A stretch of DNA of 40,491 nucleotides from positions 1 to 40,491 of the forward strand of contig JANMQV010000215.1 of NCBI GenBank assembly GCA_031370645.1, in the 5' to 3' direction. The translations under genes and the position numbers were made by a program. The notes below the pieces were generated by a model. That model was not told where the DNA came from and ran no database searches. It saw only the letters and a program-made list of their open reading frames with translations. Of this stretch, positions 1 through 40,491 are shown piece after piece. Numbering within the stretch: position 1 is the first letter of the stretch; each line of letters begins with the position of its first letter. Source of the stretch: Candidatus Eiseniibacteriota bacterium (lineage in GTDB: Bacteria > Eisenbacteria > RBG-16-71-46 > SZUA-252).

Positions 1-105
1 GGAGGAGCACGGGATGGCCACCGGTCGCGAAGGTCTGGGCGATGCCGTTCCCCATCGTTCCCGCGCCGACCACCAGCACCGGCTTCAAGGCCTGCGTGGT
101 GGCGC

Positions 106-109
<4 letters not shown>
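1..109 (-). CDS. hbd: 3-hydroxybutyryl-CoA dehydrogenase, 5' end (runs off window)
   Basis: Not in ORF track. Manual translation from GTG at 109 (GTGA overlap with thiolase stop): MSATTQALKPVLVVGAGTMGNGIAQTFATGGHPVLL, containing the VVGAGTMGxGIAQ Rossmann motif. Confidence 0.85.
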
Positions 110-1293
<1,184 letters not shown>

Positions 1294-1329
1294 GACCCAC
1301 TCTCCTCTCGATACGGGCGCGGATCCGGG

Positions 1330-2523
1330 TCAGAGCCCCGGTCGGCTCGCGGACTCGCGCAACAGTTCCCGGGCGATGACGAGCATCTGGATCTGCGAGG
1401 TTCCCTCGCCGATCTCCATCAGTTTGGCGTCGCGGAAGTAGCGCTCCACCGGGTAGTCGGTCATATAGCCCGCCCCGCCGTGGATCTGGATCGCGAGATT
1501 CGCGCACTTCATCGCGATCGTCGATGCCTTCAGCTTCGCCATGGCGGCGTGACGCGTGTAACGCCCGCCGCGATCCTTGAAACGCGCCGTTTGGTAGACC
1601 AGCAGGCGCGCCGATTCGACTTCCGTGGCCATCTCGGCCAAGAGGAGCTGGATGGCTTGAAACTCGGCGATCGCCTTGCCGAACTGGCGGCGCTCCTGAG
1701 CGTACTTGAGCGCGGCGTCGAAGGCGGCCTGCGCGATGCCGATCGACATGGCGCCGATCGAGATGCGCCCGCCGTCGAGCGTCATCATGAACTGCTTGAA
1801 CCCCTCGCCTTCCGTGCCAAGGAGGTTGTCGGCGGGAATCGACACCTTGTCGAAGAGCAGCTCGACCGTGTCGCTCGCGCGGTGGCCCAGCTTCCGCTCC
1901 TTCGTGCCGGCCGAGAATCCGGGCGTCCCCTTCTCCACGATGAATGACGAGATCCCCCGGATGCCCACGCCGGGTGTCGTGACCGCCGTGAAGACTGCCG
2001 TGCCGCAGACGGAGCCGTTCGTGATGTAGATCTTCCGTCCGTTCACGGTGTAGTGGTCGCCTTCCTTCACCGCGCGCGTTTTCGTGCCGCCGGCGTCGGA
2101 ACCCGCTTCGGGCTCGGTCAGACCGAACGCCGCCAGCTTCTCGCCGGAGCAGAGAGCGGGGAGATACTTCCGCTTCTGCGCCTCGGTGCCGAAGCGATAG
2201 ATGGGCCAGGAGCCGAGCGAGGTATGCGCCGCGAGCGTGATACCGGTGGAAGCGCAGGCGCGCGAGATCTCCTCGACCGCGATGGCGTAGGAGAGCGTGT
2301 CGAGCCCGGCGCCGCCGTACTCGGGCGGGAAGATCATCCCGAAGAGCCCGAGCTCCCGCATCTTGTTAACGTTCTCCCACGGAAACTCGCCCGTCTCGTC
2401 TGCTTTCGACGCGCGCGGCGCGATCTCGCCCTGGGCGAACTCGCGCAGCGTATTTCGGAGGAGCGTTTGCTCGTCGGTCAATTCGTAGAAGTCGGTGTCG
2501 CCAGTTGCCGCAACGGTCGTCAT
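1330..2523 (-). CDS. Short-chain (butyryl-CoA-type) acyl-CoA dehydrogenase
   Basis: [46 protein letters not shown] motifs. Confidence 0.94.
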
Positions 2524-2542
2524 AAAGCCCCCAAGGCGCCGG

Positions 2543-3205
2543 TCAAACCGGCATCACGGTCACGTCGTCGAGAATGAGATCGGCTTCCGTCGCGGCGCGG
2601 ACCTGCTCCACCGTGACGTCCGGTGCGCGCTCCAGCAGACGAAGCCCCTGCGGGGTGACTTCCATCACCGCGAGGTCGGTGATGATGAGATCCACCACCT
2701 TCTTGCCGGTGAGCGGAAGCGTGCACTTCTTCAAAACCTTCGAGGAGCCGTCCTTGGCGGTGTGGAGCATCGTGATGACGACGCGCTTCGCGCCGGCCAC
2801 GAGATCCATGGCACCGCCCATCCCCTTCACCATCTTGCCGGGGATCATCCAGTTGGCCAGATTCCCTTCCTGGTCGACTTCCATGGCGCCGAGGATCGTG
2901 AGGTCGATGTGGCCGCCGCGGATCATGGCGAAGGAATCGGCGCTCGAGAAGAAGGAGGCGCCCGGCAGCACCGTCACCGTCTCCTTCCCGGCGTTGATGA
3001 GATCGGGATCTTCCTCCCCCTCGTATGGATAGGGGCCGACCCCCAGGATGCCGTTCTCAGACTGGAGGACGACTTCCATGCCGTCGGGAATGTGATTCGC
3101 CACCAGGGTCGGCATGCCGATCCCGAGGTTGACGTAGAAACCGTCCTTAAGCTCCTGCGCCGCCCTTCGGACGATTCGTTCTCTTTTCAATTCGCTTGGG
3201 TCCAT
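2543..3205 (-). CDS. scoB: 3-oxoacid CoA-transferase subunit B
   Basis: Start reassigned to ATG 3205 ([19 protein letters not shown], upstream AGGGGA); [13 protein letters not shown] catalytic Glu, KGMGGAMDL. Confidence 0.93.
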
Positions 3206-3881
3206 AGGTCCCCTGGAAGATCGCGTCGATGTAGACGCCGGGCGTGATGACGACGTCGGGATCGAAGGTGCCGGTCGGAACCAGCTCCTCCACCTCCGCG
3301 ATGGTGAAGGCGCCCGCCGTCGCCACCATCGGATTGAAGTTCCGCGTCGAACGGCGATAGATGAGATTACCCGCGTGGTCGCCGCGCCACGCCCGCACGA
3401 AGGCGAAGTCGCCCTTGATCGGCATCTCGAGCACGTACTCGCGTCCCTGAATGACGCGCGTCTCCTTCCCCTCCGCCACGAGGGTGCCGACGCCGGTCGG
3501 TGTGTAGAAGCCGCCGATCCCCGCTCCGCCGGCACGGATCCGCTCGGCGAACGTCCCTTGCGGCACGAGTTCGACATCGAGTTCGCCGCTCAGGAACTGG
3601 CGCTCGAACGTGGCGTTCTCGCCGACGTAGGAGGAGATCATCTTCTTGATCTGGCGCGTCTGGAGGAGAAGGCCGAGCCCCCAGTCGTCGATCCCGGCAT
3701 TGTTCGAGACGCAGGTGAGTTCCTTGGCGCCGGAGTCGCGAAGCGCGACGATAAGGTTCTCGGGAAATCCACAGAGGCCGAACCCGCCGAACACGATCGT
3801 CGCGCCATCCCGAATCTTCGCGCGCTCGAGCGCTTCGCTCGCGTCTCGGACTACCTTTCGCATGCCCTTCGCCGCGGTCAC
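3147..3881 (-). CDS. scoA: 3-oxoacid CoA-transferase subunit A
   Basis: [39 protein letters not shown] motifs; GTGA-coupled to upstream gene. Confidence 0.94.
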
Positions 3882-4303
3882 GATGCGAGGCCCACCTTTC
3901 CGGCCCGGTTCGCGGCCACCCAGTTACGCACGTACTCGATGATGGCGGCGGTAGAGGTGCCGGGGCCAAAGAGATCGCCGACACCGAGCTTCCGGAGCGT
4001 CTCCATGTCTTCCTTCGAGATGATGCCGCCGCCGGTCAGGAGCACGTCGCCGAGCCCGCGCTCCCGCATCAACTCCCAGACGCGCGGAATGAGCGTCATA
4101 TGAGCGCCCGAGAGAATCGAGAGCGCCACGACGTCGACGTCTTCCTGCACAGCCGCCTGCACGATCATCTCCGGGGTCTGGTGGAGCCCCGTGTAGATCA
4201 CCTCGAACCCGGCATCGCGCATGGCGCTCGCCACGACCTTCGCCCCGCGGTCGTGTCCGTCCAACCCCGCCTTGCCTACCAGAACCCGGATCTTTCGCGC
4301 CAT
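3878..4303 (-). CDS. Cobalamin-binding small subunit of acyl-CoA mutase (IcmB/MCM C-terminal domain)
   Basis: [10 protein letters not shown] (DxHxxG), SILSGAH, GGII motifs. Confidence 0.95.
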
Positions 4304-4314
4304 CGGGAAGCCTC

Positions 4315-6021
<1,707 letters not shown>

Positions 6022-6981
6022 GGTGCGTCATCCTTTCGATCAGATCCCGGGCGGCCCGATAGGGCGACGTCCGCCCCGCGACCACGTTCTCGGCGGCTTC
6101 GTCGAGGAGCGCCTCGAGTCCCTGGCGCTTAAGCCAGGCGTCGAGCAGCCCCTCCCGCACGGCATGCCGGATTCGCGCGCGCGTCTTCTCGCGGCGGCGG
6201 GAGGCGGCCACGTCGGGCCGACTCACGCTGTCGCGATGTTCGCGGAGCGCCTGGTGGAGCGCATCGAATCCCGTCCGCGCCGTGGCGACCGTCCGGACGA
6301 TCGGCGGCCGCTGCCCCTCGGGGCGAAACGCGAGCGACGCGCGAAGCGCCGCCTCCATCGCGTCGGCGCCGGGGTGATCGGACTTGTTGAGAACGATCAC
6401 CTCGGCGATCTCCATGAGACCCGCCTTCAGCGCCTGAATGGCGTCACCCGACTCCGGCGTCAGCACCACGACGGTCGTGTCCGATGCCTCCGCGACATCG
6501 AGCTCGCTCTGCCCGACCCCCACCGTCTCCACCAGCGTCGTCTGGCTTCCCCAGGCGTCGAGCAACTCGCAGAGCTCGCTCGTTCGCGCGGCCAATCCGC
6601 CGAGGCTCCCGCGCGTCGCCATGCTGCGGATGAAGACCTTCGGATCGGTCGCGTGCTCGTTCATCCGAACCCGGTCGCCCAGTATGGCGCCCCCCGTGAA
6701 GGGACTCGTCGGATCGACCGCGATGACGCCGACCTGAAGTCCCTCCGCGCGAAGCATCCGCGTGTATTCGGCCACGAGCGTGCTCTTCCCCGCTCCCGGC
6801 GGTCCGGTGAATCCGATCCGCGGCGCCCCGGGGCGCTTTCCATAGAGCGCCTCGAGGATTCCCTCCGCGCCGGCGTCGCCGTTTTCGACCCACGTCATCG
6901 CCCGGGCAAGCGCGCTCGCGTCGCCCCGAAGAACTGCTTCCGCCAAACCAGCGACCGACGAGGGCGCGCCCGCGGGCGCGT

Positions 6982-7566
6982 TCAATACTCCATCCCGGCG
7001 CGCGACTCGAGCCCCTGGCGATAGTGGTGCTTGATCTCCCGCACCTCGCTCACCGTGTCGGCCGCTTCCACCACCGTCGCGGGCGCGCTCCTGCCGGTGG
7101 CGATGATGTCCATCCAGCGCGGGCGGGCCTTCACGAGTTCGAGCACTTCCGCGACCGGCACGAGATTGAAATCGGCGACCACGTTGATCTCGTCGAGGAT
7201 CAGGAGATCGTGCTCTCCCGCGCGAACGATCTCCCACGCCTTGTCGAGACCCGCTCGCGCGAGCGCGACATCGCGGGGATCGAGATTCTTCGGATCGACG
7301 AATGCGTTTCGGCCGAATTGATAGACGTCCACGTGGAGCCGGTCACGAAGCACCGAGAGCTCGCCGTAAATGCGTCCCTTCATGAATTGGATCACCGCCA
7401 CGCGAAATCCGTGGCCGAGGGCGCGGAGCGCGCAACCGAAACCGGAAGTGGTCTTCCCCTTCCCATTCCCCGTGATGACGAGAAAAATCCCACGGCGGGT
7501 TTCGCGGCCCTCGGTCGGAAGCGCCGATCCCGATGTAGCACCGTCAGTTGCAAGGATTTTGGCCAT
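6982..7566 (-). CDS. btuR: Cob(I)alamin adenosyltransferase (BtuR/CobO type)
   Basis: TGNGKGKTT P-loop, IQFMKG, LLILDEIN, ATGR, KHHY...GMEY C-terminus. Confidence 0.93.
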   Translation of the reverse strand: MAKILATDGATSGSALPTEGRETRRGIFLVITGNGKGKTTSGFGCALRALGHGFRVAVIQFMKGRIYGELSVLRDRLHVDVYQFGRNAFVDPKNLDPRDVALARAGLDKAWEIVRAGEHDLLILDEINVVADFNLVPVAEVLELVKARPRWMDIIATGRSAPATVVEAADTVSEVREIKHHYRQGLESRAGMEY

Positions 7567-7572
7567 CAAGCC

Positions 7573-7601
7573 AGGCTACCATCCCGGGGGCCAAGTGTCA
7601 A
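7573..7601 (-). promoter_or_regulatory. sigma70-type promoter of the btuR-mutase operon, probably leaderless
   Basis: TTGACA-17 bp-TAGCCT with TGn extension; 6 nt separate the -10 from ATG 7566; no SD. Confidence 0.75.
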
Positions 7602-7847
7602 TCGAAGCGGGCCCCCCGACGCTTCCGTTCCGCTCTCCGATCCCGCCCCCAAACGCTTTGGATGCAATGCTTTCCAAGATCGATGCAGAGCGCGCGGGAC
7701 GTCTTGCCCTGAATCTAGTACCCTAGGGAAGATAAATTACGGGGGACGATTGAGGGTGTTCCGCGGGTCGATCGTAAGGTCCGCCGGGCTCCGTCGCCCC
7801 GTTCGCTCGAGGCGCGCGGCTTCGATCCGCACTGAAGGGAGACCTAC

Positions 7848-8147
7848 ATGGGGCGTCGGGGAAACCAGACATTCTTGAAGAATCAGAAGGCGCAAAAGCG
7901 CGTGGCGCGCGCGAACGCGAAGCGGGTCGAAAAGCAGGCGAAGCGGGACGACAAGGTCGCACGCGCTGCCGCCGGCGATCTTCCCTACGGCGCTCCGATC
8001 GAAGGGATGGAGCCCGGTGATCTTCCAGGGAACGGCGCCGTACCGGTGGACGGAGAAGAAGGCATCGAAGGAACGGACGAAGCGGACGACGACGCCGAAG
8101 GCGACGACGAGAACGAAGATTCTCCGATCAGCGCCACCGAGCACTAA
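7848..8147 (+). CDS. Small hypothetical protein, basic N-terminal helix and acidic disordered C-terminus
   Basis: GAAGGGAG SD before ATG; GC-ending codon bias; sits alone between two minus-strand operons. Confidence 0.75.
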   Translation: MGRRGNQTFLKNQKAQKRVARANAKRVEKQAKRDDKVARAAAGDLPYGAPIEGMEPGDLPGNGAVPVDGEEGIEGTDEADDDAEGDDENEDSPISATEH

Positions 8148-8193
8148 CACCGGCGCGCCGCGAATCCGTCGCCACCGCGGCCCGCGCCCGAAA

Positions 8194-9420
8194 TCAGAAT
8201 CCCCGCAGTAGCGACTCCGCCACGGCGAACGCGCTCCGTGGCCTTCCCACGCGCCGAGCGTGCTGCTTCATCTCGTCGAGAATCTCCCGCTGGTGGAGAA
8301 ACCGCATCAATCTGAAGTGAAGTTCCTCGTAGTCGTGGACGCGAATGGCGGCTCCCGACTCCTGCAGGAAGTCGCAGTTACGGTCCTCTTGCCCGGGCAA
8401 TGGCCGGAAGACCAGCATCGGCACACCCATCGCCATCGCCTCGCTGACCGTGAGGCCGCCCGATTTGCTCAAGAGAAGATCGGACGCGGCGAGGAAGACC
8501 TCCACGCGGTCGGTGAAGCCGTGGATCTGGATACGGGCGCGATCCGCGGTCGTCTTCTCCAGGAGCCGCGTGCGCAATCTTTCGTTTCGCCCCGCGATGA
8601 CGAGCGCCTGCACGTTCTTCGGCAATTCCATCACCACCTCGAGCATCGTCTCGATCGGCCCCCAGCCGAATCCCCCTCCCATCAGGAGAAAGACCGGTCG
8701 CGAGGAATCGGGATCGAGCCCCAACTCCCTCCTCGCGTCCGCCGCCGCGATCGGTCGCGCGAATTTGGGATCGATCGGCACGCCGGTGACCTCGATCTTC
8801 GATTCCGGAACGAGTCCGGTGTCAACGAGCTCCTCCTTCGAGGACTCGGCCGCCACGAAATAGCGATCCATGCCGCGATGGACCCAGATCGGATGAATCG
8901 CGAAGTCGGTGACCACCGTGGCCACCGGGATTTTCACGCGCCCGCTCTCGCGCCACGCGGCGAGGACCTCGGACGGCAGGAACTGAGTGCAGAGGATCGA
9001 ATCGGGGCGGAACTGCTCGATCGCCGGAAGATAGCCGGGGCTTCCCCAGACGGCGAGCTGGGTGCGGAGTTTCTGCCGCCACGAGTCGTAGGGGGGCGCC
9101 GCGCGCTTGTAGACCTCGCCCCAGACAATCGGCGCGCGGACGAGGAGGCGATTGTACGTCGACGCGTAGGTGGTTCGAAGGAAGTGCGAGGATATGTCGA
9201 GCGCGTCGCGGACGTCGGTCACGGTGCCGGGGCGGATGAGCTCGAGCGCCGCGGCCACGGCACGCGCCGCACGCTCGTGCCCCGCTCCGGCGCGCACGTG
9301 GAGGAGGAGGAATCGCTTCGCGGCCTCGCGCGCCTCGGGGGTGGCCGCGAGAGCGGAAGCGGCGCCGACGGCTTCGCTAGAAGAAGTGACGGCTCCCTCC
9401 CGGAAAGGCGTTGGGGACAT
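8194..9420 (-). CDS. UgtP/MGDG synthase-like diacylglycerol glycosyltransferase (GT28)
   Basis: GAGHERAA, TVVTDF..HPIW, TGVPI, LLMGGGFG, SKSGGLTVSEA, PLPGQEDRN. Confidence 0.88.
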   Translation of the reverse strand: MSPTPFREGAVTSSSEAVGAASALAATPEAREAAKRFLLLHVRAGAGHERAARAVAAALELIRPGTVTDVRDALDISSHFLRTTYASTYNRLLVRAPIVWGEVYKRAAPPYDSWRQKLRTQLAVWGSPGYLPAIEQFRPDSILCTQFLPSEVLAAWRESGRVKIPVATVVTDFAIHPIWVHRGMDRYFVAAESSKEELVDTGLVPESKIEVTGVPIDPKFARPIAAADARRELGLDPDSSRPVFLLMGGGFGWGPIETMLEVVMELPKNVQALVIAGRNERLRTRLLEKTTADRARIQIHGFTDRVEVFLAASDLLLSKSGGLTVSEAMAMGVPMLVFRPLPGQEDRNCDFLQESGAAIRVHDYEELHFRLMRFLHQREILDEMKQHARRVGRPRSAFAVAESLLRGF

Positions 9421-9787
9421 GCTGCACGCGGAGTTCCGATTCCTCGGAGGACCACGTGATGCCGATCACGTCGAATCGCACCGGCCTGCCGGTCGCGCCC
9501 CGCGCGGCGAGCCAACGCGTGGCCGCGCGCGCCACGTCGTCGCGCTTCTTTCCCGTCACCGCCGCGAGCGGGCCGCCGCGATCGTTACCGCCGCGGGCTT
9601 GCCCGGCGCCGTTCGGGCCGGCGCGGAACTTCACTTCGACGAAGACGACCGTGTCGCGGTCGAGCGCCACAAGATCGAGTTCGCCGCGTCCTTCCCGCGC
9701 GTTCCGCGCGAGAATCTCATAGCCGCGTAGAATACAGAACTGCTCGGCGATCGCCTCGCCGCAGCGCGCCGCCCGTTCCCGCCACAT
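9377..9787 (-). CDS. yraN: YraN family (UPF0102) endonuclease-like protein
   Basis: GEAIA..RGYEILARN, GELDLVA, VFVEVKFR, RFDVIGI; ATG 9787 with GGGAGG; typical position after rnhB. Confidence 0.9.
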   Translation of the reverse strand: MWRERAARCGEAIAEQFCILRGYEILARNAREGRGELDLVALDRDTVVFVEVKFRAGPNGAGQARGGNDRGGPLAAVTGKKRDDVARAATRWLAARGATGRPVRFDVIGITWSSEESELRVQHVPNAFPGGSRHFF

Positions 9788-9801
9788 CCCCGCCTCCCCT
9801 C

Positions 9802-10443
9802 TCAGAAAAGTTCGATGACCTCCTGGACGCAGAGGAGTTCCCGGACGGGGCGGAAACTCTTGCGATGAATCTCGCACGGACCGTGAGCCCGAAGGGCCTC
9901 CAAATGATCGGGCGTGCCGTATCCTTTGTTTTCCTCGAAGCGGTAGACGGGGTAGGTCGCGGCGCACTCGTTCATCATGCGGTCGCGCGTGACCTTCGCG
10001 AGGATCGACGCCGCGGCGACGGAGAGGCTCTTCGCGTCGCCGTCCACGACCGCCTCGCACGGCACGTTGAGGACGAGAATCGTGTCCTTGCCGTCAATCA
10101 AAAGGCCCTGGGGTTGAATCCCCAGGGCCTCGACCGCTCGGCGCATCGCCAGAAGCGTGGCCATCCGGATGTTGAAGGCGTCGACTTCTTCGACGCTTGC
10201 GGCGCCGATTCCGGTAGCGACCGCCGCCGCCACGATGCGGTGGAAGGCGGCTTCGCGTTCCGCGGCGCTCAACTCTTTCGAGTCGCGCACACCCCGGAGT
10301 GTCGCTCCGGGCGGCAGGGCGACGCACGCCGCCACCACCGGGCCCGCCAGAGGTCCGCGGCCGGCTTCGTCGACTCCGGCGAGGCACTCTCCCCAGCGCG
10401 CGCGAAAATCGTCGTCGAATCGGGCGAGGCGGCTACGCCTCAT
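9802..10443 (-). CDS. rnhB: Ribonuclease HII
   Basis: [36 protein letters not shown]. Confidence 0.96.
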
Positions 10444-10795
10444 CGCCTCCCAGTTTCTCGCGCTCGGTCACCTTCGCCGCCTTGCCCTTCAGGCCGCGGA
10501 GATAGAAGAGCTTCGCGCGACGGACCTTGCCGGTACGGCTCAGTTCGATCTTCGCGACGGTCGGCGAGTGGAACGGAAAGGTCCGCTCGACGCCGATGCC
10601 GCCGGAGATCTTCCGAACGGTGAAGCTCTGGCGAATGCCGGAGCCCCGGATGTTCATCACCACGCCCTGGAATAGCTGGGAGCGTTCCTTCTCCCCTTCC
10701 ACGACGCGCACATGAACCCGCACCGTGTCGCCGGGGCGGAAATCAATCTTCCGCTCCGAGCGGAACCGGGATTCGAAGCGCTCCAAGATACTCAT
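10433..10795 (-). CDS. rplS: 50S ribosomal protein L19
   Basis: [53 protein letters not shown] overlap with trmD. Confidence 0.97.
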
Positions 10796-11538
10796 GACCG
10801 GGCCTCCTCCTTCTGTATGGCTTCCAAAAACGATCGGTCTTCGTCGGAGAGCGGACGGCCTCGCAACAGATCGGGCCTCCGCTCCAGGGTCCGGCGCAAC
10901 GCCTCGCGGCGCCGCCAGATCCGGATCTCTTCGTGGTTGCCGCCCTTCAAGACTTCGGGGACGGACCGCCCCTGAAACGAATCGGGACGAGTATAGACGG
11001 GGGCGGCCAGGAGCGCCTCCGAAAAAGAGTCGGCCTTGGCCGACTCCTCGTCGCCGAGGACCCCCGGCTGAAGCCGCGCGACGGCGTCGACTAGGATTAG
11101 GGCCGCCGGCTCCCCGCCCGAAAGGACGTAGTCGCCGATCGAAATCTCCTCCGCCTCGAGGACCTCGATCGCCCTCTCGTCGATTCCGAGATAACGGCCG
11201 CAAACGACTGCCACGTGAGACTCTTGCGCCAATTCGCGAACCCACGATTGGTCGAGCGTTCGCCCCTGGGGGCTCGTCACGAGCACCCGGGGCCGGGCAC
11301 CCGGCAGGGCGTGGCGGATCGACTCGAACGCGCTCACGATCGTGTCGGCCTTCATGACCATCCCGGCTCCTCCGCCGTACGGATAGTCGTCGGTGGTGCC
11401 GTAGCGATCGGTCGCGAAATCGCGAATCGGGACGAGTGCCACGTCAAGGAGCCCCTTCTCGCGGGCAATGCGGATCATCCCCTCGTCGAAGGCGCCGGTG
11501 AACGTCCCGGGGTTCAGCGTGAGGATCGAGATCCGCAT
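10792..11538 (-). CDS. trmD: tRNA (guanine37-N1)-methyltransferase
   Basis: [43 protein letters not shown]. Confidence 0.97.
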
Positions 11539-11539
11539 G

Positions 11540-12076
11540 TCACACCTCTCCCGGAAGACCGGGGAGTCCGGGCGGCGGCGCCAAGACGATCGTGCCGCTC
11601 GACGCGTCCACGGAGCGGAAGACCGTGTCGAGGAGCGGAATCAAGATCTCCCCATGCTCGCCCCGAACGATGAGGACATCGTTGCTTCCGGTGGCGAAGA
11701 CTTCCTCCACGCGTCCGAGCGTGGTTCCCTCGGGAGTCTTGGCGATCAGGCCGACGAGTTCGAAGCGGTAGAAGTGTCCCTCGGGGAGCGGGGCCACTTG
11801 GTCGCGGCGGATCGTCAGATCGGCGCCATGCAGCGCCTCGGCGTCGGTCCTCGATTCGATCCCTTCGAAGCGGACGAGCCAGCGCTCTTGGAACGGGCGC
11901 GAGGTGGCGACTTTTAGCGTTCGCGCGGCGCCCGAAGGGAGGCCCGCCGCGACGACGCGCCCCGGATCGAACCGTCCCGGGGTGTCGGTGGTCGGATCGA
12001 CGACGACTTCTCCGCGAAGTCCGTGCGCCTTCGCCACGATCCCCACGAGGATCGGGGCGGCCCCATCAGGCTGCAA
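11540..12076 (-). CDS. rimM: 16S rRNA processing factor RimM
   Basis: VGIVAKAHGLRGEV, FYRFELVGL, TGSNDVL, LIP; canonical synteny. Confidence 0.94.
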   Translation of the reverse strand: MQPDGAAPILVGIVAKAHGLRGEVVVDPTTDTPGRFDPGRVVAAGLPSGAARTLKVATSRPFQERWLVRFEGIESRTDAEALHGADLTIRRDQVAPLPEGHFYRFELVGLIAKTPEGTTLGRVEEVFATGSNDVLIVRGEHGEILIPLLDTVFRSVDASSGTIVLAPPPGLPGLPGEV

Positions 12077-12078
12077 AA

Positions 12079-12309
12079 TCAGTCGGCAATCTCGAGCGTC
12101 GCCCGCATGCCCTTTGCCGAGGCCGCGGCCGACAAGAGCGTCCGCAGCGCCTGGGCCGTGCGACCCTCGCGTCCGATCACTTTCCCAAGATCGCCCGGGG
12201 TGACGCGGAGCGTGAGCACGACGGTGTCACCGCTCTCACGCTGATCCACGTGCACGCCCTCGGCATGATCCACCAACTGGCGCGCACAATATTCGATGAA
12301 CTTCTTCAC
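12079..12309 (-). CDS. khpA: KH-domain RNA-binding protein KhpA (YlqC)
   Basis: GTG 12309 with CAGGAG SD; LVD, DLGKVIGREGRTAQALRTLL; between rpsP and rimM. Confidence 0.93.
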   Translation of the reverse strand: MKKFIEYCARQLVDHAEGVHVDQRESGDTVVLTLRVTPGDLGKVIGREGRTAQALRTLLSAAASAKGMRATLEIAD

Positions 12310-12329
12310 GCGGCGCTCCTGGTCGGGGG

Positions 12330-12776
12330 TTATTTCTTGGTCTTCTTGGCCTTCGCCTTCGCGGGCTTGGCCTGGCCGGACTTCGCCTTCGCGCGCGCCT
12401 TCGCCTTCTTGTCGCTCCTCTTCGCCACAGCCTTCTTCTTCGCGGCCGGCTTCTTCTTGGCGGCCTTCTTCTTGGCGGCCGGCTTCTTCTCCGCCTTCGG
12501 CTTGGCCTCGACCTTCGGACGGACGGGACGGAGCGCGTCCGGCGCATGCTTCGCCATCAGCACCGAAACCGACTCCGACGGCTTGGCGCCGTTCAGGATC
12601 CACTTGGCGAAATGGTCCGAGTCGATTTTGAAGGTCGCCGGATCCGTCAGCGGATCGTAGTAGCCGAGCTGTTCGATGAAGCGTCCGTCGCGCGGATAAC
12701 GCGAATCGGCGACGACGACGCGGTAGAACGGCCGGCCCTTGGACCCCGTTCGCTTGAATCGAATGACGACAGCCAT
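12330..12776 (-). CDS. rpsP: 30S ribosomal protein S16 with Lys/Ala-rich C-terminal extension
   Basis: [34 protein letters not shown]; about 60-aa PAAKKK-type tail. Confidence 0.97.
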
Positions 12777-12819
12777 TCCTCTACTCCTCCGTGGTGGTGG
12801 CGACGATGCCCGGCGCGAA

Positions 12820-14136
12820 CTAGCGGATTCCCATGGGGAGCTTGCCGCGCATTCCGCCGAGGCGCTTCATCATTTGTTGGGCCTGCTCGAACTGCCGGAG
12901 CAGGCGGTTCACGTCCTGCACCGTGGTGCCGCTTCCGCGCGCGATGCGCCGGCGGCGGCTTCCATCGATGATCTGCGGACGTTCGCGCTCGAGGCGGGTC
13001 ATCGAAAGGATGATCGCCTCGGTGCGCTTCATGTCCCGGTCGTCCACCTTCGCGCCTGCCGGCAGGCGGACTCCGGGGAGCATCTTCACGATCTCCTCGA
13101 GCGGCCCCAGCTTCTTCATCTCCTGGAGCTGCTGGAGGAAGTCGACCAATGTGAATCGATCCTTCCGGAGCTTCTTCTCGAGATCGACGGCCTTCGTGAA
13201 GTCGAGCCGCTCCTGCGCGCGCTCCACGAGCGTGAGGATGTCCCCCATGCCGAGGATGCGCGAGGCGAGCCGGTCGGCGTGAAAGGGTTCGAGCCCGTCC
13301 ACTTTTTCGCTCACGCCCATGAAGCGGATCGGAGCGCCGGTCACCGCCTTCAGCGAAAGCGCAGCGCCTCCTCGCGCGTCGCCGTCCATCTTCGTCAGCA
13401 CGAACCCGCTCACCGGAAGTCGCGTGGTGAACGCCTGCGCGATCTGCACCGCGTCCTGCCCCGTCATGGCGTCCAGAACGAGGTAGGTCTCCGACGGCTC
13501 GAGCACCTTGTGGACGCGAGCCACCTCGTCCATGAGGCCGTCGTCCACGTGGAGCCGTCCCGCCGTGTCGGCGATCAGGAGATCGAAGCCTTCCCGATCG
13601 GCCCGCGTTCGCGCCGCCTTCGCCAGCGCCACCGGGTCCTTCGCCTCACGATCGACGTGAATCGGAACGCCGACGCTCCGCGCCAAGACCTCCAACTGAT
13701 CGATGGCCGCGGGGCGCTGCAGGTCGAGCGCCGCGAGAAGAACGCGCTTTCCTCGCCCCGCCCAGTGCTTCGCGAGTTTCGCCGCCGTGGTTGTCTTCCC
13801 GGAGCCCTGGAGCCCCGCGAGGAGAAGCACGGCCGCGCGGTTCGACGGAAACTGGAGTCCCGCCGTCGCCGATCCGCCGAGAAGTTTGACCAACTCCTCG
13901 TGAACGATCTTGACGATCTGATTTCCGGGCGAAACACTCTGCAAGATCTCGGCGCCGACCGCGCGCGCTTCGACCGATTTCAGGAAATCGCGCGCGACGT
14001 CGAGATTCACGTCGGCTTCAAGGAGCACGCGGCGAATCTCGCGCAGCGACTCCTTCACGTCCTGTTCGGAGAGCCGACCGCGGCCCACAAGCTTTTGGAA
14101 GACGCCGTGGAGGCGCTCGGTTAGGCTCTCAAACAA
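12820..14136 (-). CDS. ffh: Signal recognition particle protein Ffh
   Basis: [49 protein letters not shown]. Confidence 0.97.
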
Positions 14137-14188
14137 GGCTTCGGACCCCCCGACAGGCGTCTTGGAACTCGGTCGACATAAACGCAGT

Positions 14189-14218
14189 AGGCTAGCATCG
14201 GAACGGCACTTACGGCAA
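14189..14218 (-). promoter_or_regulatory. Putative sigma70 promoter of ffh operon
   Basis: TTGCCG-18 bp-TAGCCT with TGn extension, about 50 nt upstream of ffh. Confidence 0.5.
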
Positions 14219-14308
14219 CCCTCAAGTGGGGGCCGCCGGGGCGTCGGTGGAGAATCTTTGGCCGGTCTAAAAAAAGTGAAGCCGGATGGCGTCGGTCGTA
14301 CATTTCCG

Positions 14309-14337
14309 TTGACATGAACGACAGGTGAGAATAATTT
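14309..14337 (+). promoter_or_regulatory. Putative sigma70 promoter
   Basis: TTGACA-17 bp-TAATTT in an AT-rich patch of a GC-rich genome. Confidence 0.65.
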
Positions 14338-14341
14338 TAAC

Positions 14342-14470
14342 AGTCGAGCGGAGTTCCCTGCCGCCTCGTGCCCAATCCGCGGCCAAGACCTAGTCCCACA
14401 AGCCGGTCATTTCTTGCGGGGTTTTGAGTTGCGTACCACGTGGATGCGCGGGGAACTTCCTCCTAATTTT
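14342..14470 (+). ncRNA. Candidate structured RNA (sRNA or 5' leader), family not recognised
   Basis: Starts just after the promoter; 12-bp closing stem GGAGUUCCCUGC (14350-14361) with GCGGGGAACUUC (14448-14459) using two G-U pairs; nested inner pairings CGUG/CACG, CCGC/GCGG, GACC/GGUC. Confidence 0.45.
14367..14381 (+). repeat. 15-bp direct repeat CGTGCCCAATCCGCG, copy 1
   Basis: Exact match to 18456-18470. Confidence 0.85.
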
Positions 14471-14487
14471 GTCCCCACCCCCACTCC

Positions 14488-14952
14488 TTGAGACCGGCTA
14501 GGAGCATCGACCCACTGAAACGCGTGCTTCTTTTGGCGTGCCTCGCGCTCGTCGGCTGCAGTTCGGACGCGATCCACGGACGCCAGGCGTTTTTCCCCGG
14601 CTCGAGACTCACGTCGTGGGCGGCGTGCGACAAGTTCTCCGGCATCAGCGACAACATCGAGATCTGCGCGAGCACCGGCCTCCTCCCGGGAGCGTCGGCG
14701 CAGACTTACAACATTTCCTTCTCGCTGCCGAACGATGCGCATGTTCGGATCGCGGTCTTCGACAGTCACGCCGCGCTCGTGAGGCTGCTGTTCGACGACG
14801 ACGAGGCGGCGACGCTCCCCGGATTCTTCCGCCAGCCCCCCATCGCGTGGGATTTCACCGACGCGAACGGCGTCCGGGTTTCGCCGGGCGCCTATCGTTT
14901 GTATTTCAAGTCGGGGTCGACTCAATCGACCAGCGACGTGGAGGTACCGTGA
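14488..14952 (+). CDS. Lipoprotein with FlgD-like Ig domain
   Basis: KR-hydrophobic-LVGC lipobox; FSLP..AHVRIAVFD....LVRLL ... WDFTDANG.RV.PGAY pattern. Exact start uncertain (14488-14524). Confidence 0.75.
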   Translation: MRPARSIDPLKRVLLLACLALVGCSSDAIHGRQAFFPGSRLTSWAACDKFSGISDNIEICASTGLLPGASAQTYNISFSLPNDAHVRIAVFDSHAALVRLLFDDDEAATLPGFFRQPPIAWDFTDANGVRVSPGAYRLYFKSGSTQSTSDVEVP

Positions 14953-15632
14953 CCTCCGCTCCGCTCGCTCGTCGCTTCCTCCTGCTCCTCGCGTGCCTCG
15001 CGGCGGGAATCGTCGTCGTCTCGCGCCCGCTCGAGGCACGCGCGGAGGAGGGGGCCACGGGTGAGACTCCGGGCTCGGCTCAGCCCACGGCGCCCTCCGA
15101 TTCCGCGGCGATCGCGGCGGCCATGGCCGCTTCCGACTCGGCCCTCGCCGAGGCTCGCGCGCCAGGCCGGGTGGCCCGCGCCAATGCCGTTTCCCGCTTC
15201 GAATTCGGCGCCGCCATGCCGGAGGGATATTTCGATTGGCTCGCGACGGCGGGCTACCGTCATCGCCTTCTCACCGACGCGCGCTTCGAACATTGGCTCG
15301 AGGTGGACGCGATGTACGGGAAGAAGCGGTATCTGAGCGAAGGCTCCGCGGGTGTGGCGTGGTTCTTCCGCCCGCTCGCCCTCTGGCACCCCGAGTGGCG
15401 GTTCCGCCCGGTCGTCGAGGCCGGAGTGGGCGGCACCATCGTGGTTCAGTTCGCCGATATCGAGGGATTCAACGATTGGTCGTCGCATGCCCGCGCGTAC
15501 GTGAAGTCGCACGCCGTGGCGGGATTCGAAACCGAATTAACGGGGCGCTGGGGGATCGCCGTTCGTGGCCGCTTCACGGTCCCGGCGAGCCGGCCGCTCG
15601 ACTACGCCCAGGTCGTTCTCTTCCTCAGATAG
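14949..15632 (+). CDS. Exported hypothetical protein, possible small outer-membrane beta-barrel
   Basis: GTGA-coupled start with GGAGGT SD; signal peptide ending A-R-A; Ala/Pro linker; aromatic-rich amphipathic strand pattern. Confidence 0.65.
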   Translation: MTSAPLARRFLLLLACLAAGIVVVSRPLEARAEEGATGETPGSAQPTAPSDSAAIAAAMAASDSALAEARAPGRVARANAVSRFEFGAAMPEGYFDWLATAGYRHRLLTDARFEHWLEVDAMYGKKRYLSEGSAGVAWFFRPLALWHPEWRFRPVVEAGVGGTIVVQFADIEGFNDWSSHARAYVKSHAVAGFETELTGRWGIAVRGRFTVPASRPLDYAQVVLFLR

Positions 15633-18403
15633 TCTCCGGTCGCCGAGTTCTTCTCCCGCGCTACTTCGGCGGGAGTTCCCGCGGCCACCAGCCTCCCGCC
15701 CGCAGCGCCGCCGTCCGGCCCCAGCTCCACCAGCCAGTCGCACGACGCTAGGAAGTCGAGGTTGTGCTCGACGGCGATCACCGTTCCGCCCCGTCGCGTC
15801 AGTTCGTGCAGCACGCGGAGGAGCACCGCGACGTCGCGCCGGTGAAGACCGACCGTCGGCTCGTCGAGAATGTAGAGCGTGTCGGGCGCGCTTCGCTCCG
15901 CGAGTTCGCGGGCCAGCTTCAGCCGCTGCGTCTCCCCTCCGCTCAGCGTGGTGAGCGGCTGGCCGAGCCGCAAGTAGCCGAGCCCGACCCGCTCCAAGAC
16001 CCAGAGCGGCTCCTGGATTTCGGGCTCACCGCCGAAGACGCGGATCGCCTCCTCGATCGTCTTCCCGAGAAGTTCGTCCATGGAGAGGCCGTGGACGCGA
16101 ACCTCGAGGACCTCGGGGCGGTAGCGCTTCCCGCCGCACGCCTCGCACGGAATCGAGAGGTCGGCCAGGAAGTACATCTCGACCTTCGTGACGCCGGCCC
16201 CCTCGCAGACGTCGCAACGCCCGCCGGCCACGTTGAAGGAGAACGTGCCGGGCGTGTACTTCCGTTCCCGGGCGAGCGGAGCGCGCGCCCACCGCTCCCG
16301 GATCCGGTCGAACGCTTTCACGAAGGTGGCGGGGTTCGACCGCTGCGTTCTTCCGACCGGGCTCTGATCGACGAGCGCGATTCGGGAGGCGCCCTCGAGG
16401 CCGGTCACCTCGTCGTGCGCGCCCGGCACCGGCGCCTCTTCCCCCGCCGCGCGGGCGGCTGCCCGATAGAGAACGTCCTCGACGAGCGTCGACTTCCCCG
16501 ATCCCGATACGCCGCAGACACCGGTCAACGCGCCGATCGGAAAGCGCGCCGTGACGTTTTTCAGATTGTGCTCACGGGCGCCGCGCACCTCGATCCATCC
16601 GGCCGCCCGTTTCGGATCCGGGAGACGGAAGCGCGAGTCTCGCGCCGGGAATTCGACCGACACGCGTCTCCCCGGCCATGTCTCGATCGGCCCTTCGTGG
16701 AGGAGTTCCCCCCCGCGCTCCCCGGCCCCGGGGCCGAGCTCGATGATCCATTCCGCCGCGTCGATCACGTCGGGGTCGTGCTCCACCACGAGGAGCGTGT
16801 TCCCCCGTTCGCGGAGGCGGAGCAGGACGCGGATCAACCGGTCGGTGTCGCGCGGATGGAGCCCGACCGTCGGCTCGTCGAGCACGTAGAGCGTGTGGCT
16901 CAGGCTTCCGCCGAGCGCGTTCGCCAGTTCGATCCGCTGCGCTTCCCCTCCGGAGAGCGACTTCGACTGTCGGTCGAGCGTCAGGTAGTCGAGGCCCGTC
17001 TCGCCGAGGTAGTCGAGCCGTCCGCGAAGTTCGGCGACGATCGGTGCCGCGACTTCGGTCCGGACAGGATCGAGGTCGAGCGCGACAACGAAGGCGCGAA
17101 GTTCCCCGACGGTCATTGCCGCAAGATCGGCGACGTTCTTCCCTCCCACGTAGACCTCCAGCGCCTCCGGCTTGAGCCGGATGCCGCGACAGGCGCCGCA
17201 GATCACCTGCTCCTGATAGCGCTTCACGAGGAATCGCGCGCTCAGTTTGTAGGCCTTCTCCTTCTGGCGCTCGAGGAAGGGGAATACGCCGCGGAACCCG
17301 GGCGCGCCATGGAGGAGGATTTCCTGATGCTCCGGCTTGAGCGCCTTGAAGGGGCGGTCGAGAGGAATGCCGTGCTTATCGGCGACGGCTTTCAGTTTCG
17401 GAAGGAAGTGCGCCCTCCAGGAGTTCGCCCATGGATCGAGAGCGCCGTTATTGACGCTCTTCTCCGGATGGGGAACGACTCGCTCGCGCGTGAACGTGAG
17501 GACGTTTCCGAAACCGCGGCACTCGGGGCAGGCGCCGTAAGGGCTGTTGAAGGAGAAGAGCTGGGGGCGCGGCTCCGGAAACGTCCGCCCGCACCCTTCG
17601 CAGACGCGACCGTCGGCGTAGGTCGCGCGTTCGCCCGACGCGCGTTCCACCGTGACGCGGCCGTCCCCTTCCCGCCACGCGTGCTCCAGCGCTTCGCGAA
17701 GCCGCATCCGCTGCTCGGGCGAGGGGCGGAGCCGATCGACGAGAATCTCGATCGGGGCGCGGAGTTTCGGCGGCGGCGGTTCGTCGAGGCGAAGCCAGCC
17801 GTCGGTGCCGCGAGCGCGAGCGCGGAGAAATCCACGCGAAAGGGCACGCGCCCAGAGCGCCGCCGGCGATTCCCCGGGCCGCGCGGCGAAGACGATCCAA
17901 ACGGAGACTTCCTCGCCGCCCGTCCGGAGCACCGCTTCCAGGACGGAATCGAGGCTGTGCCGCGGGACCGCGTGGCCGCACCGGCCGCAGCGCGTCTCGC
18001 CCACGCGCGCGAGGAGGAGGCGGAGGTAGTCGGCGAGCTCCGTCACCGTTCCGACCGTGGAGCGTCCCGTCTGCGCGGCCGCTCCCTGGCGAATGGCGAT
18101 CGCCGGGGCGAGCCCTTCGAGGAGGTCGTAGTCGGGGCGCGGCAAGCGATCGAGGAACTGCTTCGCGTAGGTGGAGACGCACTCCACGTAGCGCCGCTGT
18201 CCCTCGGCGTAGATCGTGTCGAAGGCGAGCGACGACTTCCCCGATCCGCTCACCCCGGTCACCACCGTCAGGGCGGCGCGCGGGAAGGAGACGTCGATAT
18301 TTCGGAGATTGTTCTGGCGGGCGCCCTGGACACGGACGCGCGGCTTTAGCGCGATGGCGGCCAGATCGGCGGAGGCGTCGGGAGGCGGAGAGCGGTCGGG
18401 CAC
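15602..18403 (-). CDS. uvrA: Excinuclease ABC subunit A (divergent, possibly second paralog)
   Basis: Two GVSGSGKS Walker A motifs, [13 protein letters not shown] twice, LDEPTVGLH twice, CxxC zinc modules. Confidence 0.93.
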
Positions 18404-18409
18404 GCGCCC

Positions 18410-18415
18410 ATCATA
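18410..18415 (-). promoter_or_regulatory. Putative -10 element for leaderless uvrA
   Basis: TATGAT followed by 6 nt and the GTG at 18403; no SD; no convincing -35. Confidence 0.45.
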
Positions 18416-18419
18416 ACGC

Positions 18420-18449
18420 GAGGCCGCCCGGCATGCACCGGGCGGCCTC
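18420..18449 (-). terminator. Perfect 12-bp GC hairpin downstream of the micropeptide ORF
   Basis: GAGGCCGCCCGG-N6-CCGGGCGGCCTC; U-tract weak, so may be a stabilising stem rather than an intrinsic terminator. Confidence 0.6.
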
Positions 18450-18455
18450 TGAGGA

Positions 18456-18470
18456 CGTGCCCAATCCGCG
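18456..18470 (+). repeat. 15-bp direct repeat CGTGCCCAATCCGCG, copy 2
   Basis: Exact match to 14367-14381; 5 nt past the micropeptide stop codon. Confidence 0.85.
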
Positions 18471-18475
18471 TTAAA

Positions 18476-18526
18476 CTACTTCTTCTTAGCAGCCTTCTTC
18501 TTAGCAGCCTTCTTCTTCGCCGGCAT
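18476..18526 (-). CDS. 16-aa lysine-rich micropeptide [16 protein letters not shown]
   Basis: Below ORF-track cutoff. GGGGAGGTG SD 6 nt before ATG; ATG CCG GCG AAG AAG AAG (GCT GCT AAG AAG AAG)x2 TAG; followed by hairpin. Confidence 0.7.
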   Translation of the reverse strand: MPAKKKAAKKKAAKKK

Positions 18527-18562
18527 GTACGTCACCTCCCCTCGCGTTGATTTGTTCGCCGT

Positions 18563-18946
18563 TCAGCCCGCGGCATTGCCCCCGGGCCCAATCAGCCCCA
18601 CCACCTCATCCACCATCACCGTGAGATCGAACGGCTTTCTGAGGTATCGATCGACCTTCAGTCGCTTCGCTTCCGTCTTCACGTCGGGCGTCTCGTAGGC
18701 CGTCATGAGAATCAGTTTCGACGGCACCGCCTGCTCGCGCAGGCGCCTGATCATTCCGATTCCGCTCTCCCCCGGGAGGCGGTTGTCGAGGACGATCAGA
18801 TCGAACGAGGGACTCGCGAACGCTCGCCGATCCGCATCTTCCGCGGATCCGGCCGTCGCGATCCGATAACCCGACTCACGAAGGACGTTGGAGAGTGTGC
18901 GAACGAGCAACTGCTCGTCGTCCACGATGAGGACCGACTTCGACAA
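18563..18946 (-). CDS. Single-domain response regulator (receiver only)
   Basis: VLIVDDE, DLIVLDNRLPGESG, ILMTAY, YLRKPF; TTG start with GGAGGAGG SD. Confidence 0.9.
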   Translation of the reverse strand: MSKSVLIVDDEQLLVRTLSNVLRESGYRIATAGSAEDADRRAFASPSFDLIVLDNRLPGESGIGMIRRLREQAVPSKLILMTAYETPDVKTEAKRLKVDRYLRKPFDLTVMVDEVVGLIGPGGNAAG

Positions 18947-18992
18947 TCCACACCTCCTCCATGCGTCGCCGTGATCATCGCTAGATGTAGAA

Positions 18993-19009
18993 AGCAGGAA
19001 CGGTGCCAA
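18993..19009 (-). promoter_or_regulatory. sigma54 (-24/-12) promoter
   Basis: TTGGCACCGTTCCTGCT: GG and GC separated by exactly 10 nt; about 46 nt upstream of the receiver gene. Confidence 0.8.
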
Positions 19010-19133
19010 CTCGCGCGTCTCTCGTCACAAGCGAGCACGCGGATCGCGCATCGTCTCGTAACGATGCGAAGTTAGGACGCATCGTTCATGCGGCTCCTTC
19101 ATGCGGTCGCGCGAACGCGCCGCGCGCGCGAAG

Positions 19134-19228
19134 TGTCAGGAGATTGGACAGCGCGGATCGATCGCGCGCGTTTCTCGCAGGTGAATGCGCGATGTGTGAA
19201 GAAACGCGACATGTCGAGAAAGACAACA
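19134..19228. promoter_or_regulatory. Putative enhancer (UAS) boxes for a sigma54 activator
   Basis: Three TGT-N11-ACA 17-mers: 19134-19150 TGTCAGGAGATTGGACA, 19195-19211 TGTGAAGAAACGCGACA, 19212-19228 TGTCGAGAAAGACAACA. Confidence 0.55.
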
Positions 19229-19277
19229 GCCGATTCGGACGACTTCGATACGCGGCGATTGGTTACAATCGCTCCTC

Positions 19278-21230
19278 ATGATCGGAACGCGACTCGCTCA
19301 CTACCTGCTTCAAGAAGAGATTGGCGCCGGCGGAATGGGCGTCGTCTATCGCGCGCGCGACGAGCGACTCGAGCGCGACGTCGCGGTGAAGGTGCTCCCG
19401 CCCGGCATCCTCGACGAAACCGCGCGGGCGCGGTTCCGCCGCGAAGCGATGGCACTCTCGAGACTGAATCATCCCCACATCGGCATGATCCACGACTTTG
19501 GGAGCGATCAAGGCACCGACTTCCTCGTGATGGAGCTCGTGCGCGGTCGCACGCTCCGCGAGCGGCTTCGCGAAGGACCGCTTTCGCTGGAGGAAGCGGT
19601 GGAGACGGCGATCGCCGTGGCCGAAGCGCTCGAGGAGGCACACGAGCAGGGCGTGATTCATCGCGACCTGAAGCCGGAGAACATCCTCCTCACGACGAAG
19701 GGCTGGGTAAAGGTGCTCGACTTCGGGCTCGCGTCGCTACGGCCGGCGTCGGGCGCCACCGTGACCACGCAAACTCTGACGGCGGCGCATCTCCTGACCG
19801 GCACGCTCCCCTACATGGCGCCCGAGCAACTCCTCGGAAAGCCGGCGGAGGCGCGGACCGACCTCTACGCGCTCGGCGTCCTGATGTACGAGTTGGCGAC
19901 GGGGACACGGCCGTTCGAGGCGGACGTGCAGGCGGCGCTCATCGGCGAGATCCTCCACAAGACGGCGGCCGCGCCGTCGTCGCGAAGGACGGGGATCCCG
20001 ATTTGGTTCGACGGCATCGTGGCGCGATGTCTCGAGAAGGAAACGGTCCTTAGGTTCGAAGACGCCGCGTCCTTGAAGCAGGCGTTGAAGGATGGGGTGC
20101 GCGGGGGGCCGGGTCCTTCCGCGCCGGTTTGGACTGCCTCCGCGGAAGCGGGCGCCGGCGCGGCCGGGTCGGGCCCGCCTTCCTCCTCCGCGAGTGTCGG
20201 CTTCGCCACGCCACCGGCCGTGCCGGCGACGCCCATCTCCGGCTTCTCCGCCGGCGCGGCGAGCCAGCAGGTGAATCCGGAGGCGTACGACGCGGTCATC
20301 CGGGGACGCCAGATCATCGGCCGCCGAACCGATGAGAGCATGCGGCGCGGCATCGAGTACATCCGCCGCGCTATCGAGATCGATCCGCTCTACCCGCCGG
20401 CGTACGCCGCGTTGGCGACCGCGTACGACCTGATGGGATTCTTCGGCATGGCGGCGCCGGCCGACTGCTTCCCTCGCGCACGGGTCGCCGCCTCGCGCGC
20501 CATCGATCTCGACTCGAAGTGGGCGCCCGCCTACTCGGCGCTGGCGTACGTCGCCCTCTACTATGAGTGGGACCTCCGGAAGTCGGAGGAGCTCTTCCGG
20601 AAGTGCATCGAGCTCGACCCGCAATACCCCATCGGGCCGCTCTGGTACGCCAACCTCCTCCTCTTCGAGCGCCGATTCGAGGAAGCGGCCCAGACCATCA
20701 ACCGCGCGCAGGCGCTCGACCCGCTCTCCTCCATCGTCACGATGAGCCACGGCTGGACCGCCATGTTTCAAGGGAAGTACGAGTGGGCCCTGCGGGAGTA
20801 CTCGAAGGCGACGGACTTTGATCCGGACTTCCACGTCGCCCACTGGATGGCCTCGTGGTGCCTCACGGCGCTCGGGCGGCACGATGAGGCGGTGGCCTCC
20901 GTCACGAGGGCGATCGAGACCTCGAAGGGACTCCTCATCTGCTACCCCACCTTGGCGCGAGCGCACGCGCTGGCCGGAAGAAAGGACGAGGCGCGCCGGG
21001 TGTTGGCGGAGCTGGAGGCGAAATCGCCCGCCCGGTACGTGGAGCCGCTGGAAGTGGCTCTGGGGTACGAGGCGTTGGGCGAGCGTGATATCGCGTTTAC
21101 GTGGTTCGACCGCGCGGTGGAAGCGAGATCGCGCTGGCTGGTGGCGCTGGGGGTGGATCCGCGGTTCGATTCGCTTCGTGAGGATCCCAGGTTCGGCGCG
21201 TTGAAGAAGAAGGTGGGCGTCTTCGAGTAG
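19278..21230 (+). CDS. Hanks-type Ser/Thr protein kinase with C-terminal TPR repeats
   Basis: GAGGMGVVY, VAVK, HRDLKPEN, DFGLA, GTLPYMAPE; TPR-like C-terminus ending DPRFDSLREDPRF; TACAAT 8 nt before ATG. Confidence 0.94.
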   Translation: MIGTRLAHYLLQEEIGAGGMGVVYRARDERLERDVAVKVLPPGILDETARARFRREAMALSRLNHPHIGMIHDFGSDQGTDFLVMELVRGRTLRERLREGPLSLEEAVETAIAVAEALEEAHEQGVIHRDLKPENILLTTKGWVKVLDFGLASLRPASGATVTTQTLTAAHLLTGTLPYMAPEQLLGKPAEARTDLYALGVLMYELATGTRPFEADVQAALIGEILHKTAAAPSSRRTGIPIWFDGIVARCLEKETVLRFEDAASLKQALKDGVRGGPGPSAPVWTASAEAGAGAAGSGPPSSSASVGFATPPAVPATPISGFSAGAASQQVNPEAYDAVIRGRQIIGRRTDESMRRGIEYIRRAIEIDPLYPPAYAALATAYDLMGFFGMAAPADCFPRARVAASRAIDLDSKWAPAYSALAYVALYYEWDLRKSEELFRKCIELDPQYPIGPLWYANLLLFERRFEEAAQTINRAQALDPLSSIVTMSHGWTAMFQGKYEWALREYSKATDFDPDFHVAHWMASWCLTALGRHDEAVASVTRAIETSKGLLICYPTLARAHALAGRKDEARRVLAELEAKSPARYVEPLEVALGYEALGERDIAFTWFDRAVEARSRWLVALGVDPRFDSLREDPRFGALKKKVGVFE

Positions 21231-21233
21231 CCG

Positions 21234-22640
21234 TTACCGTCCGACTTCGAGCGTCCCTCGAATGGCGGCGATCCGCTTCAACCGCTCGATGAGACTCTGC
21301 CGCGAAATCCCGAGCACCTTGGCCGCCTGCGAGCGATTCCCGCTCGTCGCTTCGAGCACCTTCAAGATGTGCTCCTGCTCGATCTCCGACAGCGTGGGGA
21401 GATTGATGTCGTTCTCCCCGCGCGCCACCATCGCGTCCCGGAGCGCGCGTGGCACCGACTCGTACTGGGCGATCATCTCGGCCGGCAGGTAGTCCTCCCG
21501 CAGCCTCTCGTCGTCCTCCAGCAGCACGACCCGCTCCAGCAAATTCCGCAACTCCCGGACGTTCCCCGGCCAGCGGTAGACGCGGACGATTGCCTCCACG
21601 TCGTCCGTCATCCCGACGAAGCGCTTCCGGAACTTCTCGCTGTAGTAGTGGAGGAAGTGCCGCATGAGGAGCAGAACGTCGTCGCCCCGCTCGCGGAGCG
21701 GCGGCATGACGACCGAGACGACCTTGAGCCGGTAATAGAGATCGTGCCGGAAGCGCCCCTCGCGGACCGCCGTTTCGAGGTCGCGGTTCGTCGCGGCGAC
21801 GATCCGAAGTTCGACCGAGAGGTCGGCCGCGCCGCCGACGCGCTTGAAGGTCCGATCCTCGATGAAGCGGAGGAGTTTCGCCTGGGTGTTGACCGGCAGA
21901 TCGCCGACTTCATCGAGGAAGAGTGTTCCCTGATCGGCGAGCTCCACGAGGCCCCGCTTCGGCTCCCGCGCGTCGGTGAAGGCGCCGCGCTCGTGTCCGA
22001 AAAGCTCGTTCTCCAGCAACTGTTCCTGGAACGTGGAGCAGTTGAGCGCGAGGAACGGGGCGTCCCGCCGCGCACTCTCGAAGTGGAGCGCCCGGGCGAC
22101 GAGTTCCTTGCCGGTGCCGCTCTCCCCCTCGATCAGCACGGTCGTCGCCTCGCTTTGCGCGACCTTGTAGGTGATCTCCCAGGCGCGGCGGATCGCGGGC
22201 GACTCACCGACGATCTTCGTCTTCAAGAACGCCTCGAGTTCCGTGCGCCGGAAGGCATCGAGCTGCGTCTCGCGAATGAGCCCCGCCTTCAGCCGCTCCA
22301 TCGCGAGGAGCATCTCGTGCATCTCGTAGGGCTTCTTGAGGAAGTCGGTCGCCCCTTGGCGCATCGCCTCGACCGCCGTGGGGAGGTCTCCAAAAGCCGT
22401 GATCACCACGACCTTCAGGTCGGGGGCAAGCGTCTTCAGGCGCGGGAGGAGTTCGAGGCCGCTCCCATCGGGGAAGCGAAGGTCGAGGATCAGCGCGTGA
22501 GGAGGATCGCGGCGGACCGAGTCGAGCACTTCGGCCGCGGTGCCGACCGCATCCACGTCGTACCCCTCGGCGCTCAGGACCTTCACGAGCGACTTCCGAA
22601 TCAGTTCTTCGTCGTCGGCGATCCGGACGCGGAGCTTCAT
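21234..22640 (-). CDS. NtrC-family sigma54-dependent response regulator (REC-AAA+-HTH)
   Basis: GESGTGKE, ELFGHERGAFTDA, LFLDEVG, WPGNVREL, C-terminal Fis-type HTH. Confidence 0.96.
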   Translation of the reverse strand: MKLRVRIADDEELIRKSLVKVLSAEGYDVDAVGTAAEVLDSVRRDPPHALILDLRFPDGSGLELLPRLKTLAPDLKVVVITAFGDLPTAVEAMRQGATDFLKKPYEMHEMLLAMERLKAGLIRETQLDAFRRTELEAFLKTKIVGESPAIRRAWEITYKVAQSEATTVLIEGESGTGKELVARALHFESARRDAPFLALNCSTFQEQLLENELFGHERGAFTDAREPKRGLVELADQGTLFLDEVGDLPVNTQAKLLRFIEDRTFKRVGGAADLSVELRIVAATNRDLETAVREGRFRHDLYYRLKVVSVVMPPLRERGDDVLLLMRHFLHYYSEKFRKRFVGMTDDVEAIVRVYRWPGNVRELRNLLERVVLLEDDERLREDYLPAEMIAQYESVPRALRDAMVARGENDINLPTLSEIEQEHILKVLEATSGNRSQAAKVLGISRQSLIERLKRIAAIRGTLEVGR

Positions 22641-22643
22641 GCG

Positions 22644-23747
22644 TTACTTCTCCCGCTCGTCGCGCGCTTCTTCCGACTCCGGAGGAGCGAGGAGCGCGGG
22701 GAGGCTGAACTTGAACGCCGCCCCCTGCGTGAGATTCCGCGCGGTCAGATTTCCGCCGTGCTCGCGCGCAATCTGCTGCGAGATGGAGAGCCCGAGCCCC
22801 GTTCCCATGGAGCGGGTCGTGAAGAAGGGATCGAAGATCTTCTCCTTCACGTCCTCCGGAATCCCCGGTCCCGAGTCCGCCACGATCACGTCGACGTAGG
22901 CCTTCGTGGAGCGCGTTCGCCGGAGACCCGTGCTGATCCGGAGCGTTCCCCCTTGCGGCATCGCCTGGATGGCGTTGATAACCAGGTTCAAGACCACTTG
23001 GTGCGCCATGTCGGGGTCGACCGCCACGGGTGGGAGCCCCTCGTCGAAGTCGGGTTCCACCTCCACGCCCGAGTCCTTCAGCCGGCGGCCGAGATTGTCG
23101 AGCGCCTTCGCGACCACCTCGTGCATGTCGGTCGGGGTCGGCTTCGCGGCCTGGGGGCGCGCGAACAAAAGAAGGTCGGTGATGATCTGCTCGATCCGGT
23201 CGAGTTCCTTGAGAACATCTTGAAGATCGTCGCGGCGAGAGTCGCCGGCCCGGAGTTTCGAGGCGACGAACTGGACGGTGGTCCGAACACCGGTGAGTGG
23301 ATTTCGAATCTCGTGCGCGACGCGCGCCGAGAGTTCGCCGAGCGAGATGAGGCGCTCGGTATTTCGGAAGATTTCCTCTTCGGAGTCGGCGTCGACCAAG
23401 TCCTCGATGCGGACGAGGAGAGCGCCGTCGTCGCCGAGCGAGGAGGCGGAGTAGCGCATCAAGACCTCGCGGTCCCCCACCTTGCCGCGCACCTCTCGCG
23501 TGGAGCGTCCCGGTTCTCCCTTCGAGCCGCGCTCCGGCAGATACCAGCGCTCCGTCTCCGGCTCGAAGATCTCGCCGAGGGGCTTCCCCACGACATCATC
23601 GGCGGCCACGCCCCACCCTTTGGCGAGCGTCTCGTTGACCGCGACGATGCGCCGGTCCTCGTCGATCACGAGGAGCCCCGTGTCGAGCGCGTCGAGCACG
23701 CGAACCAGGGAGTCGCGAGCGACGTCAGGGGCTTCTGCGCGCGTCAT
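22644..23747 (-). CDS. Cytoplasmic PAS-domain histidine kinase (NtrB-like)
   Basis: N-terminal PAS-like segment, AHEIRNPL, NLVINAIQA, DSGPGI, FDPFFTT, GTGLGL; no TM segment; GGAGGT SD. Confidence 0.94.
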   Translation of the reverse strand: MTRAEAPDVARDSLVRVLDALDTGLLVIDEDRRIVAVNETLAKGWGVAADDVVGKPLGEIFEPETERWYLPERGSKGEPGRSTREVRGKVGDREVLMRYSASSLGDDGALLVRIEDLVDADSEEEIFRNTERLISLGELSARVAHEIRNPLTGVRTTVQFVASKLRAGDSRRDDLQDVLKELDRIEQIITDLLLFARPQAAKPTPTDMHEVVAKALDNLGRRLKDSGVEVEPDFDEGLPPVAVDPDMAHQVVLNLVINAIQAMPQGGTLRISTGLRRTRSTKAYVDVIVADSGPGIPEDVKEKIFDPFFTTRSMGTGLGLSISQQIAREHGGNLTARNLTQGAAFKFSLPALLAPPESEEARDEREK

Positions 23748-23891
23748 CGGTACCTCCAGACAGTCGGAATTCGGCTGACCTCGTGAAGTTGCCTCCCGGG
23801 GGCGAGCGCGTCAACGGCAAATTGGCTTGGCGTAGCGGTTTCCCGCTTTCGAGCGGGCCCCGCGAGGGGTTCCGCCGAAAACCCGCGCCTC

Positions 23892-23921
23892 TTGCGCACG
23901 GGGGGCGCCCCTTGGTAATCT
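23892..23921 (+). promoter_or_regulatory. Putative sigma70 promoter of SurA/PpiD-like gene
   Basis: TTGCGC-18 bp-TAATCT with TGn extension. Confidence 0.45.
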
Positions 23922-24004
23922 TGACGGCTGACTGGCTTTCGCGCGGCGCCTGCGAGGGCGCCGTTCCTATCTATCTCTTCGAACGATACCGAGGTGTATT
24001 CGTC

Positions 24005-25831
24005 ATGATGCAGGGCCTTCGCGACAACATGAAGATCATCATCTGGATCACGGCGGTCGTGTTCCTGGTGGGCTTCGGCATTCTCGAGCTCGGCGGCGTG
24101 ATGGACTTCCGGAACGCCGGCAAGTCCTCCGCGGGTCCGGCCGGCGTGATCGCCGAGATCAACGGGCAGCCGGTTCGCTACGATTTCTTCCAGCAGACCT
24201 ACAATCAGATGATCGCCGAACTTCGCCAGACGCGGGAGATGCGCGAGGGCGGAGACGCCTACGTGCGCGAGCAGGCCTGGCAGCAGATCGTGCGGAACAC
24301 ACTCCTCGAGCAAGAGGCGAAGCGCCGCGGCATCAAGTCGAGCCCCGAGGAGATCAAGAGCGCCATCCGCTACTCGCCGCCCCAGTTCATCGTGCAGTCG
24401 CAGGCGTTCAACACGAACGGCCAGTTCGACTACCGGAAGTACCTGGCCGAGCTGGACAATCCCAACTCGCAGGTTCCGTGGGCGCAGGTGGAGGCTCTCG
24501 TCGCCTCGCAGTTGCCGCTCCAGAAACTGCAGGAGGAAGTCATCGCCGGCGCGAAGGTGTCGGACGGCGACGTCCGCGACCGGTTCCTCCTCCAGAACGA
24601 GCGGCTCACGCTCAACTACGTTCGCTTCGCGCCCGACTCCTTCCCGGTCGACACCTCGAAGGTAGGCGGCGCCGACATCGAGTCCTACTACAAGGCGCAC
24701 CCCGACGAGTTCTCCGGCCCCGAGGAGGCGAAGGTCCAGGTGGCGCTCGTGCCGCGTTTGCCCGACGAGAGCGACTTCTCCGCGGGCCGCGAGCGGCTCC
24801 GTCCGATCCTCGACGAATTGAAGGCTTCGCCCGACTCCTTCGAGGCGCGCGCCAGGATCTACTCGGAAATTTCCTCGAACGTGAAGGGCGGCGCGATCAT
24901 GGCGCCGACCCCGTTCGACGATATGCGTCCGATCTTCCGCACGGGGCTCGCCAACGTCGCTCCCGGCCACCTCTCGGAGATTCTCCAGGAAGAGCGCTCG
25001 CTCCACATCTTCCGTGTCGATTCGCGCCAGATGGATCCGGTGCGGAAGAAGGAGATGATCCTCTACCACGAACTCGCGATCCGGATTCAGCCGGGTCCAA
25101 ACGCCGTTCGCGCCGCTCTCGACAAGGCGAAGGCGTTCGTGAAGGACGCGGAGAAGGGCCAGCTTGCTTCCGCGGCCACGAAGTACGGCTATCGCACCCT
25201 CGAGTCGGGCTACTTCGCGTCGGGCAAGAGCCAGAACGAAGTCTTCCAGCGCTTCCCCGACCTCGAGACCTGGGTCTTCACCGGGAGCATGCACTCCGTC
25301 TCGCGGCCGATTCCGTCGGAGACGGGCTGGTACGTCTATCAGATTCTCGACCGCCGGAAGGCGGGGGTGCGGCCGTTGGAGCAAGTGTCGGCCGACGTGA
25401 AGAAGGCGGTCGTTCGCTCGCTCAAGATGCAGCGCGCCAGTGCCGCCGCCGAGCAGGCGCGCACCGCGATTCTCTCCGGCGCCAAGGAAGACGAAGTCGC
25501 CAAGCGCTTCAACGGAACGACAGGGAACGCCGACGGCATCACGCGAAACGGCTTCATCGGAGTGCTCGGCCAGGATGCCAAGATGGTGGGGCGGCTCATG
25601 TCCCTGCCGCCCGGTTCGTGGGCGCCGGTGCTCACCGGGGTTCCGGGCGCGGTCCTCTTCAAGATCACCGGGCACCAGCAGCCGAACGAAGCGGAGTTCC
25701 AGAAGTCGGCCACCCAGTTGCGCGAGAACCTCATGCAGGAGCGTCGCCAGGTGCTCTTCGTCGAGTGGATGGACCAGCTCCGCCGGGCGGCGAAGGTGAA
25801 GGATTACCGGGAGAACTACTTCGACAGTTGA
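24005..25831 (+). CDS. Membrane-anchored SurA-N/PpiD-like periplasmic chaperone
   Basis: MMQGLRDNMKIIIWI..TM helix, IAEINGQPV, NGQFD..KY, degenerate parvulin-like region, KVKDYR end; GAGGTG SD at true start 24005. Confidence 0.85.
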   Translation: MMQGLRDNMKIIIWITAVVFLVGFGILELGGVMDFRNAGKSSAGPAGVIAEINGQPVRYDFFQQTYNQMIAELRQTREMREGGDAYVREQAWQQIVRNTLLEQEAKRRGIKSSPEEIKSAIRYSPPQFIVQSQAFNTNGQFDYRKYLAELDNPNSQVPWAQVEALVASQLPLQKLQEEVIAGAKVSDGDVRDRFLLQNERLTLNYVRFAPDSFPVDTSKVGGADIESYYKAHPDEFSGPEEAKVQVALVPRLPDESDFSAGRERLRPILDELKASPDSFEARARIYSEISSNVKGGAIMAPTPFDDMRPIFRTGLANVAPGHLSEILQEERSLHIFRVDSRQMDPVRKKEMILYHELAIRIQPGPNAVRAALDKAKAFVKDAEKGQLASAATKYGYRTLESGYFASGKSQNEVFQRFPDLETWVFTGSMHSVSRPIPSETGWYVYQILDRRKAGVRPLEQVSADVKKAVVRSLKMQRASAAAEQARTAILSGAKEDEVAKRFNGTTGNADGITRNGFIGVLGQDAKMVGRLMSLPPGSWAPVLTGVPGAVLFKITGHQQPNEAEFQKSATQLRENLMQERRQVLFVEWMDQLRRAAKVKDYRENYFDS

Positions 25832-25858
25832 TCGGTGCCGGGCTCGCACGGTAATCGA

Positions 25859-25895
25859 AACGAGGCGCCGCGGAGAAAGTCCACGGCGCCTCGTT
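25859..25895. terminator. Hairpin between convergent genes
   Basis: AACGAGGCGCCG...CGGCGCCTCGTT 12-bp stem followed by T-rich bases on +. Confidence 0.7.
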
Positions 25896-25962
25896 CTTGT
25901 TCCGTGTTCCACCCCGATCGGCGGTACACGTTTTCATCCATCCCGCACGTCGTCCTACCGAG

Positions 25963-26169
25963 CTATGACTTCCGCGTTTCGTCGCCGCCCGGAGGAGCGC
26001 TCGGCTTGTCGCTGGTCGTCAGCTCGGTCTCGACTTCCTTCATCCCCTTCTTGAACTCCTGAATTCCCTTTCCGATCGAACGTCCGATCTCCGGGATCCG
26101 CTTGGCCCCGAAGAGAAAGAGCACGATCAGGAAAATCCAGAAGAGTTCCTGGGGACCGACATTGAACAT
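25963..26169 (-). CDS. tatA: Twin-arginine translocase TatA/TatE
   Basis: TM helix, FGAKRIPEIGRSIGKGIQEFKKG. Confidence 0.95.
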   Translation of the reverse strand: MFNVGPQELFWIFLIVLFLFGAKRIPEIGRSIGKGIQEFKKGMKEVETELTTSDKPSAPPGGDETRKS

Positions 26170-26212
26170 CGCTACGCCTCGCTAGCCGAGCCCGATGAGG
26201 GCTCCGTGGTGG

Positions 26213-26635
26213 TTACCGCGGCTGCGTCCACCGCCGCGCGTCTCGGCCCACGATGACCGTGACGTCGATCATTTCCTGGGCCCGGATCTGCTGGACGAGA
26301 TGGCGGGTACCCAGGTAGTCCGCCACGATGCTGCCCGGCTCGGGTGACTCGGTCCGATTCACCACGAGCGTATTGCGATAGTCGGCACGGTCGGCGTTGC
26401 TCACCACGAGCACGTCGAATCCGCCGTCCCTCAAGTACGACGCCAGTTCGCCCGCCAATCCCGAGCGGCCGCTGCCGTTCAGAAGCTCGATTCGAATCGG
26501 CCGCTTCGGACGTCCCACCGACTGCGGTCCCACACGGAGCGCGGTCGACACGACGAGCGCCGCGACGACGACGAACAAGAAGGCGAGCGTGACGTCGAGA
26601 GCGCGAGCGCCGCCGCCAGCCGATTTCTTCGCCAT
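26213..26635 (-). CDS. Membrane-anchored LytR C-terminal domain protein
   Basis: TM helix then ELLNGSGRSGLA, V.NAD, DVTVIVGRD. Confidence 0.85.
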   Translation of the reverse strand: MAKKSAGGGARALDVTLAFLFVVVAALVVSTALRVGPQSVGRPKRPIRIELLNGSGRSGLAGELASYLRDGGFDVLVVSNADRADYRNTLVVNRTESPEPGSIVADYLGTRHLVQQIRAQEMIDVTVIVGRDARRWTQPR

Positions 26636-26653
26636 CGTTTCGCCGGCCGGCCG

Positions 26654-27181
26654 CTAGCGGCGACGCGTCGCGCCCCGCGCCGCTTCCGCGTCGAGGGCCC
26701 GGCGCACGCGCGCGTAGGTCCGATGTAGCGCCTCCGGCAGCACCTTCGTATCCGCCGTCACCGGCATGAAGTTGGTGTCGCCGTTCCATCGCGGCACGAC
26801 GTGCCAATGAAGGTGCCCCAGCACGCCCGCGCCCGCCACCCGCCCCAAGTTCATGCCGAAATTGAGGCCGTGCGGCTTGTACTCCTTCCGGAGCGCCCGC
26901 TCCACCCGGGCGAGCCAGAGCCCGAGGTCGAGCGTTTCGGCCTCCGTCAGGCCCGCCAAGGAAGCATGGTGCTTCCGCGGCGCCACGAGGACGTGCCCTA
27001 CATTATAAGGGTAGAGGTTCAACATGACGACCACCAAGGGGGAGACGCGGAGAACGAGGCTTTTCGCGGAGGGGCGCGCGGCGCCCTGCCGGCAGAAGAG
27101 GCAGGGCTCCTTCCTTCCTGACCTCGGCTTGATCGCCTTCTGAATGTAGGCCATGCGCCAGCCTGCCCAGAGACGGTTCAT
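26654..27181 (-). CDS. HIT family protein (Ap4A phosphorylase/FHIT-like)
   Basis: LWAGWRMAYI, CLFC, NLYPYNVGH, AGAGV..HLHWHVVPRW.GDTNF; ATGA-coupled start. Confidence 0.92.
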   Translation of the reverse strand: MNRLWAGWRMAYIQKAIKPRSGRKEPCLFCRQGAARPSAKSLVLRVSPLVVVMLNLYPYNVGHVLVAPRKHHASLAGLTEAETLDLGLWLARVERALRKEYKPHGLNFGMNLGRVAGAGVLGHLHWHVVPRWNGDTNFMPVTADTKVLPEALHRTYARVRRALDAEAARGATRRR

Positions 27182-27978
27182 CGCCCCGGGCTCCCCGGCG
27201 AAGCGGATTGTCCGCTGGGGGCTACCCCGGCCGCGGTTAGTTCGCGTTCCGCATCGGCGAGCTGCTGCGTCGTGTTTACCCCCAACAGTTCGCTCTCGTG
27301 CGTGGCCGGCTCGATCCCGACGCCGAGGCCCCTTTCGCGCATGTGGGAGAGCGTGTCGGTGAGGTAGTACTCCTTCTGCCGATTGTCCGTGCGGAGCGAG
27401 GCGAGCGCCTCCTCGAGAGGGGCAAGATCGAAGCAGTAGATGCCCGAATTCACCTCGGCGACGGCTCGCTCCGCCTCGGTCGCATCCTTCTCCTCCACGA
27501 TCTTCAGAAATCGATCGGAAGCGTCGCGGATGACTCGGCCGTAGCCGGAGGGATCCGCGAGAATTCCGCTCAGAAACGTGACGCCGTTCCCCTCGGCGGC
27601 GTGCCGCTCGAGGAGCCGGCGGAGCGTCACCGTCCGGACGAGCGGCATGTCGCCCGCCAGAACCAGCACGCGATCGCCGCCCGTTTCCGCGGCCGCCGCG
27701 GCGATCTCGCCCCACGCCACCTGCACCGCGTGGCCGGTGCCGAGCTGCGGACTCTGCGTCACGAAGCGCACGCCACGCGGAGAGCAGGAGGCGCGAACCA
27801 ACTCTTCCCTGTGCCCGACCACGAGAATGACGCGCGCGGGATGGAGCGGATCGAGGCGGTCAAGCACGTGGTGAACGAGCGGCGTGCCGAGCGCCGGATG
27901 GAGCACCTTAGGGAGATCGGAGTTCATCCGTTTCCCCATTCCCGCGGCCAGCACGACGGCCTGAAAGGTAGGAATCAT
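27178..27978 (-). CDS. UDP-GlcNAc pyrophosphorylase, GlmU N-terminal domain only
   Basis: LAAGMGKRMNSDLPKVLH, QLGTGHAV, GDMPL, GYGRVIR, IVEEKDA, EVNSGIY, EYYLTD, GVN; no hexapeptide domain. Confidence 0.9.
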   Translation of the reverse strand: MIPTFQAVVLAAGMGKRMNSDLPKVLHPALGTPLVHHVLDRLDPLHPARVILVVGHREELVRASCSPRGVRFVTQSPQLGTGHAVQVAWGEIAAAAAETGGDRVLVLAGDMPLVRTVTLRRLLERHAAEGNGVTFLSGILADPSGYGRVIRDASDRFLKIVEEKDATEAERAVAEVNSGIYCFDLAPLEEALASLRTDNRQKEYYLTDTLSHMRERGLGVGIEPATHESELLGVNTTQQLADAERELTAAGVAPSGQSASPGSPGR

Positions 27979-28838
27979 CGTCTCCCTCGCGGGGGGGTGA
28001 TCCATCGGTTATCGAGGAGGCGCGTCTTCCCGACCCGGATCGCGGCCAAGAGGAGGGCGCGGCCATTCAGTCGCGCGACCGGCTCCAGGGTTCGCGGATC
28101 GACGAGCGAGACGTAATCGATCGCGTCGGGCTTGACGTACCGGCGGAGCCGCTGCTTCACCTCGCGCTCCAGCCGCCGGGCGTCCCGCGTCCCACGCCGC
28201 GCGAGCGCGCGGGCCACAAGGAGCGCGCGCGGAAATCCGGAGGCCCGCGCTCGGTCCGCCTCGCTCAGGTAGGCGTTTCGCGACGACATGGCGAGCCCGT
28301 CGCGTTCTCGAACGATCGGCGCCACAGCGAGACGCGCCGGGAGATCGAGGTCACGCATCATGGCGCCGACGACGGCCGCCTGCTGCGCGTCCTTCTGCCC
28401 CAAATAGAGCGTATCGGGCTCCACCATGTTCAAGAGTTTCAGGACGACGGTCGAGACGCCGTCGAAGTGCCCTGGTCGAATGGCCCCCTCCCATCGCGCC
28501 GCGAGCGGCCCCGCGGTCACGGAGGTCTGGAATCCCTCCGGGTAGACGGCGCGGGCCGTCGGAAGGTAGAACCAATCGCACCCCGCGCTCCGACTGAGCC
28601 GGGCGTCGCGGCGGACATCGCGAGGGTAGCGGCGGTAATCCTCGCGAGGACCGAACTGGAGCGGATTCACGAAGACGCTCACAACCACTCGGTCGTGCTC
28701 CCGGCGGGCGCGGCGGACGAGCGAGAGGTGACCGTCGTGGAGCGCCCCCATGGTCGGCACGAATCCCACCGTCTTTCCGCGCCGGCGCGCGGCGCGAACG
28801 AGCGCGCGCATCGCGGCGGGGCGCCGAACGATGATCAC
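27975..28838 (-). CDS. panC: Pantoate--beta-alanine ligase
   Basis: FVPTMGALHDGH, FVNPLQF, RPGHFDGV, GQKDAQQ, GLAMSSRN, RLLDN. Confidence 0.96.
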   Translation of the reverse strand: MIIVRRPAAMRALVRAARRRGKTVGFVPTMGALHDGHLSLVRRARREHDRVVVSVFVNPLQFGPREDYRRYPRDVRRDARLSRSAGCDWFYLPTARAVYPEGFQTSVTAGPLAARWEGAIRPGHFDGVSTVVLKLLNMVEPDTLYLGQKDAQQAAVVGAMMRDLDLPARLAVAPIVRERDGLAMSSRNAYLSEADRARASGFPRALLVARALARRGTRDARRLEREVKQRLRRYVKPDAIDYVSLVDPRTLEPVARLNGRALLLAAIRVGKTRLLDNRWITPPRGRR

Positions 28839-29695
28839 GTGGCCGGCTCGGCCTTTGGCGTCGCCGGTGCGGCCGCATACGACTCCGCCTCGCTCGGATA
28901 GCGCCCCGTCCGGACGTCCTCGCCGAACGCGCGGAGCGCCTCTCGCATCGTGCCGGCGACATCGGCGTAGCGGCGAACGAAACGCGCCGGCTTTCCGAAC
29001 GTGAATCCGATGAGATCGTGGAGCACCAACACCTGCCCGTCGCAATCGGGGCCGGCGCCGATCCCGATCGTCGGGATCTTGAGCGTGCGGCTCACCTCCG
29101 CGCCGAGTTCGAGCGGGATCCCTTCCAGCACAATCGCGAAGCAGCCGACGCGCTCCAGGAGAAGCGCGTCCTCGAGGAGCATGTCGGCCGCTTCCCGTCC
29201 CCGCGCCTGCACGCGGTAGCCGCCCATTTGATGGACTGATTGCGGCGTCAGCCCAAGGTGCCCGAGCACGGGAATGTCGGCGTGGAGGATCGCCTCGATC
29301 TGGGCGAGCATGCGGCGGCCCCCTTCCAGTTTGACCGCTTCGGCGCCGCGCTTCAGGAACCGCCCGCTGTTTCGCACCGCGTCGGCCGCGCTCGCCTGGA
29401 ACGAATTGAAGGGGAGGTCGGCGACGAGGAGGGCTCGGGGGCGCGCGCGGGCGACGGCGCGAACATGGTGCGACATTTCCGCCATGGTGACCGGGATCGT
29501 GGAATCGTAACCGAGGACCACCATTCCGACCGAATCGCCCACGAGGATGAGATCGACCCCCGCCTCGTCGGCAATCACGGCCGACGGATAGTCGTAGGCG
29601 GTCGTCGAGACGATCTTCACGCCGCGTTCCTTCATCTCCCGGAGCGTGCGGACGGTCACCTTCGAACGCTGGTTCGGTTCTCCGCCATAGGTCAC
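28835..29695 (-). CDS. panB: 3-methyl-2-oxobutanoate hydroxymethyltransferase
   Basis: TAYD, LVGDS, VKLEGG, GHLGLTPQS, IGIGAG..CDGQVLV; GTGA-coupled start. Confidence 0.96.
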   Translation of the reverse strand: MTYGGEPNQRSKVTVRTLREMKERGVKIVSTTAYDYPSAVIADEAGVDLILVGDSVGMVVLGYDSTIPVTMAEMSHHVRAVARARPRALLVADLPFNSFQASAADAVRNSGRFLKRGAEAVKLEGGRRMLAQIEAILHADIPVLGHLGLTPQSVHQMGGYRVQARGREAADMLLEDALLLERVGCFAIVLEGIPLELGAEVSRTLKIPTIGIGAGPDCDGQVLVLHDLIGFTFGKPARFVRRYADVAGTMREALRAFGEDVRTGRYPSEAESYAAAPATPKAEPAT

Positions 29696-30348
29696 GAAGC
29701 GCCTCCCGGTTCGGCGCCGGGGGTCACGTACGCGACCCCCTCGTGGTGCGCCTCCATTCGCGCGATCAGCTCTTCCAGGTCCGCGCGGCGATCGACGAAG
29801 TTCAGTTCGTTCGTGTTCACGATCAGGAGCGGCGCGTCCTTGTAGTGGAAGAAGAAGTAATTGTACGCCTCCGCGAGCGTGGCCGTGTACTTGGGATCCA
29901 TGGCCCGCTCGTACGCCCGTCCTCGCTGCTGGATACGCGACCAGATGATCTCGGGACTCGCCTGGAGGTACACCACCAGGTCGGGCGCCGGAATCTCGCG
30001 CTCGAGGAGCGACGCCACCGACTCGTAGAGCGCGAGTTCCTGGTCGCTCAGATTCAAATTCGCGAAGACCCGGTCTTTCTGGAACAGATAGTCGCTCACG
30101 ACCCCATTGTGGAAGAGGTCCGGCTGGCGGAGATCTTTGAGTTCGTGATAGCGGCTCACGAGAAAGAACATCTGCGCGGGAAACGAGAAGCGGCGTTGAT
30201 CCTTGTAGAAGTTTTCCAAGAACGGATTCGCGTCGGGCGCCTCGAGAAGGAGGCGCGCGCCGGTCCGCTCGGCGAGGAGGCGAGCGAGGCTCGTCTTTCC
30301 GACGCCGATCACCCCTTCGATCGCGATGTGTTTGCCGCGGAGGTCCAT
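29692..30348 (-). CDS. Deoxynucleoside kinase family protein
   Basis: IAIEGVIGVGKTSL, NPFL..FY, Q.FFL.SR, PDLVVYL, RGR.YE. Confidence 0.92.
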   Translation of the reverse strand: MDLRGKHIAIEGVIGVGKTSLARLLAERTGARLLLEAPDANPFLENFYKDQRRFSFPAQMFFLVSRYHELKDLRQPDLFHNGVVSDYLFQKDRVFANLNLSDQELALYESVASLLEREIPAPDLVVYLQASPEIIWSRIQQRGRAYERAMDPKYTATLAEAYNYFFFHYKDAPLLIVNTNELNFVDRRADLEELIARMEAHHEGVAYVTPGAEPGGAS

Positions 30349-30383
30349 CAGGTCTTGTCCACCGTGCGGGGCGCGGCCCGGCG

Positions 30384-30887
30384 CTAGGTCCAGAGCCGGC
30401 CGCCCTTGCGAACGCCGGATTCCTTGGGAAGGCGAAGACGGATCGCCGCAATCGTCTCGCCCAGCGTCGGGTGAACGAAGTCGGGCTCCAATTCGGCGAG
30501 CGGGGTGAGAACGAACGCGCGAAGATGCGCCTCCGGATGCGGCACTTGAAGCCCCGGCTCCTCGATCACCTGATCACCGAAGAAGAGGAGGTCCAGGTCG
30601 ATCGTGCGAGGCCCCCACTTCTTCACCTTCGCGCGAATTCGCCCCAGTCGCTGCTCCACGAGGAGGAGATTCCAGAGGAGTTCGCCGGCCGTCAGCTCGG
30701 TCGCGACGCAGGCGACGGCGTTCAAGAAGCGCGGCTGCTCCACGTCGCCGACGGGCTCCGTTTCGTACACCGAGGAGACACGGGTGAGGCTCGTGCGCGG
30801 CAGTTTGCCGAGTTCCTCCACCGCGCGGAGGATGTGCGCCTCGCGCTCTCCCAGGTTCGAGCCGAGCCCGATGAATGCTTTCGTCAT
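30384..30887 (-). CDS. folK: 2-amino-4-hydroxy-6-hydroxymethyldihydropteridine diphosphokinase
   Basis: IGLGSNLG, YETEP, FLNAV, WGPRTIDLDLL, VPHP, RAFVL.PL. Confidence 0.96.
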   Translation of the reverse strand: MTKAFIGLGSNLGEREAHILRAVEELGKLPRTSLTRVSSVYETEPVGDVEQPRFLNAVACVATELTAGELLWNLLLVEQRLGRIRAKVKKWGPRTIDLDLLFFGDQVIEEPGLQVPHPEAHLRAFVLTPLAELEPDFVHPTLGETIAAIRLRLPKESGVRKGGRLWT

Positions 30888-31324
30888 ACGCGGACCCGTT
30901 CCACTTCCACCTCGGGGATCACGTCGAAATCGGCGACCGGCACATGCAGTTTCCGAAGGCGCACCACGACGCGCGAAGCGGGAAATGCGGCGAGAATCCC
31001 GAGCGCCAGATCCTCGGCGGCGGTCTCGATCAAGCGGCGGCGCAACTTGCCCAGGCGCGCGCGGACGAAGCGATAGACCGCCTCATAGTCGATGGCGTCC
31101 TTCAAGGAATCGATGCGGCGGCGCGTGAGGGACGGATAGGCGAGTTCCACGTCGGCCTCGAGGCGCTGACCGAGCGCCCGCTCGCGAGCCGGAACGCCGA
31201 GGTAGCCGTAGGCGCGGATGCCGCGGAGCCGAAGCCAGTCCTCCCCCGCGGGAAATCCGGCACTCCCTTCGGCGCGGCGTGCGCCCGCGCGAGGGCTAAC
31301 GCGACGGGGTCGGCGCGACGGCAT
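30884..31324 (-). CDS. folB: Dihydroneopterin aldolase
   Basis: GYLGV..RER.LGQ, DAIDYE.V, LIETAAE, V.LRK; directly upstream of folK. Confidence 0.88.
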   Translation of the reverse strand: MPSRRPRRVSPRAGARRAEGSAGFPAGEDWLRLRGIRAYGYLGVPARERALGQRLEADVELAYPSLTRRRIDSLKDAIDYEAVYRFVRARLGKLRRRLIETAAEDLALGILAAFPASRVVVRLRKLHVPVADFDVIPEVEVERVRV

Positions 31325-32504
31325 GGGAAGCCTTCCAGGGCGAGAGACCTTCGAGCAGTCGGAGCGCGCGTTCCATTACCGGGACGGAGGCGGTGAGCGC
31401 GATGCGGAAATAGCCTTCGCCCTGATCGCCGAACCCGACGCCGGGGGTCAGCATGACGCCGGTCTTCTCGAAGACGCGCGTGGCAAAATCGATGGCGCTC
31501 TCGCCCTCGGGGACCCGGCCCCAGACGTAGAACGCGCCGCCGGGTGTCGAGACCGGACAACCGAGCCGCTTCAGGCCTTCGACCACCACGTCTCGCCGCT
31601 CGCGATAGACCGCGCGGAGCGCCGGGCCGTGCGTCGGAAGGAGGTGATTGAGCGCCCAGGACGCGGCGATCTGAATCGCCTGGGGAGCGCCCGAATCGAC
31701 GTTCGCCTTCAAGCGGACGAGCGATTCCACGAGTGGGGCCGCGCCGACGGCGAAACCAAGCCGCCAGCCGGTCATGTTGAATGTCTTCGAGAACGAATGA
31801 AACTCGATCGTCCGCGCGCGCGCCGCGGGAAATTCGAGCGCGCTCGGGGGCGGATCGCCGTAGTAGAGCTCCGAATAGGCCGCGTCGCTCGCGATGATGA
31901 GATCGCGGCGCTCCGCCCACGCGGCGAGCGCTTCGTAGAAGGTCCGCGGCGCGAGCGCGCCCGTCGGGTTGTTCGGATAATTGACCCAAACGACGCGCGT
32001 CTTCGGTGTGGCGAGGCGATCGAGTTCGGCGAGGTCGGGGAGAAAGCCGTTCGATTCGCGAAGCGCGTAGCGCACCGGCGTCGCCCCCGCGAAGATCGTT
32101 CCGGCGAAATAAACGGGATAGCCGGGATCGGGCATGAGGACTTCGTCACCGGGATTCAGAATGGCGAGCGGAAAGTGCCCAATCCCCTCCTTCGATCCGA
32201 TGAGGATCGCGCACTCTTTGGCGGGATCGACGGTGACTCCGTAGCGCCCCGCGAACCAGGTCGCGATCTCCCGGCGAGCCGAGAGCATGCCGACGCTCGA
32301 GGGGTAGCGGTGGTTCGCGCCCTCCTGGGCCGCGGCCGCCATCTTCTCGAGGATCGGGGGAGGAGTCGGAAGGTCGGGGTCGCCGATCGAAATATCGATC
32401 ACTTCGCGGCCCGCCGCCTCCGCCTCGGCCCGCCTACGCTCCAATTCGGCAAAGAGATAGCGCGGCAGGGCGAGTAGCCGTTGAGAAGGCGCGAGGGGAG
32501 TCAT
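31296..32504 (-). CDS. Class I/II PLP aminotransferase, LL-diaminopimelate aminotransferase-like
   Basis: LPRYLFA, IGDPDLPTP, GSKEGIGH, NYPNNPTG, DAAYSE, EFHSFSKTFNMTGWRLG. Confidence 0.85.
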   Translation of the reverse strand: MTPLAPSQRLLALPRYLFAELERRRAEAEAAGREVIDISIGDPDLPTPPPILEKMAAAAQEGANHRYPSSVGMLSARREIATWFAGRYGVTVDPAKECAILIGSKEGIGHFPLAILNPGDEVLMPDPGYPVYFAGTIFAGATPVRYALRESNGFLPDLAELDRLATPKTRVVWVNYPNNPTGALAPRTFYEALAAWAERRDLIIASDAAYSELYYGDPPPSALEFPAARARTIEFHSFSKTFNMTGWRLGFAVGAAPLVESLVRLKANVDSGAPQAIQIAASWALNHLLPTHGPALRAVYRERRDVVVEGLKRLGCPVSTPGGAFYVWGRVPEGESAIDFATRVFEKTGVMLTPGVGFGDQGEGYFRIALTASVPVMERALRLLEGLSPWKASHAVAPTPSR

Positions 32505-32512
32505 GGGGACCG

Positions 32513-32541
32513 ACGGTAGCCGGGGGTGATGGGGGTGTCAA
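32513..32541 (-). promoter_or_regulatory. sigma70 promoter of the aminotransferase-fol-pan operon, near-leaderless
   Basis: TTGACA-17 bp-TACCGT; 8 nt to ATG 32504; no SD. Confidence 0.7.
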
Positions 32542-32580
32542 GGGGCGGACGCGCCGCCCGGTTTCCGTTGGAAACGAGGG

Positions 32581-33507
32581 CTAGACCGAGCCCTCGGCGG
32601 GGGGATCGATCACGACCATCACCTCGGCCTCGAGCGTGATCCCGTTCGCTTCCTCCACGCGGCGCTTCATTTCCTGCGCGACGCGGAGCACTTCGTAGGC
32701 GGTGGCACCGCCGCGGTTCACGATGTAGTTGGCGTGGAAGGCGTGTACGCCCGCCCCGCCTTCGCGAATCTCCTTCGCGCCCGCCGCTTCCAGCAACTGC
32801 CCCGCGGCGATCTTGCTGCCATCGGGAAGGACCGGATTCTTGAAGAAGCAGCCGGCGGTGTGGAGCCCCTTCTCGTGGCGACGAGCGCGCTGCGCGGCGT
32901 GCTGTCCCATAACGCGATCCATCTCGGCGCGATCGCCCGGCTGAAGCGAGAACTCGGTCTCCGCGACGATGTTCGTGTTTTGCTTCAGATTGCTGTGGCG
33001 GTAAGCGAATCCTAGGTCGCCCGGCTTCCGGTCGACGAGCGTCGTTCCCTCGAGGAGGCGGATTCGGGTCGCGACATCGGCGACCGAGCGGCCGAACGCG
33101 CCCGCGTTTCCGCGGATGGCGCCGCCGACCGTTCCGGGGATGTCGATCGCGAACTCGAGTCCGGTGAGCGACCGCTGCCGCGCCGCTTCCACGACTTCGC
33201 CCAGGTCGGCGCCCGCTCCCGCGACAATCCGGTTCCCCTCGACGCGGAGGTGCTCGATCTTGTTCACGATCGCCACGCCGCGGAATCCGGTGTCGCCGAC
33301 GAGGAGATTCGAGCCTCCCCCGATCAGGAGCCACCGCATGCCGCTCGCCACCGCTTCCCCGACCACCTGCTGGAGCGCCCGCTCCGTGTAGACCTCGACC
33401 AGGACATCCGCCGGGCCCCCGATGCCGAACGTGGTGTAGGGCGCGATGGGAGCCATCTTCTTAAGCGTCAGTTCCTGCGACGGTGCAGTCAGGGTCTCGA
33501 ACGGCAT
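32581..33507 (-). CDS. murB: UDP-N-acetylmuramate dehydrogenase
   Basis: YTTFGIGGPA, GGGSNLLV, GLEF..IPGTVGGA..GNAGA, FAYRHS, AGCFFKNP, HANYIVN. Confidence 0.95.
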   Translation of the reverse strand: MPFETLTAPSQELTLKKMAPIAPYTTFGIGGPADVLVEVYTERALQQVVGEAVASGMRWLLIGGGSNLLVGDTGFRGVAIVNKIEHLRVEGNRIVAGAGADLGEVVEAARQRSLTGLEFAIDIPGTVGGAIRGNAGAFGRSVADVATRIRLLEGTTLVDRKPGDLGFAYRHSNLKQNTNIVAETEFSLQPGDRAEMDRVMGQHAAQRARRHEKGLHTAGCFFKNPVLPDGSKIAAGQLLEAAGAKEIREGGAGVHAFHANYIVNRGGATAYEVLRVAQEMKRRVEEANGITLEAEVMVVIDPPAEGSV

Positions 33508-33656
33508 CGATCCTCCGGGGACATGGCGTGATCTTCAAGAAGGATACGGGAATCTATCGGCAGGCGCGGTCGAATTCTGCACTTCCATCTGGGCGAAAGC
33601 CCTCCTCGCGAGTTTCCTTGCCGACCGGCCCCGCTCTTCGTAACGTGGCAGAGGTC

Positions 33657-34898
33657 ATGACCGAACCGTCTCGGATTTTGCAACGTCTCCGCCTCCGGGA
33701 GGTCGTCCCCTTCGTGGGGCCGGCCTTCGTGGCAAGCATCGCCTACATCGATCCCGGCAATTTCGCGACGAACATCGCCGGGGGCTCCGACTTCCGCTAC
33801 CAGCTTCTCTGGGTGCTCCTCTGGAGCAACCTCATGGCGATCCTGGTGCAACTGCTGTCGGCGAAATTGGGGATCGCGACCGGGATGTCGCTCCCCCGGA
33901 ACTGCCGGGAGCACTTCCCCCGCGGCCTGAACTACTTCCTTTGGGGCGCCGGCGAGATCTCGGCGCTCGCGACCGACCTGGCCGAGTTCCTGGGCGCGGC
34001 GCTCGGCTTCTCGCTTCTCTTCGGCATGCCGCTCTTTCCCGCCGCGCTCCTGACCGGGGTATCGACCTTTCTGATCCTCGGCGTGGAACGGCTCGGCTTT
34101 CGAAAACTCGAATACGTGATCATGGCCTTCGTCGGTGTTATCTCGCTCGCCTATGTCGTCGAGCTATTCCTCGCCCAGCCACCCTGGGGGACGATCGCCT
34201 ACCACATCGCCGTACCCCAACTGAACGAGAAGAGCATCTACGTCGCGGTCGGAATGCTCGGCGCGACCGTGATGCCTCACGTCGTCTATCTCCACTCGGC
34301 GCTCGTCCTGCCCCGCCGGAAGGAACTTGGGAACACGGATCACGCCCGGCACTTCCGCATGGAGCGCCTGGAGGTCCTCGTGGCGATGAACGTGGCGTGG
34401 GTCATCAACTCCGCCATGGTGATCATGTCGGCGGCGGTCTTCCACGACCGCGGCATGCCGGTGCAATCGATCGAGCAGGCCCACCAGACGCTCCGGCCGC
34501 TCTTGGGACAGCTCTCGAGCACGCTCTTCGCGGTCGCCCTCCTGGCGTCGGGGCTCGCCTCCTCGGCCGTGGGGACGCTGGCCGGCCAGGTGATCTTGGA
34601 GGGGTTCCTGGACGTGAAGATGAGCATCTTCCTCCGCCGACTCATCACGATGATCCCCGCGCTCGTCGTCATCGCGATCGGGCTCGACCCGCTCCGCATT
34701 CTCGTGCTGAGCCAGGTCTGCCTCAGTTTCACGCTTCCCTTCGCCATCGGCCCACTCGTCTGGCTGACCAGCCGACGTCATGTGATGGGAGAGCACGTGA
34801 ACCGGCCCGTCACGAGCCTCATGGCCGTGGCGGTCACGGTGGTGATCGTTGCCTTGAACGGGCTCCTCCTCTACCAGCTCTTCGGAGGATCGTTTTGA
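33657..34898 (+). CDS. mntH: Nramp-family divalent metal transporter
   Basis: AYIDPGN, GATVMPH, GTLAGQVILEGF, SQV.LSF; start reassigned to ATG 33657 (GAGG SD). Confidence 0.94.
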   Translation: MTEPSRILQRLRLREVVPFVGPAFVASIAYIDPGNFATNIAGGSDFRYQLLWVLLWSNLMAILVQLLSAKLGIATGMSLPRNCREHFPRGLNYFLWGAGEISALATDLAEFLGAALGFSLLFGMPLFPAALLTGVSTFLILGVERLGFRKLEYVIMAFVGVISLAYVVELFLAQPPWGTIAYHIAVPQLNEKSIYVAVGMLGATVMPHVVYLHSALVLPRRKELGNTDHARHFRMERLEVLVAMNVAWVINSAMVIMSAAVFHDRGMPVQSIEQAHQTLRPLLGQLSSTLFAVALLASGLASSAVGTLAGQVILEGFLDVKMSIFLRRLITMIPALVVIAIGLDPLRILVLSQVCLSFTLPFAIGPLVWLTSRRHVMGEHVNRPVTSLMAVAVTVVIVALNGLLLYQLFGGSF

Positions 34899-34987
34899 GG
34901 GGCGGCGGCATCGAATGGCAGTGCCCCCTAGGGGAAACCGGCCGAGGCTGCCGGGGTATACTGGGGAGGCATGGGGAGGTTAAGCGT

Positions 34988-35635
34988 ATGATTCGACGAT
35001 TCACGATCGCCTTGGCGTTCGGCGCGCTCGTTCTGGGCGCGGGTACGGCCGTCGCGGGAGATAATGACGATGTCTCGCGGGAAGCCGTCGTGGACGGACC
35101 CGCCGACCTCGTGTGGCGTCTCCTCACCACGAAGCAGGGCATGCAGTCGTGGCTCGCGCCGCAAGCGGACGTCGACTGGCGCGTGGGGGGCCTGATCCGT
35201 ACTCATCACGACGTTGCCGGCCGCATCGGCGACCCCCAGACGACCATCAGCCGCGTCATCTCCCTCGACGCCGGTCACGCCTTCACGGTCAAAGTCGTGC
35301 AGGCCCCCGAGGGCTATCCCTTCGCTCAGTTCATCGTGGGGACTTGGTATGACGTGGCGCTCGACGCGTTGCCGGGAGGGAGAACCCGCATTCGCTGCGT
35401 GGGACATGGTCTCGGCGAAGGGTGGGCCCGCTACGCGACCGCGCCGGTCTTTGAACAGGGCGCCGATCTCGCGTTCGGACAGTTGAAGAGGGCGCTCGCC
35501 GTCCAGGTCGAGTCGAACGCGAAGAATCCCGTCGTGAAGCCGACCTTGAAGAAAACCCCGAAGCCAACCTCGAAGCAACCCCCGAAGCCGACCTCGAAGC
35601 AAACCCCGAAGAAGAGCCCCGCGAAGCAGCGCTAG
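34988..35635 (+). CDS. Exported SRPBCC (START/AHSA1-like) domain protein with Lys/Pro/Thr tail
   Basis: GGGGAGGT SD; signal peptide ending AVA; VWRLLTT..G...WLAP...VDWRVGG pattern. Confidence 0.78.
   Translation: MIRRFTIALAFGALVLGAGTAVAGDNDDVSREAVVDGPADLVWRLLTTKQGMQSWLAPQADVDWRVGGLIRTHHDVAGRIGDPQTTISRVISLDAGHAFTVKVVQAPEGYPFAQFIVGTWYDVALDALPGGRTRIRCVGHGLGEGWARYATAPVFEQGADLAFGQLKRALAVQVESNAKNPVVKPTLKKTPKPTSKQPPKPTSKQTPKKSPAKQR
35537..35608 (+). repeat. Three imperfect 24-bp tandem repeats in coding tail
   Basis: AAGCCGACCTTGAAGAAAACCCCG / AAGCCAACCTCGAAGCAACCCCCG / AAGCCGACCTCGAAGCAAACCCCG. Confidence 0.85.
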
Positions 35636-36258
35636 AAGAGGCGCGAGTAGAGTACGTAGAGGCCGAGGGCGCAGAGCCCGCCGCCGAATGCCCGAAGCGT
35701 GCGATCGAAGACGACGGGCCGAATCCACGTCCGGCCATGATGCAGAAGCCACACCAGAAGCGTGAACCACGCCACGATCCCCACCGCGACGCCACCGACC
35801 AGGAAGAGGCGGTCCCCTCCGTCGGTCGGTTCCAATCCCACCGCGTGAAGCGCGGCGAGGACCGCGAGCCAACTGACGAACACGGATGGATTGAGCGCCA
35901 CCATCGAGAAGCCGAGCGTGAGATCGCGGAGCGCGCTGGTCGGGGCGGGAGGCACGGGCAGGTCGCCGGGTGCGAAATGGCGCGTGGCGAGGAAATGGGC
36001 ACCGAGCGCGATCATGATGACCGCCCCGACGACGCCGAGGACCGGGCGAAACATCGGCCATCGTTCCGCAAGCAGGCCGTAGCCGAAGAGTGCCGCACCG
36101 CAGTAGCCGGCCTCGGCCACCGCCGCGCCTGCCGCGAGAAGGATGCCGTCCCGGTAGCGCCCCGAAGCGCCGCGCTTGAAGACGAAGAGCGAGACCGGGC
36201 CGCCGATCGGCATCGAGCCGACGAAGCCGAGCCCGAAACCGAGAAGACCGGAGTTCAC
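35632..36258 (-). CDS. LysE/RhtB-family exporter
   Basis: SMPIGGPV N-terminal motif, GF....LNP, about six hydrophobic segments. Confidence 0.8.
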   Translation of the reverse strand: MNSGLLGFGLGFVGSMPIGGPVSLFVFKRGASGRYRDGILLAAGAAVAEAGYCGAALFGYGLLAERWPMFRPVLGVVGAVIMIALGAHFLATRHFAPGDLPVPPAPTSALRDLTLGFSMVALNPSVFVSWLAVLAALHAVGLEPTDGGDRLFLVGGVAVGIVAWFTLLVWLLHHGRTWIRPVVFDRTLRAFGGGLCALGLYVLYSRLF

Positions 36259-36989
36259 GCGACGCCCCCGAAGGCGGCCTGCGCGAGTTCTAGATCCTCC
36301 GCCGTGTCGATCTCCATGCAGGCGAGGTCCCCGAGATCGACGGGATCGACTCGCTCTCCGGAGCGGATGACCTCCACGAACGACGACTCGTAGAATTCGT
36401 TTCGGCCGGGGCCGGCTTCGACCCGACGCTCAATCGCCTCGAAGAGTTTCCGGGCGAACGGAGCGGAGAAGATCTCGAGTCCGACCGATTCGCCGATTGC
36501 CAAGGCGGGTGGGATCTCCTTCCCCACGTCGATCACGCTCCCGTCTGCGCCCAACTGCACCTTCATCTCCTCGGCGCCGAGTCCCCCGCGCGTCCGAACC
36601 GCGAGCCGGTTGGGGTGGGGATCTCGGAGCAGGCGATCGAGAACCGCGGGAGCGAAGGCGATGTCGCTATCGAGAAGAAACATGGCCTCCCCCTCCTCGA
36701 CCCGCGCGAGATGAAGCGAGTAGGCATTGTTCGTCGAGTCCCACGCTTCGTTCCGCATGAATCGGAACCACTCGCGGGGGTAGCGATCGAGAAGCGCCGA
36801 GCGAACCATCTCGCCTCGGTATCCATCGACGATCGTGAACGTGGTAAATCCCCGCTCGGCGAGTTGGCCGACCGCGCGAACGAGGAGCGGCGACCCGCCC
36901 ACGTCCAGAAGCGCCTTGGGCGTTGAGTCGGTGAGTGGTCGGAGCCGCGCGCCGCGCCCGGCCGCAAGAAAGACGACACGGGTATTCAG
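36255..36989 (-). CDS. Phosphocholine-cytidylyltransferase-like (LicC/PntC-type) NTP transferase
   Basis: LAAGRGARLRPLT..PKALL, GY, N..W..TNNAYSL, DSDI, EEMKV, GESVG, EIDT.EDL; probable CTG start overlapping upstream stop (start uncertain). Confidence 0.85.
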   Translation of the reverse strand: MNTRVVFLAAGRGARLRPLTDSTPKALLDVGGSPLLVRAVGQLAERGFTTFTIVDGYRGEMVRSALLDRYPREWFRFMRNEAWDSTNNAYSLHLARVEEGEAMFLLDSDIAFAPAVLDRLLRDPHPNRLAVRTRGGLGAEEMKVQLGADGSVIDVGKEIPPALAIGESVGLEIFSAPFARKLFEAIERRVEAGPGRNEFYESSFVEVIRSGERVDPVDLGDLACMEIDTAEDLELAQAAFGGVA

Positions 36990-37909
36990 ACTCCCGCCGC
37001 CTGCTCGGCCAAGAGTCGACGCCGAACCGACGCCCGCACCACGAGCACGGCAGCGCCGTAGAGGTTTCCCGCGAGGATCGCGGCGAGGATGAGCCATTCG
37101 GGGCGGTTGACGAGCGCGGCGAGGATGATGACCGTCAGCTGCATCGTCGGCCCGGCAGCCACCGCGAGCCGGAGAATGGGACGGTTCAATTCCGCCCAGG
37201 CCGTCACCGATAGCGCGTCTTCCGCGATTTCGGAAGGATGGGGAGGACGAGGCCGCGCGCCTCCTTCCCAGAGATGCGTGTACACGACATAGGCGCCGAC
37301 GAGCACTTGCTCCGTCCGATGCGTCCCGTCTCGCCGCCACTCCGCGGCGGCATTCACGAGCGCCGCCAACTCGGCCGCGCGGTCCTGGCGCTTCCCATAG
37401 ACGCGCCGCGACCACTCGAGCCGGAGCCCATCGACGACGGCGCACCACCAGGCGAGCGAGAGTCCGGCCACGACCGTGAGTGTCCACCAGAGCGCCGGGT
37501 TGGAGTGCCGCGAGGCCGCCGCCTGGCCGAGACCCAGCACGATCGCCGCGGTGCCGATATAGCCCGCCAAGCCGTCGAGGACATAGCCGAGCGGAGATCC
37601 CTTTCCCCGGACGCGCGCGAGCATGCCGTCGGCGCAGTCGAGGATATTGAACGCGAAAACGGCCACCGCGCCCCAGAGAAGCGACGCCGCCGTTCCCATG
37701 CCGAAGAGAACGCCCGCGGCAATGCCGAAGACGATGCTCAAGAGTGTGACTTGATCGGCCGTGATCGGAGTCGGCTTGGCGAGGAGGACGAATCCGTAGG
37801 CGATCGGGCGGTAGAAGACGGCGTCGAGCGTCTCTTCCATCTCGGGCGCCTTCAGCATCGCGCGGTACTCCGCGCGGACCCGCTTCCGCGCCTCGAGAGG
37901 GGCGGACAT
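36986..37909 (-). CDS. CDP-alcohol phosphatidyltransferase family protein
   Basis: D..FYRP, TADQVT, LDCADGMLAR..G...G..LD signature; multiple TM segments; TGATG-coupled start. Confidence 0.88.
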   Translation of the reverse strand: MSAPLEARKRVRAEYRAMLKAPEMEETLDAVFYRPIAYGFVLLAKPTPITADQVTLLSIVFGIAAGVLFGMGTAASLLWGAVAVFAFNILDCADGMLARVRGKGSPLGYVLDGLAGYIGTAAIVLGLGQAAASRHSNPALWWTLTVVAGLSLAWWCAVVDGLRLEWSRRVYGKRQDRAAELAALVNAAAEWRRDGTHRTEQVLVGAYVVYTHLWEGGARPRPPHPSEIAEDALSVTAWAELNRPILRLAVAAGPTMQLTVIILAALVNRPEWLILAAILAGNLYGAAVLVVRASVRRRLLAEQAAGV

Positions 37910-38967
37910 CAAACGGCGGCCGGCAACATGGCGGGAAGGACTCCGAGCATCGCATCCAAGAGCCCCGCGTTCTCCTCGGTCGTCCCGATGGTGATGCGCG
38001 CGCAATCGAGGAACGCGGGCTCCTTGAAGCACTTGATCACGTAGCCGCGTGATCTCAATTCCGTGTCGAGCGAGGCGAGAATCTCCTGAGGAAAGCGAGC
38101 GAGCAGGAAATTCGCGTCGGAGTCGTAGGCGCGAACCCCGGGGAGCGCGCGGAGCGACTCGCAGAGCCGGGTCCGGTCCGCCGTCATGCGATCGCGGATG
38201 CCGGCGTAGTAGTCGGGACTGTCGAGGGCGGCAAGCGCGAGATTCTCAGAAACGCGGTTGTATCCCAGGCAGCGAGCTCCGATCGTGGCGAATTCGCGAT
38301 GGCGCTCCCCGACGATGCCGTATCCGATCCGTGCGCCGGCCAGCGCGTAGAGTTTGGAGAAGGAACGAAGCACGAGGAGGTCCGGGAATTCGTCGGTGAG
38401 CGCCGCCCAGTCGTCGGGGTCATCCTCCGCGAAGCCGAAGTAGGCCTGATCGAGCAATGTCGGTACGCCGGCGAATTCCTCGAGGAGCGTTCGGAGTTGC
38501 CGGCGCGTGATCCGGTTCCCCGTCGGGTTGTTCGGCGTCGCGATGAGGAGAAGTTTCGCGTCGACTCGACCCCGGAGCGCCAGGATCGCGTCCAAGTCGT
38601 ACCGGTAAGCCGTCGGTCCCTCGACGAGCGGATACTCGATCGTATCGCCTCCGACCTCGTCCGCCACCGAGCGGTAATACCACCACGAAGCGCTCGGCAC
38701 GAGGAGCGCGCCTCCATGCCCGAGGTAGTGGCGCACGGCGACCTTGAGGATGTCCTCGCAGCCGTAGCCGAGGAGAATTCGCGATTCCTCGACACCGTGC
38801 GTGGCCGCCAGCCGGAGCGAAAGCCGGCTGTAGCTTCCGGACATGAAGTCTCGAGGGTAGTCGTGGAGGAGGTCGGGGGCGAGATCCCGAAGGGAAGCCA
38901 GGCAGGCCGGGGCGGGGCCGTAGTGATTTTCGTTACGGTCAAGCGTGATGGCGTCGCGTTGAGTCAT
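37909..38967 (-). CDS. HisC/CobD-like PLP-dependent aminotransferase or decarboxylase
   Basis: LDRNEN.YGP, PNNPTG, DQAY..F, LRSFSKLYALAGARIGY, ANFLL, RITIGT; start reassigned to ATG 38967. Confidence 0.88.
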   Translation of the reverse strand: MTQRDAITLDRNENHYGPAPACLASLRDLAPDLLHDYPRDFMSGSYSRLSLRLAATHGVEESRILLGYGCEDILKVAVRHYLGHGGALLVPSASWWYYRSVADEVGGDTIEYPLVEGPTAYRYDLDAILALRGRVDAKLLLIATPNNPTGNRITRRQLRTLLEEFAGVPTLLDQAYFGFAEDDPDDWAALTDEFPDLLVLRSFSKLYALAGARIGYGIVGERHREFATIGARCLGYNRVSENLALAALDSPDYYAGIRDRMTADRTRLCESLRALPGVRAYDSDANFLLARFPQEILASLDTELRSRGYVIKCFKEPAFLDCARITIGTTEENAGLLDAMLGVLPAMLPAAV

Positions 38968-39305
38968 CGAGGATCCGATTGACCTTTCTGGATGGCGACT
39001 CTTCGCGAACGACGCAGCGACAGTCGAGCGTCGGTCACCTAGTGCGCCGGCGTCAACACGGAAAGAATGCCCGAGGGTCGCGGGCAAACGGGCTCGGGGC
39101 CAACGGTTCGCCCCCACGTCCCGTTCGATAGATACTACCCGTGCGCGGTTGGCCGGGTTCCCCGCCTGGGTGGGGGGGCAAGGCCCCGGAACGGGCCGCG
39201 GAGGCATGGCATGTTCGGGCCTAAGCGGATGGCAACACCTTGCCTACGGGGAGCGGAGGCCCTACGATCCCGCGACCAGGATCGATTCATCTTGAAGGAG
39301 GTCTT

Positions 39306-40491
39306 TTGCGTATCGGCACCCCACTCTCCCCCAGCGCCACGAAGGTCATGCTCCTCGGCGCGGGGGAACTCGGCAAGGAAGTCATCATCGCGCTCCAGCG
39401 CCTGGGGGTCGAAGTGATCGCGGTCGATCGCTACGCGAACGCCCCCGGTCACCAGGTGGCTCACCGCGCGCACGTGGTGGACATGACCGACGCCGCGGCC
39501 ATCCGCGCGGTGGTGGAGGCGGAGCGGCCGCACTACGTCGTCCCCGAAATCGAAGCGATCGCCACCGACGAGCTCGCCCGCATCGAGGCGGACGGTCTGG
39601 CGACGGTCATTCCGACGGCCCGCGCCACGCAACTCACGATGAACCGAGAGGGCATTCGCCGCCTCGCGGCCGAGGAGCTGAAGCTCGCCACCTCGCGCTA
39701 CGCATTCGCCGAAGGGGCGCGCGAACTGAAGAACGCCACCGACGTCCTCGGCTTCCCCTGCGTCGTGAAGCCGGTGATGTCCTCGTCGGGCAAGGGTCAG
39801 TCGGTGCTCCACGGGCCCGGCGACATCGACGCCGCCTGGGGCTACGCCATGAGCTCGGGGCGGGTGAAGAAGCCGCGCGTCATCGTCGAGGAGATGATCC
39901 AGTTCGACTACGAGATCACGCTTTTAACGGTCCGCTCCGTTGGGGCCGACGGCGCGGCGCAGACTTCGTTCTGCGACCCGATCGGGCACATGCAGGTGAA
40001 GGGCGACTACGTGGAGAGTTGGCAGCCGCAGCCGATGCCCGCCGCCGCGCTCGAGCGCGCCCGCGATATCGCCCGGCGCGTCACCGACTCGCTCGGCGGG
40101 CGCGGAATCTTCGGCGTGGAGTTGTTCGTGAAGGGCGACCACGTTTGGTTCAGCGAGGTGAGCCCCCGGCCGCACGACACCGGCATGGTGACGATGATCA
40201 CGCAGGTGCAGAACGAATTCGAACTCCACGCGCGGGCGATTCTCGGGCTTCCGGTCAGCACGGAATTGAGGACGCCCGGGGCGAGTGCGGTGATTTACGG
40301 AGGCATGGACGCCGTGGGAATCTCGTTCGAAGGCGTCGACGAGGCGCTTCGCGTGCCGCGGACCGATCTGAGGCTCTTCGGGAAACCGGAATCGTTCACG
40401 CGGCGGCGGATGGGCGTAGCACTCGCCTGGGGTGGTGACGTGGAGGACGCGCGGGTGCGCGCGAGGCGCGCCGCGGGGTTGGTGAAGACGG
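39306..40491 (+). CDS. purT: Formate-dependent phosphoribosylglycinamide formyltransferase (3' end off window)
   Basis: Not in ORF track. AAGGAGG SD then [66 protein letters not shown]. Confidence 0.96.

Follow-up and report, generated by a model that had tools for sequence, protein, structure and literature searches.

A predicted, conserved 16-codon lysine-rich gene of Eisenbacteria, apparently controlled by an adjoining two-component/sigma-54 system

Lysine-repeat proteins and the layout of the Eisenbacteria locus

Chlamydial Hc2 (hctB) and BpH1 of Bordetella are made up of consecutive five-residue units of basic and small residues (mainly Ala, also Val, Thr and Pro), and in the portion of the source drawn on here their size is described as varying with the number of lysine-rich pentamers, the frame being kept (PMC2848022). 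Hc2 binds both DNA and RNA and is reported in the same portion to comprise 165-237 residues, with two positive charges per pentamer and conserved flanks outside the repeats (PMC2848022). The C-terminal KPAA-repeat domain of Pseudomonas AlgP and PhaF resembles the C-terminal tail of histone H1 in being Lys/Ala-rich, disordered and repeat-based. Its four-residue unit carries one Lys and is joined to a folded N-terminal domain in a protein of 352 residues; the part of the AlgP study used here also reports that KPAA-repeat peptides bind DNA and that AlgP is found on polyphosphate granules under nitrogen starvation (PMC9239181).

In the current analysis we describe a Lys-rich small open reading frame (sORF) of Eisenbacteria that shares features with these proteins. 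It lies in a window of 40,491 nucleotides, the whole stretch of DNA analysed, which belongs to a metagenome-assembled genome of 3.0 Mb (66% GC, 247 contigs). Like Hc2 and BpH1 the predicted product is a run of pentads, but it has 16 residues with three Lys per pentamer and nothing besides, and in comparison with AlgP and PhaF it would be a free 16-mer of 56% Lys. The locus also shows two-component and sigma-54 control signals and a 3' RNA motif, neither of which is mentioned for Hc2 or BpH1 in the portion of the source drawn on (PMC2848022). What is new here would be a pared-down, free-standing version of the H1/Hc2-like lysine-repeat proteins of bacteria, apparently served by a regulatory circuit of its own and accompanied by a conserved RNA motif that is likewise new. 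The features of the window are as follows.

22644..23747, minus strand: sensor histidine kinase, AtoS/ZraS-like (best NCBIfam matches AtoS and ZraS, below the equivalog cut-offs)
21234..22640, minus strand: NtrC-type sigma-54 activator (Pfam Sigma54_activat 220 bits, Response_reg, HTH_8)
19150..19134, minus strand: palindrome TGTCCAATCTCCTGACA, candidate activator binding site, about 130 nt 5' of the promoter
19008..18993, minus strand: sigma-54-type promoter TGGCACcgttcCTGCT, with GG and GC ten nt apart, 5' of the receiver gene
18946..18563, minus strand: single-domain response-regulator (receiver) gene, 127 aa, TTG start (Pfam Response_reg 80.7 bits)
18541..18532, minus strand: Shine-Dalgarno (SD) sequence GGGGAGGTGA
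18526..18476, minus strand: sORF from ATG to TAG, 16 codons, three pentads each of K-K-K and two small residues
18467..18452, minus strand: invariant 3' motif GGATTGGGCACGTCCT between the sORF stop and the hairpin, identical in 20 of 20 loci
18449..18420, minus strand: 12-bp GC hairpin GAGGCCGCCCGG-tgcatg-CCGGGCGGCCTC, all 12 pairs perfect, likely terminator of the receiver-sORF transcript
15602..18403, minus strand: uvrA, GTG start at 18403 (Pfam UvrA_DNA-bind, UvrA_inter and two ABC_tran)

The first-pass annotation of this stretch had listed an SD at six-nucleotide spacing, an ATG, nine Lys in 16 residues, a TAG and a perfect 12-bp hairpin, and all of these are confirmed on the minus strand. 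The spacer, ACGTAC, lies between GGGGAGGTG and the ATG. The SD core GGAGGTGA, which is invariant across an alignment of 20 loci, is complementary to the 16S 3' tail (...GGATCACCTCCTTTCT) of a member of the window's family (G018). In the window the sORF is the final frame ahead of the hairpin. A 36-nt spacer separates the receiver gene from the sORF, both being in frame; a read-through fusion of the two was considered and rejected, the spacer being 37 nt in two relatives (L002 and L003). A Ser/Thr kinase-TPR gene intervenes between the kinase and activator genes and the sigma-54 promoter.

The claim that the peptide has complete expression signals holds for the SD, the start, the stop and the hairpin; a U-tract is missing after the window hairpin, the next ten nucleotides holding four U. 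In a simple promoter/terminator scan of the window no sigma-70 promoter was picked up, and the hairpin was passed over as a terminator because the T-run is missing. In several relatives a T-run is found 3' of the hairpin, with 6-8 T in L009, L015 and L039. Among the 20 loci, five of the 12 hairpin pairs show compensatory double changes, so that the sequence shifts and the pairing is kept.

When the 3.0-Mb genome was scanned for Lys-rich stretches (six or more Lys within 12 residues), 19 matches were obtained. Two of these are frames shorter than 40 codons, namely this sORF and a second frame which we take to be bS22-like.

Conservation and coding signature of the micro-gene

A DNA search for the locus gave matches in 38 of 41 relatives, and the alignment runs through sORF and hairpin in 23 of the 24 other genomes of the window's family. 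In the 20 loci that were read, GGAGGTGA is always followed by a start codon, M[PA][AG]KKKxxKKKxxKKK and a stop. The frame is 16 codons long in eighteen of them, 15 in another (with a GTG start) and 25 in the last. The Lys triplets are fixed in these family loci and the x positions vary (AA, AG, SA, SS, TA, TS, GA, GT).

The full module comprises a perfect Shine-Dalgarno sequence, a K-rich frame of 11-27 codons, the invariant 3' motif GGAYYKGGCACGTCCT and the GC hairpin. The pattern AAGAAGAAG-stop-3..33 nt-GGCACGTCCT was found in 118 stretches among 185,579 species genomes. Among the matches listed, 80 in number, 73 are the full module and 7 are chance matches, and those 73 are nearly all labelled Eisenbacteria or 'uncultured bacterium'. 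Within the phylum, a stop-plus-motif pattern with GGCACGTCCT past the stop has been identified in 115 of 206 Eisenbacteria genomes from 18 families, once each. The module genomes all belong to two families: 36 of 40 genomes of the window's family (f1), with the window genome in addition, and 78 of 89 of family f9, against none of the 77 genomes in the other 16 families. The reversed pattern, used as a control in the phylum, gave one match. One genome (G006) has two pattern matches, of which one lies 61 nt from a contig start. Two types of module can be distinguished.

Type A (window's family): motif GGATTGGGCACGTCCT, peptide usually of 15-25 residues, directly 3' of the receiver gene in 42 of 44 loci
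Type B (family f9): motif GGACCTGGCACGTCCT, usual peptide a 22-mer, no receiver gene, own promoter

Of the two type-A exceptions, one is a contig end and the other belongs to a species of the window's genus (G004), in which the receiver gene is lost and the palindromes, promoter, SD, sORF, motif and hairpin are kept. Since this species and family f9 both lack the receiver, the sORF module and not the receiver is taken as the constant output of the circuit.

Across 96 module loci an SD followed by an in-frame start (2-9 nt downstream) is present in 95, the exception being cut by a contig end. Their 55 unique ORF sequences encode 33 peptides of 11-27 residues, composed of K, A, T, G, P, V, S, M and R only, and a single peptide may be encoded by up to five distinct nucleotide sequences. 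The frames have no internal stops and end in TAA or TAG. Changes in length are of whole codons and the spacer residues remain small (A/G/S/T/V). Nei-Gojobori-type counts gave a pN/pS of 0.19 for type A (19 unique 16-codon frames) and of 0.39 and 0.34 for type B (8 and 18 unique frames), figures that are indicative only because the sequences are short and related. The first-pass annotation had suggested that relatives be compared for SD, ATG and stop and for frame-preserving variation, and in both respects this comparison agrees with a coding micro-gene. A chance open frame in the intergenic spacer would fit a length of only 16 codons and a low complexity, but it is refuted by the fact that 115 genomes from two families have kept the SD, the start, the stop and the frame intact, and has practically no likelihood left. 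On these comparative grounds the 16-codon Lys-rich frame is a real, conserved and unannotated gene of Eisenbacteria, and the sORF is probably translated.

The codon usage of the sORF has its own peculiarities. The Lys codons of the module sORFs comprise 613 AAG against 4 AAA, and as AAG is almost invariable, constraint at the nucleotide level is inseparable from codon bias at Lys. The use of GCT for four of the five Ala codons in the window sORF had been pointed out as unusual, and it is so: the 1,903 GC3-filtered ORFs of this genome contain 94,885 Ala codons, of which 6.5% are GCT. Across the module sORFs GCT accounts for 28% of Ala codons, and this excess over the genomic 6.5% hints at a constraint at the RNA level. 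GCT as a mark of high expression was considered and rejected, its share on the contig with rpoBC and ribosomal-protein genes being 7.1% against 6.5% genome-wide.

The expectation that gene callers would miss such a gene finds support in its relatives. In an exact look-up, the relatives of 22, 25 and 30 residues were absent from a collection of about 15 billion predicted proteins, which suggests that gene callers omit them. Three long forms described below were likewise absent on exact look-up in the same collection, where a different choice of start is possible. Peptide strings of 18 and 10 residues were not found in the literature text searched, supplements lying outside the search, and with the same scope no literature combining Eisenbacteria with 'small protein' was found. 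Among the titles listed, the literature naming the phylum appears ecological or genomic.

Signalling neighbourhood of the module

The order of genes and signals is kept at these loci: histidine kinase, NtrC-type activator, sigma-54 promoter, receiver (in some families), sORF, terminator and uvrA. The neighbours were clustered from the GC3-filtered ORFs of 73 loci, since unfiltered six-frame clustering is uninformative in high-GC DNA. In 63 of the 73 loci an activator orthologue, encoded on the same strand, ends about 430 nt 5' of the end of the sORF. The sensor kinase is found upstream on the same strand in 45 of the 73, and also in 9 of 12 regions from other families.

Sigma-54 promoters have the consensus TGGCAC-N5-TTGCW, with GG at -24 and GC at -12. 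The sequence TGGCACcgttcCTGCT has GG and GC at the corresponding distance of ten nucleotides, and the GG-N10-GC promoter (the GGC...TGC columns) is kept in all 20 aligned type-A upstream regions. An equivalent promoter occurs directly 5' of the stand-alone sORF, about 100-200 nt before it, in 50 of 50 aligned type-B regions. The earlier description of the sORF as lying behind a sigma-54-type promoter is supported, and the promoter is conserved in both types. The type-A upstream alignment also keeps CTGTC...GACA columns, with a second similar element further upstream, so that two TGTC-N9/10-GACA palindromes are conserved in the 20 regions. Based on this conservation the TGTC-N9-GACA palindrome is predicted to be bound by the activator. 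The genome encodes rpoN (Sigma54_DBD 219.6 bits, contig C106), and the three components of sigma-54 control, namely rpoN, an AAA+ activator and an upstream candidate site, are all present. The promoter is probably active and under the control of the adjacent activator, and the micro-gene is apparently switched on by the adjoining signalling system.

This arrangement is similar to circuits of the AtoSC and ZraSR type, whose outputs include zraP and the ato genes. The kinase has its best matches to AtoS and ZraS, but it is not an orthologue of either since its score lies below the equivalog cut-offs (265 against 646 bits). The activator has receiver, AAA+ and HTH_8 domains, and the GG-N10-GC promoter of the present circuit is situated directly 3' of the activator gene. 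The difference lies in the output, which is here a K-rich micro-peptide.

Downstream of the module, uvrA is found about 160 nt away on the same strand in 60 of the 73 loci, and in the window it starts 16 nt past the hairpin. It is a conserved downstream neighbour lying outside the predicted receiver-sORF transcript. The clustering of Lys codons directly before a hairpin, the position of uvrA on the same strand, and in the window the close uvrA start behind a hairpin without U-tract would fit a leader peptide or attenuator, in which the speed of the ribosome over nine Lys codons would sense lysyl-tRNA or translation status and set the read-through of the hairpin into uvrA. But no structure competing with the hairpin is present in the MFE fold or in the consensus fold, relatives show a T-run past it, uvrA is unrelated to lysine, and about 3.4 kb lie between module and uvrA in G004. 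Frames that vary from 11 to at least 172 codons would also make a poor timing device. In the gap between hairpin and uvrA a TTGACA box is present in some relatives and a -10-like box in most, which suggests that uvrA has its own promoter and speaks against attenuation. With neither an antiterminator nor a cognate biosynthetic operon at the locus, we consider an attenuator very unlikely.

The 3' motif, the longer homologues and the proposed role of the peptide

As judged from the aligned loci, the 3' motif is the most conserved element of the module; its conservation exceeds that of the peptide. Within it lie an anti-SD-like CACGTCCT and what may be a small hairpin, GGAU-7 nt-GUCC. In the consensus fold of the 20 loci GGGA-GUG pairs with CAC-UCCU, giving seven SD:motif pairs via CACGUCCU, and the MFE fold of the window also pairs the SD with the motif (-62.6 kcal/mol, z = -2.9). 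In 40 of 81 unique modules the motif pairs with five or more of the seven SD bases, a level reached by 3.8% of the controls in which the motif was shuffled; by type the pairing is present in 19 of 30 type-A and 21 of 51 type-B modules. An alternative is a local hairpin of 4 bp, GGAY/GUCC, with a conserved loop, YKGGCAC; it appears in the MFE fold of 4 of 30 modules of type A and 21 of 51 of type B. In 49 MFE folds of full-length predicted type-B transcripts the motif pairs locally in 18, is unpaired in 10 and has its partner in the leader in 8, in the SD in 6, in the ORF in 4 and downstream in 3. The loci found necessarily carry GGCACGTCCT, as the search pattern fixed those letters, and covariation cannot judge between the SD:motif pairing and the GGAY/GUCC hairpin because all four strands are invariant in these loci. 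Judging by the predicted folds, the 3' motif may pair back onto the SD, and this pairing would act as a gate on translation. The first-pass annotation had also offered, as an alternative, an ORF whose translation regulates the 3' UTR; this may hold, there being an invariant 3' motif capable of pairing with the SD.

The conservation of the motif is left unexplained by a role of the peptide as a polycation. It could be accounted for if the module were a dual-function or mainly RNA-level element, the sigma-54-driven transcript (about 220-295 nt as predicted for type B) acting as a small regulatory RNA with the 16-nt motif as its seed or protein site and the sORF being secondary, for example as ribosome cover. 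The motif is identical in the 20 family loci and its 10-nt core is present in 115 genomes. The f9 unit is free-standing and has a promoter and a terminator to itself, the usual layout of sRNA genes, and the excess of GCT and the near invariance of AAG fit the same view. There is also a likeness to the Xanthomonas sRNA sX6 (Rfam RF02225), which has a purine-rich GAAGAAG stretch followed by a GC-rich terminator; the match has 26.4 bits (E = 2.4e-4), below the gathering score of 40, and skips about 200 of 342 model positions, so that the module is not a member. In the window and in eight related loci every Rfam match stays below the gathering score of its family, and the matches to sX6, P6 and ftsZ-DE in the window are artefacts of terminators or purine runs. 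A regulatory RNA does not account for the pN/pS below 1 or for the fact that 95 of 96 loci preserve the SD, the start, the frame and the stop, nor for long ORFs in the same genomic position without the motif, which is absent in 5 of 9 loci examined from other families. An Hfq gene was not found in the genome, which is 95% complete. ARN repeats are a known Hfq-binding motif, and the binding of Hfq to (AAG)n was accordingly dropped as a candidate. An element acting mainly as RNA is regarded as unlikely, though it has the conservation of the motif on its side.

The resemblance of the motif to the anti-SD sequence bears on another possibility. Very small basic ribosomal peptides such as bS22, bL37, bTHX and eL41 are Arg/Lys-mixed, non-repeating, constitutive and of fixed length. 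The Eisenbacteria peptide is like them in its size (16-30 residues), in its extreme basic charge and in being of a kind usually missed by gene callers, but unlike them it is a pentad repeat of variable length behind a presumably inducible promoter. A ribosome-associated ultra-basic peptide, with the 3' motif of its mRNA mimicking the 16S 3' terminus for feedback control, would agree with the size, the charge and the perfect SD. In G018 the motif region matches the last 20 nt of its own 16S, from h45 to the anti-SD, at 13 positions by eye; this is weak evidence because seven of the 13 are the anti-SD core, which any SD-pairing element shares, and the other six are unremarkable. Two-component and sigma-54 control and the loss of the motif in several families are ill-suited to a core ribosomal component, as are lengths of up to at least 172 residues, and the genome has a separate bS22-like frame. 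A ribosomal role is therefore held to be extremely unlikely.

Longer relatives of the sORF have been identified outside the two module families. In eight further families, with one genome from each, a K-rich pentad-repeat ORF comes after the same succession of kinase, activator and receiver. These ORFs measure 13, 25, 30, at least 42, 96, about 100 (two of them) and at least 172 codons, each with a strong SD and a terminator hairpin. Three further K-rich matches in other families are unrelated genes and were set aside. The short forms have two to five pentads (11-27 residues), and because pentad-repeat ORFs share its locus in other families, the 16-mer is regarded as the short end of a length-variable family. 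The unit throughout is KKK and two of A/G/S/T/V, basic and small residues with the length given by the number of pentamers, and among the sequences compared the lysine pentad is the sole constant of this family.

The first-pass annotation had proposed a minimal H1-like peptide. The long K-rich pentad-repeat homologues at the same locus in sister families lend the idea indirect support, and the profile scores for Hc2 and H1-like families are weak and below threshold. A homologue of 101 residues in the same context scores 27.8 bits with Pfam HC2 (PF07382, cut-off 40), 19.1 bits with the NCBIfam H1-like model (NF038052 and NF038053 being the H1-like/Hc2 models used; cut-off 80) and 16.6 bits with Hc2 (cut-off 135). 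The profile scans took peptides of at least 20 residues, a minimum that lies above the 16-mer, and the relatives of 22, 25 and 30 residues matched no family in Pfam or NCBIfam. By sequence the 16-mer is no member of the Hc2/H1-like families, yet it appears to share their repeat logic.

By analogy with those proteins, the product is most likely a tiny histone-tail-like polycation. The reading we favour, and consider rather probable, is that of a lysine-pentad polycation induced through the two-component/sigma-54 system, binding nucleic acid or polyphosphate by charge, possibly with a gate in cis formed by SD and anti-SD. The sensor kinase and the NtrC-type activator encoded upstream would turn on the sigma-54 promoter. 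In the window's family the transcript would comprise the single-domain receiver, which probably serves as a phosphate sink or in feedback, and then the sORF; in f9 it would comprise the sORF alone. From the perfect Shine-Dalgarno sequence a peptide of three lysine pentads (KKK and two small residues) would be synthesised, the shortest form of a putative phylum-wide K-rich pentad-repeat family whose members share this locus and range in length from 13 to at least 172 residues. The product would be a diffusible polycation (+9) that binds polyanions such as nucleoid DNA, RNA and ribosomes or polyphosphate by charge, in the manner of the repeat regions of Hc2, BpH1 and AlgP, while the invariant 3' motif would fold back on the SD and gate translation. 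Polyanion binding by the peptide is thus predicted from analogy, and the member of 11 residues, with two pentads, may be too short for strong binding.

A bolder form of the same proposal is put forward tentatively, as one that may well prove wrong. Here the whole two-component/sigma-54 circuit would serve one output, an inducible free polylysine-like micro-peptide, which with two or three pentads would be the shortest natural condenser of H1/Hc2 type. Its mRNA would be looped by the invariant 3' anti-SD, uniting SD, stop and terminator, and the peptide would act globally, condensing or shielding nucleic acid or polyphosphate in response to a signal sensed by the PAS kinase. If so, the loop in the mRNA would represent a novel way of gating translation, or of re-initiating it, in a micro-gene.

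The present findings add a well-supported conserved bacterial gene of just 16 codons (11-27 in relatives) that is unlisted by standard annotation, and its clear regulatory context makes it directly testable. They reveal an invariant 16-nt RNA motif and suggest that the lysine-pentad 'histone-tail' principle operates as a free peptide, controlled by dose rather than by length. For an uncultured phylum known almost solely through ecological surveys, they also point to a defined signalling output.

Part of the window is represented in twenty public sequencing runs, of which six are RNA libraries with small shares. In four sets of RNA contigs most pieces cover only 18475..18527 and then diverge; because the sequence continues differently beyond the K-rich stretch, most of these are taken as K-rich genes of other organisms. 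Some RNA contigs carry SD sequences similar to type B. One RNA run from freshwater sediment, in which DNA contamination is possible, has two contigs of about 120 nt covering 18497..18614, from the 3' end of the receiver gene to the sORF, with 6-7 differences, and these bridging contigs are a weak hint of receiver-sORF co-transcription in a relative. The same run also contains a contig of 373 nt over the receiver gene.

Genes flanking the module

The sequence between the NtrC-type activator gene and the sigma-54-type promoter of the window is occupied by a kinase gene that is rarely encountered in relatives.

19278..21230 (+), TPR-containing Ser/Thr protein kinase, separating the activator gene from the sigma-54 promoter

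Among the 73 module loci, this insertion is found only in three loci of the window's own family (type A), and additionally in G004, a species of the window's genus. The remaining loci have the activator gene directly 5' of the promoter, with no kinase-TPR gene between them. The module of G004 has lost its receiver gene.

G004 contig C270, 5926..5941 (-), module locus L169

At this locus the palindromes, promoter, Shine-Dalgarno sequence, Lys-rich sORF and invariant 3' motif are all intact, and the module lies about 3.4 kb from uvrA. The sORF of the window is in frame with the receiver gene, with a single TGA and 12 sense codons between the two (18527..18565, -). This shared frame is not conserved, since L002 and L003, both close relatives, have a spacer of 37 nt.

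The distance from the hairpin to the GTG start of uvrA is 16 nt in the window (18403..18420, -), with a -10-like TATGAT immediately 5' of the start codon. Relatives (L001-L020) have TACAAT or TACTAT at this position and some also possess a TTGACA box. The uvrA mRNA may be leaderless and transcribed from a promoter overlapping the terminator.

GCT codons within the sORF

GCT accounts for 75 of the 271 Ala codons (28%) in the sORFs of 55 unique module sequences, as against 6.5% genome-wide in G000, the genome of the window, and is most frequent at the first codon behind the first Lys triplet. In the consensus fold, CUGC at that codon pairs with GCGG immediately 5' of the motif, with two double changes. 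The GCT excess together with this modelled pairing may reflect an RNA-level constraint within the frame.

Lys-rich frames elsewhere and modules under other taxon labels

Further frames of G000 that are rich in basic residues include the following.

Window 12330..12776 (-), ribosomal protein frame with a Lys/Ala-rich tail, presumably bS16, as assigned by its N-terminal sequence
Contig C32 (+), Arg/Lys-rich 31-codon frame similar to the small ribosomal protein bS22

The bS16-like gene, which is followed by a KH-domain-like frame, is the sole second match to the sORF in a DNA search of the genome; its C-terminal tail of about 70 Lys/Ala-rich residues includes [10 protein letters not shown]. Apart from the sORF, the bS22-like frame is the only very short K-rich frame revealed by a genome scan.

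The complete Eisenbacteria module has also been identified on L087, L090, L109 and L117, which belong to MAGs labelled Hyphomicrobiales, Saccharimonadaceae, Omnitrophota and Methylomirabilota, with the receiver gene also present on L087 and L109. These four contigs are probably mis-binned or mislabelled.

Follow-up and report, generated by a model that had tools for sequence, protein, structure and literature searches.

We found that the locus is likely to be a conserved sigma-54 two-component output module, in which a histidine kinase and an NtrC-family activator are predicted to act through enhancer dyads and a -24/-12 promoter on a lone receiver and a micro-ORF. A preliminary description had proposed a self-contained sigma-54 circuit, consisting of a PAS kinase and a GAFTDA-containing activator on the same strand, a -24/-12 promoter, three TGT-N11-ACA boxes about 125-220 bp upstream of it, and a transcript encoding only a lone receiver and a 16-aa peptide. 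All of these elements were found in the window (the whole 40,491-bp stretch of DNA that was analysed), and they are syntenic in the related loci that cover them. The transcript predicted from the -24/-12 promoter has four parts: the receiver gene, a 15-16-codon Lys-rich ORF, a 20-nt block free of variation, and a GC-rich hairpin. In the mechanism we propose, a cytoplasmic signal would act on the PAS domain, and the kinase would then phosphorylate D53 of the activator; the activator would assemble on the dyads and remodel the sigma-54 holoenzyme at the promoter. No rpoN gene was found in the 40,491-bp window.

The window originates from an uncultured soil-type bacterium. It was compared with three related "Candidatus Eisenbacteria" loci, L001 (20 kb), L002 (5 kb), and L034 (7 kb), one of which is truncated; comparisons of the 3′ end used the window, L001, and L002, the latter two being the relatives that reach it. 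The order kinase, activator, dyads, promoter, receiver was unchanged wherever the contigs extend, with the activator gene seen in all three relatives and the kinase gene in L001 and L034. The synteny from kinase to peptide anticipated in the preliminary description was thereby retraced in the loci covering each part. Receiver and activator matches had 19 identical longest-contig sizes in common (~0.6 expected by chance), and ten of these 19 contigs were no longer than 7.4 kb.

A soluble kinase and a GAFTDA activator

The kinase gene (22644-23747, minus strand) opens a two-gene operon completed by the activator gene. Its 367-aa product carries Pfam PAS, HisKA, and HATPase_c domains with the H-box (H145) and the N, G1, and G2 boxes, and is 77% identical in L001 and 96% in L034. 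No hydrophobic 19-mer exceeded a KD value of 1.13; the protein is thus devoid of a TM helix and soluble. The activator (21234-22640, minus strand) is a 468-aa NtrC-family enhancer-binding response regulator with Pfam REC, Sigma54_activat, AAA_lid, and HTH_8 domains; REC D53, Walker A and B, and GAFTDA at residues 219-224 are all present. The kinase scored below every NCBIfam equivalog cut-off (best, AtoS, 265 vs 646; NtrB, 118 vs 240), as did the activator for NtrC (408.7 vs 558.6) and AtoC (401.7 vs 714). The nearest solved structures to the activator are Aquifex NtrC4 and NtrC1. A 722-aa minus-strand ORF upstream of the kinase was rejected as a gene, being the shadow of a plus-strand SurA/PpiD-like gene.

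GAFTDA is retained in the activators of L001 and L034. The loop is a natural variant in 120/120 proteins among the matches listed (119 homologues and the window's own), reading GAFTDA in 101 and GAYTDA in 19. A passage in PMC4641369 counts GAFTDA among the GAFTGA-loop variants expected to retain activation, and one in PMC10714721 reports RpoN as not bound to a GAFTDA protein, which counts against GAFTDA activators working with sigma-54. The window, L001, and L002 have the HTH recognition helix ISRQSLIERLKR in common; its counterpart in L034 is ISRQSLIERIKR.

The promoter and its upstream dyads

We searched the whole window for TGGCAC-N5-YTGCW, allowing up to one mismatch. The sole hit, TGGCACCGTTCCTGCT (18993-19008, minus strand), was an exact match where the sigma-54 type promoter had been placed; since 0.87 chance matches are expected and one match is not rare, the weight of this prediction comes from conservation. 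GG-N10-GC is kept in L034, L001 (TTGGCCCGCTTCCTGC), and L002 (TTGGCCCGCTTCATGC), and the promoter, its spacing, and the TTG start of the receiver are conserved in 4/4 loci, window included. Equally invariant in the four loci is a 5′-UTR motif, GCGATGA (18975-18981, minus strand), between the promoter and the receiver SD. Traces of promoter, SD, and start can be read at the protein level in the mis-called N-terminal extensions of 14 receiver homologues. Ten mis-called extensions spell LAPFLL, LARFLL, LACFLQ, WHHSC, or WPASC, all compatible with TGGC..TGC, and GCGATGA is echoed as 'SDD' or 'GDD'.

The predicted enhancer (UAS; 19134-19228), identified by motif match and conservation, consists of three 17-bp TGT-N11-ACA dyads located 127-221 bp upstream of the -24 GG. 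Box 3 occupies 19134-19150, and boxes 2 (19195-19211) and 1 (19212-19228) abut. These are the only three matches in 40,491 bp, all inside 95 bp, where ~1.37 are expected window-wide; the background was 99 sites in 1.15 Mb over 77 unrelated loci. All the TGT-N11-ACA sites of L001, L002, and L034 (2, 2, and 3, respectively) lie at the same place. The expectation that promoter and boxes would be conserved in relatives held for the promoter and for boxes 2 and 3, which are kept in 3/3 relatives as TGTCG..CGACA and TGTCCAATC..TGACA; it failed for box 1, of which L001 and L002 have the left half only, the right half being lost. The spacing from box 3 to -24 is 135, 135, 133, and 132 bp in the four loci.

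In domain architecture the pair resembles NtrB/NtrC and AtoS/AtoC, which likewise combine a PAS-HisKA-HATPase kinase with a REC-AAA+-HTH_8 activator and have in common with this locus dyads >100 bp upstream of a GG-N10-GC promoter. The locus differs from both in its GAFTDA, not GAFTGA, loop and in its sole local target, a lone receiver and micro-ORF rather than metabolic genes; unlike AtoS, its kinase is soluble. In CbrAB-CrcZ of Pseudomonas and LuxO-Qrr of Vibrio, the EBP gene adjoins its own sigma-54-dependent RNA target. Here, too, the activator gene is, in the ancestral order, the immediate neighbor of a short sigma-54 unit containing A-rich or regulatory RNA, but the transcript, which has no Rfam match, clearly codes for a 127-aa protein and very probably for a micro-protein as well.

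The lone receiver

The receiver gene (18563-18946, minus strand) has a TTG start behind GGAGGAGG and encodes a 127-aa single-domain response regulator with Pfam Response_reg only. Residues D9, D10, D54, T82, Y101, and K104 are present, and 59 columns are invariant over 20 aligned sequences. Once induced, this receiver, with all phospho-acceptor residues and an alpha1 resembling that of the activator, may act on the kinase; alternatively, it might relay the signal to another partner. That it competes for, or inhibits, the same PAS kinase as negative feedback is a tentative proposal, to which we give somewhat less than an even chance. In similarity to the activator REC, its alpha1 plus beta5-alpha5 region ranks 6 of 95 compared with 67 of 95 for the whole domain, in a control set that is biased because it was chosen for similarity to the lone receiver; this is a weak hint of a phosphate-sink role.

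CheY2 and LovR are phosphate-sink receivers. In Rhodobacter sphaeroides, the Osp-CckA system is described as a single-domain response regulator in negative feedback on a kinase (PMC9430884). The design predicted for the present receiver is the same as in all three: a single-domain response regulator whose transcription is turned on by the response regulator of its pathway and which could act back on the kinase. Induction here would differ in running through sigma-54 and an EBP, and the receiver keeps all its phospho-acceptor residues.

A contrary reading, doubtful but with a real share of the probability, is that the receiver is a forward output, an adaptor that binds an effector when phosphorylated rather than a phosphate sink or feedback inhibitor. 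Hardly any variation is seen among 20 homologues in its alpha4-beta5-alpha5 face (ILMTAYETP.VK...KRLKV..Y..KPFDL), as is typical of a protein-protein output surface, and the family is 67-94% identical in 120 clusters among the matches listed. However, the module contains no conserved candidate partner gene, as the genes downstream differ between loci; the alpha1 specificity region is nearer to the activator REC than whole-domain similarity predicts; and Osp-CckA, as described, provides a precedent for a single-domain response regulator, induced by a two-component system, that inhibits its own kinase.

An invariant 3′ block and a complementary RNA

A new feature of the transcript is a 20-nt block, GCGGATTGGGCACGTCCTCA (18450-18469, minus strand), located after the peptide stop. 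The window, L001, and L002 (3/3 loci) agree at 100% over the block, while its flanks vary. The conserved unit ends in a 30-nt hairpin with a 13-bp GC-rich stem (18420-18449, minus strand) and covarying pairs (AU/GC and GC/AU). This hairpin was called as a terminator in L001 but not in the window, where it has no U-tract, or in L002, whose stem contains a single mismatch. The CACGUCCUC stretch of the block is able to pair with the peptide SD, with a probability of ~0.99 in the window, 0-0.05 in L001, and 0.14-0.18 in L002.

The preliminary description had also named a 14.3-kb RNA as a post-transcriptional input. This link gained sequence support, because the start of the block proved perfectly complementary to a conserved, rod-like structured RNA at that position, RNA-B (14346-14462, plus strand), which precedes a small lipoprotein ORF. 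Between the window and L001, RNA-B is conserved far above the neighboring lipoprotein (58% aa). It folds with 41 pairs, two of them compensatory. For the locus as a whole, with three related loci, one truncated, the covariation evidence is thin. RNA-B had no Rfam match, and a simple scan called no sigma-70-like promoter for it. Nucleotides 18456-18470 (the start of the block together with C18470) are complementary to 14367-14381 (plus strand), and the complementarity between the start of the block and RNA-B is perfect over 14-15 nt in the 2/2 genomes covering it (window and L001). Duplex energies were -35.4 and -32.8 kcal/mol, values equaled in 1 and 4 of 1000 shuffles, and the dimer MFE of the block-containing transcript with RNA-B includes the intermolecular helix. 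Neither this helix nor the SD:anti-SD stem has compensatory support, because both are invariant.

Whether the block pairs with this RNA encoded 4 kb away we regard as close to an even call, on the strength of the complementarity. If it does, RNA-B might gate translation of the peptide or the fate of the mRNA; alternatively, the 3′ end might be a UTR-derived sRNA acting on RNA-B and the lipoprotein leader. GlnZ is reported as a 3′-UTR-derived sRNA of the NtrC-dependent glnA mRNA (bioRxiv 10.1101/2022.04.01.486790, PMC9731577). As reported there, it resembles the present case in arising at the 3′ end of an mRNA dependent on sigma-54 and an NtrC-family activator, and in a conserved single-stranded stretch, placed immediately ahead of the terminator hairpin, with complementarity to a second transcript. 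The present case differs in that the partner, too, is a conserved RNA with extensive structure, and either RNA could therefore regulate the other; moreover, the phylum and the sequences are unrelated.

The 13-15-nt shared sequence might instead be no RNA-RNA site, which we consider a less probable but serious reading: the copies would then be recognized by one DNA- or RNA-binding protein, or the match of two independently constrained elements would be accidental. Both copies run in the same sense on the minus strand and therefore form a direct repeat as DNA. Each copy lies within an already conserved block, so invariance in two genomes is no proof of co-evolution, and a third copy with one mismatch occurs inside a coding gene at 32175-32187. 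On the other side, three 13-mers with up to one mismatch, two of them exact, were seen where 0.09 are expected per window. At 14.3 kb it is the plus strand that is structured (folding z -3.04 vs -0.25 for the minus strand), and therefore the two RNAs are complementary. The complement is centered on a 7-nt internal loop, CCCAAUC, with its flanks, and this loop is unpaired with a probability of 0.74-1.0. The block itself is an isolated identity island that otherwise lacks an explanation.

The lysine-rich micro-ORF

Between receiver and block lies a 16-codon micro-ORF (18476-18526, minus strand) preceded by the SD GGGAGGTGA (18532-18540). Its predicted product has 9 Lys in 16 residues and is composed only of Lys, Ala, Pro, and Gly. 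It is kept as a 15-aa ORF with a GTG start in L001 and a 16-aa ORF in L002, that is, in 3/3 loci reaching the 3′ end, window included; a search of the other 77 loci turned up no Lys-rich micro-ORF with an SD in front. Translation into a polycationic peptide is, from this pattern, probable.

The competing reading, which we hold to be unlikely, is that the element is untranslated, its three AAGAAGAAG runs serving as an A-R-N RNA motif that binds an RNA chaperone or other protein, or that it belongs to a long 3′ UTR or sRNA. CrcZ, which lies downstream of cbrB, has a protein-binding motif of this A-R-N type, and the element resembles CbrB-crcZ in standing at the 3′ end of a sigma-54 transcript that adjoins the activator gene. 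The AAGAAGAAG runs are invariant because every one of the 27 Lys codons across the three loci is AAG, and the peptide has no detectable partner or family. Nevertheless, a GC content of 66% leads one to expect AAG for Lys, and conservation extends to the strong SD at the correct spacing, the start (ATG or GTG), and the stop. The sole indel is 3 nt, one codon, and in-frame; six of the nine variable sites are at third positions, synonymous changes are seen, and the spacers keep a GCN GCN period. The SD also appears widely kept, since 7/120 receiver homologues among the matches listed read through to tails ending EGR* or RGEVN*, which fit the micro-ORF SD sequence.

Returning to the translated reading, bS22, bL37, eL41, and Thx are very small Arg/Lys-rich ribosomal proteins. 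The predicted peptide is like them in size class (15-35 residues) and extreme positive charge; sequence similarity is not assessable at 16 residues. It differs in its restriction to Lys, Ala, Pro, and Gly and in its location outside a ribosomal operon, and its expression would be sigma-54-conditional.

Neighboring genes outside the module

Downstream, uvrA (15602-18403, minus strand; Pfam) is a neighbor and no conserved part of the module. The preliminary placement of uvrA directly downstream is correct for the window only, as unrelated genes intervene in L001 (FG-GAP and bestrophin-like) and L002 (GT87) and put it 3.4 and 1.3 kb past the hairpin, respectively. The accompanying suggestion of a dormancy or nucleoid-compaction switch gained no support, as nothing links the module to dormancy. 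Such a switch, with the polycationic peptide condensing DNA and functionally tied to uvrA, could draw on the 9 Lys of the peptide and on the start of uvrA 16 nt past a hairpin without a U-tract in the window, but is very improbable given the unrelated genes that separate uvrA from the module in both relatives and a 16-residue peptide that has no DNA-binding fold, for which DNA is no likelier a target than ribosomes, RNA, polyphosphate, or membranes.

In the window, a gene for a Ser/Thr protein kinase with TPR repeats (19278-21230, plus strand; Pfam) separates the activator gene from the dyads. This gene is shared with L034 but missing from L001 and L002, whose dyads directly follow the end of the activator gene; by this comparison it is a lineage-specific insertion and no conserved part of the module. 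The dyads lie 50-144 bp upstream of its start in the window, yet it is highly unlikely that they belong to this divergent gene or to another regulator, with the activator controlling something else, as L001 and L002 share the dyads and promoter but lack this gene and the spacing between dyads and promoter is conserved. The ancestral order thus places the dyads and the -24/-12 promoter immediately downstream of the kinase-activator operon.

A sensor kinase and an NtrC-family activator form a two-gene operon

The module occupies a chromosomal setting of 66% GC among housekeeping genes (among others ffh-rpsP-rimM-trmD, uvrA, and genes for pantothenate and folate). The minus strand carries a 367-aa PAS-HisKA-HATPase_c kinase (22644-23747), followed after 3 nt by a 468-aa REC-Sigma54_activat-AAA_lid-HTH_8 activator (21234-22640), both assigned by Pfam. 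The kinase is a HisKA-type sensor histidine kinase, combining the Pfam HisKA and HATPase_c domains with a full set of H, N, G1 and G2 boxes (H-box HEIRNP at 145, NLVINA at 254, DSGPG at 291 and GTGLG at 315), and is judged soluble because it has no hydrophobic segment. The activator matched PF00158 at 1.8e-65 and PF02954 at 1.4e-13; its Sigma54_activat AAA+ domain, with Walker A (GESGTGKE) and Walker B (LFLDE) motifs, and its Fis-type HTH place it among the NtrC-family enhancer-binding proteins (EBPs). The nearest solved structures were Aquifex NtrC4 and NtrC1. An identity as NtrC or AtoC was rejected, as its scores fell under the NCBIfam equivalog cut-offs (408.7 vs 558.6 for TIGR01818 and 401.7 vs 714 for NF008469), and orthology of the pair to NtrB/NtrC or AtoS/AtoC was discarded with every score under the curated cut-off.

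A 722-aa minus-strand frame above the kinase (23744-25912) was considered as a third operon gene and dropped: Pfam gives no match to it, its composition is antisense-like, and the true gene opposite it is a divergent SurA/PpiD-like gene (SurA_N/rotamase, 23783-25831, plus strand). The frame is a shadow, and the kinase and activator therefore constitute a two-gene operon. Even so, the shadow frame still yields tblastn "homology" in relatives, an annotation trap in high-GC DNA.

The preliminary description had placed this pair at the head of a sigma-54 circuit, and each of its parts was recovered: a promoter at 18993-19008, three dyads, the kinase, an activator with a GAFTDA loop, a receiver and a 16-codon open reading frame (ORF). 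No rpoN was found among the genes and Pfam domains of the 40 kb window. Sigma-54 two-component systems are textbook material; to our knowledge, 'Candidatus Eisenbacteria' has no cultured member, and regulation there is almost unknown. The part of the literature naming this group that we consulted consists of ecological surveys, and a prior description of the module or the peptide was not found in the literature covered.

The predicted enhancer and promoter are conserved across related loci

The 40.5 kb window has three TGT-N11-ACA sites, clustered within 95 bp at 19134-19228. These candidate activator sites lie 127-221 bp upstream of the promoter, inside the usual EBP range of about 80-250 bp. 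The promoter itself, TGGCACCGTTCCTGCT at 18993-19008 (minus strand), has its GG and GC doublets separated by 10 nt, within TGGCAC-N5-TTGCW, and is the single match in the window to TGGCAC-N5-YTGCW with at most one mismatch. Chance alone would give about one match of this kind, and the weight of the promoter therefore rests on conservation.

A scan of genome contigs for the receiver gave three orthologous loci among the 80 listed, here called L001, L002 and L034, all from related Candidatus Eisenbacteria; L034 is truncated, and the footprint and micro-ORF counts rest on these loci. In the divergent spacer of the window and all three relatives, the footprints comprise dyads 2 and 3 (dyad 3 being nearest the promoter), GG-N10-GC, a GCGATGA in the 5′-UTR, and a Shine-Dalgarno (SD) sequence with a TTG start, so the boxes and promoter that the preliminary description had proposed are largely kept. 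Spacing from dyad 3 to the -24 element is 135, 135, 133 and 132 bp in the four loci, and every TGT-N11-ACA of L001 (20 kb), L002 and L034 falls in the same enhancer. Gene-caller errors offered a further view of this region: 14 of the 120 receiver homologues listed carry N-terminal extensions, all 14 ending in ...RCGL, the conceptual translation of the SD and TTG, and the ten that reach the promoter contain LAPFLL, LAPFVL, LARFLL, LACFLQ, WHHSC or WPASC, each compatible with TGGC...TGC. These strings fit the nucleotide motifs of promoter, SD and TTG, with which they are compatible rather than being proof of them.

Gene order was conserved as well. The dyads of L001 and L002 come straight after the end of the activator gene. 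In the window a Ser/Thr kinase gene with TPR repeats (19278-21230, plus strand; Pfam) stands between the two; of the four loci compared, only the window and L034 have it, and it is therefore an insertion into an ancestral kinase-activator-enhancer-promoter-receiver order. The insertion puts the dyads 50-144 bp upstream of the Ser/Thr kinase start codon, from where the activator might act on that gene as well. Beyond the fetched loci, 19 "longest contig" sizes were common to the receiver and activator match lists against about 0.6 expected, ten of these shared contigs measuring at most 7.4 kb, a pattern suggesting that receiver-activator linkage extends further than the three loci. Together, synteny and footprints support the reading as a sigma-54 circuit well. 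The module is compact enough for rebuilding in a heterologous host.

The activator departs from its family at one position. Its loop at residues 219-224 is GAFTDA, as against the GAFTGA sigma-54 contact loop of the family. GAFTDA is retained in L001 and L034, and all 120 homologues listed have either GAFTDA (101) or GAYTDA (19). Passages of PMC4641369 place GAFTDA and GAYTDA among the variants expected to retain activation and assign sigma-54 regulons to two Desulfovibrio EBPs with loops of this type, while passages of PMC10714721 describe the effect of the G-to-D change as unknown and report that RpoN was not detected with a GAFTDA protein. As a cleanly defined activator-enhancer-promoter set, the module bears on whether the GAFTDA loop works with sigma-54.

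The predicted sigma-54 transcript encodes a lone receiver

The first gene behind the promoter encodes a 127-aa receiver (18563-18946, minus strand) with a TTG start behind GGAGGAGG. It is a single-domain (CheY-like) response regulator: PF00072 spans residues 5-114 as the sole domain, and the pocket residues D9, D10, D54, T82, Y101 and K104 are all there and invariant in 20 homologues. Conservation extends over the protein, with 59 alignment columns invariant across 20 sequences and 120 clusters listed at 67-94% identity, the few named ones being mostly 'Candidatus Eisenbacteria'.

Binding of receivers to the DHp domain of histidine kinases is textbook material and would not set this receiver apart from others. 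The lone receiver was compared with the receiver domain of the activator. Among 95 receivers, a biased control set, it ranked 8 by alpha1, 6 by alpha1 plus beta5-alpha5 and 67 by the whole domain; the alpha1 likeness is a weak hint that the two share a kinase. A phosphate-sink role for the lone receiver is a tentative proposal, to which we give somewhat less than even weight. For a lone receiver acting back on its kinase there is a precedent in Osp-CckA, which PMC9430884 presents as a pathway-induced single-domain regulator inhibiting its kinase. The invariant alpha4-beta5-alpha5 face would fit a further downstream partner equally well.

A lysine-rich micro-ORF follows the receiver

Downstream of the receiver lies a 16-codon ORF behind GGGAGGTGA (18476-18526, minus strand), which recurs in all three loci that reach this position. 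It starts with ATG and encodes 16 aa in the window and L002, and starts with GTG and encodes 15 aa in L001; SD, start and stop are conserved, and the sole indel is one codon (3 nt). Six of the nine variable sites fall at third positions (binomial p ~0.04, three sequences). SD, start, stop, frame and synonymous bias together give it the profile of a conserved small ORF, as judged from three sequences only, and a 1.2 Mb scan of 77 unrelated loci revealed no other SD-preceded Lys-rich micro-ORF. In addition, seven receiver homologues without a stop codon have tails ending in EGR* (6) or RGEVN* (1), that is, the peptide SD region read as protein. We consider it probable that the micro-ORF is translated. 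As far as we know, poly-lysine ORFs of 15-16 residues are a class of gene product never called by annotation pipelines.

A conserved fusion of receiver and peptide was dismissed: in the window the two share a reading frame (18476-18565, minus strand) with no stop after the receiver TGA, so that read-through would add a Lys-rich tail, but by eye L001 has another frame and a TAA, and L002 a TAG. A leader-peptide attenuator was also rejected. The gene after the hairpin that ends the unit is uvrA in the window, an FG-GAP/T9SS-tail gene in L001 and a GT87 glycosyltransferase gene in L002; the micro-ORF is therefore not their leader peptide and uvrA is a mere neighbor, which leaves the link to uvrA drawn in the preliminary description unsupported. 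Its suggestion of a dormancy or nucleoid-compaction switch likewise found no support.

Lys-rich compositions also appeared elsewhere. The rpsP product (S16) has a long Lys/Ala-rich C-terminal tail (12330-12428, minus strand, and L001 19901-19969, plus strand) of a composition like that of the micro-peptide. Two Desulfobacterales loci, L059 (5629-5700, minus strand) and L029 (476-541, minus strand), have in common a short ORF, MTYKFIE..., with a poly-Lys end, at a position unrelated to their receiver genes.

An invariant 3′ block abuts the terminal hairpin

The 20 nt from the peptide stop to the hairpin, GCGGATTGGGCACGTCCTCA (18450-18469, minus strand), do not differ among the window, L001 and L002. 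In the RNAalifold model, CACGUCCUC forms a stem with the peptide SD, at a pairing probability of 0.99 in the window, 0-0.05 in L001 and 0.14-0.18 in L002. Because the pairing is weak in the relatives, SD:anti-SD sequestration alone fails to explain the invariance of the block, and we retain it as a partial hypothesis only.

The 13-bp GC hairpin (18420-18449, minus strand) has a U-tract in L001 and L002 and none in the window, where it was not called a terminator; simple scans called no sigma-70 promoter at 18300-19400. In the window only, the first uvrA start, an in-frame GTG at 18403 (minus strand), lies 16 nt after the hairpin. The gap is too short to hold a promoter of its own for uvrA and the U-tract is missing, so that some uvrA transcription in this genome may come from read-through of the sigma-54 unit.

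The 3′ block has a complement in a predicted structured RNA beside ffh

A second copy of the first 13 nt of the block lies at 14368-14380 in the window, and L001 has one at 17923-17935; both are beyond uvrA and beside ffh. This second copy sits within some 120 nt over which window and L001 agree much more closely than they do in the adjoining lipoprotein (58% at the amino acid level). The stretch corresponds to a predicted rod-like structured RNA between ffh and a small lipoprotein operon (window 14346-14462, plus strand; L001 ~17840-17960, minus strand). The plus-strand fold has 41 predicted pairs, two compensatory and eight G.U, with a z of -3.04 (2 of 200 shuffles as good) against -0.25 for the minus strand (74 of 200). 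Upstream stands a conserved TTGACA with a -10-like element, TAATTT or TAAATT; a simple scan rejects the pair, calling no sigma-70 promoter at 14100-14600. These features favor the plus strand as the one that is transcribed and folded.

A rod-like RNA transcribed from that strand would therefore contain a stretch complementary to the 3′ block, extending over 15 bp (window) or 14 bp (L001). This stretch is centered on a 7-nt internal loop (unpaired P 0.74-1.0), and the duplex energies of -35.4 (window) and -32.8 kcal/mol (L001) were equaled in 1 and 4 of 1000 shuffles, respectively. The helix is part of the minimum free energy structure of the dimer, which gains 6.4 and 11.2 kcal/mol over two monomers. 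No covariation appears in the helix because both partners are invariant. With a conserved block beside a hairpin and a conserved complement, the 3′ end has the predicted make-up of a UTR-derived or trans-pairing RNA. Four nucleotides of the anti-SD are shared with the helix, an overlap that would allow the rod-like RNA to free the peptide SD. Of the 14.3-kb RNA that the preliminary description had cast as a post-transcriptional input, the complement stands in window and L001, and the pairing itself is conjectural, a possibility that we place close to, and just short of, an even chance. Alternatively, the transcript 3′ end may act on the rod-like RNA and lipoprotein leader by analogy with GlnZ, which reportedly acts from the 3′ end of the NtrC-dependent glnA mRNA.

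The rod-like RNA may be a discrete sRNA or a 5′ leader, and a U-run follows its closing stem in the window, not in L001. Rfam returned no match at the gathering threshold in the window, none at E ≤ 1 in 13900-19400 and only noise (E 9.6) in L001 17300-18200; SRP or 6S RNA, considered for an RNA beside ffh, was dropped for want of an Rfam match, and no tRNA or tmRNA genes were found.

These elements could be assembled into a three-part post-transcriptional device, as far as we know an undescribed one, a rather unlikely reading on present estimates. A sigma-54-induced mRNA would carry the lone receiver and the polycationic 16-residue peptide, the anti-SD 3′ block would gate peptide translation, and an independently transcribed rod-like RNA would pair with the block and relieve or set the gate; in a variant, the transcript 3′ end would be a UTR-derived sRNA on the rod-like RNA and lipoprotein operon. 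If true, the device would define a class of structured RNA and a family of micro-proteins, both new, in an uncultured phylum. A specific RNA-RNA pair would link the sigma-54 transcript to an unclassified structured RNA beside ffh and, if real, provide an example of 3′-UTR-based regulation outside Proteobacteria and Firmicutes. Within the module, it is the micro-ORF and the RNA pair that merit further study.

Two conserved signal-peptide ORFs, neither with a Pfam match, follow the rod-like RNA (14488-15632, plus strand) and converge on uvrA: a lipoprotein with LALVGC, 58% identical in L001, and a 227-aa secreted protein, 48% identical. A one-mismatch copy of the 13-mer (GGGGATTGGGCAC) lies at 32175-32187 (minus strand), on the same strand inside an aminotransferase gene; with it, the window holds three copies against 0.09 expected, and it may offer the rod-like RNA another place to pair or be a product of chance.
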